In this document: positions 1 to 64,000 of the stretch, piece by piece | How the letters are laid out: each line of letters begins with the position of its first letter | How positions within the stretch are numbered: position 1 is the first letter of the stretch | From: a virus | Lineage: Duplodnaviria > Heunggongvirae > Uroviricota > Caudoviricetes | Virus record (IMG/VR): IMGVR_UViG_3300017989_002952 | Coordinates: 18,891-82,890 of that record | Strand: one strand, 5' to 3' | DNA length: 64,000 nt | Position numbers and translations under genes: made by a program | The notes under the pieces: model-generated | The model's database searches: none | What the model saw: the letters and a program-made list of their open reading frames with translations, nothing else | Told to the model about the DNA's origin: nothing

Positions 1-945
1 GCCTATAGCACCTGGACAGAATGCTTGTTCAATCACAGCGCCTACCAATTCACGATCTGCCAACATGGGAAATTTTCCCTTCGGATGAAACGTGATTGTA
101 AATTCAAAGTAAAATGGAGCACGAATCAGTTCAAAGAATTGAAATCCAGCTACCAGACCAACTGGTTGTTGACCATCAATAACGATGTCGTCAGCGGTTA
201 TCAAATCAGTGAGAGTATAACCACTTCCTCTACCAGGTTTTCCCTTCATCGTTTTATACATCTTGACGTGATGTGGGTTCACCTTAACAAAATTCTTGAG
301 ATGTTTGATAGAAGGCCACCCTGTATGAGTATGACCTGGACCGTAAATTTTGAATTCCATAGGAAATGCATCATTTATGGTATCTCTAAATGCTGCAAAT
401 ATTGTATGTGCACCTACGATCGGGATTGGTTTTCCATTTTTGACCTGCTGGTGATCCCTATGAAAAACATTCAACGGAGCTTTGTACTCTGACTCCTCTT
501 CTTCCATTGTTTTTAGTACTTGCCTTGCAAGATTACAGTCGTCAAGGGTGACGGTTTTTCCCTTTGACTCAATGAGTATCTCTACTTCTTTTGCTGTAAT
601 CTTGTCTCGCAGTCCAATTACTCCCTTACTAGGCTTCTTGACTAACACTTTGATGTCATCTGCTCTTGATCCAGAATAATCTCCGAAGACACAAGCAAGA
701 CATTTAACTGCCCAAGGACGGTTCTCTTGGCAGTTAACGAATGGTACGGCTGGAATGATTTTCATCTTTTCCAACTTTTCCGTTGTCTTCTCAACATCAA
801 GCGTCGCCTTCTTAAGTTTCTTCTCCGCTTTGGTTGTAGCTTTGACAGTAGCCTTTAGACTCTTTTCGAGATCCTTTTGCTGCTTCTGTAAAGCTTTAAC
901 TTTAGCTTCCTCATCCTTTACCTTTTGACTCTTTTTCGGTGGCAT
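1..945 (-). CDS. hypothetical protein, partial (C-terminus beyond window start); Lys-rich coiled-coil-like N-terminus
   Basis: Reverse-strand ORF open from ATG at 945..943 to position 1, read by hand (MPPKKSQKVKDEEAKVKALQ...). AAGGAGGG RBS lies 8 nt upstream. It is absent from the ORF track because no stop falls in the window. Confidence 0.45.
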   Translation of the reverse strand, partial: MPPKKSQKVKDEEAKVKALQKQQKDLEKSLKATVKATTKAEKKLKKATLDVEKTTEKLEKMKIIPAVPFVNCQENRPWAVKCLACVFGDYSGSRADDIKVLVKKPSKGVIGLRDKITAKEVEILIESKGKTVTLDDCNLARQVLKTMEEEESEYKAPLNVFHRDHQQVKNGKPIPIVGAHTIFAAFRDTINDAFPMEFKIYGPGHTHTGWPSIKHLKNFVKVNPHHVKMYKTMKGKPGRGSGYTLTDLITADDIVIDGQQPVGLVAGFQFFELIRAPFYFEFTITFHPKGKFPMLADRELVGAVIEQAFCPGAIG

Positions 946-1389
946 ATGCACACCCTCCTTTATTTTATTTGTCGCACGCCTCTGGTGCCGACACTGTATA
1001 ACAAAAATATACGTCGGTGGTATGGCGGATGTGTTTAAACCACCGACGTCTTTCTATCGACCACTCCATTACCTGTGCAGGGCGGGTTGCCTAGTGTTGT
1101 GAGGAATTATATTCGTCCACCCTGACATTGACCCACCCCTATCTCCTTATCCAATGAATAAGCTCGAGTCGAAACCGGAACAAACCGAGTGGGGGAGAAA
1201 GCACAGGTAATGGAGTGGCCGACGGACTGCTCGACGGCGTTATCAATCGTTCTCAGCCAGAAAACGTTAACATGCCGGACGCCCTATTGTTGACGACTCG
1301 CGAAAGGAGTATATGTCACGAGGGCAGAGCATTTCTATCGACCACTAACATTATTCAAACAAAGAAATATATGGATTTTAAATTATAGT

Positions 1390-1467
1390 CAGCTGAGAGC
1401 GAGTGTACACAGGGCGCTCTTTCAAATTTAGAGTTGGCAACCGCCTTGGCACAAACTCGCTCTACTG
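1390..1467. repeat. copy 1 of duplicated ~77-nt structured element (cagctgagagcgag ... ctcgctctactg)
   Basis: Shares 5' cagctgagagcgag, internal ggcgct / gcaaccgcc / ggcaca blocks and 3' ctcgctctactg with the 1713..1787 copy. The termini form an 8-9 bp long-range stem (gagagcgag/ctcgctct). Confidence 0.5.
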
Positions 1468-1712
1468 TCTTCCAAAGGGACATACCACACACGCCCCATA
1501 TATACATATGTGGCACCCTATGGAAACATCCTGATGAGTGGCCGTACCAAGTCTACTCGACGGCAGAGGAAGGCGCTCCAAAGCCGGGCGCCCCAAATGC
1601 TGCAACAGTCACCTCTCGCGAAATGTCCGGCGCATGCGGGCGTAGTATCTTGATACGACCACTCATGATTTTTGGAACAATTAATAATATATGAAAACGT
1701 GTAACTTAAAAA

Positions 1713-1787
1713 CAGCTGAGAGCGAGCTACGCCAATGGCGCTAATATTAAGTATAAGCAACCGCCTAGGCACAGTCTCGCTCTACTG
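1713..1787. repeat. copy 2 of duplicated ~77-nt structured element
   Basis: Same conserved blocks as 1390..1467, with a variable interior. Confidence 0.5.
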
Positions 1788-1993
1788 GCGACCCACAAAG
1801 GCTATGCGAAATGGAACCCCGACTCCAAGACGCACCCTTTGATGAGCCACAAATCTTGGTGGATGAACTCAGATTTATTCCGAAAACAACCGACCAAGAA
1901 ATTGAGATCTAAGAAAGTGCCAGTCAGGAGGATCGACTCCTGACTAGCAGGGGTGTAAAGAATGCATACTGGCTAAACAATATGTCTTCTTAG

Positions 1994-2010
1994 TAAATAA
2001 TATATATAAA
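1994..2010 (+). promoter_or_regulatory. candidate promoter: TAAATAATATATATAAA motif ~95 nt upstream of the 2106 gene
   Basis: A recurrent AT-rich TAATATATA-type motif is found upstream of several operon starts in this window. Confidence 0.3.
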
Positions 2011-2105
2011 GGAGTAGTTTTTACCAAAAAACTTCCATTCTAATTCAGCACCATTTCCAGAACAAAATATAAAGTTCATAGTTTGTAAATTCACAAGGAG
2101 ATGTT

Positions 2106-2771
2106 GTGATGGAAGAAATAAAAGTCGTGGTAAACGATAAGTACACGGAGCATTGTCTCCACGATGCTGTGGTGAAACGACCGTCTGGTGATAGAAAACC
2201 AGAAGGGTATGTTGAGATATACGAGGTTAAGGACGGCGAAGATAAAAGACTTATAGGGAAGCAAAATCTTGTTGTTTATCAGGGAAGAGAATGGATTGCA
2301 GAGAGGATTTTCAATTCAAATAATACAAATACGCCAACCGGTGAGACTGAATTCATTAGTTGGTTGGGTCTTGGTGAAGGTGGTGCTCCAGTAGGAGATC
2401 CGCTAAATCCTACAGCACCCTCAAGTCTCGACACAGACTTAGATACCGAAGTACCAATCAACACAACTGGCGCCACTCTCGGAGATCTCAGAGGTGGTAA
2501 TTATTACAAGCACCCATTTGATTCAATAGAGTTTCAACAGGATGCTGCTAATTCAAATAAGTGGTTGATTGTAAAAGTTACAACAACAATTGGTACTAAC
2601 GATGCAAATGGCTCTGGAACCCAAAATTTGAATGAAGCTGGCTTATTTACAGCAGCCAGCGCTGCTGGAGGTTATTCTGGTAACTTCTTTATATTTAGCA
2701 GAGTTACGTTCCCTACAATTGTTAAAGATACTTCACGCCAATTGATGTTTATGTGGTATATTTATTTCTAA
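2106..2771 (+). CDS. hypothetical virion/tail-associated protein (221 aa)
   Basis: ORF with AAGGAG RBS. Probable start at ATG 2109 (GTG at 2106). First gene of the plus-strand tail module, immediately upstream of the sheath gene. Confidence 0.5.
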   Translation: MMEEIKVVVNDKYTEHCLHDAVVKRPSGDRKPEGYVEIYEVKDGEDKRLIGKQNLVVYQGREWIAERIFNSNNTNTPTGETEFISWLGLGEGGAPVGDPLNPTAPSSLDTDLDTEVPINTTGATLGDLRGGNYYKHPFDSIEFQQDAANSNKWLIVKVTTTIGTNDANGSGTQNLNEAGLFTAASAAGGYSGNFFIFSRVTFPTIVKDTSRQLMFMWYIYF

Positions 2772-2864
2772 TGATTCAAATAATTTATAGAGTTTAGAGA
2801 GTAAGGTAGTCGCTCGTAGAGTTATCGAAAATAGACAAAAAATTAATTCAGGAGGAATTTCATT

Positions 2865-4847
2865 ATGGCGACGCCTATTTCACCAGGTGTGTACACTAAG
2901 ATAATTGACCTTAGTACATACGTTCAAGCAGTGCCTGGAACAGTAGGAATGATTGCAAGCTTGACGGAAAAAGGTGAAGACAATGTTCTGAAGTTTTTCG
3001 GTTCAAGAAGTGAGTTTATCTCAGAATGTGGTGAACCAAATATCTCCACATATGGGAAAAATTATGGTCAGGGTCCTTATTGCGCATACAATTATCTAGG
3101 AGAATCTGGATCCTTGTATCACTGCCGACCAATGCCTGACGACGCTTCTTACGCCAACTTCAAATTGGATGTAAGTCTTGCACCGGCTGACGCAACTTCA
3201 AGCGTAGTTATCACCTACATTGACGAAACTAATGCTAACTCACAATCCGAGCTTATTACACAACTAGCTCAATCTGGTAACACCTATCCACTGTGTGTTC
3301 TCCGTCCAATCGGTAGAGGTCAGTACTACAATGGTCTTGGAATCCGCTTGACAGAGCACGCCAACCCACTATTCCTCGGAGTATACAATCTCGACATCTA
3401 TGAAAAACAATCAGATGACAGTGAAGTGATTATTGAATCTTTTGCTGTATCATTTGATCCAAGAGCATTTGACGATGCTGGTGACTCACTCTGGATCGCA
3501 AGTGTCCTTGAGAATTTCTCTGCTGTTTTGAGATGTGAGATGAATATTGATGATGAAACTTATACTTCAGGATATGATCAAATCATCAAAATATTTGATA
3601 ATGAAATTGGTTATGTAACAGTTGATCTAAATGCAGCATCTGCAACACTAACCGACACCAAACAAGACTTCTCTGAATGGGAAACAGCCGCAGCTACATA
3701 TGAATATTGTGTAGAAGCTGTTGACGCAAGAGGAAATAAATTGTATGGGTGGTTGGGTAACGCAGCTGGAACAGACAATGAAGAAATCGAAATTTATGAT
3801 GGAAGATTGGCTGGCGCTGCAAGAGGTTGGATCGGTGACACAACTGCATTTGACGACACAGGAGAAGTCACATACAATGTGAAGAAATCCTACACAAGTG
3901 TCGCTTCTGCATTTACATCAGCAGATCCAGTGCCATTAAGAAAAGGATCTGAAGGTTCTCTTCTTGATTCGTCTGGCGACCTTGACACAGCAGTTGCAAA
4001 ACAATTGTTGCAACAGGCATATCTCGGACAATTAACAAGTGCAATTGATGGTTCAACACTGGTTGAAGATATTCTCGATCTGGAGAATATTTACTTTACT
4101 ATCGTCTTTGATTGTGGTTATCCATCAGATGTAAAGACATCCATCAGCACCTTGGTCCAGACCAGACGTGATTGTGTTGCTATTATGGATAACGGAGACA
4201 ACTCCGATTATTCTACAGCGATCAACACAAGAACAAACACAAATACATTCAATACTTATTTTATTGCATTGTATGAATCTTATAACAAAGTCAGCGACAC
4301 ATGGACTGGACAAGATATTTGGGTGTCCCCTGTATTCCATATGTCATATCTTCTCCCAAGAAATGATAGTGTGGCTGAAATTTGGTGGGCAGCAGCAGGC
4401 TTTAATAGAGCAGCTATTGACACCATTAAGGAATTGCGCTACAATCCAAGAATTGGTCAAAGAGATAATATGTATCTCAAGCAATTGAACCCGATTGTGA
4501 AATTCAATCCTGGTTATACTGTTTGGGGACAGCTCACATCTCAAGCTAAAGCAAGTGCATTGCAGGATCTTAATATCGTTCGACTGGTTCTCTATATCAA
4601 GAGAGCTCTTGAGCAATACTGCAGATACTTCATCTTTGAGATGAATGACCAGATTACTTGGAATACCGTAGCAGGAGATATTCTAGACTTCCTCGAAGAC
4701 ATCAAGAAAAAGAGAGGTCTCTACTCCTACTCAGTAGAAGTCGGAGCCACATCTTATGAAATAAAGAGGAAAACATTCCATGTGAATGTAACTCTAGAAC
4801 CGACAAGAGTTGTAGAAAAGATCGAACTCAATTTCTACATTAAATAA
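2865..4847 (+). CDS. tail sheath protein (contractile tail)
   Basis: 660 aa, typical sheath size. The N-terminus MATPISPGVYTKIIDLS matches the conserved sheath N-terminal xSPGVYxxxxDxS motif. GGAGG RBS. Same module as a GpW/gp25-like wedge gene. Confidence 0.55.
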   Translation: MATPISPGVYTKIIDLSTYVQAVPGTVGMIASLTEKGEDNVLKFFGSRSEFISECGEPNISTYGKNYGQGPYCAYNYLGESGSLYHCRPMPDDASYANFKLDVSLAPADATSSVVITYIDETNANSQSELITQLAQSGNTYPLCVLRPIGRGQYYNGLGIRLTEHANPLFLGVYNLDIYEKQSDDSEVIIESFAVSFDPRAFDDAGDSLWIASVLENFSAVLRCEMNIDDETYTSGYDQIIKIFDNEIGYVTVDLNAASATLTDTKQDFSEWETAAATYEYCVEAVDARGNKLYGWLGNAAGTDNEEIEIYDGRLAGAARGWIGDTTAFDDTGEVTYNVKKSYTSVASAFTSADPVPLRKGSEGSLLDSSGDLDTAVAKQLLQQAYLGQLTSAIDGSTLVEDILDLENIYFTIVFDCGYPSDVKTSISTLVQTRRDCVAIMDNGDNSDYSTAINTRTNTNTFNTYFIALYESYNKVSDTWTGQDIWVSPVFHMSYLLPRNDSVAEIWWAAAGFNRAAIDTIKELRYNPRIGQRDNMYLKQLNPIVKFNPGYTVWGQLTSQAKASALQDLNIVRLVLYIKRALEQYCRYFIFEMNDQITWNTVAGDILDFLEDIKKKRGLYSYSVEVGATSYEIKRKTFHVNVTLEPTRVVEKIELNFYIK

Positions 4848-4876
4848 TAATTGTTGGAACACCTCCCTTTCTTCCA

Positions 4877-4918
4877 ACAAAAAATAGACGGGGTAGTAGG
4901 CCACTACCTCGTCTATTT
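4877..4918. terminator. bidirectional intrinsic terminator between convergent genes
   Basis: 13-bp stem tagacggggtagt / actacctcgtcta (1 mismatch) with loop aggcc, flanked by an A-run 5' and TTT 3'. Confidence 0.5.
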
Positions 4919-4932
4919 ACCGTCGTGTTATA

Positions 4933-5316
4933 TTATGAGAAGCTAAAAGGTGGATAGTATTCTCTACCCTTCTTTATCTCTGGTTTAGGTAAATCTTTAA
5001 CTTTTTTGACATTTCCCCCACTCATTTTTTGATCACATTGAAGGTTGGTAAAGGTAAACATTTCACTCAACTCTTCAAAAGACAACTTATTGTGTTCATA
5101 ATGCCATAGTACTTGTTCTAGGATCATACCCACATTAATAGGTGGGTCTTCATCTTCTGGTTTTGGTCTAGCTATCAACCACGTCTCACCGTTAATAGTA
5201 ACCACCGCATCATCTTCAAAAGTTCTTGAAGACATTAAACTGATAACTACCTCACCATTATTAACCACCGCAACGACCCCACCTTCAGTAACTTTGTATT
5301 TAATGTCGATGTCCAT
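4933..5316 (-). CDS. hypothetical protein (127 aa)
   Basis: Clean ORF with a GGAGGG RBS. Confidence 0.45.
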   Translation of the reverse strand: MDIDIKYKVTEGGVVAVVNNGEVVISLMSSRTFEDDAVVTINGETWLIARPKPEDEDPPINVGMILEQVLWHYEHNKLSFEELSEMFTFTNLQCDQKMSGGNVKKVKDLPKPEIKKGREYYPPFSFS

Positions 5317-5400
5317 TTTATACCCTCCTAAAGAATATAATAAATTATCTTCTTAGTTATTAATATATATAGAAATGGAGATTTTGCGGACAACAAAAAT

Positions 5401-5520
5401 TGGTAGAGAGCGTGGTAATTCAAACCACATCATACCCCACAAATGTCGCGCTCATTAGTGGAGGCAGGTATGACCCGAAGCTGGACTCTCTACCACGAAG
5501 TTGGAAGGGTTCGAACCTCC
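5401..5520. other. GC-elevated intergenic structured element: 10-bp perfect long-range stem (tggtagagag 5401-5410 / ctctctacca 5486-5495) followed by a T-arm-like palindrome GGTTCGAACC
   Basis: Seen directly in sequence. GC is locally higher than the flanks and there is no credible ORF. Confidence 0.4.
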
Positions 5521-5655
5521 GCAAACTGACCCCTGCTTTCTAGCCTCAAAAGCATGTCGACGTGGGTAATCAGACGCCGGGCAGTTGTCCATTTTTGAAC
5601 AGTGCCTCACCTGGCTCTCCGCAAAAGACAATTCACTATGTGCAAATCATCTTTC

Positions 5656-5675
5656 AAAAAATAATATATAGTTTG
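5656..5675 (+). promoter_or_regulatory. candidate promoter motif AAAAATAATATATAGTTTG upstream of the 5764 gene
   Basis: Same TAATATATA-type motif, ~90 nt upstream of the start. Confidence 0.3.
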
Positions 5676-5763
5676 AAACGCCTTTCCAATATCGCTTTAC
5701 ATATAGAACATAATATAAATTCGGAGAAGTATGAATAACTAAACTCATGAAAGGAGAGAAATC

Positions 5764-5958
5764 ATGATACCAGAATATGGTTCAATGTTAGAAGCACTGA
5801 AGGAATCGTTCGAAGCTTTTGAGACAGCAGCTGAAGGCGGGAAAGAAGGACGAGGTAGTAAAACTCGTGCTTTGGAAGCCAGAAAACTCAGTATGCAGAT
5901 CACAAATCAACTCAAAGATTTTCGAGCTCTTTCAATCGCTAACGACAAAGCAAAATAA
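5764..5958 (+). CDS. small basic hypothetical protein (64 aa)
   Basis: AAAGGAGAG RBS 6 nt upstream. Followed by a strong hairpin. Confidence 0.45.
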   Translation: MIPEYGSMLEALKESFEAFETAAEGGKEGRGSKTRALEARKLSMQITNQLKDFRALSIANDKAK

Positions 5959-6009
5959 CAAAAAAGAGGGTCCCTTAAGCTAATAACAGCCGGTCCTCCC
6001 TCGACCGAG

Positions 6010-6048
6010 TCCCACCCAGATATTCGGGGTCTGGGTGGGACATTTTCC
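6010..6048. terminator. bidirectional intrinsic terminator
   Basis: 11-bp stem tcccacccaga / tctgggtggga with a 9-nt loop, followed by a cattttcc T-tract. It sits between the convergent 5764..5958 (+) and 6055..7077 (-) genes. Confidence 0.55.
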
Positions 6049-6054
6049 GTTGTA

Positions 6055-7077
6055 CTATGTTGAGATAATGATCGTACCATCCTTTTCCGCTCTGAGCGAA
6101 CTTCCCCTTGGAAGGTGTTTCATAACCTCGAGAACTTCTTGTATTCGACCGTTACCCGGCATTGTCGAGACAAGTTTTTTCACTTCAACTTGACCGGCAA
6201 GGCACTCAATAACTTTCTTAATATGGGAACCAATAGTCTCAACCCCACCGTCCGACATGGAGTCAAGGTTAGTGATTTCCATATTTAAATGTTGTTTACA
6301 GAACTGGTCCAATTCCATAGCGATTTCTATCAAGATTTTTTCTGCCGTTACAGTGTCAGGATGTCTTCCTGTGGAAACATCTTTCTTTTTGGTAGCTTTC
6401 TTTTTGTTCCTAACTAATTCATTGGTTTTGTCTCGAACAGTGGCACCCAGTTGAATCGGGTCTGTATTGTTGAAGATACCATCACGAAATTTCAGCTCGA
6501 CTGTCTTGTCGAGTTGTTTGGTTTGCGCATTACCAAGCAACTCAAGAACTTTGAAGACAGTTCTACATTTAGTTGTGGTTGATGCCAACTTGAGATCAAG
6601 CCCATGCTTCTTTCCAAGACCAACAACCGCCTTTGCAAGTATGGGCGGCGTCATTGGAGCTCTTTCACCTCTTGGAATTTCAACACCCTCATCTTTCAAA
6701 ATTTGGGTTATTCCAGCATTTTGAAAGTTGGCGGCAACTGATATGATAGACGCTTCCATATCTACCCGTTCTTTTGTCCTGTTCTTAGGCGTATACATCG
6801 TAAAAAGATTTTCCATTTTTTCAAGTCTCCTTCCTTCAACTTCTGCGATTTCGTCCTTTGTGTAAACTTTTACTAGTCCATGGAATTCAGATTCAGGTTT
6901 GTGACTTCGAAATTTTATACACGGTGGAGTTTTTTGTTTTTTCTGCTCCATAATGATTTTTCTTCGAAGACATTTCGCTTCCTCTGTTTTTTCATCATCT
7001 TCTAATTTTCGTAGATGTTCAGCGACAGGAACGCCATTGATTGTAATCCCCGCCCATCTTCCTTCATCTTCATTCAT
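6055..7077 (-). CDS. hypothetical protein (340 aa), Lys-rich, possibly nucleic-acid binding
   Basis: Long clean ORF with no recognisable catalytic motif. Confidence 0.45.
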   Translation of the reverse strand: MNEDEGRWAGITINGVPVAEHLRKLEDDEKTEEAKCLRRKIIMEQKKQKTPPCIKFRSHKPESEFHGLVKVYTKDEIAEVEGRRLEKMENLFTMYTPKNRTKERVDMEASIISVAANFQNAGITQILKDEGVEIPRGERAPMTPPILAKAVVGLGKKHGLDLKLASTTTKCRTVFKVLELLGNAQTKQLDKTVELKFRDGIFNNTDPIQLGATVRDKTNELVRNKKKATKKKDVSTGRHPDTVTAEKILIEIAMELDQFCKQHLNMEITNLDSMSDGGVETIGSHIKKVIECLAGQVEVKKLVSTMPGNGRIQEVLEVMKHLPRGSSLRAEKDGTIIIST

Positions 7078-7092
7078 GCATTCTTCTACCCC

Positions 7093-7464
7093 CTATTCCC
7101 ATTCGACGGGATCATCTTCTACTACTTCAAATTTTACGACTTCAAGACCAACGGGTCCAAGATCATAATAAAACCGCATACCTTTCAAGAAACTGTCGAT
7201 TAGAAGCCACCTTATATATTCAGGGATATCTCGCTGGTCGTTGAACATACTGGTCCATTCCTCAATTTGAAAGAAACGTGAACCAGTTTTCTTGATATTT
7301 GAAGCATCCCAGAATCTAAGATCGGGAAACTCAGAGCGACGTCGCTCTAAGAACTCATTAAAAAGAGTTTTGAACTCCTCCACTGTTAAATCCTCGCTTG
7401 ACTTGATTGAAAGAATAAAACTAGCAGAGGAACTATTCGTAACTTCGGATACTCGGAATTTCAT
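7093..7464 (-). CDS. member 1 of MKF[RK]xSEVTNSSSTSF N-terminal-tag family
   Basis: Starts MKFRVSEVTNSSSASF (ATG at 7464, GGAG RBS). The longer ORF to 7494 is probably read-through from an upstream Met. Overlaps the 3' end of the upstream radical-SAM gene. Confidence 0.55.
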   Translation of the reverse strand: MKFRVSEVTNSSSASFILSIKSSEDLTVEEFKTLFNEFLERRRSEFPDLRFWDASNIKKTGSRFFQIEEWTSMFNDQRDIPEYIRWLLIDSFLKGMRFYYDLGPVGLEVVKFEVVEDDPVEWE

Positions 7465-8578
7465 CGTGTTTTTGGATCTCCCCGAGCACCTCAAGCGGGC
7501 AACAATAGTTATTTTCTCTCAATATTTTTCTGAATAAATTAAAAGGTTCACTATTCGCCCACACGTCTTTCATTGTCCGTCTTAAGTGCTTACCTGGTTT
7601 AAGAGTTATACCATGGTTGACATGGTCGCCTATTGAACACGGAACTAATCTGAGGTCAGGAGTGATGTAACAAGATTTTCTACCTGCGCAACAGAAATCA
7701 AAAGTAATTTTCTCAAATGAACTCAGTTCGCCGTATTGTGTGATGACGTGCTTACCAAGACATGGGTCCATACCTGCTACAAATTTTCTGAGATCTTGGT
7801 GTTTCATGGCTTCAGCAAATATTTTAAATTCGTTGTTATTAAGCCTCCAAAGCTTCTCAGGTTTGTTTCTACCGCACCCCTGTGGTTTATACAACAGGAA
7901 CGTGACCCCAAACAACTTGTCTAAATCAATCTTACCATCCCAAACGTCTTTTCCGTGTAGCATATCAACAGCTTTAGGAAAAGAAAGTTTGTCCAAGACT
8001 AGTTGTATGCTGGTTTTAACATTCGCCTTCATAAGTCTGTTCAGTGCTGAGTAGGTTTCTGGTTGACCATAATCACTAACCGCAACACTTGGGCAGTATT
8101 TTTTGGCGGTAGTTATCTGTTCATCTGTTAAACGAAATCCGCTCGTTGTAAATGTAGGTGCAATGTTATTCTTTCGACAGAAAGCAACCATTCTTTCAAA
8201 ATCAGGATGGTCATTTGGATCGCCTCTTCCGCCAAGAGCACATTGTGTGATATATGGAGCAGATTGTTTAATGACTACTTTAAAATCGTCAAAAGACATA
8301 TGAGGTTCTTTTTTCCGACCCTGATAACAGTTCTCGCAGCCATTTTGACAGTGTCCCATGACACCAATATCTAACAGAGAAGGAAATTCAAGACCAAAAG
8401 GCTCGGTATGATCTCCTAAACCCTCAAGAATCTCATGTCCATTCATAGCGTTAAACAAAATAACATATGTTTCCTTTGAATTCACTATCACTTTTGTCCA
8501 CAGTTGCCGTGAAAGCGAGTGTTGTTCTTCTGTCCACGAACTCTTGTTGATGTTTAGCGGAATTTTTTTAATCTTCAT
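7433..8578 (-). CDS. radical SAM enzyme with Cys-rich C-terminal (SPASM/twitch-like) region
   Basis: CX3CX2C = HCQNGCENCY; GGRGDP resembles the GGE SAM-binding motif; C-terminal CCAGRKSC...VPC cysteine cluster. Confidence 0.65.
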   Translation of the reverse strand: MKIKKIPLNINKSSWTEEQHSLSRQLWTKVIVNSKETYVILFNAMNGHEILEGLGDHTEPFGLEFPSLLDIGVMGHCQNGCENCYQGRKKEPHMSFDDFKVVIKQSAPYITQCALGGRGDPNDHPDFERMVAFCRKNNIAPTFTTSGFRLTDEQITTAKKYCPSVAVSDYGQPETYSALNRLMKANVKTSIQLVLDKLSFPKAVDMLHGKDVWDGKIDLDKLFGVTFLLYKPQGCGRNKPEKLWRLNNNEFKIFAEAMKHQDLRKFVAGMDPCLGKHVITQYGELSSFEKITFDFCCAGRKSCYITPDLRLVPCSIGDHVNHGITLKPGKHLRRTMKDVWANSEPFNLFRKILRENNYCCPLEVLGEIQKHDEIPSIRSYE

Positions 8579-8590
8579 AAACCACCCTTT

Positions 8591-9163
8591 CTATTTATTA
8601 CACCATTCCCATGAATGACATAGAATTTGATCTCCATTGTCTAGGTGCAGACAAACATCAATAAGATGACTACTTCCATCATGAGCCATCATACCAAATG
8701 TATATCCGTTGCCCAACATAGACAAATCAATTTTGTCTGGTCGGAGTGGACTAGGTAAATATTCCTTATCATCATTGAACATTTTGTACCACTCCCGAAC
8801 CGCATTGCTATTTGTCCATATTCTGCGAGTTATACCAGTCTCATCGTTTACAACATGGTCCGGTAAATATGGTTTAAAAGATCTTACCATAATAACAATA
8901 GGCACGAGCGACCAGAACCGGAGTCTAGAGTATGGACATTCATATCTGCAATTTTCTTCAATTTGTTGCGTATTTTCAATACCCGCAGCTCTAAGAGCAC
9001 GCCATCCATTAGATTCAAAATGTGAAATCGAAAACAACTTGCTCTTTTCAAACAAGTTTCTGTCAAATGGAGCCAACCATTTTGAAACTCCATACACATC
9101 TATATCCGCACAACTAGGAACATAATGTTTCTTAGGGATTATGATTTTCATTTTTATCTCCAA
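8591..9163 (-). CDS. hypothetical protein (190 aa)
   Basis: ORF immediately upstream of the radical SAM gene in the same operon. Confidence 0.4.
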   Translation of the reverse strand: MEIKMKIIIPKKHYVPSCADIDVYGVSKWLAPFDRNLFEKSKLFSISHFESNGWRALRAAGIENTQQIEENCRYECPYSRLRFWSLVPIVIMVRSFKPYLPDHVVNDETGITRRIWTNSNAVREWYKMFNDDKEYLPSPLRPDKIDLSMLGNGYTFGMMAHDGSSHLIDVCLHLDNGDQILCHSWEWCNK

Positions 9164-9581
9164 AAAGAGGAATGAGTTTACCAGGCTCCTTCTTTACTCT
9201 TTCTTCTGGCTCTGCTGTGATTATGTCCATGAACGGAGCCACCCACATTGATCTACCGCCCATTGTAAATGTTTCCAACCCACATGCTTGTTCTTGTCTG
9301 AGTTGCCACTTAACTCGCTGAGGTCCTTCTGGTGACTCAGGAAAAACAACTGTGTAAATCCACCAATCTTTTTTCTGGTCTGGTTCGATCGCCACAACCC
9401 TGGCATGTTGAATAGCTGCAACAGTTCTCTTATCACCAGTCGCAGGATCCTCCATTTCCGTTTCTCTCATCACGAATAAAAAACTTCCTACGTTTGTCAT
9501 TGTGTCAAAAATAAACGTCGTCTTTAACTTCTTAATATAAATCTCCAGATCTAACATAGAAACAGCCTCCTTTTCATACAA
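9132..9581 (-). CDS. hypothetical protein (149 aa)
   Basis: ORF with GGAGG RBS. First gene of a minus-strand operon, divergent from the 9694 gene. Confidence 0.4.
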   Translation of the reverse strand: MYEKEAVSMLDLEIYIKKLKTTFIFDTMTNVGSFLFVMRETEMEDPATGDKRTVAAIQHARVVAIEPDQKKDWWIYTVVFPESPEGPQRVKWQLRQEQACGLETFTMGGRSMWVAPFMDIITAEPEERVKKEPGKLIPLFGDKNENHNP

Positions 9582-9693
9582 ACAGTCCTTCTAATGAGTA
9601 ATATATATAAGTATTTTGTTCATTCAAAACTAATCCGTCCTGTTCATATACTTAGAACAAATTATAAAGTTTACTAGTGCGGAGTTCAAACTA

Positions 9694-10179
9694 ATGTTAA
9701 ACAAATATTTAGAGCAAATACAATCATCAGATGAATCCATTTTTCCGATGGACACGCCGCATAAGAAACATAAGGTGTTAAGAAAAGTCATCTACGGAGA
9801 ACAGACGGACGTGCCTGAGGAACGCGAACGATTAATGATTGATTTTGATGGGGTTATACACAATTACACTGGGTGGAATGATGGCAAATTAAATGAGGAA
9901 GCAATTCCTGGTGCAAAGGAAGCTATTGATTCTTTGAGCAGACGATTCACCATAGTTATTTTTACAACAAGAGCCTCAACTTCAAGCAACGGCCCAGAAC
10001 AAACAGATCAGTTGCTATCGGATATGGAACAATGGCTGAAACGCCATGATATTTATTTTGATATGATTACATCAGAAAAACTTGGTGCTATCGCATATAT
10101 AGACGATAGAGGAGTTAGATTTACTGGTAACTGGGAAAAGACACTGAAATTTATTGAAACCATAGAAGCCAGCGAATAG
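9694..10179 (+). CDS. HAD-superfamily hydrolase (nucleotidase/phosphatase-like)
   Basis: Motif I DFDGVIHN (DxDGx). Small HAD size, with a TTR-type motif II candidate. Confidence 0.5.
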   Translation: MLNKYLEQIQSSDESIFPMDTPHKKHKVLRKVIYGEQTDVPEERERLMIDFDGVIHNYTGWNDGKLNEEAIPGAKEAIDSLSRRFTIVIFTTRASTSSNGPEQTDQLLSDMEQWLKRHDIYFDMITSEKLGAIAYIDDRGVRFTGNWEKTLKFIETIEASE

Positions 10180-10220
10180 CAGCTACCAATAGTTATACAA
10201 ATCGTAAGGAGGATTTAGTA

Positions 10221-10937
10221 ATGAAATATTCATTCGCTGAACTACAAAACAACATTCTAACCCGCAAATTTGGTGGTACTAGCGTGGGTGTGGCTGACCC
10301 TTATGTAACAGGGTATCATTTTGTTTGGTTCGACAAATTGCCACCTGCTCTTTTGAGCTACGTACAAAATAGCGGTCTTTCAAGCGTGCCTGAGGCTCAA
10401 AGAGTCCTCGCCGCTTCTTGTCTGTCCGTAACACCACCGGGTGGAACATTGAATAAGATCGAATACACCGGACTTGGTGGGGTAAAATGGGCAGTCCCAG
10501 GAAACATCGATTATGGTAATACCGTAACGGTGAAATTCCTTGAAATGAACAAACTTCCTATCCTCGAGATTATGCACGGATGGGTAAAACTTATTCGTGA
10601 CTATAGAACTGGTATTACGGATATTCTTGAAGACGGCGAGCAAGGTGATGGTTACACAAAGAAAACCTACTCCGGTCTAATGTATTACTGGACTACAGCT
10701 CCAGATGCAAAGACTGTGGAATATTACGCCTGTTATGACGGCATGTTCCCTGCTAAAGACCCGCAAGACTTGTTCACAAGTGATGTCGAGACCGTTGGAC
10801 GACTCGACATTGAAATTGAATTCAATGTCGATTATGCGTGGCATGAACCATGGGTCCTTGAAAAATGTCAAGGATTCGCTGATGGAATGTACATGTCTGC
10901 GAAACAACATGTGAACGACTATAAACCTACAGCGTAA
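10221..10937 (+). CDS. hypothetical tail/baseplate-module protein (238 aa)
   Basis: AGGAGG RBS. Position within the tail module. Confidence 0.4.
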   Translation: MKYSFAELQNNILTRKFGGTSVGVADPYVTGYHFVWFDKLPPALLSYVQNSGLSSVPEAQRVLAASCLSVTPPGGTLNKIEYTGLGGVKWAVPGNIDYGNTVTVKFLEMNKLPILEIMHGWVKLIRDYRTGITDILEDGEQGDGYTKKTYSGLMYYWTTAPDAKTVEYYACYDGMFPAKDPQDLFTSDVETVGRLDIEIEFNVDYAWHEPWVLEKCQGFADGMYMSAKQHVNDYKPTA

Positions 10938-10950
10938 ATACTAGGAGGAA

Positions 10951-11616
10951 ATGAGAGAGATGAAGGATCAAAAATTGTCCGAATCAATTATCTTCCTTGG
11001 GTGTTGTAGAGTCGCATTGCGAGATGTTATCGACCTCACCGAGGACATGGAAATTGAAGCTAGGACACATCTAAAAAACTTCATCATGAATGAAGCCTCT
11101 GACTACCAGATTATTACAATGGTAGTTGAGGGTAACATTCCTGAAAAGAAATACGACGATGTTGCTGAGTCAGATCAATTCGGCGCATTCAGGAAGATTG
11201 TCCACACAAATGCAGATCTATTTGCTGAAGCTATTGGAAAGCAAGAAACAATGGATCTATTTTATGAAGTTGGTCCCATCTCTTCATGTGGATTAACGTC
11301 TTCTGTTTCAACTCTTGAATTTTTGATGCATCAATTCGATATGGCTCAGATCAAGCTTGGAGAGAATAAAATTGAAATCTCCAAGGAAGATGCAAAAACC
11401 ATCACTCCTGCTCTTGTAATTGCTACAGCAAAATATGCTGGCATTAAAGCATATAGAACTCAGGAGAGTAAAGAAGAGGGCATCAAGGCTCAAATCGCCA
11501 CCATGCAGGCATGTTTAGAAATGTGCCACTGTTGTCTGGCTGGCGCTGATAAAGATGGTCGTTGTAATACAGCTATCAACAAACAAGTTACAACGCTCAA
11601 AAAACAAATAGGTTAA
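10951..11616 (+). CDS. hypothetical protein (221 aa)
   Basis: GGAGG RBS. Followed by a terminator. Confidence 0.4.
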   Translation: MREMKDQKLSESIIFLGCCRVALRDVIDLTEDMEIEARTHLKNFIMNEASDYQIITMVVEGNIPEKKYDDVAESDQFGAFRKIVHTNADLFAEAIGKQETMDLFYEVGPISSCGLTSSVSTLEFLMHQFDMAQIKLGENKIEISKEDAKTITPALVIATAKYAGIKAYRTQESKEEGIKAQIATMQACLEMCHCCLAGADKDGRCNTAINKQVTTLKKQIG

Positions 11617-11630
11617 CCAAATACATGAGA

Positions 11631-11669
11631 AAAGACCCGCTTAGACATTGAGTTTAAGCGGGTCTTTTT
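11631..11669 (+). terminator. intrinsic terminator
   Basis: agacccgcttag / ttaagcgggtct 11-12 bp stem followed by TTTTT. Confidence 0.6.
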
Positions 11670-11709
11670 GCGAATAACATAAATAGATCAGAATGAAAGG
11701 AGTTCTACA

Positions 11710-12501
11710 ATGCCATTCCAAGGATTTAATCTAACGTATCCGGAGTATGAAGTTATTACTCCGCAGACAAAACAGTCTTTCACAGTGCGCTCATTAAACG
11801 TACAAGAAGAAGAACGTCTTAAAGGAAGTCTCGTTACACCACAAAAGGTGACTGATCATCTCAACAAGTGTTTGTTTGAGGCAATGGTTAAGAAGCCAAC
11901 ATCGATCAAAGACTTCAATAGTTTTATGCAGGGTACAACACTGAAGGATAGAGATGCTCTTCTTTATGGACTCTATCATATTTCGTATGGTGAAATACGA
12001 GATTATGATGTTACTTGTTCTTCATGTAGAAAAGATTATGCTGTTTCGGTCCAGGCGTCCGACACATTTTCTTTTAAACATTATCCAGGTAAAACCGTTC
12101 TCTCTAAAACTGAAAAAGTTAAACTCCCAATCTCAAAAGGTGTTACGGCTGTTATTAAACAACCAACACTTGCAGATGAATCAAATTCTATGAAGTCGTT
12201 AGGGAGTCGACCAAACGCTACTCCGGAAGTTGTAACAGAGACATTAATTATTGCAAGGTTCGAACAAGATATTGAAGCACAAAAGGAACCAAAGGTCTAT
12301 GATGATAGATCTGATATCCTTGACGCCTATTTGACTCTTCCTGCTATGGACAAACGAGCTATTTATAAGAAATACATGGACACGTTTGGTCAGTATGGTA
12401 TTGAGTTGAAAATGCGCAGTTTTTGTACTCACTGCGGGGCGGAGGAGGTGATAGACATCGACTTGGTGTCTGCCTTTTTTCGCATACTGTATAGCGTATG
12501 A
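11710..12501 (+). CDS. hypothetical protein (263 aa), has CxxC...CxxC
   Basis: AAAGGAG RBS. Cys pairs CSSC and CTHC. Confidence 0.4.
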   Translation: MPFQGFNLTYPEYEVITPQTKQSFTVRSLNVQEEERLKGSLVTPQKVTDHLNKCLFEAMVKKPTSIKDFNSFMQGTTLKDRDALLYGLYHISYGEIRDYDVTCSSCRKDYAVSVQASDTFSFKHYPGKTVLSKTEKVKLPISKGVTAVIKQPTLADESNSMKSLGSRPNATPEVVTETLIIARFEQDIEAQKEPKVYDDRSDILDAYLTLPAMDKRAIYKKYMDTFGQYGIELKMRSFCTHCGAEEVIDIDLVSAFFRILYSV

Positions 12502-12681
12502 TGGTATAGAGCAGTTTAAGAAAAATTTAGATGCAAATATCTATACTTGTATGGAGATGAGTCGACAATCATATCCTGAGGTTATGATTATGCCGATCGG
12601 TAAATTCCATGCATATCTCAAATGGAAGTCAGATTTAGAGGAAGAAAAACAAAAGATGATGGAAGAGGAAGCAAATAAATA

Positions 12682-13107
12682 ATGGCTGGTATATTAGAAA
12701 GGTTTCAAAAACACATAGTTGGATCTAAAGGTCGTATTGCAGATTATACGTCATCAATAGCAGCATCCGGCGACTTCAATCGTATAACAGATTTAAATGT
12801 TATATTGAATTCTTGGAGAAATATTTTGATGACTCCCTTACGATCCGCTAGTTTTGATCCTGATTATGGCAGCGACGTTTATAAATATGTCTTTGCTCCA
12901 GCCGACCAAGATACTGTTGAGGCGATAAGAGAAGAAGTGTTGTTCAGACTTCCCTTATATGATGACAGAGCCACAATCGTTAGCGTAGACATCTCATTTC
13001 TTCATAACCGTAAAGGTGTTGTTGTTGATATTCAAGCTAGGTATCAAGGTGAAGTTGGTGAACTCAGCGCAACGATTGACCCAAATAATTTAAATCTACT
13101 TGAGTAG
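12682..13107 (+). CDS. baseplate wedge protein, GpW/gp25-like
   Basis: 141 aa. ILNSWRNILMTPLRSASFDPDYGSDVYKYVFAP matches the conserved GpW/gp25 core (I.nSi.nIL.T..GeR...P.fGs.l..llF.p). Confidence 0.6.
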   Translation: MAGILERFQKHIVGSKGRIADYTSSIAASGDFNRITDLNVILNSWRNILMTPLRSASFDPDYGSDVYKYVFAPADQDTVEAIREEVLFRLPLYDDRATIVSVDISFLHNRKGVVVDIQARYQGEVGELSATIDPNNLNLLE

Positions 13108-13117
13108 GAGATGACCC

Positions 13118-13747
13118 ATGCAGTTTGACAGACAATTAGTTGAATGGAGCTGTAAGAGAGCTCTATATGACGCAGTTACCCAAAGTAAAACCATCCATGA
13201 AAAATTATCATTTGAAGAGCAAGTAAAAATGGTCGAGTGGATTGGTGCAATGACTTATGAAGAATCTGTCTCTGCTGTGTTTTACAATAGTGAACCTCTT
13301 AATGAAATTGGTATTCGTCAATTTGAATCTAAATTCAAAGCATTTATAAAATACGGTCTTGCGGCAATTGCTGGTGGTGTGCTTGCTAAAGGACCCCTTG
13401 GTAGAATGGTTAAGGGTCCAGCAGTAGCCATGTTCGCATACTATTTGTTTAGAAAAATGACCGATCCGTGCTGGCAAGTATGTCTCAAGAGGTTTGGTCA
13501 ATCTAAAGAAAGAAAAGTATGTAGATATGAGTGTCAAGTTAAAGCTGCCAAGAATATCATAAGAGATATTCGAGGAGAAATGAATCGCTGCGGTGACAGT
13601 CGTAATCCAATCAAATGTGAGAAGAAATTAAACAAACTTCTTGTAAAATGGTCGAAAAAATTAGAGAAACAATTAGTTAAATTACAGAATGCAAGAGCAA
13701 ATCTCATTGCTAGCAAACGACCCGCAGCAGCGCCTGAGGAAGGATAA
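13118..13747 (+). CDS. membrane-anchored Cys-containing protein, tandem paralog A
   Basis: Central hydrophobic helix, 4 Cys, basic coiled-coil C-terminus. Paralogous to the next gene. Confidence 0.45.
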   Translation: MQFDRQLVEWSCKRALYDAVTQSKTIHEKLSFEEQVKMVEWIGAMTYEESVSAVFYNSEPLNEIGIRQFESKFKAFIKYGLAAIAGGVLAKGPLGRMVKGPAVAMFAYYLFRKMTDPCWQVCLKRFGQSKERKVCRYECQVKAAKNIIRDIRGEMNRCGDSRNPIKCEKKLNKLLVKWSKKLEKQLVKLQNARANLIASKRPAAAPEEG

Positions 13748-14331
13748 TGGATAATCCAACCGTTGATCCAATTCGTGATAAGTTATTACAAGCAATAGCG
13801 AAGAGTGATACTATTCGAAAGGAATTACCGTTTGAAGATCATGTTAAATTATATCATGGCATCAAACATATGCCTGATGCTACACTTCTAAAATTAAATA
13901 ACAAGCTCGGTGAAGCAGAAATGCCACCACCTGTTAAAGTTGATGCAAGAGCTGAGAAAACTCTAAAGATGGGGTTGATGGCTGCATCTCTTGTAGTTCC
14001 TATGCCGGGTTTATCTTTAGCGATCAATTATCTTGTTGATGTGGCAAGGTATAAATGCATTCAGCGTGTTGAGACTTCTGAGGTTCCAAATAAAAATCTG
14101 GCTTATGCTCATTGTAAATACCGAGCCATCGCGGACTCAATCAGAGTGTTAACAAGAGAGTTTCATAAATGTAAAAAGATGGATGACCCAAAGAAACATA
14201 AAAAGTGTGAAAAGAAACTTTATAAGTTAATAGCATCTCAAAGAACGAAACTCACAAAGGCGGAAGGTCGAGTCCGTATTGCAACACATAAAGCAAAAGA
14301 AAGAGCCAGAAAGGCGCAAAACGTCCTCTAA
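13747..14331 (+). CDS. membrane-anchored Cys-containing protein, tandem paralog B
   Basis: Same architecture as 13118..13747 (TIxKELxFEdhVK N-terminal block, TM, CxY / KC...KC). Start overlaps the previous stop (ATAATGG). Confidence 0.45.
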   Translation: MDNPTVDPIRDKLLQAIAKSDTIRKELPFEDHVKLYHGIKHMPDATLLKLNNKLGEAEMPPPVKVDARAEKTLKMGLMAASLVVPMPGLSLAINYLVDVARYKCIQRVETSEVPNKNLAYAHCKYRAIADSIRVLTREFHKCKKMDDPKKHKKCEKKLYKLIASQRTKLTKAEGRVRIATHKAKERARKAQNVL

Positions 14332-14383
14332 GGACAAAGGAGCGCGTCCCTACTGGGTGTTAGTATTAAACATATATTAGGAG

Positions 14384-15037
14384 ATGGTTGTCATGCAAAA
14401 TTGGGAGAGATTGTATAGTTACATACATGACTACCAACAATTAGTCTACGATTACTACTCCAAAACCGGAGTAGCATTCTTAATCAATTATTACAATATT
14501 GACCGAACCGATACAGTATGGGAAGATGAAGACCTCATGGGAGGACCCTACGAATGGTTAGGAAATCTCACTGGTCTTAAGTTCAACAAATATCTTCTCT
14601 TACCTGTCTACTTTTTTGACGAAATCAATACAGGTTTTGATGGTCAAGAAATAGGTCTCAATAAGGAGCAAACCTCAACATTTGTATTCCCCAGTTCTTA
14701 TGGTATAACTCCCTATGCTGGTGATCTAGTCAAGTTAGAACAAGCATATATGAGACCAACTAATAACACATATCCACTTTTCACAGTAGAAGGCCGAGAG
14801 ATCCACCCAAATACTGACAAGAGATTTTGGAAATTAACAATTCGACCTCATCATAGTTCAGATACACATGAGGCTGATCTTCAAGTTTCTAATACTTATG
14901 TGTTCTTTGATTATGACAAGAAAGTTCATACTTTAGAAGATGGTTTGTCCCTTGCAAGACTTCTCTCAAGAAATGATAAATTGAGAGATAGATTAACAGC
15001 TCTGTGGGACCCAAACTCAGGATTTTACCAAATTTAG
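14384..15037 (+). CDS. hypothetical baseplate-module protein (217 aa)
   Basis: AGGAG RBS. Position only. Confidence 0.4.
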   Translation: MVVMQNWERLYSYIHDYQQLVYDYYSKTGVAFLINYYNIDRTDTVWEDEDLMGGPYEWLGNLTGLKFNKYLLLPVYFFDEINTGFDGQEIGLNKEQTSTFVFPSSYGITPYAGDLVKLEQAYMRPTNNTYPLFTVEGREIHPNTDKRFWKLTIRPHHSSDTHEADLQVSNTYVFFDYDKKVHTLEDGLSLARLLSRNDKLRDRLTALWDPNSGFYQI

Positions 15038-15046
15038 AGGATTGTT

Positions 15047-17545
15047 ATGACAGATATTTCAACGCAAATTTATCTATCTCGAGACCAAACAAGAGATCAG
15101 ATTATCGAATTCATGAAGAGCTATCTCGAGCTTGAAAATGTGGATCTGACAAAATCTTCATTTCTCTCATTCTTGATAGACACTATCGCTACTCTAACAT
15201 CAAATCTCCTCTTCTACCAAACTTCCGTTTATCGAGAATTCTTTCTAACAAGAGCTCAACTCCAAGAATCAGTATTAAATTTGGCTGCATTCCTTGGATA
15301 CCGACCAGCTGCAGCATCTTATGCAAGTGCTAATTTACTTGTTACTATTCCTTTTGGTTTTTCAGATCCAACAGTAACATTTTCAATTGATGAAGGGTTT
15401 GAATTCAAAGCAGACAACGTGTTATTCCAACCGTATTATGATACTGAAATTGTTGTAACAAATAACGCGTCCGTTTCTATTACAGTCAATGAGGATGGGC
15501 GAATTTATCCTCTACCTGTTGAAGTAGATACAACATCTGACATGCAGTTCACTTTTTTAATGCCTGTCAGACAATATAAAACAACACAACAAGAATTCCA
15601 GATCGATTCAGATCTTCAAATTTATCAGTTTACAAATATCAACGTACCTTTTGATGGAAAAATTTCTACTATTGAAGTTCGTGTAAAAGAACCTGGATCA
15701 GATCCGAGCGACAGCGGACTACTTTATGACCAATTTGATAGTCTTTATCTTATGTCATCATCTGATCATGGGTATGTGTATAGAAGGACGGACGATGGTG
15801 TGTCCGTTTTCTTTGGAAATGGTTTAATTGGTGTTCAACCAACCCCAGGTTCTACAGTAATTGTAAATATTCTTGAGACTGAAGGAGCTGATGGGAATGT
15901 TATCGCTGGATCTATCACTCAAGGAGAGAGAATTTACACCCAACAGGGTTCACCACCTGTAACACAGACTGTTAATTATTCAGTTATAAATCCATCTCCA
16001 GCAAGCGGGGGAGCAGACGAAGAAGATCTGGAGGCAACAAGACAAAACGCCATCGCTTCACTGACGGCTCTTAACAGATTAGTAACACAAAGTGACTTCG
16101 AAAATGCAGATACAATTATAACAGGGTCACCATTAGCTCAGAACTCTGTTCCTGTTTTGAAACGGTCTGATTTAGTTGTTAATGAAATACAATTATTCAC
16201 TTCTCTTGAATTCTCGAATTCCTTAGTCCCGATGAGAAATGCTTTGTATGAGCTTCTTGGTTCATCTTACATTCCAAGAGATACAGTTATTTCAATCAAT
16301 GGAGTAGATTATTATACGTTATTTGATATGACAACAGAGATAATGAATTCTGTAGCATACTATCATTATATTATGTCTGCTATCGATATTGTCCCTGTGC
16401 TTGTCCAGAGTTTTGCTAGCAATCCATATTCTTTATATGTTAATAACCTTGAAGTTGTAAAAAGTGGAAACACTGCTAGATATCGATTAAGTTATTATTC
16501 TACTGAGTCAGATTATAATTTGTGTTCTTGTCAAATGTCGATTGTGGAAAATGAAACTGCTTATACAATGACAAATGTTCCCGGTGCAAATGGTGGATAT
16601 TTTGAATACACTTTTAATCCATATACTGATGTACCAGATGGGAACAATACATATTATTTTAGGATAAGCAATCCAACAGGACTTATCTCGGAATACTCTA
16701 CATCGTTAGTATTTCGACAAAATCTTGATGAGTTTATGCTCTCCAATGCTGTGATGGATGGCACTAGCACAATCGTTTATGATATTCCGGTTGTTAAGAA
16801 AGATTATTATGATGGTATTGATCAAAGAGATTTTGAGCTTCAAGTGATGCAAGCTACTTTACAATCCATGGATTTTGTAAATTACAGAATGTTGACTGAC
16901 TTTGTAAATGTCAAGTTTTGTAATACCACAGGAACTATGGAAAACATGTTATTGAATACACCTACAAAACAAGCTGTTATTGATATAGGAGATTGTACGG
17001 TCCCAATAGGAAGTGTTGGTGATCGATATATTGTAAGTGGTCATGAGGGTGGTGTATGGGATGGTCACAAAGATGATATTGCTTTATGCATAGATTCAAC
17101 AGCTCAATCATGGACATTTAATACACCAAACACAAACGATATTTTAACAGTTACAGCAAAGGGATCAAAATATATCTATACACAGAAGGGTTGGGTTGTT
17201 CCAACTTATGAAATACCACTGACTATTGAAGTTGAAGTAATGCGAGACACGGAAAGTGATGCTACAGAAGCTAGAATCGTAGAGGACGTCAAGTCAGAAT
17301 TATATTCAACATTCTCAGATAGATTTGGTCCTCAAGCATCTATTTTTAGATCAGAAATAATTGATGTGGTTCAGAGTGTTGATGGTGTGAGTCATTGTAG
17401 ATTAATTCAACCAACTTCAAATATTTTCTTTAACTTCCAACTTGAGGAATTTTCTCAAGAACAATTATTAGAGTATGGTCCTGAGTATGTATACTTTACA
17501 ACAGACAATATTGTCGTGAGAGTTCTATCATCAGTGGATGAATAA
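15047..17545 (+). CDS. large baseplate protein (possibly baseplate J/gp6-like)
   Basis: 832 aa, directly downstream of the GpW-like gene as in P2/T4 baseplate cassettes. No motif-level proof. Confidence 0.35.
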   Translation: MTDISTQIYLSRDQTRDQIIEFMKSYLELENVDLTKSSFLSFLIDTIATLTSNLLFYQTSVYREFFLTRAQLQESVLNLAAFLGYRPAAASYASANLLVTIPFGFSDPTVTFSIDEGFEFKADNVLFQPYYDTEIVVTNNASVSITVNEDGRIYPLPVEVDTTSDMQFTFLMPVRQYKTTQQEFQIDSDLQIYQFTNINVPFDGKISTIEVRVKEPGSDPSDSGLLYDQFDSLYLMSSSDHGYVYRRTDDGVSVFFGNGLIGVQPTPGSTVIVNILETEGADGNVIAGSITQGERIYTQQGSPPVTQTVNYSVINPSPASGGADEEDLEATRQNAIASLTALNRLVTQSDFENADTIITGSPLAQNSVPVLKRSDLVVNEIQLFTSLEFSNSLVPMRNALYELLGSSYIPRDTVISINGVDYYTLFDMTTEIMNSVAYYHYIMSAIDIVPVLVQSFASNPYSLYVNNLEVVKSGNTARYRLSYYSTESDYNLCSCQMSIVENETAYTMTNVPGANGGYFEYTFNPYTDVPDGNNTYYFRISNPTGLISEYSTSLVFRQNLDEFMLSNAVMDGTSTIVYDIPVVKKDYYDGIDQRDFELQVMQATLQSMDFVNYRMLTDFVNVKFCNTTGTMENMLLNTPTKQAVIDIGDCTVPIGSVGDRYIVSGHEGGVWDGHKDDIALCIDSTAQSWTFNTPNTNDILTVTAKGSKYIYTQKGWVVPTYEIPLTIEVEVMRDTESDATEARIVEDVKSELYSTFSDRFGPQASIFRSEIIDVVQSVDGVSHCRLIQPTSNIFFNFQLEEFSQEQLLEYGPEYVYFTTDNIVVRVLSSVDE

Positions 17546-17547
17546 AT

Positions 17548-18702
17548 ATGGATATACTACTTGAGAAAGCAAAAATAAATTACCCAAAGTTAAAAAGATA
17601 TCTACATAAAACAGCCGGTACGGAATTAATGCGACTCAGTGAACCATGTTATTATCCAGCCCACCACAAACATTATCATGAGTTTCTACAAACATATGGT
17701 CTTACCGACGCAGACTTAAAGGTTTTTCCAAGGCGTTTTTGGAAAGGAATGCCTGAGGCAACTCGTCTTCTCCCTACTGATAGAATTCGTATGTTTTATG
17801 TATTTGCCCTTTATACATTATTACAAAATAAGGCATATCGTGGTAGTTATCCAACCATGATGCTTTTATTTGGTATTAGAGAATATGCGAACTTAATGTA
17901 CAGACAAATTCCTCATTGCAACGAAGAATATTTCAGATATGCTTTAGAAAATCTTGCAAAGACGCATTTATTTTCAAGAGAGAAAACTATTGGTAATGGA
18001 ATTTACTTCTTATCAAAAGAAATGATTAAAAGACACACAGTTGGTTTGGAAACTCTTAATAAAGATAAAATCTCCAAGTTCATTACTGAATATAGAACAA
18101 GAATTAGTCAGAGCGTGAAGAGTTTCGCAGCAATTTATTATAAAGCTGCAAAAGAAGGGGCGGGAATAAAGACAGAACCAGAACCAACTGATGATGAAAA
18201 TCAATATCAAATCCAATCTCAAGAGAGGTTTACAAGAGTCGTTGATGATATTGTTAAGAAAGTTACTGTCTATAAAGAAATTGACAAGAAAGCTTTGATG
18301 GATGCTAAAAAGTTAACAAAAATTAGTGTTGCTTTAGCTACACAAATAGCCTCTAAACTCTGCGACGTAAAATATACAGACAATGTTCGAATGTGTTTGC
18401 AGTTGTTTTTGAAAGATTTAAAAGGAGTACGTTCTATTTGCGGAAAAGGTTACTACATTTACATCAAGAAATTGATGGGAATAAAAAGAACGAGAGAACA
18501 AATTTACTTCAAACAACAAGTCCATGAATTGTTGATGCGAGTATTAAAAGATATTAAATACAGTCAAAAATATGAAAGCCTTACTAATCAAACAAAATTT
18601 TCAATCAATTCCTACCTTGCTCTTTATCTTACCATGATCCTCAGAAACGACCTGTGTGGTCTCACTGCTGACAAATTGAAAAAAATGTTTAAACTGAAAT
18701 AA
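17548..18702 (+). CDS. hypothetical protein (384 aa), last gene of the plus-strand module
   Basis: Starts 3 nt after the previous stop. Confidence 0.4.
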   Translation: MDILLEKAKINYPKLKRYLHKTAGTELMRLSEPCYYPAHHKHYHEFLQTYGLTDADLKVFPRRFWKGMPEATRLLPTDRIRMFYVFALYTLLQNKAYRGSYPTMMLLFGIREYANLMYRQIPHCNEEYFRYALENLAKTHLFSREKTIGNGIYFLSKEMIKRHTVGLETLNKDKISKFITEYRTRISQSVKSFAAIYYKAAKEGAGIKTEPEPTDDENQYQIQSQERFTRVVDDIVKKVTVYKEIDKKALMDAKKLTKISVALATQIASKLCDVKYTDNVRMCLQLFLKDLKGVRSICGKGYYIYIKKLMGIKRTREQIYFKQQVHELLMRVLKDIKYSQKYESLTNQTKFSINSYLALYLTMILRNDLCGLTADKLKKMFKLK

Positions 18703-20032
18703 ATCTTGATTGTAGTCTAGACTCTAATGCTAAATTGGTGCTAGAAACCCTTGAAGCTGGTTCCGTTTCAGGATCAGGATCTTGTTTAGATAAATTTTTC
18801 GCCATGTTTTTGTCTGCCATGTTTGTTTGTATACCTTCGTTGTAATAACTACCAGTATCATCCTTATACATAATACCCTGATTTACTTTTGTTTCATCTT
18901 CCATTGCGTCAAGATAATTCTGTACAGTTGGTCTGGCTTTTGATTCATAATTAAACCCAGCAATCATACTGTTGTACAAGCTTCCAAAATCAATCCTTAC
19001 ATCAACCATTCCAAGTCTTTGGTTCCACGCAATAGATTGTTGGTCACCACCCTTAATAATTGTGATGTTAGAAATAAAAGCTGGATCAAGATTATAGATA
19101 CCAGGAGCTCTAATTTTATGTAAGAACGGCCAACTGTAAGTATTTCCATCTAAAGTTCTTGGTACGCCAAGGAGCATCAAAGCACACAACGGACCAATAA
19201 TGTGTTTCCTTGTAGATTGAACACTTGCTGGATTTGGATTATACAGTCTAATTGTCATTGTATATGATGGAGCAAAACCGCTATTCTTCCAAACTTGAGG
19301 AAAATCAACTCTTGCACCTGCAAGCATTTTATTGACAATATCTGCACCGCCCCTCATCATATTACCTGCACCACCAGAGCTATCAGCAAGCATATTTCCA
19401 AGAGCTGTAGCAGCACTCTGGACTCCCTCAATACCAGAACCAATTGCTTTCATTCCCATGTTAACTGCGCTGCTCTCAGTTTCAGCACCCTTTAATGCGC
19501 CTGAGATCTTCTTCAACGCGTCTGTAGCTCGCTTTGTCCCCATTATCTGGTTTATCTCTCCAGCGGCGGCAGACCCAACATCCGTAGCTCTCTGTAAGAA
19601 ACTTTCACCGTATTCGTTAGCAAATGTGTCAGTTGGAAAATTGTCAGCTAGAAATGCAACTTGTAAGGGCATCTCTGTTGTGAAACCATGCGAATTTAGG
19701 AGGTCAAGATATAAATTCTGCTTCGGAGCGAGTCTAAAAAGTGTAAACCCCGGTTGAAATTCTGGTTCACAAGGAATAATTCTAGCAATGGGCATTGATT
19801 GTTTAATCACATCTTCAGTTGTATGGTCACCAGGCGGAAGTCCAAGAATTGGTTCAAGTTTGGTTGCCGGACTGGTAGCATTTTTATTTCTTTTCGCTTC
19901 TTTTGACGACAATCGATCTCGCCTTTTTCTTTGCTCTTTTTGAATAGAGATGTCAATAGAACCAATATCTCCAAAATCAATAGAATATTTCTGATTCGCC
20001 GGTGACGTTGGATTAAATTTTTGTGAAGCCAT
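18689..20032 (-). CDS. hypothetical tail protein (447 aa) immediately downstream of the tape measure
   Basis: Its start overlaps the TMP stop (ATAATGG). Confidence 0.4.
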   Translation of the reverse strand: MASQKFNPTSPANQKYSIDFGDIGSIDISIQKEQRKRRDRLSSKEAKRNKNATSPATKLEPILGLPPGDHTTEDVIKQSMPIARIIPCEPEFQPGFTLFRLAPKQNLYLDLLNSHGFTTEMPLQVAFLADNFPTDTFANEYGESFLQRATDVGSAAAGEINQIMGTKRATDALKKISGALKGAETESSAVNMGMKAIGSGIEGVQSAATALGNMLADSSGGAGNMMRGGADIVNKMLAGARVDFPQVWKNSGFAPSYTMTIRLYNPNPASVQSTRKHIIGPLCALMLLGVPRTLDGNTYSWPFLHKIRAPGIYNLDPAFISNITIIKGGDQQSIAWNQRLGMVDVRIDFGSLYNSMIAGFNYESKARPTVQNYLDAMEDETKVNQGIMYKDDTGSYYNEGIQTNMADKNMAKNLSKQDPDPETEPASRVSSTNLALESRLQSRFISV

Positions 20033-23000
20033 TATCCTATATCTCCCATAACAACTTGCGCTGCATAATCAATACCGCCACTTCCAGCAGATCTTCCAGA
20101 CATTCCTCCACCAGCAACATTAGTAGCTGCGGTTCTGTTATTAGAGGCAACTGCATTTACAACATTATTCACGCTTGTGACGACTGCTCCATTTCCTTGA
20201 CCCATTGCGTTTCTTGTTGCTACTCCATCTGCTAGCAACGGGTTAACTCCAGCTCGAGTCCTTGCAATATCCATTCCAGCTTGACGTTTAGCTAAGTCAG
20301 CAGGACTCATAACTGACCTCGCCATTGATTCAGCAACTCCAGGTGGTAGAGGAACAACTGCTTCTCCTGGATGGAGATCAGCATTGACCGCATGTCGAAT
20401 AATACCACCACGTTGTAGACTCTCTTTTAATGCTCCACCCTTTTGAGCATCTTCTGCGGCCGCCATTGCCTTTTCTTCAGTGGAACTGCCCTCTGCCCAT
20501 TTCTTTATATGTTTTCCTACAAATGGGATCTTTGAAAGCATGCCAACGATTTTACCCTTTGCCCATTTAATAATCTTCCAAGTCATTGTATACGGGAATA
20601 GAATAAAACCAACAATACCCTTAATTAGAGCCTTGATTTTACCACCGATCCAGTCCATTGCTTTAGCAATATTTTGACCGCCGATAAATCCAAGAATTCC
20701 GCCAGCAATTGCTCCGATAGCTCCACCAATTGCTGTACCAAATCCTGGAACAATAGAACCAATTCCTGCTCCGATGAGTGCGCCTTTACCAGCACCTTTT
20801 AATGCTCCACCAGCAGTGAAGTTTTCACCTGTTCCGCCAAGAAAACCACCAATACCTGCTCCAGTTTTTGAAGTTCCCCAATCTTTTGCTTTCTTTGTGC
20901 CCTTCCATGCATCTAAAGCGCCCCAAGCAAGACCACCTGCGCCACCAAGAACTCCAGCAGCTCCAAGCATACTCCCACCAGCTAAACCTTTAGCTGCGCC
21001 CCCAATGGCACCAAGACCAGAACCAATTGCTCCTGGTACGCCCTTAATCATAGCAAGGGCACCGCCACCAAGTGTCGTGAGAACTGCACCAAGTGAACCA
21101 ATAATAGGACCAAACATTTTACCGAGGAATTGCAGACCTAATAATAAATATTTGACAAAGTTGTTTCCTAATCGTTTTAAACCTTTTTTCATACCAGTAA
21201 GAAGTTTTGCAATGCCTGGAAATGATTTTGCAATCTTTTTCTGGAATTGTCCAATTGTTGTAAGTCTATCAAGTTGACGCTTCGCAATTGACATGTGTTT
21301 TCTTGTTCTTTCTTTCGCACTTTTTTCAATTTCAACAACTTTGGAAGGAAAGTCAAGAAGTCGTTTCCAACGGCCTGCCCACATTTCTTTTCTAGCTTTA
21401 AGTCTCTCAAATCTAGCCTGCCAGATGTCTTTCCTCATCTGTTTTCTTTCGGCTTTCATTTGTTCTTTTAGTTTTTTCGTTTCGATCTTCATACGAGCAA
21501 TATCAGCTTTCGCTTTTATTCTAGCCGCGATTCGCTCTTTTTTCATTTTTTCTTTTTCTAGTTTTAGTTCAATCTTATTTTTTCTTCTATCTCGCCTTGC
21601 TTGTTGTTTAGCTTTCGCAATTTCTACTCTCAATTTCATTTTCTGGAGTTTGCGTTCAGCTCTTGACTGTGATCTAGCTTTTTGTGCCTCCAGTTTTCTT
21701 TCATAACGTAATTTTTCTTTTTCAATTTTTTCTCTTATTTTTTCAACTTTCGAGCGCAATTTTTCACGTTTTTTAGCCATCTTATCTTGCGCTTTTAAAA
21801 TTCGTTTTTGTCGTCTCTCTTCACGTCTAGCAGACCAACTATGAAGACGTTGATAAAACTTAAGAACTTTACGATGACGTTTATCAGCAGCTTTCGCTTC
21901 GTCAAGAGATTTCTTACGAGCGTCTTCGTGTATCTGTGCAACCTCTTTTGTTGCATTGATACGATCTTTCAACATCTTCTTTTGAAAACTTCTAAATATT
22001 TTATTTTGATCTCGAACAGAACGGAAAGCATTCCATTCTCTGAATCGAGCCATTCGTTTACTAAATTTCAGTTCTAATTTTTCTTTGAATGTCGCCCATC
22101 TTGACTCTCGTTTCTTTTGATCCTCAAAACCTTTTTCACGATTCTTGACCGTTCTTTCTAAGAATAAAAGATCACGCTCATTTGCTTTTTCAAAGAATTT
22201 CTCTGTTCTTTCTCCATGTTTTGCTAATCTCTCTTTAGTTTTTAGATCATACATCTCAATTCGTTGATCCATCTTCTGACGAATCTTTTGATCACGATTA
22301 GCAACACGTTTTTGATACATGTCGTGTTTTAGCTGCAGAGCTTTTTCATAAAACCCCATTATTGAAAGACCAAACTTGGTCTTCTCAGCTAAAGCTTTTG
22401 CAAATGTAAAAGGAGTTTTGGATTTTACTAATTCTTTGGATCCTTTAGCTCTCTCAAAAGCTCCCTCAAATGCAGCAGATGCTCTTTGTTTTGCTCCAGT
22501 TATAGCAGCACGACCGCCACTTACTAATCTTCCAAGAGGATCAAATTCAGCGAAAGCTCCGGCTGCTCTTTGTCCTGCTGCACCAACTCCAGCGGCAGCA
22601 GCTCTAATACCACCGATAGTTGCACTTGCTAACCTTGGAGCCAACTCTTGAATATTTTTACTTAAATCTTGAAAGATCCCTTTAAGTTTTGTGAGAGGTT
22701 CTAGTTTTTGAACTATCTCATGTGTAGAGACGGCAAATGTATGAATAAGTTCAAATACTTTTCTAACCGGTAAAATGAGTTCACCCTTATGTGCAAGAAT
22801 CTGACCAGTCTTTTTGATAAAACCACCAGCTTGAAGTTTTGGAACCAATCTGCTTCCAAGCATATAAGCAGGAAGACCATAATTAAATGCCATCCCACCT
22901 GCTTTTTTCGCCATCCCTCTCGGGTCTCTTCTAAATTCGCCTGGCATCCCGCGCATTGTTTCTGGAAGGTCTCGAACTGATTGTTTTTTACGTTCCCAAG

Positions 23001-24918
23001 CTTCTCTGTCGAACCTGCCGCCTTCACCAACCATACCCATTCCAGTGGTCCAACCACCAGATGCTGCAAATAGAGCAGACTTAACAGCTAATTGTTTTTT
23101 GTCTACTCCTCTCCATCTATGGGCAGTTCTTCTAGCTGCCCCACGACCTTTAACTATAGCATCAAATACCATGGATTGAATGGTATCTTTTATAAGTCCT
23201 GAAAATGCTTCTGTTTTTCTCCTTGCCGCTCCACCAACAGCACTTACTTCAGATCTTACTCCGGTAAGTCCTTCTCGCCACCTTTGTTTTAGAAGATCTG
23301 ATGATACTCCAGCCTTTTTCATGATGTTGGTTGGAGTCATATCAGCGAATGTTGTAATACCAGCACTTTCTAGAGCATCTCGGTCTAGACCCATAAAGCC
23401 AGTATATGCACTAAACAGGGTCTCGCCGAATGATTTTTTCGGTCCGCCAGGTTTTTCTTTTCCTTCAACCCATGCTTTTAACTGTTCAAATTTTGTATAT
23501 GTTTTGTCTTTGGTCGCTTCTTCATATGCTTCGTCAGATAATTGACTCATACTTTTCGCCATGAGATCAAATTTTGGCGACCAGTTAGTATACATTAAAC
23601 CAAGACCACCCACTATATTATGAAAGACATTTTTACTACGTGTTGCTCGCCTCCATTCTCCCATATACCCGCCACGCGCTGTGAACAAGTATCTTAGTGG
23701 AAATGAGATAGCATCATGAAACCCTTTAGTTAATGTTAAAAGGTTACGGAAGGTGGGATGTTGGATAAGAGTTTCCTGCCATGCTAATCTCCAACGGTCA
23801 GTCGTTCCAACTAACTCAGTTTTCAATTCAAGAATAGCACGTAAGAGTCGGTCCTGCCACTTTGTATCAGGGTCTTTAGCTTTCTTGAAAGCGTCTACAA
23901 ATGTTCCGACAAGACCTCTTTGTTCTTTTGGTTTATCCTTCTGTGCTTGAGCAACATATTTTTCTATTTGCGCCATCTCTTGCGACATGACAGTCAAACC
24001 GCCGATGAATGTTCTTGAAAGAGCTGTATCACCACCACTTTCCATTCGCTGATCAATCTCTTTCAAAAGTTCCTCAATAGGCATTACAACTTCACCACGG
24101 TGGACCTTTGCAAGTCCTGTTTTCCTAACTACGCCACCCTCTTGAAGCTTTGGAACTTTCTTTTTCTGTATTTGGCGTGTTCTTAACTCTTCAGCCTTCT
24201 TCCCAGCTCTTCGTACGTTTGCTGCCGTACTGCCCATTGCTACTAATGATTCTTCAGAATAATCAACTTTCGGTCCTCTCCCAAATAAGTATCTGAGGTT
24301 GGACATTTTCTCCCCAAGCTGTCTGAAGATTCCAGTAAACATTGGAGCAATTGCTTTAAAGGCATCACTAAACTTCTGTTTAATCTTATTTGTAAAATCT
24401 CCATATATTTCGGTATCCATAAACTTTCCAACAAAATAACCGAAAAGTGGAGTAGCTTGTGCCATCGCCATTGCGACAGCATTTTGTTTATTGATGCTAA
24501 TATCTTCACTAATCGCTTTTCCATATTGTGATATTGCGTCCTTGGTAACACGCATCGTCTCCGAAGACGTAGACTTCACACCTCTCGCTAGATGATCAAC
24601 AGACTTTGTCATCATCTGTAACATAGAATTTACAGATGATTGGACTTCTTTAACACCTTTCTGATTTGCGACAGTTTTGATGGCTTGATTTTGTTTAGCC
24701 ATCCCGCCTTTAATTGATGTAACGTCTGTGCTAAGCTTACTCAGATTTCTATCCGTCATTGCGGACATTTTAGCAGATTGTCTTTCAACTGCAGCAATCT
24801 TTTGGTTCATTTCAGCGCGCAACTTGGCTACATTAGATGTAACCATATCAATGTGTCGCAAGCGTTCTTTGGCTTCTCGATCAGCCGCTTTTAAGATGTC
24901 ATCATTGTCATTAGCCAT
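20032..24918 (-). CDS. tail tape measure protein
   Basis: 1628 aa. Long Lys/Arg/Glu coiled-coil tracts (REKIEKEKLRYERKLEAQ...). Gly-rich GxxxG-type hydrophobic segment. Sits in the structural module. Confidence 0.65.
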   Translation of the reverse strand: MANDNDDILKAADREAKERLRHIDMVTSNVAKLRAEMNQKIAAVERQSAKMSAMTDRNLSKLSTDVTSIKGGMAKQNQAIKTVANQKGVKEVQSSVNSMLQMMTKSVDHLARGVKSTSSETMRVTKDAISQYGKAISEDISINKQNAVAMAMAQATPLFGYFVGKFMDTEIYGDFTNKIKQKFSDAFKAIAPMFTGIFRQLGEKMSNLRYLFGRGPKVDYSEESLVAMGSTAANVRRAGKKAEELRTRQIQKKKVPKLQEGGVVRKTGLAKVHRGEVVMPIEELLKEIDQRMESGGDTALSRTFIGGLTVMSQEMAQIEKYVAQAQKDKPKEQRGLVGTFVDAFKKAKDPDTKWQDRLLRAILELKTELVGTTDRWRLAWQETLIQHPTFRNLLTLTKGFHDAISFPLRYLFTARGGYMGEWRRATRSKNVFHNIVGGLGLMYTNWSPKFDLMAKSMSQLSDEAYEEATKDKTYTKFEQLKAWVEGKEKPGGPKKSFGETLFSAYTGFMGLDRDALESAGITTFADMTPTNIMKKAGVSSDLLKQRWREGLTGVRSEVSAVGGAARRKTEAFSGLIKDTIQSMVFDAIVKGRGAARRTAHRWRGVDKKQLAVKSALFAASGGWTTGMGMVGEGGRFDREAWERKKQSVRDLPETMRGMPGEFRRDPRGMAKKAGGMAFNYGLPAYMLGSRLVPKLQAGGFIKKTGQILAHKGELILPVRKVFELIHTFAVSTHEIVQKLEPLTKLKGIFQDLSKNIQELAPRLASATIGGIRAAAAGVGAAGQRAAGAFAEFDPLGRLVSGGRAAITGAKQRASAAFEGAFERAKGSKELVKSKTPFTFAKALAEKTKFGLSIMGFYEKALQLKHDMYQKRVANRDQKIRQKMDQRIEMYDLKTKERLAKHGERTEKFFEKANERDLLFLERTVKNREKGFEDQKKRESRWATFKEKLELKFSKRMARFREWNAFRSVRDQNKIFRSFQKKMLKDRINATKEVAQIHEDARKKSLDEAKAADKRHRKVLKFYQRLHSWSARREERRQKRILKAQDKMAKKREKLRSKVEKIREKIEKEKLRYERKLEAQKARSQSRAERKLQKMKLRVEIAKAKQQARRDRRKNKIELKLEKEKMKKERIAARIKAKADIARMKIETKKLKEQMKAERKQMRKDIWQARFERLKARKEMWAGRWKRLLDFPSKVVEIEKSAKERTRKHMSIAKRQLDRLTTIGQFQKKIAKSFPGIAKLLTGMKKGLKRLGNNFVKYLLLGLQFLGKMFGPIIGSLGAVLTTLGGGALAMIKGVPGAIGSGLGAIGGAAKGLAGGSMLGAAGVLGGAGGLAWGALDAWKGTKKAKDWGTSKTGAGIGGFLGGTGENFTAGGALKGAGKGALIGAGIGSIVPGFGTAIGGAIGAIAGGILGFIGGQNIAKAMDWIGGKIKALIKGIVGFILFPYTMTWKIIKWAKGKIVGMLSKIPFVGKHIKKWAEGSSTEEKAMAAAEDAQKGGALKESLQRGGIIRHAVNADLHPGEAVVPLPPGVAESMARSVMSPADLAKRQAGMDIARTRAGVNPLLADGVATRNAMGQGNGAVVTSVNNVVNAVASNNRTAATNVAGGGMSGRSAGSGGIDYAAQVVMGDIG

Positions 24919-24930
24919 ACTAGATTACCT

Positions 24931-25839
24931 CTATGCTAGTTTGGAAAAAGCCTTGACAGTTAATGCGTCAGGCAAAATTTCTGATCTCATTGCAATAACT
25001 TCTGAAGGCAACCCAATTTCTTGAGCATAAAAATTTCTGCCTACGTATTTGTTGTAAACTTGTTGATACCCATAGATCAGAGGTCTAATTGTATGTATAA
25101 ACTGTCTGAGGTTTCTATATAAAACCGCAGGACTTTTGGTGTAAACTTTCCATGTAACAATAAAATCTCGAATCATCCCTTCAAACTGCTTCTCATTTAA
25201 TGTTGTATATTTACTTAGTTTCGTGAGTAACATCTTATGATAATTCGAAAGTGTTGTATTTCTCCATGGTTGGTTATGTTCAACTTTATAAAAGATAAAT
25301 TTAACTATCTCGTCCATTTCCTTTGGTTCTTGTTTTAGAGATAGAAGTTGTGTGAACACAGCCGTATAATATTTCTTCAAATCATTTTTGAATATAGAGA
25401 AAAAAGCTGATGGGTTTTCTGTCGCTAGTTTATGCATTCCTTCATGTGTCACTAATCGAGCAAGATAATCATTACTAGCATAACCCGCTTTAATGTTTGC
25501 ATCAAAACAAAGAACAATTGTTCGGAATCTTGGTGAATAAAATGCTACTGTGCTTGGATGCTTATCAGAAGGATATTGCTTTTTTCTCATAAGCTTGAAG
25601 ATACTTTTATCTCCAAACGCCGGAATAAATCCTTTTGAATCTATTAATTTAGAAAGTGTCGGAACAAGTCTTTTCGCTCTGCTTGTTTTCGACATAGCTT
25701 CTAAGAATTTTTTATTTAATTTATTTGAACCGCGTAGCTCTTCACCATCAACGACTGCTACCACTTTTGTCATAAATGGTATAGGAAGAGCGTAAAATTC
25801 ATTAAGCTCCGGTTTGTTTGTCTTCTTGCTCTTGTTCAT
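24931..25839 (-). CDS. hypothetical protein with HExxH-like motif (VTHEGMHKL)
   Basis: 302 aa, between terminase and TMP. An HEGMH possible Zn-peptidase motif is seen, but the downstream third ligand is unclear. Confidence 0.3.
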   Translation of the reverse strand: MNKSKKTNKPELNEFYALPIPFMTKVVAVVDGEELRGSNKLNKKFLEAMSKTSRAKRLVPTLSKLIDSKGFIPAFGDKSIFKLMRKKQYPSDKHPSTVAFYSPRFRTIVLCFDANIKAGYASNDYLARLVTHEGMHKLATENPSAFFSIFKNDLKKYYTAVFTQLLSLKQEPKEMDEIVKFIFYKVEHNQPWRNTTLSNYHKMLLTKLSKYTTLNEKQFEGMIRDFIVTWKVYTKSPAVLYRNLRQFIHTIRPLIYGYQQVYNKYVGRNFYAQEIGLPSEVIAMRSEILPDALTVKAFSKLA

Positions 25840-27478
25840 CAGCAGAGGCTCCTGTTTGTTGATAAAAACTCATCACGTCGACTATACCGCTTATGTTATG
25901 ATCCTTGACGTGTCGTATGACTTTTGAGCTTGTCATTTCATCAAGATAGGCGTCAGTATTTGTGCTTATAATATCTTTGAATTCACCTTGGATGTTATGG
26001 GTGAAACCCTTATGAATCAATAGAGGCGGATCATACTTTCTAACATATGTGCACAAAGCTGTAGCTACTGCGATATCGTCTCTACAACCAATATCGGCTT
26101 CAACTTTACCATTTGGTTTAGTAATTAATCCTATAAGTTCGAGAGACAGTCTTTGTGATTTAACCACTTCTGGAAATTCAGTTACATATGAATATAAAGA
26201 ATCGATCATTAGAGGTCGAGTTTTAGCATTAGTGCTAAGACCTGGTACTACAGTATTTAATCCTCGTTTTTCTTTGTAAACCATTGGAGCAAATTCTGAA
26301 CGATAAACAGCTTCAACAACATGATTTCCATATGAATTTGATTCAATAATTACTTGACCAGGATATTTTGTGCAAGCCAACATTACAACTTTAATAAAAT
26401 CTGTAACAGCGCATTTAGTTTGGTATTCCCAAACTTGCTCCATTGTTTCGTAATCAAAAACAACAATGGCGGATTTATCATTACCATGTTCAGGTGCTGT
26501 ATCGACTCCAATCAAATAGTAATTCTTATGAACTGGTTCTTGAAATGTCCAAATTTCTCCACCAAAAATATGAAATCTCTCAATAGGTTTTGTAACAACT
26601 TCTTGAAGTCTGGCACTAGTCTCTTCACTAAAGAATGATCCCTCTGTACTAAGAAACTTAAGCTCCATCTCCTGTTCAATTTTTCTTGGATCATTATCAA
26701 ACAAGTCACAAATACCCTGATACCAATGAGGGTCGTCTGCTAATTCTGGAATATCCTTCCAATGAATTACAAATGGTGTTAAAGCTTTACTTTCTCCGGA
26801 CACCGCATCTGAATATTTCTTAAAAAACCAAGCACCTACACCCACTGCTCTGTTCGGTGTAGACAATAAAACAGTCCCATAAGGAACACCAGCTTTTCTG
26901 GCTTGCATTTGGTTTGTGGATAAAGCTGGAATGATGGAAGTCCATGCTGTGTCAATATGATGAATAAAGGCAGCCTCGTCAATGACCAAGAATGTTATGG
27001 ATTTACCTCGAAGGGTTTTTTCTGGAGCGTTTGGTACTACTGGTGATGCATAACATTTAGATCCGTTGTCAAGAATAAAGGTCCTTTCTGTATTCTTTTG
27101 AAATTTTGGTCTTAACCACAATGGAAGTTTTTCAATCATTGAAATGATATCTCTGGTAAAATCGGTAGCTTCTGGAGCATCTTTCGAGATGATTCCAACA
27201 TGCACATTATCATGAAATATTGTAAGCCACACAATAAAAGCTTTCATTACGGTGGATATACCAATCTGACGACTCTTTAGAACCAATACAAATTTATTTG
27301 TGAGAATTAAATCTGTAAGCTCAACTTGTTTTTGGTAAGGAGTAAAGTGTTGATCACCACCTGTTAGTTCAAGAAGGATATATCTCGGTGTAAAATACGC
27401 AAAAGATTTCTTACATTTAAGATATTCTTGTACGTATTTCTCTGCTTGTGTTTTAGCAGATTTAGCTGGTCTACCCAT
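25802..27478 (-). CDS. terminase large subunit
   Basis: Walker A-like KSRQIGIST; Walker B ITFLVIDEAAF; C-terminal RNaseH-like nuclease block LIGVDTAPEHGNDKSAIVV; 558 aa. Confidence 0.75.
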   Translation of the reverse strand: MGRPAKSAKTQAEKYVQEYLKCKKSFAYFTPRYILLELTGGDQHFTPYQKQVELTDLILTNKFVLVLKSRQIGISTVMKAFIVWLTIFHDNVHVGIISKDAPEATDFTRDIISMIEKLPLWLRPKFQKNTERTFILDNGSKCYASPVVPNAPEKTLRGKSITFLVIDEAAFIHHIDTAWTSIIPALSTNQMQARKAGVPYGTVLLSTPNRAVGVGAWFFKKYSDAVSGESKALTPFVIHWKDIPELADDPHWYQGICDLFDNDPRKIEQEMELKFLSTEGSFFSEETSARLQEVVTKPIERFHIFGGEIWTFQEPVHKNYYLIGVDTAPEHGNDKSAIVVFDYETMEQVWEYQTKCAVTDFIKVVMLACTKYPGQVIIESNSYGNHVVEAVYRSEFAPMVYKEKRGLNTVVPGLSTNAKTRPLMIDSLYSYVTEFPEVVKSQRLSLELIGLITKPNGKVEADIGCRDDIAVATALCTYVRKYDPPLLIHKGFTHNIQGEFKDIISTNTDAYLDEMTSSKVIRHVKDHNISGIVDVMSFYQQTGASADEQEQEDKQTGA

Positions 27479-27719
27479 CTGTCCTCCTTTATTAACAACG
27501 TAAAATCGATGGAAGAATCTCCTTTATAGTTTGTTCTAAATAACGTAATGTTTTTGGTTATTTCTAAACAATTATATATATTACTTACTGAGAGGAGTCA
27601 TTGTCTTTTTAATGACTCGCCTACGTATCCTATACTATCTGACTTCAGTCAGTTTTTTCCTTTGATGCATGAAGGAAAAGCAAGAAGGTTCACCCCGAAC
27701 AGGAACCTTCTCCGACTTT

Positions 27720-27846
27720 GAGATACGATCCGTCGTCTAGTCAACGACATGTTCTACTCAAATGATTTTGAGACCCCCCGAAACTGCTGGAAGAAGCCGG
27801 CCCCAAAATTATTTGATTGTTCAAGGATCGTATCTCGGTTCGAACC
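27720..27846. other. GC-elevated structured element in the terminase 5' leader: 12-bp perfect long-range stem (gagatacgatcc 27720-27731 / ggatcgtatctc 27825-27836) followed by GGTTCGAACC palindrome
   Basis: Seen in sequence. An additional 8-bp hairpin gaaggttc/gaaccttc lies at 27684-27710. Confidence 0.4.
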
Positions 27847-27899
27847 TTCGGTTTTGACTAGGGCCGCTGGCTCTAGTCCTAAAAGTTTTTGTATATTTT

Positions 27900-29117
27900 T
27901 TATATAGTTCTGTTGGTTCTAATTAAATAAATTCTTGCGGTTGCCTGCCATTCACCTTCTCTTTGAAATTCTAAATCACTAGATTTGAGAATATATTTTC
28001 CGGACAAATCAACAAATTCAACAGTGCGAGGAACAAATTTGACTGGTTCACCGACTGAGATCAAACTCCATATTGGTAAGTTCTTTTCAATAGTAATAGA
28101 GATTGTTGACAATGATGCTATCTTTTTTGCAATTGCAGATCTAGCAAATGTTTCTGAATATTCATAACCAGTTTGACTAATATAATAAGTCTGCCTATGA
28201 GCGATATTAGTATCAGTAGGAATTTTTTTGTTTTGAGATATTAAACCGTTGTCTGCACAAATGTCGTCAAGAGCTAGTTCAACAGGATAATATAAACTAT
28301 CCTCAGGTTTTGAAATGAATGTCATGTTATTTGCTAATACTGAATAAGCAGCATTTCCCTTATACCAAGTATTAACAACTGTATATGTATAAAATTCTTT
28401 ACCAGATGATGAATCCTCAATAACATCTTCTGCATCCATACCACTTGCTAATTGTGTAACGGTGAAAACTTGACTTCTTTTCATTCTTTCAGATAGATTT
28501 AACACATGAAAGTTATTTTCATAATCACAAAAAGCAACAGGAACACCATCAAATAAACCGAAGGTATCATCTAAATAAGATACTGTTCGATAAAGAGTGG
28601 TAGGCGGAACAACAACCTGTGGAAGAGATTCTGTATTCTCATTAAAGGAGTCCATTTTCAGAGTTGAACCTGCTTTAGAAACTAAATCAGATAAGACATC
28701 TCTTACTGTCACATTCTCATAAACATCATTACCAGTTGTTGTTATTGTTTTAAATGCATCTCGAACAACTGTAGTAATTGTAATAGGTGTTCTATCTTTT
28801 TGTTTTCCTTCGGACATCTGGTCTTTAGCAGACACATCTAAGTTCATTTCAACAACCATCAAGTCCATTTTTATTTGATCAGTTTGAACACCAGTTTGAC
28901 CAAGCAAAATGACATTCAACATACAATGATCTTGACCCCACAACCCTTCTAAAATAACATCATTGACGTCAACAAAAACGTCTAATACAACTACTTGATA
29001 TGGGGCAGTAATTGAGGAAGCAATGCGGACATGATAGAGGTCGGATGTGTAGTCTATTCCTTTGATTGTCAACTCGAAAGAATAACTCCTTGATGGTGCA
29101 AATGGTCTATCAGGCAT
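27900..29117 (-). CDS. hypothetical (virion?) protein (405 aa), first gene of the terminase operon
   Basis: GGGAG RBS. Confidence 0.4.
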   Translation of the reverse strand: MPDRPFAPSRSYSFELTIKGIDYTSDLYHVRIASSITAPYQVVVLDVFVDVNDVILEGLWGQDHCMLNVILLGQTGVQTDQIKMDLMVVEMNLDVSAKDQMSEGKQKDRTPITITTVVRDAFKTITTTGNDVYENVTVRDVLSDLVSKAGSTLKMDSFNENTESLPQVVVPPTTLYRTVSYLDDTFGLFDGVPVAFCDYENNFHVLNLSERMKRSQVFTVTQLASGMDAEDVIEDSSSGKEFYTYTVVNTWYKGNAAYSVLANNMTFISKPEDSLYYPVELALDDICADNGLISQNKKIPTDTNIAHRQTYYISQTGYEYSETFARSAIAKKIASLSTISITIEKNLPIWSLISVGEPVKFVPRTVEFVDLSGKYILKSSDLEFQREGEWQATARIYLIRTNRTI

Positions 29118-29271
29118 TACGTAAACTCCCTTGTCTTTATTTTTTGTTCGGGAAATTTACAACTATATATATAAACTAAGTAATAAATTACTTTTAGAGT
29201 TGGTCCGTAGAAACGACTGTTCTAAATATATTAATAACTAAGAATATAAATTGTTTACAAGGAGGTGTGTC

Positions 29272-29424
29272 ATGGAACTCGAGAAGTGTAAATGTGGACG
29301 CCCTCTATTAGCGATAGATGAAATTGAGTGTGAAGTCTGTGTAGCAAAAGCTAGGAGATATGCTTTTATAATCTTACTCACAGGCGTCGCAGTAACAATT
29401 GTATCCATCGCTTGGGCATTATAA
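29272..29424 (+). CDS. small zinc-ribbon membrane protein (50 aa; CKCG...CEVC + C-terminal TM)
   Basis: Not in the ORF track (<60 aa). Strong AGGAGG RBS 7 nt upstream. Reads MELEKCKCGRPLLAIDEIECEVCVAKARRYAFIILLTGVAVTIVSIAWAL. Confidence 0.45.
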   Translation: MELEKCKCGRPLLAIDEIECEVCVAKARRYAFIILLTGVAVTIVSIAWAL

Positions 29425-29438
29425 GGGGGTGGTATGTA

Positions 29439-29600
29439 ATGGAAGATTCAATATGGTTTCAAATTTGGCTGGTCGTATTTGGATATGCGATACTTGGATT
29501 TTGGATGCCGTTATTTGGATATAACAGTATTAAAGAAAAGATTGGTTTAGATTATGATTACTCATACTTGGATACAGAGGACGATGAAGATACTTCGTAA
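29439..29600 (+). CDS. small membrane protein (53 aa from MEDSIWFQ; ORF track gives 29412)
   Basis: GGGGGTGG RBS. One TM helix and an acidic C-tail. Confidence 0.4.
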   Translation: MEDSIWFQIWLVVFGYAILGFWMPLFGYNSIKEKIGLDYDYSYLDTEDDEDTS

Positions 29601-29724
29601 AGTCAAAATGTGGGTATGTGCAATCGCCTATCTTTTCACATTCATTCCAATGATCCTACATGACCAATACCGCCAAATCTTCGGGACTCGAAAACGAAAG
29701 CGAAGGCTTTCAACAAAAAAATAG
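29584..29724 (+). CDS. small membrane protein (46 aa) with basic C-tail
   Basis: Reads MKILRKVKMWVCAIAYLFTFIPMILHDQYRQIFGTRKRKRRLSTKK. Overlaps the previous gene in the +1 frame. Confidence 0.3.
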   Translation: MKILRKVKMWVCAIAYLFTFIPMILHDQYRQIFGTRKRKRRLSTKK

Positions 29725-29755
29725 GGCGCCCGTAATGGACACCCTATTTTTGTTA
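29714..29755. terminator. bidirectional intrinsic terminator
   Basis: aaaataggg / ccctatttt stem with a 5' A-run and 3' T-run, between the small plus-strand genes and the convergent 29770..30879 minus-strand gene. Confidence 0.5.
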
Positions 29756-29769
29756 GATACTCTTAACGA

Positions 29770-30879
29770 CTAGGAGGTAGCGCTAAGAGCGGCGACGGCT
29801 TCCATCATCTGAGCCGGCACGACCAGGACACGTTCAGCAACACTCTCAAGAATCTTCTTGGCATTGAGATTCGTTTCAAGGGTGCTGAATCGGGTAATGG
29901 CATGGAACAGTTGCCAACTCGTCATCGTCCAAGACTCCACACCTTCAGTGGGATTCTCTTCCGTGATCACGGCGGAGATGGCTTCGCGTCGGGTTTTGCC
30001 GGATTGTTTCTCGATCAGATCCAGAATCTTCATCATGTCTTCTTCTGTGACATGCTCATTGAAGTTGGCCTGGATCATGTCTCCGATATTTCCGGCAAAT
30101 GCTGTCACGTACCCGCCAACCTCGGCCTGCATGGTCGTCTGGGATCCCTCAAGGTGAATCTGACGAAGGGAGCCGAGTTTGTTCGGCGCGCAGAACCGGA
30201 CATCTTGTTGACCATCGTTGAAGGCGAGTCCGAAGGCGATATGCGCAGCGCGGGTTCCATCATAACTGTTGGTGACAATCAACTGTGGATAGATGTCTCC
30301 AACTGTAGGAACGTTGGTCGCACTCTGGATCACAATCTCGTGGCGGATGCTTGCGAGGTTGGGAGCCATGACAGTATTCTCTGACATAATGGGATTTCCA
30401 ACGGCACTGATGGACTCACGAATCCGGTTGATCAGGACTTCATTTCCCTCAAACTTATAATATGGGGAAATGATCCCAACCCATCCAAAAGTTCCGTCGA
30501 TACCGGCCGGTTTGGTGAAGAGGCCAACGGGAGGAACGATCATATCGTCCATCAGGTTTTCACCGGCGCCGCTGCCTGTTTGTAGCAGACGATACAGGAC
30601 CTCGGAGAATTCGTCGGAGTAATGATAGGCACCTTCTTCCCCTACTGGGGTAAGACCCATCACTTCTGCGCGTTCATCAAAACCCTGTCTTGAAGGTGTG
30701 GCTTCTTCCGTGGCGGTGTCGGTACCATCGTCGGGCGAACTCACGTCGTTCGGATCCGTCTCTTCGTTGGTCTCGTCGTTTGGGTCCGTGTTGTTGTCGA
30801 GGTCTCCACTGGTCTCTACAGTTTCCTCAACAGAACCTTCCTGTGTGTCTTGGTCGACCATTTCTTGCAAATCTTCCAT
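29770..30879 (-). CDS. hypothetical protein with acidic low-complexity N-terminus (369 aa), GC-rich island
   Basis: Local GC ~50% versus ~38% for the flanks. Same operon as the SPFH protein. Confidence 0.45.
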   Translation of the reverse strand: MEDLQEMVDQDTQEGSVEETVETSGDLDNNTDPNDETNEETDPNDVSSPDDGTDTATEEATPSRQGFDERAEVMGLTPVGEEGAYHYSDEFSEVLYRLLQTGSGAGENLMDDMIVPPVGLFTKPAGIDGTFGWVGIISPYYKFEGNEVLINRIRESISAVGNPIMSENTVMAPNLASIRHEIVIQSATNVPTVGDIYPQLIVTNSYDGTRAAHIAFGLAFNDGQQDVRFCAPNKLGSLRQIHLEGSQTTMQAEVGGYVTAFAGNIGDMIQANFNEHVTEEDMMKILDLIEKQSGKTRREAISAVITEENPTEGVESWTMTSWQLFHAITRFSTLETNLNAKKILESVAERVLVVPAQMMEAVAALSATS

Positions 30880-30906
30880 CTTTTGATCTCCTTTCGATCG
30901 TTTTTT

Positions 30907-31287
30907 CTATTTTGCTTCTTCGACCGATCCATCAGGACCAGTCTCGGTTTGAATCTTTTCATCTTGACCTGCGGTTTGGATACCGATATTATCAAGTTTA
31001 TCATCAAGGGTTTTGAGTCTATTCTCCGCCTTGAAGAGCTGTGTCTTGATTTTTGTCAGATCTTTAGTTACTTCAACTTCTTCCTGGACTAGCTCCAGGT
31101 TTTCTTTCGCCTTCTTAAGTGCTGCGATTTTGAGTTTCAATTGCGCAGCTTCTTCTTCAGGCGACCTTGGTTCCATCAATTCTTCCTCAACTTTTGCAGT
31201 CAAACGTTTGCCTATAATTTTCCACGCGACGAATACAAAGAGTAGAAAGAGAATGATATAGATTAAGAATTGTGCGAACATTGTCAC
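30907..31287 (-). CDS. small membrane protein, N-terminal TM plus coiled coil (126 aa)
   Basis: Hydrophobic N-terminus FAQFLIYIILFLLFVFVAW, then heptad-like K/E-rich sequence. Confidence 0.45.
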   Translation of the reverse strand: MTMFAQFLIYIILFLLFVFVAWKIIGKRLTAKVEEELMEPRSPEEEAAQLKLKIAALKKAKENLELVQEEVEVTKDLTKIKTQLFKAENRLKTLDDKLDNIGIQTAGQDEKIQTETGPDGSVEEAK

Positions 31288-31330
31288 CTCCGAAGATGTG
31301 GGGACCCCGTAGAGTCCCCACTATGTGTTT

Positions 31331-32653
31331 CTATTTAACACCCTTGACAGACATGTCAAGTTGCAGCTGTTTCGCAACACTGATGTTCATCATGTTCATG
31401 AAACGCTGGAATTCGTCATCCGGATTCTGGGTTCCGCTTTCACCACCACCTGCCATATAAACATTCGGAACCTTCCTTGTGCTATAGGCATCGGCGTAGT
31501 TCTTGTGAATCGCAACCACTGCTTCCAGTTTCTGTTTCAGGGCACCGTCAGCCTGCATGATCAGACGTTTCTTCTCGGCTTTACCTTGACCGAGTAGGAT
31601 GTCTCTCTGTTTCTCTTGCTCAGCAGCTTTCTTCTCCAGTTTTGCAACCTCGAGTTTCTTTGCGGCATGAGTCTCAGCAACTTCCTTGTCTCTCTCGGCC
31701 TGAACCACTGCGGTGGCTTTCTTTTCCAGCTCCAGATATCTCGCCTTGGCGACCTTTGCCTCACCCTGAGCCTCGATGGTCAGCTTGTCCTGCTCGGCTT
31801 CTTGAGCTCTTGCTCGAGAGGTAGCGACAGCCATGAGAGCTTCCTGCTGGGTCGCAATCTGCTCTTTGACCTTCTCGGCATATTCAAAGGCTTTGATTTC
31901 AAAGTTCACCAGTTTGATACCAGTTCCTTCTAGAGGATTCATCTGACGCATGGGCAGTTTGGTATTCGGATCTTCTTTAATCTTCTTAACGGTTCTCGTG
32001 ACTTCCTCACCAGAGATTGGATCCTTGACCTTCTTGGTTTCTTCCTCAGTTTGGTAAATACCATTCTGGATCTGGTCTGCAGCCCAGTACAGAAAATCGG
32101 TTCTTTTCTCAGCATAAGATTCCCTGGCAGACATCAAGTTTGCTGTAAGGCGCAAGGAGTTTCTCACATGAGGGAGAATCAGTTTATTTTGAACATCATT
32201 ATATGTCTTATGACCTCGCTCAGTTACCAACGAAATGGCATCACTCTCAGATGTGGGCATGATATTACGGAGCGTTCCAGAGATATCACAAAGAGAACCG
32301 TCATTGAATCGGACCTCAATGGACTCATCCTTGGCTTCACCCTCATCCACATCCTTGGTGAAGAAGAAAGTCTCAGCGGTAGGCCACACGGTAATGTCAC
32401 CGAAACCCTGCACCCAGAGACCCGGATCCATCTTTGCGGACATTTTACCTGTTACGGCCGCCTGTTTGATCTGATAGGTGCCCTTTTCCACGGTGTCAAA
32501 GATCTTGGGTGAGAGTATCAGACCGATAAGACCGATCACAACCAAAACACCCAAACCAACAAACTTCTTGATGATCTTTTTCTTTGCCAACAACTGGCGT
32601 TCATATTCACTCATTTGACTTTTCCCTTCTTGTTTCCAATTTTCTCCTGCCAT
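31331..32653 (-). CDS. SPFH (band 7 / flotillin-YqiK-like) domain membrane protein
   Basis: N-terminal TM helix, a PGLWVQGFGDITVWP SPFH-core-like block, then a long Ala/Glu/Lys/Gln coiled coil typical of flotillin-like proteins. GC-rich. Confidence 0.55.
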   Translation of the reverse strand: MAGENWKQEGKSQMSEYERQLLAKKKIIKKFVGLGVLVVIGLIGLILSPKIFDTVEKGTYQIKQAAVTGKMSAKMDPGLWVQGFGDITVWPTAETFFFTKDVDEGEAKDESIEVRFNDGSLCDISGTLRNIMPTSESDAISLVTERGHKTYNDVQNKLILPHVRNSLRLTANLMSARESYAEKRTDFLYWAADQIQNGIYQTEEETKKVKDPISGEEVTRTVKKIKEDPNTKLPMRQMNPLEGTGIKLVNFEIKAFEYAEKVKEQIATQQEALMAVATSRARAQEAEQDKLTIEAQGEAKVAKARYLELEKKATAVVQAERDKEVAETHAAKKLEVAKLEKKAAEQEKQRDILLGQGKAEKKRLIMQADGALKQKLEAVVAIHKNYADAYSTRKVPNVYMAGGGESGTQNPDDEFQRFMNMMNISVAKQLQLDMSVKGVK

Positions 32654-32655
32654 TT

Positions 32656-33036
32656 TTAGTATCCTCCTTCACCTCTTATGATTTTGACGTTTTCAGGCAA
32701 GTCAAGGTCATTGAGACCTTGATGGGTTAACATTACTTCCATTGGGTCATCACTCTCATCGCTAACATGCAAAACGTGTACTACACCTCCTTCCTCTATG
32801 ATAGTCTTTGCTGCCTCGTACTGCTCCTTCTCAGATCCCTCGACGTCATCTGGTGTATAACCGTACCAGTCATCCAACCATCTGTCGAGATCCTCCAACG
32901 ACTTAATAGTATTTTCCGAATACCTACTCAAATCGACCTTCATTGTGATTTCAGTAATAAGACTCTGATCACCTGTAGAGCCAATTATAAATGAGGTGCT
33001 AGATGAGTTGGTTACTTCACTCATTCGAAACTTCAT
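32656..33036 (-). CDS. member 2 of MKF[RK]xSEVTNSSSTSF N-terminal-tag family (acidic)
   Basis: Starts MKFRMSEVTNSSSTSF with a GGAGGA RBS. Very acidic C-terminal part. Confidence 0.55.
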   Translation of the reverse strand: MKFRMSEVTNSSSTSFIIGSTGDQSLITEITMKVDLSRYSENTIKSLEDLDRWLDDWYGYTPDDVEGSEKEQYEAAKTIIEEGGVVHVLHVSDESDDPMEVMLTHQGLNDLDLPENVKIIRGEGGY

Positions 33037-33529
33037 GAATAGTCCTCCATAATTCTAGATACTTTTCGTGGTACATCTTTAACCGGTTGATATCCTCCTT
33101 TCTGAGTTTCCGGTCTTTAAATCTTGAAATATCCATATTGTGTTCCAGATCTTTCATTTTGATTCTAACGGCTCTTTCATCTTTCTTTATTCTAATATAA
33201 TACTCCTTAACTGTTTCTCCTTCTCTTCTCGTAAGAGCATCTACTGTATTGATGACTTCAAAAGGTATTCCATAACCAAGTAGCTGCTCTTTCGTCGTCG
33301 GGGTATCTTCCAAAACGTCATGAAGTACTGCAGCCATTTGATCATACGGATCGTCAAAGTGAGACATTACAGTTAAAGGATGAAATATATAAGGTTTCCC
33401 TGATTTGTCCAACTGACGTTCATGAGCAACAGCCGCAATTTTGATAGCAGTTGCTACATGTAAGGAAACACCCTTCTCTTGCCAATTTTCTAGATAGCTT
33501 TCAGCAGTTTCATGCCCTCCCATTATCAA
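33017..33529 (-). CDS. HD-domain hydrolase, Rel/SpoT-type ((p)ppGpp / small alarmone hydrolase-like)
   Basis: HVATAIKIAAVAHERQ...HPLTV...AAVLHDVLEDT reproduces the Rel/SpoT HD signature (H...HD(V/T)(L/I)ED). 170 aa. Confidence 0.55.
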   Translation of the reverse strand: MIMGGHETAESYLENWQEKGVSLHVATAIKIAAVAHERQLDKSGKPYIFHPLTVMSHFDDPYDQMAAVLHDVLEDTPTTKEQLLGYGIPFEVINTVDALTRREGETVKEYYIRIKKDERAVRIKMKDLEHNMDISRFKDRKLRKEDINRLKMYHEKYLELWRTIHEVSNE

Positions 33530-33538
33530 CCTGCCCTC

Positions 33539-34030
33539 CTAAAAGATGAAGACACCATAACCACCAATATCAAGCTCAGAAGGTCTGAATGCAATTGATA
33601 CCATATCTGGTTTTGCAAGTCTAACAATTTCCAACCATAACTGAGCAAAGATGTGTGGTGTAAGTTCGTTCTCTTCCATATATTGTTCTTCTTTGAATGT
33701 GATTCCGAATTCAGCAAGTTTGTCTCTATATTTCTTTTTGATCATATTCTCTTCACTGTCATTACAGACTTTTCGGGAGAAATCAAAACCAATGATTTTA
33801 ACTGCTTCCTTATAAGCCTCTTTGAGTTCTTTGAATGTTAATGAAGAAAAGATAAAGATTTTGTCTGTCAACCCATGCCCGTCATGAGAATCATCACCAA
33901 CAACCAGTGCAATCATATGCAAATCTTCATTGATTACAACTGCCTCTCCAGTTTCCTTACTGATATACTGCGTCATATCACCATCCTTTCCGACACCTTG
34001 TACATCTCCAATGGACATCCGGATCTGCAA
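33539..34030 (-). CDS. hypothetical protein (163 aa)
   Basis: ORF only. Confidence 0.4.
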   Translation of the reverse strand: MQIRMSIGDVQGVGKDGDMTQYISKETGEAVVINEDLHMIALVVGDDSHDGHGLTDKIFIFSSLTFKELKEAYKEAVKIIGFDFSRKVCNDSEENMIKKKYRDKLAEFGITFKEEQYMEENELTPHIFAQLWLEIVRLAKPDMVSIAFRPSELDIGGYGVFIF

Positions 34031-34343
34031 TCATTAACATAATGCAACCACAATTCGGACATGTTATTGGCGGGTCGTATATTGATGGTTTTTTCTTAAA
34101 CCATTTTTTTAACCATTTCATTGTTTCCTCCTGAAAGGGTGGGGGTAGCCGCCATTGTTTAAACAGGATTAGACCCCCGGCTTCTTTCCTCAAAGGACGT
34201 TCTTGTAGTAACAGAATTTTACGCGCAGGACTACAAAGAACTTTTTCTCGCATGGCGGCAGACGAGCGCATGAAAACGCCTGCACAACCTTGGGTAAATG
34301 ACCAACCCGAAGGACCCCAAAACTTAAGCAGCTTCTGCATCAA
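33978..34343 (-). CDS. C-terminal zinc-ribbon protein (CPNCGC...CTRC)
   Basis: Four Cys in CxxC...CxxC arrangement at the C-terminus. Confidence 0.4.
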   Translation of the reverse strand: MMQKLLKFWGPSGWSFTQGCAGVFMRSSAAMREKVLCSPARKILLLQERPLRKEAGGLILFKQWRLPPPFQEETMKWLKKWFKKKPSIYDPPITCPNCGCIMLMIADPDVHWRCTRCRKGW

Positions 34344-34641
34344 TGCTATTTGCTAACTCGTAACAATCCCAACAAAACTTTCTCGGTTTCCCTCTCCCGG
34401 TCCACAACATCCACTTCTTATGGGTGGTTCCACATCTCGGACAGATACATTCAACTGAACGTTTTCTAAATCCATCATCATCTCCGCCTTGATATTTTTT
34501 CCGCGCTTCGGGTTTTAGATAATACTCCTTTGAGCATTGTCTTGAGCAAAACACGGGTCTGTTTGGCGGATTCTTTTTTCCACAGTTGCGACAGAATTCT
34601 AGAACTTCGATCACGTTTTTTCCAACCCGTCTTTTTGGCAC
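34324..34641 (-). CDS. Cys-rich zinc-finger protein (possible transcription regulator)
   Basis: CRNCGKK...FCSRQC...CICPRCG...CWDC, four CxxC pairs in 105 aa. Confidence 0.4.
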   Translation of the reverse strand: MPKRRVGKNVIEVLEFCRNCGKKNPPNRPVFCSRQCSKEYYLKPEARKKYQGGDDDGFRKRSVECICPRCGTTHKKWMLWTGRGKPRKFCWDCYELANSIDAEAA

Positions 34642-35258
34642 TAAGAAACTCTCCTTCCTTTATAACGTAGGTAAATATCACGACCGTCAAATTCGAAGTT
34701 CGGCTCGATATCTATTGTCTCAAATCTCTTTTCCATTCCAAAGAAATGTTCGAACCTCTTCATTGTCCAAATAGAAGCATGCGGGCAACCTGGCTCGTTG
34801 AGAAGCTCAGTTGTTGTTATGATATTTTCAGCTTCGAATTCCTTACTCGCTGGGTCCTCTGCGAGAATTCTTTTTGCTAAATTTTCGTAATCTGGAACGA
34901 TGATGTCAACTTCACCGCTTCCCTTTAAACATGTTGACATCAAGTATATGAAATACAGGACGTCTGTAAATTTAATATGCTCCAAGAATCTGTAGCATAC
35001 AATTTTGTCAAATGTGATTGACGTCCGTTCCATAAACTCAAAAGCGTCCGAATTCACCTTTCGAAAATGCCGGCGATTTTGCTCCTGATTGAAAGGATGA
35101 AAATGATTTTCCCAATGTCTGTGAGCGCTTTCAACATCCTCGGGTGCGCTGGCTTTGTAATACATCGTATCAAGATTAACTACGAAAATGTCCGAGTCCA
35201 GTTCATGTTCCAATGGATATTGAAGTTTACCAGCTGCCAAGTTCAAAATTGTTACCAT
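34641..35258 (-). CDS. hypothetical protein (205 aa)
   Basis: ORF only. Weak ILNLAAGK Gly-loop that is not convincing for a methyltransferase. Confidence 0.35.
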   Translation of the reverse strand: MVTILNLAAGKLQYPLEHELDSDIFVVNLDTMYYKASAPEDVESAHRHWENHFHPFNQEQNRRHFRKVNSDAFEFMERTSITFDKIVCYRFLEHIKFTDVLYFIYLMSTCLKGSGEVDIIVPDYENLAKRILAEDPASKEFEAENIITTTELLNEPGCPHASIWTMKRFEHFFGMEKRFETIDIEPNFEFDGRDIYLRYKGRRVS

Positions 35259-35491
35259 CCATCTTCCTCCTTCTTGGGTGTTTCTACTGGAAATTTACCT
35301 TGGATTCTCCCACAATCCAAGCAGTAATCAAATTCAATATAATCTCCATCACCAATTCCAACATCGCTTTGCACGTAACCGACTTTTTCGTAATCGTCGA
35401 TCACAAACTGGCAGAGGTCGGAACACTTGGCGTTCACCATTGCTATTCTTTCACTTCCACATTCACAAGCCATTATCTGTCCTCCCAACAT
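35252..35491 (-). CDS. small zinc-ribbon protein (79 aa)
   Basis: CECG...C..C...CLDCG. Confidence 0.4.
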   Translation of the reverse strand: MLGGQIMACECGSERIAMVNAKCSDLCQFVIDDYEKVGYVQSDVGIGDGDYIEFDYCLDCGRIQGKFPVETPKKEEDGW

Positions 35492-35856
35492 TCTTCAATA
35501 TGGTATAACTCTCCTGGTTCGACAGACATGTTTGATTGCTCAAACATTTTACAAATTCTTTCTTTGAATTGTTGGAGAGTTTCATCATCTTTCATTTTAA
35601 ACGGAGAAACTCCAATCATGACACGGTCGTCATAAAATTGTTTTGATGCTTCCAAGCCAGCTTTCGACATGATTGTCTCAGCACTCCAGAAAAAGTCACT
35701 GTCTTCTAAGAAGTCTTCTACAGAACCGCCATCTTCCCTCAGTTCAGCAAGGCCTTCACCATACTTATCTCTAAGTTCGTCCATGTCCATTTCAATTCCC
35801 CACACGACAAAGCTGGTGCTTGAGGAATTAGTTACTTCCGTCATCTTAAATTTCAC
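35473..35856 (-). CDS. member 3 of MKF[RK]xSEVTNSSSTSF N-terminal-tag family (acidic)
   Basis: Starts MKFKMTEVTNSSSTSF with an AGGAGG RBS. Confidence 0.55.
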   Translation of the reverse strand: MKFKMTEVTNSSSTSFVVWGIEMDMDELRDKYGEGLAELREDGGSVEDFLEDSDFFWSAETIMSKAGLEASKQFYDDRVMIGVSPFKMKDDETLQQFKERICKMFEQSNMSVEPGELYHIEECWEDR

Positions 35857-35867
35857 TTTAAGCCTCC

Positions 35868-36590
35868 TTATGCAAATTCTAGGACTAGACTCTCTGCGAA
35901 AGGTTTAATATAAAAATCGTAATATCGTTCACGATCAATATCAACAGGATCCATAACTCTTACCATACTTCTTGAAATTTGAGTTTGTCCAAAATGTTTT
36001 AAAAAGATATTACATTTATCATCCGTAACTGGGATGGCATACAAACTCGGATCCTCTGACATAATAATTTCATCTCTGATTTCTTGCAATGTTGTAAAGA
36101 TCTTATATTTATTGGAATTACAGACCTTTATCATTTTCTCAAATAGCTGATCCATAGCAGGATACCTATATGGGATACCTTTAATATTGACAGTCGATTT
36201 ATGAATAGCTATGTAAGTTTTTCTATCTGAGGAAATGAGCATTGCGTCAAAAGATGCTCGATAATCGAGGGGAATATTTAGGTTGGTCTCTCGCAAATGT
36301 CTTGTTACAATAACACCGTCATATTGGCGAATAATCAATTCATCTTCAGTTATTTCGTTTTTCGCCAGATATTCACTAATTGTAGAGTTGGTAATGCCAC
36401 GAATAATGCTTGTTAAACGAGGGTCGTCCCGCATCATAATTCCAATCTGCGTATTTCTCTTGAGTTTATCGTTCTCGTCAATATGAGATAGATCGAAGCC
36501 CAATCGCTTGATTATCTCATAGTGACAAGCAACGATATCATAGAGATGTACATCACGCAGGAGAAGTCGACACGATTTGTTTATCTCCAT
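35868..36590 (-). CDS. hypothetical protein (240 aa)
   Basis: ORF only. Confidence 0.4.
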   Translation of the reverse strand: MEINKSCRLLLRDVHLYDIVACHYEIIKRLGFDLSHIDENDKLKRNTQIGIMMRDDPRLTSIIRGITNSTISEYLAKNEITEDELIIRQYDGVIVTRHLRETNLNIPLDYRASFDAMLISSDRKTYIAIHKSTVNIKGIPYRYPAMDQLFEKMIKVCNSNKYKIFTTLQEIRDEIIMSEDPSLYAIPVTDDKCNIFLKHFGQTQISRSMVRVMDPVDIDRERYYDFYIKPFAESLVLEFA

Positions 36591-36593
36591 TCC

Positions 36594-37319
36594 TTATTCC
36601 TTCAGTGATTCATTTATTGCCTGAGCTTTACACAGAAGAACATAATTTACAAGCTCTTCGTAATCCACCATTGTTAGTGGTCGATGCTCAGACGTAACGA
36701 TTTCGTTAAATCGGTTTTCTGCTGCTTCACACCCTCGTATTGAGTATTTGAGATCGTCGTAATCGTCAACAGAAATCAACTGTGACATCACTTGACCTCT
36801 TTTAGGTTTGTTCCATGGTTGAGAATTCGCTTCTCTGACCATTGCTACCATACCCTTTTGGACACCATCTTCAACCACCTTCTCCGTTGCCTCTTCTTTC
36901 TCTTCTACAGGATCTGGATAATCAGGTGGCTCTGATTTGGTGATTTGTCGATACCATTCTGGGTCTATTCGACTAAATCGAGCCTGGTTAGCTTTCTTGA
37001 TGTTTTCTGACTTCCAATCATCTCCTGTGACCATTACAATCTCTTCTGTAGATTTAATGATGTGTCCAAGATCCTGAAAGGGAGTTGCAGTTTCCATTGG
37101 TTTATCTGTTCTGTTTCGAATTGCCTCGCGCAGATTCACTAGATAACTTTGACCCCAAACCTTCTCAACGGAATCATAATATTGCTTCTCTTGTACCGTC
37201 ATTAGAGGCCAAGTTTTATTTGCTTCCATATCCGTTTCTTTGTATGTGTCACAACCGGCAAGCATAGCTAATGCAAGCGCGATAATCAGTATCACCATAC
37301 TAGCAACCAGATGCTTCAT
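36594..37319 (-). CDS. predicted lipoprotein
   Basis: Signal peptide MKHLVASMVILIIALALAMLAGC with a LAGC lipobox. Confidence 0.5.
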   Translation of the reverse strand: MKHLVASMVILIIALALAMLAGCDTYKETDMEANKTWPLMTVQEKQYYDSVEKVWGQSYLVNLREAIRNRTDKPMETATPFQDLGHIIKSTEEIVMVTGDDWKSENIKKANQARFSRIDPEWYRQITKSEPPDYPDPVEEKEEATEKVVEDGVQKGMVAMVREANSQPWNKPKRGQVMSQLISVDDYDDLKYSIRGCEAAENRFNEIVTSEHRPLTMVDYEELVNYVLLCKAQAINESLKE

Positions 37320-37329
37320 TTTCTCCTCC

Positions 37330-37746
37330 TTACAATCTTATTCGTGATTCTATGAGTTTCTGTCTTACGTCTTGACATACGCTTGCCGATTTTATGTAAT
37401 CGTCAAACCACTTAGTCTTGATTTCAAATTCTGAATTGAATTTATGAACCGTGATATCAGGATTAGCTCTAACTCTAAAACCAACCGCAGTTAATGTGGA
37501 GTTTAATTCACTCAAACCAACAGCTTCTATTGCCTCGTTAGCTGGAGTCGGCGCCAATTTGTTATCCTTCATGACTTTAGCCAACAAAGTGTTTTCAACA
37601 TCGTCCGAGGTATAGGGAATGACGAAATCACAATTATACTGTGGTTCCATATTTTCGTTCATTCTCATTCGAACACCAACGATATAATAAAATCGTTTAT
37701 TTTCTTCCGATTTCAGCGCTTCTAACCATTCCTCTGGTATACCCAT
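37330..37746 (-). CDS. hypothetical protein (138 aa)
   Basis: ORF with GGAGGA RBS. Confidence 0.4.
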   Translation of the reverse strand: MGIPEEWLEALKSEENKRFYYIVGVRMRMNENMEPQYNCDFVIPYTSDDVENTLLAKVMKDNKLAPTPANEAIEAVGLSELNSTLTAVGFRVRANPDITVHKFNSEFEIKTKWFDDYIKSASVCQDVRQKLIESRIRL

Positions 37747-37805
37747 ATTGTCCTCCTACGGAAAAACTGGAGGGCGCATGGGAAGAACGCCCTCCAGTAT
37801 CCATC

Positions 37806-38546
37806 CTAGCTTACTAGAAAGATTATCACATCGTCTATTTGAAGAAGATGATTGACGTCTTGGACGTCCGGAATCTTTGTAGCAAACCAAGCAACCGCAG
37901 ACGAAGCAGTTGTGATTTCTGAAATACTCTTGGTGATCTGTTTATACTGGAGCTGGAGTGCTTCTGTGTCCACCTGCTCCGCAAGTTTGGCGTTTATCTG
38001 AGTTAGATTTGGATCAATGTTGTTAATACCTTCATTTTTCCTCTTCATTTTCTCTTTTGCATAGGGAACCAATACTCCGTTTATGTCAACACAGAATACA
38101 TTGATTAACCCAGTCTTTACACCATAACTCTTGATAAACTTACCGTCCCCAAGATCATAAATGATTCGGAAACTGTTGTTTTTGTAGACAGTCATATCCG
38201 AACCGGGGAGATTCAACACCGGAATCTTGTCCGCGTCTTCGAATAATCGGAGCCGCTTTTTTGGTCTTCCATCCTCAAACTTTTCTCCCCTTGGATCTGG
38301 AATCTTGAAGATTAAATCCTGACGAGGATCTACGTCTGAGATCGATACACGAACATGACCAATATGCTCAAACCTAGAATGGTTTTCATCAAACCAATCC
38401 GGAAATGCAGCGACTCCAATGTCGAATCTTTCACCAGCAGGTTGAGCAACAGTTTCTTGTTCAGGTTCCTGTGGCAGTTCTGTGCCGGTTGGAAGCGAAC
38501 CAGGATGCTCAGTCTGGTCGATCATTGAAGTGAGATTGTCATTCAT
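37806..38546 (-). CDS. hypothetical protein (246 aa)
   Basis: ORF only. Confidence 0.4.
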   Translation of the reverse strand: MNDNLTSMIDQTEHPGSLPTGTELPQEPEQETVAQPAGERFDIGVAAFPDWFDENHSRFEHIGHVRVSISDVDPRQDLIFKIPDPRGEKFEDGRPKKRLRLFEDADKIPVLNLPGSDMTVYKNNSFRIIYDLGDGKFIKSYGVKTGLINVFCVDINGVLVPYAKEKMKRKNEGINNIDPNLTQINAKLAEQVDTEALQLQYKQITKSISEITTASSAVAWFATKIPDVQDVNHLLQIDDVIIFLVS

Positions 38547-38610
38547 AAACTCGATCTCCTTTCATAAAGGTTTCTATTCTTTAATATGTTCACGAAAAGT
38601 CGGAAAGTTT

Positions 38611-38934
38611 CTAATATTGACCATCAACAGGTGATGCCGAGAAACGTTTCTTCCCCTCGTTCACATATACAACTTTGAAAGAGTTTCCCTCGATCATGAA
38701 CCGTGTACCAACTTGCGGGAGTCCAGTTTTCTTGTCAAACTCAGCAGGTGGTGTTTTGGAAACGGTCAGATCGCCTTTCGCTGTAACAGGGAGTTTATGA
38801 AAAACCTCTCTTGCTTTTGATACAGCAAGATCTTGCACCTCTTGAGGCGCATCTTTTAGCTTTACCACTTCTGGTTCTTCAGTGGTAGTTTTTTCTTCTT
38901 CAGTCATTACTGTTTTTCCTCCTGTTCTAACCAT
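38611..38934 (-). CDS. hypothetical protein (107 aa)
   Basis: ORF with GGAGG RBS. Confidence 0.35.
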   Translation of the reverse strand: MVRTGGKTVMTEEEKTTTEEPEVVKLKDAPQEVQDLAVSKAREVFHKLPVTAKGDLTVSKTPPAEFDKKTGLPQVGTRFMIEGNSFKVVYVNEGKKRFSASPVDGQY

Positions 38935-39284
38935 TTAGGGTTGATACCCTCTTCCCGCCAGCGACTTGGGTCGACGGATAGATAGGCTTCCAATGCGGCA
39001 CCTGCCAGAGCAAACACTTTAATCAGTTCTTCGTATGCTCCGACAGGTCCTGGTTTACCGCCAGTTGATTCTTTACACCCGATCAACCAAGGCGGTAAAT
39101 CTCTATCCCATTTCTCGACATAACTTTGCTTAGCTTTTTCAACATAACGCTCGATAAAGGCTAAGAAGCTGGCGAGGTTAAGATCCGGGTCATTTCGGTA
39201 GTCCCCGAATACTGTTTTTTGGTACTGACGCTCTTTGACGTAAAGGTCAATGAGTGTTTGTTTATCCATCCTAAATTCCTCCAC
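38907..39284 (-). CDS. hypothetical protein (125 aa)
   Basis: ORF only. Confidence 0.35.
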   Translation of the reverse strand: MEEFRMDKQTLIDLYVKERQYQKTVFGDYRNDPDLNLASFLAFIERYVEKAKQSYVEKWDRDLPPWLIGCKESTGGKPGPVGAYEELIKVFALAGAALEAYLSVDPSRWREEGINPKWLEQEEKQ

Positions 39285-40416
39285 GATAACTCATCGCCAT
39301 GGTTTCAGATTTGGTTTTGGTCCGCATCCGAATAGCGACAGCTCTCTCCCCAACACCTGGTTGGAAAAGAACAAGACGTTGCCATTTGGTTCTCTTCCCC
39401 TTAGGAACATAATCCTTCTCCCACTTGGTGCCACCGGACAACCAGGCCGGCATTCTGTAGGACTCATCTGTCATGGCATTTTTGAAGAATGCGAGCTCGG
39501 TACATCTCGTGGCAAAACGCAGGTTGGGAATAATTCTGGTGATGATATCCCGACGTTTCTGAGTCAGAGAGACCAGAGTTTCCTGATTGGCTTCAAATTC
39601 GGGATAATCGTTAATATATTCAGGCAAGTCCACTTCGACTTGAAGGGATGTGAACTTCACTGATTTACCCTTCTCTCGTGAAGACTTCGGCCATTGCTTT
39701 TTGGCGCCCTCTCCGGTTTCGGGATATTGAATGCCGCCCTTAAGCAGAGCATTGATAACGAGGTTGTAATATTGTGCCTCATCATTCAGCCGCTCGATAA
39801 GAGCTTTGGTTATGAAATAATGCTTCCCATAAAAACTGGTCCACCGGTTTGGATGCACAAAGTTCTTGAAGATAACCCGGTTGCCTGTCCAGAGTTTGTT
39901 TTCCATCAGAAATTTGTTCTCTTTGGCACTCGGGTCCCACTGAATTGTGTTCCAACCACTATACCATTCACCAGAAGGATCTGTCAGGGAATATGTTCGA
40001 TAATCACCGACAGATTCACTGGTGACCACGTTGGCGTCTTTGATCCGAATAGAGAATGAGAATACATCTTTGTTGGCTAACAGGTTTAGAACTGGTCCGT
40101 GCCTGTTGAACTCAGATACTGTTCTCTCACCCTCTTTGATGGTTTTCGGGCGCATGGATTTATATGTCGGGATATTAATCACAGCCCCTCTGTCAGCAAT
40201 TGCTGTGAGAAAGCAGGCGAGATCCAAATCGGTTCCAACAAATACCCCATCTTGGAGTGCTGCACCGGGTTTCCGACTATAGAGATCGAAACCCCACCAC
40301 TTCTGCGCTTGCTCAACGGCTTCCATGATGTTGGCGCTTTTGTCGAGAACAGTTGTCATAACCGGGTGATCCAATAAACTCTTTAGCGTTTTCGCTACAT
40401 GCTTCCTTTCAGTCAT
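39271..40416 (-). CDS. hypothetical protein (381 aa)
   Basis: Long clean ORF with AGGAGG RBS. Confidence 0.45.
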   Translation of the reverse strand: MTERKHVAKTLKSLLDHPVMTTVLDKSANIMEAVEQAQKWWGFDLYSRKPGAALQDGVFVGTDLDLACFLTAIADRGAVINIPTYKSMRPKTIKEGERTVSEFNRHGPVLNLLANKDVFSFSIRIKDANVVTSESVGDYRTYSLTDPSGEWYSGWNTIQWDPSAKENKFLMENKLWTGNRVIFKNFVHPNRWTSFYGKHYFITKALIERLNDEAQYYNLVINALLKGGIQYPETGEGAKKQWPKSSREKGKSVKFTSLQVEVDLPEYINDYPEFEANQETLVSLTQKRRDIITRIIPNLRFATRCTELAFFKNAMTDESYRMPAWLSGGTKWEKDYVPKGKRTKWQRLVLFQPGVGERAVAIRMRTKTKSETMAMSYRGGI

Positions 40417-40804
40417 CTCTCGTTCCTCCTATTGTCTTTAGCAAATGACTTACAAAATTCATCGACATTCTGAATGTCCTACCTTTCGTCGGTCCGGTAA
40501 TAACCATCACGACTAAACAATAGTCATTGAATATCACATACTTATTTTTCACTTTTTTATACCGATCAATAACCACACCCATTTGATTTCTGGCATGCTT
40601 TGGTCGGACTTGTGGGCCAAATTTAAATACATCCCCCCTTTCAAGACTTAAACCTTTTTGGTTTGGATCTATAAATTGATACTGAAAATTGTATTCATAG
40701 GGAATACGAGGTTTCCCATAATTACCATACGGGGTTGAGTAATCATAAATTGTCTCACCCACGGGGATCCCATAATTCTCTAATCTTAGAATGTCTTGCC
40801 TCAT
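40409..40804 (-). CDS. hypothetical protein (131 aa)
   Basis: ORF only. Confidence 0.35.
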   Translation of the reverse strand: MRQDILRLENYGIPVGETIYDYSTPYGNYGKPRIPYEYNFQYQFIDPNQKGLSLERGDVFKFGPQVRPKHARNQMGVVIDRYKKVKNKYVIFNDYCLVVMVITGPTKGRTFRMSMNFVSHLLKTIGGTRDD

Positions 40805-41078
40805 CGACCAACCCTCCTGGTCTGTGTTTGTCTAAGACCTCCTTGATTGTATCTCTGAGTTCATCAACAGCAGCCGCATCAAAATGCTCCATATGTAAAT
40901 GGGGTCTCAAGAGATAAATTAATGTCCAAATTCTTTCGTCTTCTGTGAGTTCCTCTACAGAGTCTGCATTTGGGTTATTCCAAGGCATTACGAGAATTGC
41001 TGCAGACCCTCGATTAAACCCCACTATCATTTGGTAGTCCGTGATCAGTTCCATGAACCCGTTGTAACTTACTTGCAT
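40755..41078 (-). CDS. hypothetical protein (107 aa)
   Basis: ORF only. Confidence 0.35.
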   Translation of the reverse strand: MQVSYNGFMELITDYQMIVGFNRGSAAILVMPWNNPNADSVEELTEDERIWTLIYLLRPHLHMEHFDAAAVDELRDTIKEVLDKHRPGGLVDEARHSKIRELWDPRG

Positions 41079-41352
41079 GGCCGCCTCCTATTGAATGACG
41101 GTATAGTATTTTCGTAACTGCCTCTTCAATTTCTTCCTTCACAAAATCATCAAATACATCAATACCAGTATTGCCTCTCAACATTATAGCGAATGTTTTT
41201 ATTGCGTCCATTAATGTCAGGCCATCATCTGGATGTGTATACCGGCTTTTGTAAACCACCATCTCGCCTTGTTTAAAACATAAGACTAGTTCAGATTGAT
41301 ATAATAAAGCCTGTCCTCTTGATCTACCTTTTCCAAATTTAAATTTTGACAT
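41014..41352 (-). CDS. hypothetical protein (112 aa)
   Basis: ORF only. Confidence 0.35.
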   Translation of the reverse strand: MSKFKFGKGRSRGQALLYQSELVLCFKQGEMVVYKSRYTHPDDGLTLMDAIKTFAIMLRGNTGIDVFDDFVKEEIEEAVTKILYRHSIGGGHASKLQRVHGTDHGLPNDSGV

Positions 41353-41651
41353 TAGAACACAAATCCTTCGGGACCATGGAAAGCTCTAGTTTCATCTAAC
41401 TGAGTTTCCATATCCATGTTAAGGTCGTACACTTCCATGATTCTTTGCATATTTTTTCCATTGTATCTGGAATATTTTTCTAAAAAGTCACCATTTCCGT
41501 GGGCATAGACAGGATAATCTTCATAGCTGAATGTATCACACACAATGATCATATAATCTTTGCCCATTGCTTGACCACTCTCAAACCAAACTTTTATTGT
41601 TCCGGGTGTTAACGCCATCACCACCCCCACTTTCTCCAAAATTTCTTCCAC
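41352..41651 (-). CDS. hypothetical protein (99 aa)
   Basis: ORF only. Confidence 0.35.
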   Translation of the reverse strand: MEEILEKVGVVMALTPGTIKVWFESGQAMGKDYMIIVCDTFSYEDYPVYAHGNGDFLEKYSRYNGKNMQRIMEVYDLNMDMETQLDETRAFHGPEGFVF

Positions 41652-41815
41652 TCGATTTTTCTTGATTCATTTCCATGATATAGTTTAGATGCTCCCATAC
41701 CACCAAAGAAACCTCCAATGATAAAGAACCAACCACCATGACCATGCAGTCCAAATAAAAGAAACATTAGACCTAGAAATAGAAATACAATACCGAGTCG
41801 CATTGTTTTATTCAT
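41618..41815 (-). CDS. small two-TM membrane protein (65 aa)
   Basis: Two hydrophobic helices with a Gly-rich GGFFGGMG segment. Confidence 0.35.
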   Translation of the reverse strand: MNKTMRLGIVFLFLGLMFLLFGLHGHGGWFFIIGGFFGGMGASKLYHGNESRKIEWKKFWRKWGW

Positions 41816-41825
41816 AGGAATACTC

Positions 41826-42155
41826 CTAAGGAACCAATTCAGGTCCTACGGTTGTCTCTACTCCTATACTTGTGTATTCTCCTGCAGGATCAGGATTGTG
41901 TTGAGGCGCCGTCGTGGCTTTAAAGCACACATTTTCAACACCGCCGATAGGACAGAGTTGATATTCGTCTTCAATAAAGAATCTATCACCTGGTTTCAAT
42001 CCTTCAATACCATCTCTCAAGACTGCTACTGTCCCTGCTGACTCTACAATTAAAATTGTCAACTTACCACGATTGTCAATTGTATATTCTCTTTTTTCAA
42101 CGATCATGTTTTTCTCCTTATAGAAAGTAATGGTAATCAAAGCCGCCCTCAACAC
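41826..42155 (-). CDS. hypothetical protein (109 aa)
   Basis: ORF only. Confidence 0.35.
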   Translation of the reverse strand: MLRAALITITFYKEKNMIVEKREYTIDNRGKLTILIVESAGTVAVLRDGIEGLKPGDRFFIEDEYQLCPIGGVENVCFKATTAPQHNPDPAGEYTSIGVETTVGPELVP

Positions 42156-43038
42156 CCTTGTAATTGACCGCTATTGCTTCTGAGGTGTGAATACTTTCCT
42201 CATGAATACTCTTAACTACCCAATCACGAACACCAGGTAGGGCGTCTAATTGATCGCTTATACCTCGAATTGCATCCTCGACAAATATTGGATTTTCTCC
42301 AGCGATACGAGCAATCTCTTGTTCATCTTCCCTTTTGATTATTGGATATGGAATGGTCTTGATTGCTCTCTCAACACATTCTACAAGATCCTCTAACCAC
42401 ACATAATGATTCTCTTCCTCCATATCTTTTTCAGTAATGATATGGGCGAAAGACCGCTGCGCATGCGGAAACCCATTGCTCCCTTTCTTATCCAAATCTT
42501 TACAGAGTTCGGCAGAACAAGGACAGTAGCTGGCATATTGAACTATAACACCTTGAAAGAATCGAAATTCAAGAAGGTCGCCAAGTTTGCCTGGATACTT
42601 AATAAGCTGTCCTTCAAATCTGCTATCATGGAAGATGGGGAATTCATTATCCGACAGCGCAGACGGTCTATTTATCGGAAGTTTAAAATCGAACCGCATA
42701 TAACTCTCTGTTGAACCAACTCGCTCCATCAGGTCCAAAAGGATACCCCGTATTAACTCTTTCTTCAAAGGTAAATCCAAGTATTTCTTTAATGTCCTCA
42801 GAAGCCGGGACATTGAGATTCCCTTTGTATCAGCGTCGAGATTGGTTCTCATTGATACATTAGCAGTCATTGGTTTAAATCCTCCATATTTTGACTCTAA
42901 TGAAAATGGAACCATAACGTTCTCAACACCAACTTGTCTAATCAGTCTCCTTATCCTCGGTTTTGTCATCTGAATGTCCGGAAGGTTTGAAGAAGAGCGG
43001 TTGTCCGCCTTTGATTGGTCGGAGTTTCTTTCTGACAT
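42118..43038 (-). CDS. T-fold GTP cyclohydrolase FolE2/MptA-like protein (tentative)
   Basis: ~300 aa. The YCPCSAELC...FPHAQRS...E cluster has spacing reminiscent of the Cys/His/Glu metal site of type-2 GTP cyclohydrolase I. Recalled from memory, not verified. Confidence 0.3.
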   Translation of the reverse strand: MSERNSDQSKADNRSSSNLPDIQMTKPRIRRLIRQVGVENVMVPFSLESKYGGFKPMTANVSMRTNLDADTKGISMSRLLRTLKKYLDLPLKKELIRGILLDLMERVGSTESYMRFDFKLPINRPSALSDNEFPIFHDSRFEGQLIKYPGKLGDLLEFRFFQGVIVQYASYCPCSAELCKDLDKKGSNGFPHAQRSFAHIITEKDMEEENHYVWLEDLVECVERAIKTIPYPIIKREDEQEIARIAGENPIFVEDAIRGISDQLDALPGVRDWVVKSIHEESIHTSEAIAVNYKGVEGGFDYHYFL

Positions 43039-43555
43039 CTAAATTCTCCTTGTGTTTTTGTATAATCGCATCAAACACATTTTCAGGGACAAACTTTTTA
43101 ACCATATCTTCCCAACCATTCGGACCAACCAAGTCTTTTACTGTACTTGAACTAATGTCAATCAGAGAATGTGGCGGGATGAGAAACACAGTAGTGATAC
43201 CCGGATTCATCCCGCCATTTATCTGACGCATTGTTGATTCGTAATTATAATCTTTTATAGACCTGATTCCTCTCAGAAGATAATTCGCTTTTTGTGCTTG
43301 TGCGAAGTGAATAAGATATTCATTCCCAAGTAACATCGTGGTCACATTTGGGAATATGCTTGTAATTTCCGTTACCATTCTCAACCGTTCAATGTTGTTG
43401 AAATATGGTGTTTTTGATGGGTTTGTTCCAATAGCAACGATGAGTTTTTCAAATAATTTAGACCCCTGAGAGATCATCCAAAGATGACCTTCAGTTGGTG
43501 GATCAAAACTACCTGGATATATCGCTATCTGTGGATGAGGGTATGTTTCGTTCAT
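42938..43555 (-). CDS. phosphopantetheine adenylyltransferase (CoaD)-like cytidylyltransferase-family nucleotidyltransferase
   Basis: IAIYPGSFDPPTEGHLWMI matches the (H/T)xGH nucleotidyltransferase motif (GTFDPITNGH in PPAT). LRGIRSIKDYNYESTMRQINGGMNP and the ISSSTVKD block match PPAT's C-terminal motifs. Confidence 0.6.
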   Translation of the reverse strand: MNETYPHPQIAIYPGSFDPPTEGHLWMISQGSKLFEKLIVAIGTNPSKTPYFNNIERLRMVTEITSIFPNVTTMLLGNEYLIHFAQAQKANYLLRGIRSIKDYNYESTMRQINGGMNPGITTVFLIPPHSLIDISSSTVKDLVGPNGWEDMVKKFVPENVFDAIIQKHKENLDVRKKLRPIKGGQPLFFKPSGHSDDKTEDKETD

Positions 43556-46500
43556 TTGGATTCACTCCTATTGTAAGTAAATATGCTTCTAGTAATTTCA
43601 CAGATTCTGCAACCATCGACTCATCATTACCATCTTCCTTAACCAAGTCTGTCTCAATTGTATTACGAAGGAACTTATTTTTCAGATCTATACAATCTGA
43701 TTTGGTTGTCAAGAATTCAGAGATGTTGTATGGAGCATCATGTCCAATAAGACAAGCTGTTTCCATTTCTCCAAGTCTTTGACCGCCCTTATTTTTTCTT
43801 CCCGCTAATGGTTGCAATGTTCTTCTTGCATATGAACCAATACCTCTTGCTGCTAATCTGGATTCAGCAATATGGACCATTCTGAAGAAGTACATATAAC
43901 CAACCGCAATTGGATTGACCAAATGCTGACCAGAGACAGGATCAAACACTTTCTGCTCAAATTTTGTATTTGTATACTCCAAGACTTTTTCAAGAATTGT
44001 CGCCGTTACAGATGAGAAAGGTGGCTGTATTAATGTAAGTTCGTTTATGAACTTTTCATCAATTATATCAGGGAGTTGTTCAAAGAACTGATATGTATAC
44101 CATTTTGTCTCGGTATTATCAACCAATTCAAAGAAACCTGCAAGATATCTTTTGAGTTGAGCCTGTCCTTTCTTGTTAGCAATCATCTCCAACAAATTCT
44201 TTTTAAGGTCTTCAAGCGCTAGACTAAGATGTAATTCAAACAACTGCCCGATATTCATCCTGCTAATAATTCCCAATGGATTTATACATATATCTACGTG
44301 TCGTCCATCCTCAAGTTGAGGCATCATTTCATGTGGAACGATGGTTGAGATAACTCCCTTATTCCCATGACGATTTCCGACCTTATCTCCAACTTGTATT
44401 TTGCGAGTGTATAAACCAAACATCTCGACTTGGATACCATTGATCTTTTCTTTCTTCGCTTTGTATTTTCTCGTGTAACTACTCTTATCGAGTCCGTTAT
44501 CACGAATGAACCGGGTGGCATCTTCTTTCGACAGATGCTCTTTAATAATTCCCTGTAACTCTTTTTCTCGTTGGACTTGAGATTCTATTTTTGCTTCAAC
44601 CCAATCTTTAAATTCTGGAATATCCTCATTCCATTGGTTCGCATAAATATTTACTTCGCTAATTACAACAGACTTCTTTGTCGTCAGCGGGATGGGTTCT
44701 TCAAATATAGAGCAGAAATCAGTCGGTCCACCTGGGACCTTCTTCATAATTGCATATGGTTCACCAACTGCAATTTTGTCAAATACATCTGGAAGAGGCT
44801 TGTAGTTATTTTCCTCAAGACTGAGCAAGACTTTATCCGGTGTTAGTGTAAAGGAGAAGTCCCGATAATGGACTGAGGTAAACAATCCTTCATTCACAAG
44901 TCTGTCAGAAATAACAATACCATCCTCATAGTTATAACCGTAGTAGACCATCACAGCAGTTAGCAAATTCTTCCCAATATTGATATTACCTTGGGTGCAA
45001 TAATTACTTTCTGCTAAGATATCCCCTGCCTTAACTTTATCACCCTGTTTGACATATACATTAATTAAATCCATATTTTCAACATAGATTTTTCGATATC
45101 CAATGTTAAATACATCGACTGTATTATCAACATATGCAACAATCAGATACTTGTCATCAATGAATACAACTTCGCCATTTTTCTTGGCTCGTTTTACAAA
45201 CTGGGTATGATCTGTGTATAAACCTTCACAACCAGATCCAATCATTGGTGTATCAAACTTCTTCAACAAGATAGCCTGACGCATCTGAGATGATGCCATT
45301 TGGAGTCGAGTTTGGTCATCGTGCTCCAGAAATGGAACCATTGATACCGGAATAGATATTGGAGATTTTTCTAATGCCTCATCTGTAAATCTGAGATTCT
45401 CATCGAGTTTTGTGTTGACTAACATATTCTGCAAAACTCCACAATTATCTCGGTCAGGTGTATCAACAGGACACATACGACCAAACATTGTGTCGCTTAG
45501 ATCCCTAAGATGCTCTGGAACATTCTCTCTTTTAAATCCACCAGGACCAACCAAACTGGTTCTTGACAGCTTGGTTAACTCTTCAATCGGGTTAATCGAA
45601 AAGTCAAATTGCACAATGTCAGAAACATTACACTCTGTCAAGATTTTTGTCGAATTCACATTGAATTTGGCGTTTCTTGTTGTTCTATGCGCAAGGCATA
45701 GATCAAATACAGCCTTGGAGACTTTCGATGTGATGATATATTCAAAACATCTAACTCTCTTATTTTGAAAATCTGTATCATCATAATTTGGATCTTGCAT
45801 CACATCCACAAACTCTTCAATAACCGAATCCGTCTTAAAGAATTTAGCAGATAATGGATCTACTTTCAACATAAGGTCAAGAGCATACATCAACGATTCA
45901 CCCTTCGCTTTGAAATTATACTTAGAGTAAATCCTTCCAATTTCTCGCAGGATATCGTTTTCGCTAAAGTCCTCATCTGTTGCATCATACATCTCTTTTA
46001 AATCATACAACATTTTACCGTAAATTGTATCCTTGTCTGGATTAAGAGTATCAAAATCAAATCTCTCGTTTAGGGCTTCAGGTCCATACTTTGCAAACAT
46101 AATCATACAGAATGGAACTCTTTTGCCCAATACACTCAGATACACATACGGTGGTTCTTTATTTTCGAACAACATCATTGTGGCAACATTTGTCCGTATC
46201 TTGATAGCTTTACCTCTAGTCACAACTGGAATATCAAATAGCTGAAACAGAGGAATCTTCTTTCTGCCATTAATAACCAAATAGTTATCATCAATGAGCT
46301 TTGGAATTTGCATTGAGAGGTCTATGTTTGACGTTCCTCTTGTCAGTTTAATTACAAGATTTCTCCGGAGAGTTTGATGTAACTCCCCGGATGCCATCTT
46401 AGAATCTTTAATTCCAAAATCTGAAATCTCAAAACCAATTTCTGTAACTGGTTGAAGAATTTCGTTAATTGTCTTTTCTAACTGTCCATACTCAGTTTGT

Positions 46501-46559
46501 CGAATCTGAAAGATATTACTTTCTTCATCAACCTTGAACATAGGATTGACAAATTTCAA
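43509..46559 (-). CDS. rpoB: multisubunit-type RNA polymerase beta subunit (RpoB-like), compact 1016 aa
   Basis: Contains GDKVGNRHGNKGVIS (the invariant beta-subunit active-site signature), 1016 aa. TTG start codon at 46559 with an AAGGAGG RBS. Confidence 0.85.
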   Translation of the reverse strand: MKFVNPMFKVDEESNIFQIRQTEYGQLEKTINEILQPVTEIGFEISDFGIKDSKMASGELHQTLRRNLVIKLTRGTSNIDLSMQIPKLIDDNYLVINGRKKIPLFQLFDIPVVTRGKAIKIRTNVATMMLFENKEPPYVYLSVLGKRVPFCMIMFAKYGPEALNERFDFDTLNPDKDTIYGKMLYDLKEMYDATDEDFSENDILREIGRIYSKYNFKAKGESLMYALDLMLKVDPLSAKFFKTDSVIEEFVDVMQDPNYDDTDFQNKRVRCFEYIITSKVSKAVFDLCLAHRTTRNAKFNVNSTKILTECNVSDIVQFDFSINPIEELTKLSRTSLVGPGGFKRENVPEHLRDLSDTMFGRMCPVDTPDRDNCGVLQNMLVNTKLDENLRFTDEALEKSPISIPVSMVPFLEHDDQTRLQMASSQMRQAILLKKFDTPMIGSGCEGLYTDHTQFVKRAKKNGEVVFIDDKYLIVAYVDNTVDVFNIGYRKIYVENMDLINVYVKQGDKVKAGDILAESNYCTQGNINIGKNLLTAVMVYYGYNYEDGIVISDRLVNEGLFTSVHYRDFSFTLTPDKVLLSLEENNYKPLPDVFDKIAVGEPYAIMKKVPGGPTDFCSIFEEPIPLTTKKSVVISEVNIYANQWNEDIPEFKDWVEAKIESQVQREKELQGIIKEHLSKEDATRFIRDNGLDKSSYTRKYKAKKEKINGIQVEMFGLYTRKIQVGDKVGNRHGNKGVISTIVPHEMMPQLEDGRHVDICINPLGIISRMNIGQLFELHLSLALEDLKKNLLEMIANKKGQAQLKRYLAGFFELVDNTETKWYTYQFFEQLPDIIDEKFINELTLIQPPFSSVTATILEKVLEYTNTKFEQKVFDPVSGQHLVNPIAVGYMYFFRMVHIAESRLAARGIGSYARRTLQPLAGRKNKGGQRLGEMETACLIGHDAPYNISEFLTTKSDCIDLKNKFLRNTIETDLVKEDGNDESMVAESVKLLEAYLLTIGVNPNERNIPSSTDSDISR

Positions 46560-46577
46560 CGTTTTTGTCCTCCTTCC

Positions 46578-46790
46578 CTAGTTGTGGAAATAAATCGGTT
46601 GATGTACGTTTGTCCTTACTTGGTGTAAGAACCCTTGTAATGACTTTTGTATTGCACGTTTCGATGATAATCTCGAACCACATTTTGCCATCATGGTTCC
46701 ATTTCGAGCGATCCACGCCCAACTCCACCATGTGTCGCCATAATCTTCTTCGCTCCAGATATTATAACCGGGTCGTAATTTAGGTCTCAT
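46578..46790 (-). CDS. small ORF between the RNAP subunit genes (70 aa); frame choice ambiguous with 46528..46731
   Basis: Two overlapping candidate ORFs occupy the beta'/beta intergenic gap. Neither has a recognisable motif. Confidence 0.25.
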   Translation of the reverse strand: MRPKLRPGYNIWSEEDYGDTWWSWAWIARNGTMMAKCGSRLSSKRAIQKSLQGFLHQVRTNVHQPIYFHN

Positions 46791-47022
46791 GAAACCTCCT
46801 ATCTACACCCTCACCAATTTTCTTAGCGGCGCTTATCAAAGCTTGATCTCTTAAATCACCCAAATACCCACCACTAATTTTCCTCAGAACCCGGCGATCA
46901 GTGCATACGTCTTGATTCTTGCGCATAAATACACAGATTGCCTTTCTTACTCGCAGTCGATCTTTTCGTATCTGTTCCAAATGGTCTAACGCCACTTGTA
47001 GTTCTGTTGTGTCGTGTATCAT
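46780..47022 (-). CDS. small basic protein (80 aa) translationally coupled to the RNAP beta' gene
   Basis: Its start overlaps the beta' stop (ATGA). Possible RNAP accessory subunit. Confidence 0.4.
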   Translation of the reverse strand: MIHDTTELQVALDHLEQIRKDRLRVRKAICVFMRKNQDVCTDRRVLRKISGGYLGDLRDQALISAAKKIGEGVDRRFHET

Positions 47023-49727
47023 TGTATTCTCTCCCCTTTTAGTATCGTATCCATAACACCTGTATAATGACCACTATACAAGATGCCTTTAAGAATACTT
47101 CTCTTTGGGTTTGAGAATGCCAACGCCAATAACCAACTTTCATATGATGGGACTGTTTGAACAGAATGGAATTCAGGTGTGTATCTGTCTCGATTGTGGT
47201 GAAGACGCCATTTGGTATAACCAAACCACATCAACTGGGCAACCACACATTCAAAATGAACATGGTGTATGGATCTGCTATTATTGTAAACTTCATATAG
47301 CTTATGGACAAGAGTAATATACGTCTCACCCCTAAATTGATGAAGAAGTTTAGAAGCTACAGATAAATCATTAACAATATCCATTTGCTTCATATCGTCA
47401 TCTTGGTGCATATCCTTGATAACAGCAACCCCACTCGTGTGGAAGGTTCTCAATACCAACTGTGTATTTGTTTCTCCCATAGATTGAGCTGCAATAACAC
47501 CCACAAATCTACTGTCAATCGACTTGTATAATTCACCATAACATTTACAACAGACTCCAGGATTATTACAGAATATAGGACTTCTTACCTGGATTGTTTC
47601 ACCCTCAATCTCTCCATAATTTTTCTCGGTGATAAGTTTCAAACCATTCTTATCTTTCATCCATTTACCGACTAACATCTTTGCTTTCTTCCTGTCAGAT
47701 ACAAACACGTCGAGAAAGTCTTCCGTGCCACAATCATCAACAGATGTGTCAAGAATCAAATTAGCACAAGCAAAGATTAACTTTCTAGAAAGATAACCTG
47801 ATGACCCTGTATTAAGAGCAACGTCCAGAAGCCCTTTTCTACTTCCATATGTTGAATCAAAGAACTCCTTTTGTGTCAACCCGTTGAGAAAACTATGTTT
47901 TATCGGGTGTGGAATAATTTGACCCTTGAAGTTCGAGATAAATCCTCGAGTTAACACTATTTGTCTTACCTGATCCCAAGAACCCCTTGCTCCAGATTCA
48001 ATCATATATGAGTAAGAGAAGTTGTCTTCCAAGAAACGTTCTGTTTCTCTACTAGAAACATTATTTAACTGCTCCCTGATATCTTCATCCTCACCATATA
48101 GAGAACCTTGTAATTCATTGGCTCCTACAACCCGAGAAGCTTTCAATGACATAGAAGCTCCATATAACGTACTGTATTTAAACCCTAATCTTTTAATTGC
48201 ATCCAGAGTTACAGTCATAACTTCATAGGGATACTCGCGTTTGATTTGATTGAGTATTGCCCCAAGCTGCTTTTTGCCGACAACAGTATTTACAACAGGA
48301 TAAGTTTCGGGAAGACATTCATTAAACATTATTCTTCCCTTCGTAAGGGTTTCACCCTTGTATTCTTGTTGCTCTAATAATTCTGGAAATTGGTCTTTTG
48401 TAAGCATGTAGAGTCCAAGAATAATATCTTGACTCGGTGTTGTTGTAAGACTTTCATTTGCTGGATTTGTGAAATTTCTGGTAATAAGGAACTTGTCAAG
48501 CACTTCGTCTTTCGTCTTTCTTGAGATTGGGATATACACTGCCATTTGATCCCCATCAAAATCTGCGTTAAATGGGGGACAGGCTAACGGGTGAATCTTG
48601 ATAACATTATCAAGAGACACCTTAACTTTAAATCCCAACATACTTAATCGGTGTAAGGATGGTTGTCTGTTTAATAGACAGACCTCTCCTTTAACCAAAT
48701 TTTCACAGAGACTAAACAATATTGGTATTTGATATTCGATGCAATTGTCGACAAAGTCAATCCCTTGATTTAGGGTTTTAAACTTACCAACTTCAATAAG
48801 TTTCTTTGCAATTTTGAGTTTGAATAACTCAAGAACCATTAAATATGGAAGTACACATTCTTCCAAGTTAATAGTTGGATCAGGAATAATCACTGCACGT
48901 CCAGAAAAATCAATTCTCTTACCGAGTATATTACCTCGAATCAACCCTTCTTTCTTTGACATCTTTTCAACGATGTGACTATACAAATCGTTGACATCCT
49001 TTTGTAGTTGTTTAAAGTAACTATAGAAGAGTTCTTTGTTTCTAAGAATATCAACCATCGTCTCTTCCATAGTTTCTTTCTTGTTGAGAATCTGGTTATA
49101 GAAACGATTAATCTTATCTACAACCTGACTATTCCTCTCAACGCCCTTTGCCGCTGGTCTGAGATCTGGAGGCAGCACGATAATTTCACGCAAGAACATC
49201 TTGTGGACATTATCTTGTATTTTTCGCCACTCATCCATTTCATCAGCAAGTTTATCAGCCAACCCTTCGACTAACTCTTGAATGGCTTCCAATCTTTCCC
49301 ATTTGTCCGAAACATTTTCTGGTAAATGGTCTTCGGTGGTCACAACATATTCATCGCCGTCCATATACATTACTGCATCTTCTTTTTTCAGAAGCGTGTC
49401 GACAGCGCCCTTGATGTCCTTACCACCCACATCTATCAGGAGATCATAAAATACTGGATTCATGACTTGAATGGGTAAAACAATTTTTGCAAACCTTCTT
49501 CGTCTTTCATCACTATTAACAATGTCAACACCGCAGTCTCCACATGTGCCACCAGCTTTTGAAATTCCAAAATACGTTCCGCATTGACAGGTATAGTTCT
49601 TTAAGGGTCCAAAGATCTGCTCCGAGAACAGTCCATATTCATGGAAGTGTTTCTTATCCATGATTTTTGAGGATTTGACTTCGGGTAATTCCTCACAAAA
49701 TCGTGCGTAGTCCAGAAGACCTGGCAT
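47019..49727 (-). CDS. rpoC: multisubunit-type RNA polymerase beta' subunit (RpoC-like), compact 902 aa
   Basis: N-terminal Zn-binding CQCG...CGDCG. Catalytic NADFDGDQMAV motif. Confidence 0.85.
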   Translation of the reverse strand: MPGLLDYARFCEELPEVKSSKIMDKKHFHEYGLFSEQIFGPLKNYTCQCGTYFGISKAGGTCGDCGVDIVNSDERRRRFAKIVLPIQVMNPVFYDLLIDVGGKDIKGAVDTLLKKEDAVMYMDGDEYVVTTEDHLPENVSDKWERLEAIQELVEGLADKLADEMDEWRKIQDNVHKMFLREIIVLPPDLRPAAKGVERNSQVVDKINRFYNQILNKKETMEETMVDILRNKELFYSYFKQLQKDVNDLYSHIVEKMSKKEGLIRGNILGKRIDFSGRAVIIPDPTINLEECVLPYLMVLELFKLKIAKKLIEVGKFKTLNQGIDFVDNCIEYQIPILFSLCENLVKGEVCLLNRQPSLHRLSMLGFKVKVSLDNVIKIHPLACPPFNADFDGDQMAVYIPISRKTKDEVLDKFLITRNFTNPANESLTTTPSQDIILGLYMLTKDQFPELLEQQEYKGETLTKGRIMFNECLPETYPVVNTVVGKKQLGAILNQIKREYPYEVMTVTLDAIKRLGFKYSTLYGASMSLKASRVVGANELQGSLYGEDEDIREQLNNVSSRETERFLEDNFSYSYMIESGARGSWDQVRQIVLTRGFISNFKGQIIPHPIKHSFLNGLTQKEFFDSTYGSRKGLLDVALNTGSSGYLSRKLIFACANLILDTSVDDCGTEDFLDVFVSDRKKAKMLVGKWMKDKNGLKLITEKNYGEIEGETIQVRSPIFCNNPGVCCKCYGELYKSIDSRFVGVIAAQSMGETNTQLVLRTFHTSGVAVIKDMHQDDDMKQMDIVNDLSVASKLLHQFRGETYITLVHKLYEVYNNSRSIHHVHFECVVAQLMWFGYTKWRLHHNRDRYTPEFHSVQTVPSYESWLLALAFSNPKRSILKGILYSGHYTGVMDTILKGERIQ

Positions 49728-49730
49728 AAG

Positions 49731-50000
49731 CTAATCCTCCTCTTTAAATGTCTTGTTGATACTGTCAGCTAGGAACAACAGATGTTCCTTTACTTTTCTT
49801 GAAATAAGCTCGTCCAAATCCGGAATCACTTCGGCTGCAATAGCCTTGATGTCCTTCTTGGTCAACTCCATCTTCTTTTTCTTGACTATCTTTTCTATGA
49901 ATTCAGTGGCTTGTTTTTCTAAAGCCTCAAGACCACCGAGCAATTCAAATATTGCCGGATATTGTTCTTCAGGAGTCTTCTCCTTGCTCTTTTTGGTCAT
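49731..50000 (-). CDS. small helical hypothetical protein (89 aa)
   Basis: ORF with GGAGG RBS, directly upstream of the beta' gene. Confidence 0.4.
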   Translation of the reverse strand: MTKKSKEKTPEEQYPAIFELLGGLEALEKQATEFIEKIVKKKKMELTKKDIKAIAAEVIPDLDELISRKVKEHLLFLADSINKTFKEED

Positions 50001-50217
50001 TCGATTTCTCCTTTGACAACTTGTCTACAATTTTTTCTTTCTTATCTTTCCAGGCTGTAGTCAAGCCATTTTTTGCTACTTCAATTAACACATTTACTGC
50101 TTTGACCCCACTCTCTTTTAAAGGTTCTTCAACTTTTTCTAGAAGTTCAAGAGCAACAGGAGCCAACCCTTTACCGATTTTTTCACAAGCTTCTTTGCTG
50201 GATTTCTTAATATCCAT
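49969..50217 (-). CDS. small helical hypothetical protein (82 aa)
   Basis: ORF with AGGAGG RBS. Confidence 0.4.
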   Translation of the reverse strand: MDIKKSSKEACEKIGKGLAPVALELLEKVEEPLKESGVKAVNVLIEVAKNGLTTAWKDKKEKIVDKLSKEKSNDQKEQGEDS

Positions 50218-50228
50218 GCATAACCCTC

Positions 50229-50618
50229 CTATTCATAGGTGAATTCGTGCCAGGGTTGAAAGTAACTGTCATCGAGGTTAAAAGTTTGTAATAGATTCGC
50301 TACAGTTGGTATTATGGTTTCATCCGATTTTTTGAACTTTAGATCTTTTGGAAGACAAAGTTCTCCAGACGTTGGATGACAGTTTGGATGTACCCCATTA
50401 ATAACAACCCTCTTAAGCAAATCACTATCTGTAAAGTGTAAAGTGAACCCATGAAATACAAATTTATCTACTATGTCTGTAATGGGTCTCACTTCTCCTT
50501 TAAAGATAAGTTTCGTCGGAACTATTTCCATCTTAACGGGGACCCTTATCATTTCGTGTTCTCCTCCTACCTTTCCTACGCCGCACCTGTCTCGGCAATT
50601 AACTCTACGAAGTGACAC
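50229..50618 (-). CDS. ubiquitin-conjugating E2-like (UBC-fold) protein
   Basis: VHPNCHPTSGELCLPKDL matches the UBC active-site signature HPN(I/V)xxxGxICL(D)(I)L, including the catalytic Cys. With a start at 50618, the HPN sits at ~77 and the Cys at ~88, as in canonical E2s. Overlaps the upstream E1 3' end. Confidence 0.5.
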   Translation of the reverse strand: MSLRRVNCRDRCGVGKVGGEHEMIRVPVKMEIVPTKLIFKGEVRPITDIVDKFVFHGFTLHFTDSDLLKRVVINGVHPNCHPTSGELCLPKDLKFKKSDETIIPTVANLLQTFNLDDSYFQPWHEFTYE

Positions 50619-51451
50619 CCGTTATGACAACCAGGTGACACGATATAACTATTGAATACAAAGGGTAAGTCTAGTGAGGAAATTAGACAGGCTATCGCAT
50701 CGTTAGAATCTCGAATTGAGCCTGCTGGTATTTTTCTTTTGACAATTGGATATTCTCTACTTCCAACGAAGATGAATACTGGATGATTTTGGTTCATATC
50801 CCTTATTTTTGGTAGGTTTTCGTATAGGTTTGTTAATTTCCTTTCTCCCTCATGCGGCTCCAATATTTCGTCTGGTTTCCTTCTAACCAACGCCATGGAC
50901 TCCGCAATGTCTCTATTTAGATAATCCAACTCGATTTTATGTATGAGTTGTTTGTCTATGATTTCTTGTAGCAATCCCTTTTGTACCAATACTGCTGCGC
51001 TAAAGGCTGCTACTCGCAAATCCGTTTTCGATAAACGATGTAGATATCGACCCTGATGGTTTGACGCATATTCAACATCATGTCTTCCATCTACGATTAA
51101 ATAACGAGATGACATATACATTCGAACATGAATACTACCCTTTCGATCATATACATAATCTCTGCAATCAATCACCAAATCACATTCGGGTATTGGTGTT
51201 TTACCTTCGATAAATTTCTCATTTATTGCTGTCAGTATAACATCTTCTCTTCGCTGCCCAATCGAGCAGCAAAGAGCTTCAGTCTTTTGCTGACCTATAT
51301 CTCCCGTTCGAAAACAGGAGTTTCTAAGGTTCTTTTTCTCAACCTTATCATGATCAATAAGCACTAAATCCTTGATTTCATCAAGTTCAGAGAGACTTTG
51401 TGCTAAATGACTACCCAGACTACCACAGCCTACTATTGCAACTTTCTCCAC
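50576..51451 (-). CDS. E1-like (ThiF/MoeB family) adenylyltransferase
   Basis: VAIVGCGSLGSHLAQSL Rossmann GxGxxG, then LIDHDKVEKKNLRNS (a DxDxVExSNLNRQ-type motif). 291 aa. C-terminal CHNGCH Cys/His cluster. Confidence 0.6.
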   Translation of the reverse strand: MEKVAIVGCGSLGSHLAQSLSELDEIKDLVLIDHDKVEKKNLRNSCFRTGDIGQQKTEALCCSIGQRREDVILTAINEKFIEGKTPIPECDLVIDCRDYVYDRKGSIHVRMYMSSRYLIVDGRHDVEYASNHQGRYLHRLSKTDLRVAAFSAAVLVQKGLLQEIIDKQLIHKIELDYLNRDIAESMALVRRKPDEILEPHEGERKLTNLYENLPKIRDMNQNHPVFIFVGSREYPIVKRKIPAGSIRDSNDAIACLISSLDLPFVFNSYIVSPGCHNGCHFVELIAETGAA

Positions 51452-51526
51452 GGGTATCCTCCATTGTTTCTCTCTCGACCTATAAGGTTTGTTATTTGTT
51501 CTTTATAAATGAATTTGTTTCACAAA

Positions 51527-52138
51527 TCAAGCGATTTCTGAAAATGTTCTGTGAATCTTTTCTCGCCTTAATTTAACAGTTTTCCCACTACGTCTGTACT
51601 TTTCAACCAATTCTAATATTTCGTTATGAAACGAAGCCTGGTCTTCAGTATTTATTTGAACTGTATATTTTCTATAGGGTATTTGCGCTGTCTGTACTTC
51701 TGACAACTTTCCCATTTCTTTCATCATTTCAGCAATCTCAATGATTGTCTCGTATAATTGTACTACCTCTCTAACAAAACTTTCTGCTCTCCCATAAACC
51801 TCAAGGGAGATATTCTTAATTGGGTGATGAAACAGATTGGGACTTCCGACTTTGTCGTAAAGTAATTGTAGGTTGCATGCTAGTTTCGTAGCAACCACTT
51901 CGTAAGATATCACATCTGGAATGTCGTTTAGAATATCTGTAAGAACTGCAAGGATTTGAAATATATCATCCTTATTCAATCTTTCTGCGACCTTACGAAC
52001 GCTTTCTTCATGTAATTTGTTTACTTCGTCAAGATTAATTTTGTAGGCTTTTACTTTCTCACCTTCTTGATTTTCAAGTACATAGTAGTCGGGATGTTCT
52101 TCCACGGCTTTAACCATATCGCCTTGATATATTGGCAT
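51527..52138 (-). CDS. hypothetical protein (203 aa) inside the Ubl-conjugation cluster
   Basis: ORF with GGAGGA RBS and no motif. Lies between the Ubl and E1 genes. Confidence 0.4.
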   Translation of the reverse strand: MPIYQGDMVKAVEEHPDYYVLENQEGEKVKAYKINLDEVNKLHEESVRKVAERLNKDDIFQILAVLTDILNDIPDVISYEVVATKLACNLQLLYDKVGSPNLFHHPIKNISLEVYGRAESFVREVVQLYETIIEIAEMMKEMGKLSEVQTAQIPYRKYTVQINTEDQASFHNEILELVEKYRRSGKTVKLRREKIHRTFSEIA

Positions 52139-52203
52139 GACATCCTCCTTGTTTGAAGGAGTAGCCCGACTACTAGTACCCGAGCTACTCCTTCGCTCAG
52201 ATA

Positions 52204-52680
52204 CTAGCCTTTACGGCCTGCTGGTTTCAAGAACTCCAAATCATCCCCTTCTTTGAGGACGTAGCTTCCGTCAACCTTGTCGCCGTTCACAATACCTTCA
52301 TCGAGGCGGCCTACATTGAGAACCTCCCTCAAGAATTCACCAACGGCACCAACAGTCTTTCCTGCAACCGGAAACTTACCAGAATTGGCTCCGCAAGAGA
52401 CACTGATGGCTGTCGTACACCTATCCCCAAATTTCTTTTCGGGATTGGTCATGACGCTGGACATTTTGAAGTCAGCCTTTGTGACTTTTTCCACACCGGC
52501 AGTCTTTCTCAGTTTCGCCATGTGACCTGTGGACTTTGCTCTGGCAGTGACCTTGTTGGCCTTCAGAATGGCATCAATGATAATGTCCTTGCGCTTCTTG
52601 CTCATTCCAGGTATGCTCTGGTCTCGACACATTTGGCGCAGTTCGGCTACTGTCTTCTCTTTCAATATTGCTCTCGTCAT
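52204..52680 (-). CDS. SAP-domain + beta-grasp ubiquitin-like (ThiS/MoaD-like) protein ending in Gly
   Basis: N-terminus KTVAELRQMCRDQSIPGMSKKRKDIIIDAIL fits a SAP helix-extended-helix. The C-terminus ...VNGDKVDGSYVLKEGDDLEFLKPAGRKG resembles a ThiS/MoaD beta-grasp tail. The first ~36 codons overlap the 3' end of the upstream E1-like gene in another frame; an alternative start at 52521 gives a 106-aa Ubl-only product. Confidence 0.4.
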   Translation of the reverse strand: MTRAILKEKTVAELRQMCRDQSIPGMSKKRKDIIIDAILKANKVTARAKSTGHMAKLRKTAGVEKVTKADFKMSSVMTNPEKKFGDRCTTAISVSCGANSGKFPVAGKTVGAVGEFLREVLNVGRLDEGIVNGDKVDGSYVLKEGDDLEFLKPAGRKG

Positions 52681-53377
52681 TCGATCGATCTCCTTTTACT
52701 AAGGGTTTTCGGGTTTGAGATCTAACACTCATTGTTTGAATGTCAAAATAGATCTCAGCACAACTAGTTGGCTCTTTGCCATTTAAAACTACTGTGTAGA
52801 ACGCCCAACACATGATTGTAGCTACCGAAAGGTTGGTAAACAGAAGCTGCGGCTCAGCCTCTGCCAATTCTTCACAGCCCATATCCTCAGGTGACCGGTC
52901 ACCTGGGGTTGCTATTTCCGGGTGGTAGTCCGTCAGTGATGGTGATAAATTCACACCTCCCTTTCTCACATAAATTTGGACATTACCGTCGGTAAATTCA
53001 TTACCGCCCGAAATGATTGTGACATCATCTAACCCTTCGGCGTGGTCAGATATCACTTTCCTTGTTTTGTGGTTATCGACACATACAAATACAACATCAC
53101 CATTTTTGACAATTTGGGCGACATTTTCTGCATTGACATAAGAGTCTACATCTTCAATATAGATCTTATGATAATTCTCTTTCAAATCCTCAGATTTGAT
53201 TTTCGCCTTATTACCAAAATCAGTGAACACTTGTCTTTGCAAATTCTTGTGCTCGTAAGCATCCCCATCAACCAATGTAAGTTGAGGCGTTTCTACTGAC
53301 GAGTAATTTAGAAACCTACAAAGCGCTTCACAGAGGTAAGTGCCGACCCCACCCAGGCCAATAACCTTGATATTCAT
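52574..53377 (-). CDS. second E1-like (ThiF/MoeB family) adenylyltransferase
   Basis: IKVIGLGGVGTYLCEAL GxGxxG, then LTLVDGDAYEHKNLQRQ (DxDxxExxNLxRQ). 267 aa. C-terminal ~40 aa are low-complexity. Confidence 0.65.
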   Translation of the reverse strand: MNIKVIGLGGVGTYLCEALCRFLNYSSVETPQLTLVDGDAYEHKNLQRQVFTDFGNKAKIKSEDLKENYHKIYIEDVDSYVNAENVAQIVKNGDVVFVCVDNHKTRKVISDHAEGLDDVTIISGGNEFTDGNVQIYVRKGGVNLSPSLTDYHPEIATPGDRSPEDMGCEELAEAEPQLLFTNLSVATIMCWAFYTVVLNGKEPTSCAEIYFDIQTMSVRSQTRKPLVKGDRSNDESNIEREDSSRTAPNVSRPEHTWNEQEAQGHYH

Positions 53378-54582
53378 CCGTGCCTCCCTTCTCCAAATCC
53401 TTCTTGGTCCAGGTGCTCGGGAACGTAATTGTGAATTGATTCCTCACCTGTGACAGTGAGGTCACCTGCGACATCCACAGACGCCCCATCCTCTTCCACA
53501 AACTCATAACCAAGAGATTCAAGTTGGTCGTCATCAAGATCCAAGGCGTCAATCACTTCTTCCATAAGCATGTCAACCTTGTAATCCTTATATGGACATT
53601 GTTCACATGGATTCCATTCATCGTCATTTCCAAATTGACGATAGAGAATGTCGGTATATGAATCACCTTTTCCAGGTTCTGGAATCATCATTGAAGGGTC
53701 TGGTGGGTAAAACGAATTTCCAACCCCGTCAAATAGACCAGGTTGTTGTGTATCTCGTTGATGAAATCGTTGACCCCAATGACCGTAATGTCGACCCCAT
53801 CTTCTAGAACCACGAACAGGCACTCCGGAGCCATGAACGACAACCCCTTCGTATACCTTTTTCGTTATTCCGTCCATCCATTTAGAGGGGAATCCGCTAG
53901 TGTTGGATGTAATTTTATATCCAAGGACCTCTTTCGGTTTTGGTATCGCTTTTCCCTGTGCTTGAAGTTGGTTGATATGAACTTCACCAAGCTGTTGCTC
54001 GTATGAATCCAACTCCAAACCCTCTACATAATCTGTTGGATTTACTGGAAAACGAGTCCCATTTGCTACGATAGATGCAGCAACCGAGAATCTTGGTTTA
54101 AGATTGTCACCGATTGTGATATGGAGACCATCCCATGTTGCTTCGTCATTTTGATCAGTCCCAGAATGAAATGCTGAGAAATTACAATGACTATGGATGG
54201 TTCCAAGCCTTACAAAGTCTTTATAACTCACCTCACTTTCATATTCTGTTCCAGCCGCTGAAACTTCCTGTTTTGGCACTTCGATGCGATACGTCTTTCT
54301 TTTCTGGTTATAATGAATAATGACATTCGCTTCTCCATGATGTTGATTGTAAACAGCCGTGAAAAATCTCTGCACCTCAGCAAACAGTTTCGCCGGAATC
54401 TTTTTAATATCCATGCTCGCGTATGCGTCCATCTCATTGAGTATTCCTATACCATCAACTTTCGCCATACTTTCGAACATACCCATCTTCTTTTTCAGAA
54501 AAATGCCTTCTTTTGAGATAATATACAAGATATCATCTGGCGGCATCTCTGTCTGCCCGTCATTAATCCAGACACTGAACAT
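53374..54582 (-). CDS. JAB/MPN (JAMM) metalloisopeptidase-domain protein
   Basis: GTIHSHCNFSAFHSGTDQND matches the JAMM motif H-x-H-x7-S-x2-D, with an upstream Glu. 402 aa with a long C-terminal extension. Its stop overlaps the E1' start (ATGA). Confidence 0.65.
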   Translation of the reverse strand: MFSVWINDGQTEMPPDDILYIISKEGIFLKKKMGMFESMAKVDGIGILNEMDAYASMDIKKIPAKLFAEVQRFFTAVYNQHHGEANVIIHYNQKRKTYRIEVPKQEVSAAGTEYESEVSYKDFVRLGTIHSHCNFSAFHSGTDQNDEATWDGLHITIGDNLKPRFSVAASIVANGTRFPVNPTDYVEGLELDSYEQQLGEVHINQLQAQGKAIPKPKEVLGYKITSNTSGFPSKWMDGITKKVYEGVVVHGSGVPVRGSRRWGRHYGHWGQRFHQRDTQQPGLFDGVGNSFYPPDPSMMIPEPGKGDSYTDILYRQFGNDDEWNPCEQCPYKDYKVDMLMEEVIDALDLDDDQLESLGYEFVEEDGASVDVAGDLTVTGEESIHNYVPEHLDQEGFGEGRHG

Positions 54583-63424: not shown

Positions 63425-64000
63425 CTTAGATAAGCTTCCTGTTCTTCAGCAGGAACTTCCTGAATTTCCATATACCGCTTCAGCTTATCTACAGTGGACA
63501 TACTCGAGTCAATTCCTCTATTCGTAATATCTTTCTCGACCTTATCAATAATTCGAAAATCTTCTCGTAAATCCTCAACATTCACATCACCCGAAATTCT
63601 ATGAAGATTTACAATATGACCTTCTTCTTGTAATTTCTTCGCTTCGAGGACTTGTTCTTCTTTATTCTCCGACGTGATTTCAATAACATAATGTTTCTTG
63701 TAACCTGTTGTTGGGACAGATTGCACACTGTCGGCTTCAGTATCAACCACCAAAAAACGTTTTTCCTCGTGTTTCTCACCCCAGTCCAATTGTATAATAG
63801 AACCTGGGATAATTACATTGCCTATCTCTTGCGGAGCATGATAATGTCCGAATATACACCGCCCATACCGTCGCAGGTCGCCGATCTTGATGTCAGATAT
63901 AATAGATATACCGCTATTTAATTGCGCCTCATTTAACCCTAAATGCGACACTAGAAAGGGTGAGGTATTCTCCTTTATTGTCTTGACCATCGTTTTTGCA
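63337..64000 (-). CDS. sbcD: SbcD/Mre11-like nuclease, C-terminal part (gene continues past window end)
   Basis: CIFGHYHAP = phosphoesterase motif V (GHxH). The frame is open to the window edge, and the N-terminal motifs expected for Mre11 lie beyond 64000. Confidence 0.5.
   Translation of the reverse strand, partial: AKTMVKTIKENTSPFLVSHLGLNEAQLNSGISIISDIKIGDLRRYGRCIFGHYHAPQEIGNVIIPGSIIQLDWGEKHEEKRFLVVDTEADSVQSVPTTGYKKHYVIEITSENKEEQVLEAKKLQEEGHIVNLHRISGDVNVEDLREDFRIIDKVEKDITNRGIDSSMSTVDKLKRYMEIQEVPAEEQEAYLRCALDIIRATTGEEIECTSYSSSSGLVSV

What the first reader, a model, noticed from the sequence alone, without database searches (positions are those of the whole stretch)
946..2105. 1.1 kb GC-elevated non-coding region with a duplicated ~77-nt stem-enclosed element and terminal-hairpin repeats
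No credible ORF exists here (the two track ORFs at 1434-1772 overlap each other on opposite strands). Two copies of an element, 1390-1467 and 1713-1787, share cagctgagagcgag...ggcgct...gcaaccgcc(t/a)ggcaca...ctcgctctactg. The ends pair as an 8-9 bp stem and the interior is variable. A 15-nt repeat tttctatcgaccact occurs at 1052 and 1333. A perfect 10-bp hairpin acgtcggtgg/ccaccgacgt lies at 1010-1050. A TAATATATA motif sits at 1682. The length (~77 nt) and closing stem are tRNA-sized, but I could not thread a canonical cloverleaf. They may be paired sRNAs, tRNA-like decoys or ribozyme-like RNAs.
Basis: seen in the sequence. Interest (0 to 1): 0.55.

Follow-up and report, generated by a model that had tools for sequence, protein, structure and literature searches.

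The report
Tandem structured non-coding phage RNA genes

Summary
Region 946-2105 is non-coding and GC-elevated. It holds two copies of a 75-78-nt stem-enclosed element, a 15-nt repeat and an 11-bp hairpin.

The interpretation needs correcting. The RNA strand is the minus strand. In the hairpin helices, 8 pairs are G.U on minus and would be A.C mismatches on plus. Every unit also folds better on minus. A conserved promoter-like motif (P1, 2008->1986) points into the region; other copies of P1 are followed by an RBS and a start codon.

The region is an array of three paralogous units of about 280-350 nt. A typical unit has a closed three-way-junction domain, a middle hairpin, and the 77-nt element as its 3' hairpin. 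The array ends at hairpin 1011-1049 plus a U-run.

A relative (L061/L011/L012) carries two homologous units with compensatory changes. Other relatives carry unrelated structured RNAs, or a small protein gene, in the same slot.

There is no tRNA, no Rfam family, no ribozyme, no coding signal and no host homologue. The best reading is a new family of accessory, probably trans-acting, stable phage ncRNAs. Function is inferred only.

The parts
1986..2008 (-). P1 promoter-like motif TATATATATTATTTACTAAGAAG, pointing into the non-coding region. Inferred start of the array's transcription.
   Evidence: Exact match to the consensus. The same motif at 5371->5349, 9609->9587 and 29223->29245 is followed within about 20-35 nt by an RBS and ATG on the motif's strand, which fixes its orientation. 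In the loci scanned (window and relatives), 9 of 19 copies are followed by SD plus ORF. Promoter activity is inferred, not shown.
1713..1985 (-). ncRNA unit C. It comprises a 5' stem (1986-1994 pairing with 1909-1917) enclosing hairpin 1918-1949, hairpin hpX 1855-1898, a middle hairpin of about 1790-1850, and the 77-nt hairpin C.
   Evidence: Minus-strand fold z -8.5 against -6.0 on plus. Folds. hpX is homologous to L061 13186-13240, with one compensatory pair.
1713..1787 (-). It is followed on the minus strand by UUUUU (1708-1712), so it looks like an intrinsic terminator.
   Evidence: (75.2 bits).
1676..1693 (-). Junction J3 (minus: CATATATTATTAATTGTT). A weak P1-like motif about 20 nt upstream of the LS-B domain.
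   Evidence: This motif form occurs on the minus strand only at 1693, 1373 and 1013, apart from one match inside a gene at 14752. Compared with P1. Promoter role is inferred.
1534..1666 (-). LS-B: a closed three-way-junction domain with an 18-bp closing stem (1534-1551/1649-1666).
   Evidence: I3; both mismatches are G.U on minus. Fold. Homologous to 1213-1346 and L061 12845-12995. alifold gives -25.0 on minus and -14.6 on plus.
1468..1527 (-). Middle hairpin of unit B.
   Evidence: Fold -29.1 kcal/mol. Aligned with the unit C and L061 counterparts.
1390..1467 (-). It forms the 3' end of unit B.
   Evidence: minus z -4.15; 91.3 bits.
1358..1373 (-). Junction J2 (minus: CATATATTTCTTTGTT). A weak P1-like motif about 20 nt upstream of LS-A1.
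1213..1346 (-). LS-A1: a paralogue of LS-B. Its 5' closing arm (1332-1346) is one copy of the 15-nt repeat.
1057..1222 (-). A 22-bp long-range stem (1057-1078/1201-1222) that encloses a hairpin and a diverged third copy of the 77-nt hairpin (1073-1143). The 3' arm of the stem reuses the 3' arm of LS-A1, so the two pairings exclude each other.
   Evidence: I1; the one mismatch is G.U on minus. Fold. Weak covariance-model hit at 1143->1073, 14.1 bits, E 1.4, so the third copy is tentative.
1051..1065 (-). Second copy of the 15-nt repeat. It is a truncated extra copy of the LS 5' arm (minus: AGUGGUCGAUAGAAA).
   Evidence: Read directly from the sequence against 1332-1350, 1650-1668 and L061.
1001..1049 (-). 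Terminal hairpin (11 bp, 1011-1049) with the conserved loop AUCCGCC, followed on minus by AUAUUUUUGU (1001-1010). Inferred terminator of the array.
   Evidence: I7. The motif GGUGG..AUCCGCC..CCA(C/G)C is conserved in L061/L011 and L157/L158/L132, with changed stem pairs. In L157/L158 it is flanked by A- and U-runs.
1000..1013 (-). Junction J1 (minus: CGTATATTTTTGTT). A weak P1-like motif upstream of the RBS and ATG (945) of gene 1-945 (-).
2060..2074 (+). Context: P2 motif GAACAAAATATAAAG, about 45 nt before the 221-aa virion-protein gene. It lies back to back with P1.
   Evidence: The same motif lies before the starts of the genes at 5764, 9694, 27478(-) and 29117(-).

Best explanation
The region is a tandem array of three paralogous genes for stable, highly structured non-coding RNAs, transcribed on the MINUS strand.

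Transcription (inferred). It starts at a P1-class promoter (2008->1986) that lies back to back with the late-gene promoter of the 221-aa virion protein. Weaker P1-like motifs sit at the two unit junctions (1693, 1373). Transcription ends at the terminal hairpin plus U-run (1049->1001), just before gene 1-945's own weak promoter and RBS.

Unit anatomy (shown by folding and comparison). A typical unit is about 280-350 nt. It contains a domain whose 5' and 3' ends are locked in a 10-22-bp stem (a three-way junction), a middle hairpin, and the 77-nt element. The 77-nt element is therefore the conserved 3'-terminal hairpin of a unit. It is not a free tRNA-sized RNA.

Role of the 77-nt hairpin (inferred). 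It acts as a terminator, a processing site and/or a 3' protective structure.

Status in the genome (shown by comparison). The array is accessory cargo. In relatives, the same promoter slot holds two homologous units (L061), unrelated structured RNAs (L015, L157/158) or a small protein gene (L017).

Mechanism (my best guess, unproven). The RNAs accumulate as stable molecules expressed with the non-structural genes and act in trans. The repeated modules would give several copies of one folded surface, the conserved internal loops of the hairpin (5' GUGCC-NN-GG(C/U)GG ... AGC(G/A)CC 3'). That surface would bind or titrate a protein, as a decoy, sponge or RNP scaffold.

Confidence by step: about 0.85 that these are minus-strand structured ncRNA genes; about 0.3 for the trans-acting protein-binding role.
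For: Strand:
- In the 77-nt hairpin helices of 3 independent copies, plus one helix from the L012 variant, the pairs are 61 Watson-Crick + 8 G.U + 0 mismatches on minus. The same pairs on plus are 61 + 0 + 8 A.C mismatches.
- All 3 mismatches in the 22-bp and 18-bp stems are G.U on minus.
- The whole region folds at -392 kcal/mol on minus and -342 on plus.
- Every unit has a better z-score on minus.
- alifold gives -22.0 vs -15.0 (hairpin) and -25.0 vs -14.6 (LS domain) for minus vs plus.

Promoter orientation:
- There are 5 strong P1 copies. Three are followed by an RBS and ATG, and two by structured non-coding sequence.
- In the loci scanned, 9 of 19 P1 copies are followed by SD plus ORF.

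Conserved structure:
- L061/L011 (neighbouring protein 90% identical) has the hairpin with AGAGCGAG/CUCGCUCU changed to GGAGUGAGG/CCUCACUCC.
- 95.8% of cells are paired, 4 pairs have double changes, 0 of 500 shuffles reach the covariation score, and slid controls give 29-57% paired.
- The L012 variant turns a G.U pair into A.U.
- L015 and L016 differ by 11 substitutions in 40 nt. Those in the stems are G.U<->G.C switches or compensatory.

Independent gene, not a leader:
- The downstream gene differs between phages: an unknown protein in the window and a ParB-like protein in L061.
- In L157 the short structured region and its terminator hairpin face a convergent gene.
- Homologues of the window's downstream protein lack any RNA nearby.

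General design:
- Distant relatives show P1, then a structured RNA with paired ends, then a hairpin plus U-run, then the next gene, in some cases behind a second P1.

Cargo nature:
- L017 has a 60-aa gene in the slot.
- Of the 75 IMG/VR relatives examined, all but three have an upstream gap of at most 372 nt, and most have 110-330 nt. The large gaps tested are AT-rich and not comparably structured.
Against: - There is no transcript evidence of any kind. Promoters, terminators and RNA ends are all inferred from sequence.
- The comparative set is tiny (3 independent hairpin copies and 3 LS copies). The covariation is suggestive, not statistically strong.
- Hairpin B and the L061 hairpin lack a good U-run, so the terminator role is not uniform.
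- L061 has no P1-like motif before its ParB-like gene. There the RNAs could simply be a long leader.
- No sequence motif is shared among the lineage-specific RNAs of different relatives apart from U-runs. That weakens the idea of one specific protein partner.
- No partner protein or target was identified. No antisense target above chance was found in the window.
Confidence: 0.5

Rival explanations
1. Cis-acting structured leader. The whole array is a long 5' untranslated leader (tandem attenuators or riboswitch-like switches). It would control read-through from P1 into the downstream accessory gene (1-945 in the window, the ParB-like gene in L061).
For: - The array is on the same strand as, and directly upstream of, a gene in both the window and L061.
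- L061 has no P1-like motif between the RNA and the gene.
- Unit A has mutually exclusive pairings: the LS-A1 3' arm pairs either with its own 5' arm or with 1057-1078. A terminator-like hairpin follows.
- L092 has P1, a short hairpin leader, a terminator and then a gene.
Against: - The downstream genes are unrelated.
- In L157 the short structured region ends at a terminator facing a convergent gene.
- The homologue of the window's gene that was looked up (P0130, L162) has only a ~140-nt intergenic region upstream, with no such RNA.
- The RNA sequence turns over completely between close relatives, unlike ligand-binding aptamers.
- P1-like motifs between the units, and before the gene, suggest separate transcription units.
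Confidence: 0.2
2. Generic structural role. The GC-rich hairpin modules would serve only as RNase III or exonuclease processing and protection signals, or as an insulator or spacer between the back-to-back P1 and P2 promoters. The RNA product would have no sequence-specific function.
For: - Closing stems of 18-26 bp are of RNase III substrate length (RNase III length rule from general knowledge).
- Different lineages carry unrelated sequences of the same design in the same slot.
Against: - Most relatives manage with roughly 110-370 nt and no such RNA.
- Internal-loop sequences of the hairpin are conserved between paralogues and L061, while the stems co-vary.
- Copy number is amplified to 3 units.
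Confidence: 0.12
3. A DNA-level element: a replication origin, a recombination or packaging site, or MITE/REP-like inverted-repeat DNA. The palindromes would act as DNA.
For: - Inverted repeats alternate with AT-rich linkers at a divergent-transcription junction.
- The locus is a hot spot that varies between relatives.
Against: - The mismatches are strand-asymmetric. All 8 + 3 are G.U on one strand, which double-stranded DNA sites would not select for.
- Transitions preserve the pairs.
- The element occurs nowhere else in the 64 kb.
- No target-site duplications are seen.
- Tandem Repeats Finder reports nothing, so there are no iterons.
Confidence: 0.05
4. One reading: free ~77-nt RNAs on the plus strand that act as tRNA-like decoys or small ribozymes.
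For: The size and the closing stem are tRNA-like. A CUGAUGAG string occurs on the plus strand at 1531.
Against: - ARAGORN finds 0 genes in the window and in relatives.
- Rfam gives no tRNA, tmRNA or ribozyme hit even at E<=10.
- The fold is an extended hairpin, not a cloverleaf.
- The plus strand would carry 8 A.C mismatches in the helices.
Confidence: 0.03
5. A decayed or frameshifted protein-coding gene.
For: ORFs of 84-86 aa exist at 1434-1694 (+) and 1518-1772 (-).
Against: - There is no SD sequence, and no protein-level conservation with the nucleotide-homologous L061 region.
- There is no similarity to any gene that relatives carry in this slot.
- The changes are structure-compensating rather than synonymous.
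Confidence: 0.02

Closest known systems
Phage T4 stable RNAs 'species 1 and 2' (rnaC/rnaD) in the tRNA gene cluster (from general knowledge)
   Same: They are phage-encoded small stable structured RNAs of unknown function. They lie in an accessory, variable region and are made with the early or middle genes.
   Different: No tRNA genes are nearby here. The units are 2-3 times larger, tandemly duplicated, and each has promoter-like and terminator-like signals. There is no sequence or covariance-model relationship.
Large ornate phage- or prophage-borne RNAs GOLLD and ROOL (Rfam; cryo-EM paper PMC12286853, seen only as a search listing with the start of its abstract)
   Same: They are long, GC-elevated, intricately folded non-coding RNAs without a known biochemical function. 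That GOLLD and ROOL are carried by phages or prophages is from general knowledge.
   Different: No Rfam match at gathering score or at E<=10. Here there is a chain of small independent modules, not one large fold. The distribution is restricted to a few closely related uncultured phages.
Adenovirus VA RNA I/II and EBV EBER1/2 (from general knowledge)
   Same: They are tandemly duplicated viral RNAs of about 160 nt with a long terminal stem that pairs the 5' and 3' ends. They are abundant and act as protein-binding decoys. This is what I think the phage RNAs may work like.
   Different: Those are eukaryotic Pol III transcripts. No homology exists, and no bacterial dsRNA sensor or partner was identified here. 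The comparison is analogy only.
Phage T7 RNase III processing hairpins such as R1.1 (from general knowledge)
   Same: They are irregular hairpins of about 60-80 nt, with internal loops, at the ends of transcription units. After cleavage they leave a protective 3' stem.
   Different: The T7 sites separate protein-coding cistrons. Here no cistrons lie between them, the internal-loop sequence is conserved, and cleavage was not tested.
Transcriptional riboswitches and attenuator leaders
   Same: The order is promoter, closed multi-helix domain, hairpin with U-run, gene. Unit A has alternative pairings.
   Different: There is no known aptamer family. The downstream genes are unrelated. The sequence is not conserved beyond very close relatives.

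Membership tests
tRNA / tRNA-like / tmRNA | Cloverleaf (acceptor, D, anticodon and T arms) detectable by a tRNA finder. | tested here: not met
   ARAGORN finds 0 genes in the window and in L061, L015, L157, L158, L161, L018, L011 and L012. The minimum-energy fold is an extended hairpin.
tRNA / tRNA-like / tmRNA | Match to the Rfam tRNA or tmRNA covariance models. | tested here: not met
   No hit at gathering score or at E<=10 on 850-2200.
Any curated RNA family (Rfam 15: 6S, Y RNA, GOLLD, ROOL, HEARO, OLE, riboswitches, ribozymes and others) | Covariance-model score at or above the gathering threshold. | tested here: not met
   0 hits in the window and in 6 related loci. The best sub-threshold hit is a plant miRNA model at 19.6 bits against a threshold of 54.
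Self-cleaving ribozymes (hammerhead, twister, pistol, hatchet, HDV-like) | Conserved catalytic core within the family's fold. | tested here: not met
   No Rfam ribozyme hit at E<=10. The CUGAUGAG string at 1531 is on the non-RNA strand and lacks a GAAA partner.
Intrinsic (factor-independent) terminator | A G+C-rich stem immediately followed by a U-run on the transcribed strand. | tested here: inconclusive
   Met for the terminal hairpin 1049->1011 plus AUAUUUUUGU, and for hairpin C plus UUUUU. Not met for hairpin B or for the L061 hairpin. The simple scan reports only hairpin 1949->1918 on minus, because the other loops exceed its limit.
Riboswitch / attenuator leader | Association with a conserved downstream gene or pathway. 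| tested here: not met
   The downstream genes are unrelated in the window and L061. No downstream gene exists on that strand in L157. Homologues of the window's gene lack the RNA.
Riboswitch / attenuator leader | Mutually exclusive helices that link the sensor domain to a terminator. | tested here: inconclusive
   Unit A has exclusive pairings (1338-1346 with 1214-1222, against 1201-1222 with 1057-1078). I found no alternative pairing that involves the terminator hairpin itself.
MITE / REP-type repeated DNA | Many dispersed copies with terminal inverted repeats, usually with target-site duplications. | tested here: not met
   Copies occur only inside this locus. No duplications flank them. 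The mismatches are strand-asymmetric G.U pairs.
Retron msr/msd or other reverse-transcriptase-linked ncRNA | An adjacent reverse-transcriptase gene. | tested here: not met
   The neighbours have no reverse-transcriptase domain. P0128 has no Pfam family. The L061 neighbour is ParB/GmrSD_N-like, with weak scores.
Short-repeat RNA arrays (CRISPR array, ToxI-type antitoxin) | Regular head-to-tail short repeats of about 28-40 nt. | tested here: not met
   Tandem Repeats Finder returns 0 rows. The period is about 320 nt and the units are diverged.

The most novel reading that the evidence does not exclude
The RNAs could be the bacteriophage counterpart of adenovirus VA RNAs or EBV EBERs. On this reading they are abundant, terminally paired, tandemly amplified decoy RNAs. 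They would disarm a host RNA-sensing or RNA-cutting defence (for example an RNA-activated CBASS-type cyclase or a defence ribonuclease), or they would sequester one form of RNA polymerase at the P1-to-P2 (early-to-late) switch, much as 6S RNA does. Their complete sequence turnover between related phages would then reflect an arms race. The recurrent 'P1, structured RNA, terminator' cassettes would be a general RNA-based accessory toolkit of this clade of phages that encode their own polymerase.
Probability: 0.12. Interest if true: 0.85.

Novelty: new variant of a known kind. Interest (0 to 1): 0.55.

Why it matters
Phage-encoded non-coding RNAs are far less explored than phage proteins. This clade is uncultured and about 145-270 kb in size. 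It encodes its own beta and beta' RNA polymerase subunits and 7-deazaguanine pathway genes.

In this clade a promoter slot next to the late structural operon is filled interchangeably with small protein genes or with lineage-specific, highly folded RNAs. That treats RNA as accessory cargo equivalent to early proteins.

If the RNAs act in trans, they would be a new class of phage effectors: decoys, sponges or polymerase regulators. Even if they do not, the locus has practical value. It gives a defined pair of back-to-back promoter motifs and a set of compact, independently folding RNA modules for experiments.

Tried and rejected
1. tRNA, tmRNA and Rfam searches found nothing.
2. GenBank phage DNA searches, near and distant, gave no match. 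The window is a novel phage.
3. The motif GCAACCGCCTWGGCACA in IMG/VR gave 5 hits, all unrelated coding sequence.
4. A gapped hairpin pattern gave 1 chance hit in IMG/VR and 57 hits in metagenomes, of which only L061 is real. In 185,579 species genomes it gave 66 hits, all GC-rich chance matches, so no host homologue was found.
5. I first read the AT-rich motif as a plus-strand late promoter, with the junction motifs as plus-strand promoters. I rejected this once the full motif was seen to be followed by RBS+ATG on the opposite strand at three places and a separate late motif, P2, was found.
6. I suspected a trans 'kissing' complementarity between 1074-1091 and 1436-1453. It is better explained by paralogy, a diverged third hairpin copy.
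7. A search for antisense targets gave 12-mer complementarities at chance level.
8. A shared motif among the lineage-specific RNAs: only U-runs are shared.
9. Covariance model R1 over about 90 related loci found no further copies.
10. Microdiversity of the window's own strain: L161 is identical, so it adds no information.
11. Structure prediction of the neighbouring protein P0128 gave pLDDT 38.6 and is unusable. PDB, Pfam and PADLOC gave nothing significant. A passing thought that its C-terminal GGRRxANxG motif might mark a Cas6/RAMP-like RNA binder is untested.
12. The first shuffle script timed out.
Full report
CONTEXT

The window comes from an uncultured large myovirus. It encodes a tail sheath (2865-4847), a baseplate wedge protein, a large terminase and a tape-measure-like protein. 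It also encodes its own multisubunit RNA polymerase beta (43509-46559, minus) and beta' (47019-49727, minus), FolE2 and two radical-SAM enzymes. No GenBank phage is similar at the DNA level. Its polymerase beta subunit is only 22-28% identical to anything in the phage collection.

Region 946-2105 lies between two divergent genes:
- gene 1-945 on the minus strand (full protein P0128, 349 aa, no known domain);
- a 221-aa virion structural protein gene on the plus strand (2106-2771).

OBSERVATION

- The region is GC-elevated: 0.46-0.535 against 0.34-0.43 in the flanks.
- It has no credible ORF. The short ORFs lack Shine-Dalgarno sequences and are not conserved at protein level in the nucleotide-homologous region of a relative.
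- It holds no remnant of the genes that relatives carry in this slot.
- The duplicated inner motif occurs twice, against 0.08 expected.
- New: the region is periodic. Repeat pairs are spaced 313-326 nt apart. Pairwise alignments show three diverged units: A about 1000-1375, B about 1376-1695, C about 1696-1990.
- New: there are two long-range stems, of 22 bp and 18 bp.

WHICH STRAND

Four independent lines point to the minus strand.

1. Mismatch type. All three mismatches in the two long stems are G.U on minus and A.C on plus.
2. Hairpin pairs. I made a hand-checked structural alignment of the three independent hairpin copies (window B, window C, L061). For the L012 variant only helix H4, where it differs, was counted. 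The four helices contain 61 Watson-Crick + 8 G.U + 0 mismatches on minus. The same pairs on plus would be 61 + 0 + 8 mismatches.
3. Folding. The region folds at -392 kcal/mol on minus and -342 on plus. Each unit has the better z-score on minus, both here and in relatives. L015 reaches z -12 on minus. Consensus folds favour minus: -22.0 against -15.0 for the hairpin and -25.0 against -14.6 for the LS domain.
4. Promoter orientation. The AT-rich motif next to the late gene is part of a 23-nt consensus, TATATATATTAnTnACTAAGAAG, which I call P1. It has five strong copies in the window. Three copies (5371->5349, 9609->9587, 29223->29245) are followed, on the motif's own strand, by an RBS and ATG within about 20-35 nt. 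The other two are followed by structured non-coding sequence: this region (2008->1986, minus) and 27596-27885 (plus).

Across the loci scanned, 9 of 19 P1 copies are followed by SD plus ORF. The late structural genes have a different motif, P2 (GAACAAAnTATAAAG), about 45 nt before their start codons. P2 lies back to back with P1. Promoter function itself is inferred from this conservation and position.

ANATOMY (minus strand, 5' to 3')

Unit C:
- P1;
- a 5' stem (1986-1994 with 1909-1917) around hairpin 1918-1949;
- hairpin hpX (1855-1898);
- a middle hairpin;
- 77-nt hairpin C (1787->1713), followed by UUUUU.

Junction J3 follows. It is a weak P1-like motif.

Unit B:
- LS-B (1666->1534), a three-way junction closed by 18 bp;
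- a middle hairpin (1527->1468);
- 77-nt hairpin B (1467->1390).

Junction J2 follows.

Unit A:
- LS-A1 (1346->1213);
- a 22-bp helix (1222-1201 with 1078-1057) that reuses the 3' arm of LS-A1. It encloses a hairpin and what the hairpin model weakly detects as a third, diverged copy (1143->1073; 14 bits, E 1.4);
- the terminal hairpin (1049->1011), followed by AUAUUUUUGU.

Junction J1, the RBS and gene 1-945 follow.

It is present at 1346, again as a truncated extra copy at 1065, and in variant form at 1666. That is why both copies can pair with 1214-1222.

The 77-nt element is an extended hairpin. It has a 4-bp outer helix, an 8-9-bp main helix, a 5-bp helix (GUGCC), a 4-bp helix (GGCG/CGCC) and a variable tip. 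It is not a cloverleaf.

RELATIVES

The 221-aa protein has more than 200 homologues.

The closest relative is P0001 (90% identical; L011, L012 and the longer L061). It carries a 700-nt intergenic region with:
- the same terminal hairpin, with changed stem pairs and the loop AUCCGCC conserved;
- one LS domain;
- hpX;
- a middle hairpin;
- one 77-nt hairpin whose stems carry compensatory changes.

On the model-fitted alignment, 95.8% of cells pair and four pairs change on both sides. None of 500 shuffles reaches the covariation score. Slid controls give 29-57% paired. This rests on four sequences, three of them independent, so it is supportive rather than conclusive. The L012 variant converts a G.U pair into A.U.

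L015/L016 (70% identical) carry at least four different stem-enclosed modules, with closing stems of 10-26 bp. The two samples differ by 11 substitutions within 40 nt. Those in the stems are G.U<->G.C switches or compensatory.

L157/L158/L132 (63% identical) have about 170 nt of unrelated hairpins plus the conserved terminal hairpin, flanked by A- and U-runs.

L017 (78% identical) has a 60-aa gene behind P1 instead.

Of the 75 IMG/VR relatives examined, all but three have an upstream gap of at most 372 nt, and most have 110-330 nt. The large gaps tested are AT-rich and not comparably structured.

P1 copies elsewhere in distant relatives are followed by structured RNAs with paired ends and then a hairpin plus U-run. 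In some cases a second P1 and a gene come next.

The slot behind P1 is therefore a cargo site, and structured RNAs are a recurrent cargo. Their sequences are lineage-specific; only U-runs are shared.

WHAT IT IS NOT

- No tRNA or tmRNA.
- No Rfam family, even at E<=10.
- No ribozyme core.
- No short tandem repeats.
- No reverse transcriptase next door.
- No dispersed copies.
- No homologue in 185,579 species genomes, or in metagenomes beyond L061.
- No antisense target above chance in the window.

MECHANISM

Shown:
- conserved minus-strand RNA structure;
- modular paralogous units;
- variability of the slot's content between relatives.

Inferred:
- transcription from P1 and the junction motifs;
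- termination at hairpin C and at the terminal hairpin;
- stability conferred by paired 5' and 3' ends.

Best guess:
- The RNAs act in trans as protein-binding RNAs.
- Three things favour this over a cis leader. The downstream genes are unrelated. In L157 the corresponding, non-homologous short structured region stands alone at a convergent junction. Protein genes substitute for the RNAs in the same slot.
- The leader model remains a serious rival. It fits L061, which has no promoter motif before its gene, and unit A, which has exclusive pairings.

VERDICT

This is a real, previously undescribed family of phage structured non-coding RNAs. The function is unknown. Interest is moderate.

Noticed in passing
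window 27596-27885 (+): A second P1 copy (27573-27595, plus) lies back to back with the terminase late promoter. It is followed by about 290 nt of structured non-coding sequence (z -6.9 on plus for the 27479-27899 gap). This includes a module closed by a ~14-bp stem and ends in hairpin 27856-27880 plus a U-run. It is probably another ncRNA gene, unrelated in sequence to the array.
   Followed up: partly
window 5400-5650 (-): This structured non-coding stretch lies between a P1-like motif (5675->5655) and the P1 that drives gene 4933-5316. A 10-bp stem (5401-5410/5488-5497) closes a cloverleaf-like multi-branch fold. On minus, GGAGG-UUCGAAC-CCUUC looks like a tRNA T-arm. ARAGORN and Rfam report nothing there.
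   Followed up: partly
window 5508-5517 and 27837-27846: The 10-nt palindrome GGTTCGAACC occurs exactly twice in 64 kb, against 0.03 expected. Both copies lie inside the two other P1-linked non-coding regions. Its meaning is unknown; it could be a T-loop-like motif or a dimerisation palindrome.
   Followed up: no
window 1986-2074, 5349-5371, 5706-5720, 9587-9669, 27522-27595, 29135-29245: There are two conserved promoter-like motifs, often placed back to back about 50-60 nt apart. P1 (TATATATATTAnTnACTAAGAAG) precedes non-structural genes and ncRNAs. P2 (GAACAAAnTATAAAG) lies about 45 nt before late structural genes. They may be the recognition sites of the phage's own RNA polymerase or of different polymerase forms.
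   Followed up: partly
window 42118-49727 and 7433-8578, 59297-60373: The phage encodes unsplit multisubunit RNA polymerase beta (1015 aa) and beta' (901 aa), only 22-28% identical to known sequences. It also encodes FolE2 and two radical-SAM proteins, which suggests 7-deazaguanine DNA modification.
   Followed up: partly
L015 / L016 positions 58-98: Two samples of one phage are identical over 650 nt except for 11 substitutions clustered within 40 nt of one RNA module. The substitutions keep the fold, through G.U<->G.C switches and compensatory pairs. This is a hypervariable patch in an otherwise fixed RNA.
   Followed up: partly
window 1-945 (-), protein P0128: The 349-aa protein downstream of the array has a Lys-rich coiled-coil N-terminus and a conserved C-terminal domain (motifs FHPKGKFPxLADRELV and GGRRxANxG). 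It has no Pfam, PDB or PADLOC match and only two distant homologues. The AlphaFold model was unusable, with pLDDT 38.6.
   Followed up: partly
L061 11720-12691 (-): In the closest relative, the gene downstream of the RNA array is a ParB-like (DGQQR motif) protein with weak GmrSD_N and DpdB similarity. That could link it to the 7-deazaguanine system.
   Followed up: no
L117 about 3285-3578 (-), L078 about 2570-2814 (-), L119 about 3750-3910 (-), L092 about 3030-3125 (-): In distant relatives (44-56% identical neighbouring protein), P1 is followed by GC-elevated structured RNAs whose ends pair, then by clean hairpin plus U-run terminators. In L117 and L078 a second P1 and a gene follow.
   Followed up: partly
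window 5990-6045: A strong hairpin (GTCCCACCCAGA...TCTGGGTGGGAC) with T-rich flanks lies between the convergent genes 5764-5958 (+) and 6055-7077 (-). It is probably a bidirectional terminator.
   Followed up: no
L015 1334-2095; L018 11833-12858: Relatives carry DUF7487 / MTES_1575-type endonuclease-like genes inserted beside the sheath gene. This is consistent with free-standing homing endonucleases and a generally plastic structural-gene region.
   Followed up: no

Follow-up and report, generated by a model that had tools for sequence, protein, structure and literature searches.

An unusually small two-gene multisubunit RNA polymerase encoded by an uncultured tailed phage

The RNA polymerases (RNAPs) of phages phiKZ and AR9 are phage-encoded multisubunit double-psi beta-barrel enzymes that occur as two sets per genome, with no alpha, omega or sigma homologue detected and with short conserved phage-specific promoter motifs; their beta and beta' subunits are highly diverged and are each split into 2–3 polypeptides. 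A second group, the multimeric RNAP-encoding Caudovirales (mReC), was described by Weinheimer and Aylward (2020, Nat Commun 11:4506; PMC7481178), who used RNAP as a phylogenetic marker. These phages encode unsplit beta and beta' on myovirus-like metagenomic contigs, in length classes of about 1000–1019 aa and about 900 aa, along with a TerL of family PF03237. In that paper, the existence of two paralogous pairs is conveyed only by the designations 'a' and 'b' in Supplementary Data 2 and not in the main text, and the 89-aa neighbor, the variable slot, the TTG start and the promoter-like motifs described below are not covered. Unsplit beta' subunits have also been found in cultured phages, namely Rhizobium phage RHph_Y65, Vibrio phage Va2, Cobetia phage Carin-5, and Yersinia phages YerA41 and vB_Yru_GN1.

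We analyzed a 64-kb stretch of phage DNA (hereafter, the window), in which a sequence-only reading had pointed to an unsplit, compact two-gene RNAP. A single beta'/beta pair was present within the 64-kb window (Table 1), and, in line with that reading, each subunit was encoded by one unbroken ORF, both here and in 82 related loci. Homologues were 996–1061 aa long for beta (n = 74 distinct) and 885–914 aa long for beta' (best 120 matches), and because gene lengths are conserved in this way, we do not regard the pair as truncated by assembly. From this, we concluded that the window encodes a real, complete and unusually small two-gene RNAP of an uncultured tailed phage.

Table 1. Features of the RNAP gene string and their positions in the window
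Feature	Position	Strand	Remarks
Beta gene	43509..46559	minus	1016 aa, TTG start, partner of compact 'b' beta'
70-aa ORF	46578..46790	minus	Between 80-aa ORF and beta
80-aa ORF	46780..47022	minus	ATGA overlap with beta' stop, translationally coupled
Beta' gene	47019..49727	minus	902 aa, ATG start, compact 'b'-type phage RNAP
89-aa helical protein gene ('o89' family)	49731..50000	minus	Ends 3 nt before beta'
82-aa ORF	49969..50217	minus	Upstream of 89-aa gene; lineage-specific
Small HPN...Cys-signature protein (o129 family)	50229..50618	minus	Family in 76 loci
ThiF/E1-like gene	50576..51451	minus	Pfam ThiF; family in 77/82 loci
Promoter-like motif M2 (AGAACA-type), AGAACAAATAACAAA	51488..51502	minus	37 nt upstream of ThiF-like gene heading string

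Relationship to mReC and other polymerases

In pairwise comparisons, the window beta' was 84% identical to the 'b'-set beta' of Ga0180432_10000070, a contig listed as mReC (PMC7481178), as opposed to about 28% identical to bacterial beta'. Four of the related loci, L003, L004, L005 and L007, correspond to contigs in the supplements of the same paper, with beta' identities of 84%, 65%, 65% and 64%, respectively, and metagenomes contained hundreds of beta' homologues of about 900 aa. The same window that holds the RNAP pair also carried the phage hallmarks tail sheath, T4 baseplate protein, gp25 and TerL, the last belonging to the mReC marker family PF03237. For the mReC MCP family (PF07068/VOG11186), no PF07068 match was seen within the window, and the MCP gene may lie outside it. 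Judged by these sequence comparisons, the pair belongs to the already published mReC phage group and does not represent a novel enzyme type; the window genome itself is a separate one, absent from the list in PMC7481178. Overall, we explain the pair best, and with good confidence, as the genes for the catalytic core of an mReC-lineage tailed-phage multisubunit RNAP, beta' preceding beta, with the attached inferences set out below. A 'moraphage' home for this phage (PMC12619734) was rejected because moraphages lack RNAP genes.

We also weighed a cellular origin, in which the pair would be rpoBC, whether assembled in error from host DNA, recently passed from host to phage, or truncated. The closest solved relatives of beta' are indeed bacterial, by sequence as well as by fold, and two homologues in NCBI bear archaeal MAG names; however, identity to any bacterial beta' was only about 28%, the genes run beta' then beta instead of in the rpoB-rpoC order of E. 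coli, and the neighbors on the approximately 180-kb contig (tail sheath, baseplate and TerL) are phage genes. Moreover, viral contigs carry hundreds of homologues with conserved lengths, and the published phylogeny places the mReC clade outside the cellular lineages (PMC7481178). Cellular rpoBC is thus already refuted by context, and we give it hardly any credence. The sequence-only reading had named host-like truncated genes, or subunit fragments located elsewhere, as what would overturn it; we found neither, and no subunit parts were encoded elsewhere.

With the phiKZ and AR9 enzymes, the mReC polymerase shares the double-psi beta-barrel architecture, the two sets per genome (here seen in relatives), the lack of detected alpha, omega or sigma homologues, and short conserved promoter motifs. 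In contrast to them, each 'a' and 'b' subunit of mReC is made as one polypeptide, apart from splits or inteins that occur sporadically in 'a' in particular lineages, and the subunits align well to their cellular counterparts. The phiKZ-like (Chimalliviridae-type) split of beta and beta' was accordingly absent from the window pair, and no gp68/gp226-like fifth subunit was identified for the mReC pair. The unsplit beta' subunits of the cultured phages listed above are likewise single polypeptides in isolated tailed phages (76–85% query coverage) but are only 24–27.5% identical to the window protein, and none falls in the ~900-aa clade; that of RHph_Y65 is 1127 aa long and has no beta gene adjacent. 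Among 50,697 phage records, a near-identity DNA search gave no match, and no cultured member of the ~900-aa beta' clade was found. Given the published clade and these cultured phages, the enzyme is not unprecedented.

Taken by itself, the finding contributes one more genome to a published enzyme class. The comparison across genomes is worth more: abundant uncultured phages with two whole cellular-type polymerase pairs, together with a small partner gene and promoter-like motifs, both of them conserved. The pair also offers a concrete, clonable minimal RNAP for biochemistry (902 + 1016 aa, possibly + 89 aa), which could reveal by what means a multisubunit enzyme assembles and locates promoters in the absence of alpha, omega and sigma, and could bear on the question of an ancient or a reduced origin of phage RNAPs.

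Domains, motifs and fold of the subunits

Both subunits appear, from their sequences, to be full-length, bacterial-type proteins with intact catalytic motifs. For beta', Pfam matched RNA_pol_Rpb1 domains 1–5, with domain 1 falling under the curated cut-off, and for beta it matched Rpb2_6 (E = 6e-55) along with Rpb2_3 and Rpb2_7 (E ~1e-12). The catalytic signatures that had been reported as intact were all located: the Mg-binding loop of the double-psi beta-barrel, NADFDGD, at beta' residues 387–393; the N-terminal zinc cysteines of beta' at C47/C49/C62/C65; and the catalytic-lysine loop of beta (GDKxxxRHGNKG), GDKVGNRHGNKGV, at residues 724–736. Across 73 homologues, N387, D389, F390, D391, G392 and D393 of the NADFDGD loop were invariant, and A388 was at least 90% conserved.

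The closest solved relatives of beta' by sequence were bacterial beta' subunits (E = 1.6e-100). Its AF2 model (pLDDT 79, pTM 0.72) matched whole bacterial beta' chains in Foldseek with TMq values of 0.71–0.75. We mapped residues onto the E. coli (Eco) subunits by local alignment. In beta', residues 16–445 and 444–554 corresponded to Eco 37–516 and 557–668, 556–671 and 710–771 to Eco 705–819 and 878–944, and about 779–836 to Eco 1203–1263. In beta, residues 311–387, 398–570 and 711–982 corresponded to Eco 507–583, 658–838 and 1050–1323, and the N-terminal ~310 residues aligned weakly, over one 31-residue stretch (Eco 126–156); no Pfam match was obtained in beta residues 1–320.

Compared with E. 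coli (beta, 1342 aa; beta', 1407 aa), beta is 24% and beta' 36% shorter, which agrees with the reduction of roughly 25–35% estimated previously. The alignment to bacterial RNAP that had been proposed along with that estimate showed that the lineage-specific insertions SI1, SI2 and SI3 are absent, and we attribute the small size of the subunits to the loss of these bacterial insertions (SI1 and SI2 of E. coli beta; SI3 of beta') and of some peripheral elements, namely one of the arms of the secondary-channel rim helices, the greater part of the jaw and the C-terminal tail. The phage pair resembles the bacterial core in its conserved catalytic and structural regions, with the N-terminal zinc finger, NADFDGD loop, bridge helix, trigger loop and C-terminal region H all in the one beta' polypeptide and the GDKxxxRHGNKG loop in beta; it differs in lacking these insertions and elements, in its divergence (about 28% identity, with a diverged N-terminal third of beta), in its reversed gene order, and in having no alpha, omega or sigma genes near it. 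Pfam domains of alpha-, omega- or sigma-like type were found in none of the window ORFs scanned.

Small ORFs around the pair and the TTG start of beta

The RNAP string is co-directional and tightly packed, and runs from the ThiF-like gene through the HPN-Cys protein, small ORFs, the 89-aa protein, beta' and variable small ORFs to beta. In the HPN-Cys (o129) family, H77, N79 and C88 were invariant, and P78 was at least 90% conserved. All four small ORFs that had been noted beside the pair (80, 70, 89 and 82 aa) exist as placed. They had been proposed to be accessory or promoter-specificity subunits; this proposal held up as a candidate role for the broadly conserved 89-aa protein and failed, as regards core subunits, for the other three, which were found in 8, 2 and 2 of the 82 loci for the 80-, 70- and 82-aa ORFs, respectively.

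In 66 of the 79 loci with enough flank, the gene immediately preceding beta' was an 'o89' homologue; the family was absent or undetected in about 12. The family consensus was ..MPxLDxxISxxVKxHF.., and profile searches of Pfam, PHROGs and PDB sequences returned nothing significant; no resemblance to a known protein was detected, omega, sigma and phiKZ gp68 included. By its position and conservation, we consider the 89-aa protein the best candidate for an RNAP accessory factor.

The space between beta' and beta is filled differently from locus to locus. The 80-aa family was recovered by an iterated HMM search, and at the equivalent position in L003 we found a 76-aa ORF that is 52% identical to the 70-aa ORF. 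The latter, which is weakly YegP/UPF0339-like and whose best PDB profile match was a non-significant one to a UPF0339 family protein (E = 0.4), is probably a genuine gene; an overlapping 67-aa ORF (46528..46731) had no homologue among the 82 related loci. We had also considered the 220-nt stretch before beta as a non-coding regulatory leader, and rejected this reading, as the 70-aa ORF, with its protein homologue in L003, fills the stretch. For the 82-aa ORF, Pfam and PHROG searches were empty. In other loci, the beta'-beta slot held an unrelated ~60-aa 'MRDP..PDLRLTQLIMN' family (31 loci), inserts of 260–390 aa, or nothing; in the ORF-free case, seen in about 25 loci, beta overlaps beta' or starts 10–27 nt after it.

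These counts bear on whether the compact RNAP could require the products of the 80- and 70-aa ORFs as phage-specific subunits or promoter-specificity factors, as the ATGA coupling of the 80-aa ORF to beta' and the presence of some small ORF in the slot of most relatives might suggest. At least three unrelated families occupy the slot, however (80-aa type in 8 loci, MRDP in 31, 70-aa type in 2), and the occupant is dispensable in relatives with 57–69% identical beta', which is unexpected for a core subunit. Obligatory roles for these two ORFs therefore seem very unlikely to us, and their standing as core subunits is largely refuted. Because the 80-, 70- and 82-aa ORFs are rare and about 25 relatives have no ORF in the slot, they are not core subunits, and we concluded that they are specific to certain lineages and fill a slot whose content varies.

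The TTG start previously assigned to beta proved to be real: TTG at 46559 is the sole in-frame start, it is preceded by a strong Shine-Dalgarno sequence, AGGGAAGGAGGACAAAAACG, and a TTG aligned to beta residue 1 in 58 of the 82 related loci, every one with a GGAGG-type Shine-Dalgarno. Of about 70 genes in the window, only beta had a well-supported TTG start. This conserved TTG probably lowers or tunes the translation of beta relative to beta'.

A second polymerase pair and promoter-like motifs

Relatives of the window phage carry a second, complete paralogous pair, 'a', with a beta' of about 1005 aa and a beta of about 1365 aa, some 32–36 kb upstream. At least 11 IMG/VR contigs had both the 'a' and 'b' sets, and both sets are listed for Ga0180432_10000070 in the supplement of PMC7481178; on this contig, the 'a' locus (L242) encodes a 1004-aa beta' followed by a 1366-aa beta. 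An 'a'-type beta', P0328, shared its contig signature with the window beta' (3 contigs, of which the longest measures 183,522 bp, from JGI plus ENA) and was 84% identical to that of L242. From these sequence relationships, we consider that the window phage very probably also carries an 'a' pair, outside the window, and this second pair matters for any functional model of the compact RNAP. Its expected position is about 20 kb past the end of the window, where the sequence-only reading could have had no view of it.

If the phiKZ and AR9 systems are a guide, the 'a' and 'b' pairs would divide the infection programme. The compact 'b' pair is more likely a non-virion enzyme, made during infection and transcribing middle or late genes, since it sits among nucleotide-metabolism genes (ThiF, radical-SAM, SbcC and FolE2), and the 'a' pair is more likely the packaged enzyme, since it lies behind baseplate genes (a Phage_base_V gene is found upstream of it in the same strand block). 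This assignment of 'b' to a non-virion or late role, drawn from gene neighborhood and analogy only, is the more likely one.

Two promoter-like motifs accompany these genes. The M2 pattern had 6 matches in the window against 0.34 expected, and was kept at the head of the string in L001, L002, L003, L007, L009, L011 and L077. The motif TAATATATA, AT-rich and clade-wide, had been described as recurring upstream of operons, and this was borne out, with 5 occurrences in the window against 0.57 expected and 0 of 100 shuffles reaching 5. It had further been suggested as the promoter that this polymerase recognizes; the sites precede the tail-sheath, baseplate and terminase operons and none is at the RNAP operon, and the motif may be read by this polymerase, by the other pair or by the host enzyme. 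Sigma-70-type promoter-like and intrinsic-terminator-like sites in the RNAP gene string occurred at chance level. Rfam gave no match in the RNAP region or in the whole window, and no tRNAs were found in the window.

The AT-rich motif bears on the reverse assignment, in which 'b' would be a virion-packaged polymerase of early genes and the larger 'a' the non-virion one. Early promoters of phiKZ-like virion RNAPs have, by bioinformatics, a strongly conserved AT-rich motif of ~10 nt (review, PMC7598289), a small enzyme would lend itself better to packaging and ejection, and structural genes lie within 15–20 kb of 'b' in the window. Here, however, the AT-rich motif precedes operons that are usually late, the immediate neighbors of 'b' are metabolism genes, and it is 'a' that follows a baseplate hub gene in its own strand block; we therefore regard swapped roles as possible but somewhat unlikely.

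A broader reading is that mReC phages run a phiKZ-like two-polymerase programme with two complete, unsplit pairs, in which 'b' together with the conserved 70–90-aa protein whose gene immediately precedes beta' would form an alpha- and sigma-free minimal enzyme recognizing the clade-wide motifs AGAACA.. and/or TAATATATATAG. We offer this as speculation that, taken as a whole, is unlikely to be right in full. If true, no natural RNAP holoenzyme of 'cellular type' would be smaller, and the enzyme would provide a tractable intermediate step from the bacterial polymerases to the split ones of jumbo phages. The AGAACA-type motif M2 also stands before the 'a' operon at 12 of 28 loci, always on the sense strand.

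Gene layout and core content of the compact pair

The window holds one beta'/beta pair (the 'b' pair), and no further pair was found within it. The ORF listing reproduced every coordinate that the sequence-only reading had assigned to the pair and its small ORFs, and the catalytic signatures claimed there were all found: in beta', NADFDGD occupies residues 387-393 and the zinc cysteines are C47/C49/C62/C65, and in beta, GDKVGNRHGNKGV occupies residues 724-736. Pfam matched Rpb1 domains 1-5 in beta' and Rpb2_3, Rpb2_6 and Rpb2_7 in beta. The closest solved proteins to beta' by sequence were bacterial beta' subunits (E = 1.6e-100), and an AlphaFold2 model built from 73 homologues (pLDDT 79, pTM 0.72) superposed on whole bacterial beta' chains with TMq of 0.71-0.75.

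Coordinates of features in the window and in related loci (L242, L091, L103)
Feature	Position	Strand	Remarks
FolE2 (GTP cyclohydrolase)	42118..43038	-	next after cytidylyltransferase-like gene; Pfam GCHY-1, E = 7e-55
Cytidylyltransferase-like	42938..43555	-	overlaps beta 3' end by 47 nt
beta	43509..46559	-	1016 aa; sole start TTG, behind AGGGAAGGAGG
70-aa ORF	46578..46790	-	ORF listing
80-aa ORF	46780..47022	-	ATGA overlap with beta' stop
beta'	47019..49727	-	902 aa; ATG start (ORF listing)
89-aa ORF	49731..50000	-	upstream of beta'
82-aa ORF	49969..50217	-	upstream of beta'
~110-130-aa protein	50229..50618	-	adjoins ThiF/E1-like genes
ThiF/E1-like	50576..51451, 52574..53377	-	
MKFRxSEVTNSSSxSF proteins	7093..7494, 32656..33036, 58773..59300	-	
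Radical-SAM	7433..8578, 59297..60373		
AGAACAWAWNAYAAA	2059..2073, 5705..5719, 9654..9668	+	
AGAACAWAWNAYAAA	27523..27537, 29136..29150, 51488..51502	-	
Folding stretch	5370..5660	+	
Folding stretch	27600..27899		
TAATATATATAG, L242	18048..18075, 6930..6945	-	'a' locus
TAATATATATAG, L091	14012, 3874, 2611	-	'a' locus
AGAACAWAWNAYAAA, L242; L091	9522; 5504		'a' loci
Split 'a' beta', L103	5998..9317		779 + 238 aa, 86-aa ORF between

The subunits had been described as short yet unsplit, a size that truncated genes, or fragments encoded elsewhere, would also produce. Local alignment to E. coli (Eco) instead gave a continuous conserved core for each subunit: beta' residues 16-445, 444-554, 556-671, 710-771 and ~779-836 correspond to Eco 37-516, 557-668, 705-819, 878-944 and 1203-1263, and beta residues 311-387, 398-570 and 711-982 to Eco 507-583, 658-838 and 1050-1323, the N-terminal ~310 residues of beta being diverged. 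The phage beta' has no counterpart to Eco 517-556, to Eco 669-704, where one arm of the rim helices of the secondary channel lies, to SI3 (943-1130), or to the C-terminal tail and the greater part of the jaw; beta lacks SI1, SI2 and Eco 584-657. Lengths are likewise kept across relatives (885-914 aa among the 120 best beta' matches, 996-1061 aa among 74 distinct beta homologues). We concluded that the small size reflects the loss or absence of peripheral modules, and not truncation or fragmentation. Some 'b'-type beta' homologues are longer, at 1285-1343 aa, which points to insertions beyond residue ~766-783, close to where the trigger-loop motif aligns.

Phage clade and the second polymerase pair

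The source of the window is a tailed phage, with genes for a tail sheath, TerL (PF03237), a T4 baseplate protein and gp25 on a contig of ~180 kb. At the level of sequence, no deposited phage is close to it: none gave a DNA match to the window, and the best protein matches are 24-27.5% identical. The ~900-aa beta' proteins form a very large metagenomic family (59-84% identity), with relatives encoded on 298 IMG/VR stretches. Two homologues at 59% identity, P0078 and P0099, carry the NCBI names of Thorarchaeota and Heimdallarchaeaceae MAGs, and these are probably mis-binned phage contigs.

The mReC clade, defined by Weinheimer & Aylward in 2020, consists of Caudovirales whose encoded beta and beta' branch outside the cellular lineages (PMC7481178). 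By IMG taxon id and size, we paired four related loci with contigs in its supplement, namely L003 with Ga0180432_10000070 (149,482 bp; beta' 84% identical to that of the window), L004 with Ga0180434_10000255 (80,832 bp; 65%), L005 with Ga0180433_10000139 (121,292 bp; 65%) and L007 with WOR52_10000459 (277,131 bp; 64%), so the compact pair belongs to an already published kind. For several mReC contigs the supplementary table lists two RNAP sets, 'a' (beta ~1360-1370 aa, beta' ~1005 aa) and 'b' (beta ~1000-1019 aa, beta' ~900 aa), an architecture passed over in the main text (PMC7481178); a 2023 paper mentions two RNAP loci in a vMAG resembling mReC.

The window pair is set 'b', and both sets occur together on at least 11 IMG/VR contigs. 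On that of the closest relative, an 'a' beta' (1004 aa) is directly followed by an 'a' beta (1366 aa), and the 'b' pair lies ~32 kb further downstream in the same orientation. P0328, an 'a'-type beta' of 1004 aa that is 84% identical to this protein, is found on three contigs (the longest 183,522 bp), a signature identical to that of the window beta' and 89-aa protein. From this signature and identity, the window phage very probably carries an 'a' pair ~20 kb past the window's right end. The two sets are ~29% identical; 'a' beta' retains NADFDGD without the N-terminal zinc cysteines, and 'a' beta carries GDKLTNRYGAKG. In some lineages 'a' beta' is split, as in L103, or contains intein or homing-endonuclease domains (PF14528, PF14890, PF05204); proteins listed for split, intein or long beta' variants are P0290, P0292, P0352, P0122, P0124 and P0130.

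Most likely the phage has two RNAPs, and the 'b' pair makes up the catalytic core of one of them. If phiKZ and AR9 are a guide, the virion would carry one enzyme for early transcription, while the infected cell would produce the other. The 'a' pair lies after a baseplate hub gene, and the neighbours of 'b' are ThiF, radical-SAM, SbcC and FolE2 genes; this is a weak argument that 'b' is the non-virion enzyme. Within the window, no domain resembling alpha, omega or sigma was found. The sequence-only observation stands, and its interpretation holds in part. The value of the locus lies in the under-described two-pair architecture and in a conserved candidate partner gene.

Small ORFs and neighbouring genes

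Small-ORF families were searched with iterated HMMs across 82 related loci. The 89-aa family lies directly upstream of beta' in 66 of the 79 loci with enough flank, and has no detectable relatives in Pfam, PHROGs or PDB sequences. Homologues of the 80-aa ORF occur in eight loci, and those of the 82- and 70-aa ORFs in two each. The beta'-beta gap is a variable slot: beta overlaps beta' or begins 10-27 nt after it in ~25 loci, which lack a slot ORF, an unrelated ~60-aa family (MRDPxRI..PDLRLTQLIMN) fills the slot in 31, and a few hold inserts of 260-390 aa. The 80- and 70-aa ORFs, which had been suggested as possible phage-specific accessory or promoter-specificity subunits, are therefore accessory cargo and not core subunits. 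Because its L003 counterpart is 52% identical, the 70-aa ORF is probably a real gene; its best PDB match, a UPF0339/YegP-family protein, is non-significant (E = 0.4).

FolE2 is found near the RNAP genes in 69/82 loci, a hint of chemistry on nucleotides or of DNA modification. A module of ThiF and the ~110-130-aa protein stands upstream of the pair in 76-77 of 82. In the latter family H77 and N79 do not vary, nor does a Cys nine positions after N79, and P78 is at least 90% conserved, a pattern resembling the E2/UBC active-site signature, with PDB profile matches to E2 enzymes of only E ~0.8-1. Two of three paralogous proteins sharing an N-terminal MKFRxSEVTNSSSxSF adjoin radical-SAM genes; we take this motif to resemble a radical-SAM CxxxCxxC box with Cys changed to Ser.

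The beta start codon and promoter-like motifs

The TTG start noted for beta proved to be widely shared, residue 1 being encoded by TTG in 58/82 loci, ATG in 12 (mostly at an ATGA overlap with the beta' stop) and GTG in five, with a strong GGAGG-type SD throughout. Beta' starts with ATG in 81/81 loci, and beta has the sole well-supported TTG start among ~70 window genes. Judged from these alignments, TTG is a conserved, gene-specific trait of beta, and it may tune beta translation.

The recurrence of TAATATATA upstream of operons was borne out, with five window sites against 0.57 expected, all intergenic. Four of them, ahead of structural or packaging operons, have the extended form YTYAGTnAnTAATATATATAR, which recurs clade-wide in intergenic gaps. 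In 'a' loci the extended motif (TAATATATATAG element) is also intergenic and lies on the strand opposite the flanking plus-strand genes, where it may act as an antisense promoter or serve another purpose. A second promoter-like motif, AGAACAWAWNAYAAA, has six window matches against 0.34 expected: four of the five TAATATATA sites each have one 43-61 nt further downstream, a fifth match comes after a TAATATATT variant near 29.2 kb, and the last (51488..51502) stands by itself, 37 nt before the start of the ThiF-like gene heading the gene string that holds the 'b' pair, a position kept in closer relatives. AGAACAWAWNAYAAA precedes the 'a' operon in 12/28 loci, always on the sense strand, and was never found on the antisense strand. 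It stands ahead of structural operons as well as the 'a' and, through the ThiF gene, the 'b' RNAP operon. The AR9 late promoter shares an AACA core with AGAACAWAWNAYAAA (PMC7598289), which serves only as a lead. In the RNAP region, sites resembling sigma-70-type promoters or intrinsic terminators occur about as often as expected by chance.

Two non-coding stretches that are rich in GC and predicted to fold strongly (MFE -71 and -86 kcal/mol) gave no match with ARAGORN or Rfam. A TAATATATA site shortly precedes one of them, the other precedes TerL, and both contain the tRNA T-arm-like palindrome GGTTCGAACC.
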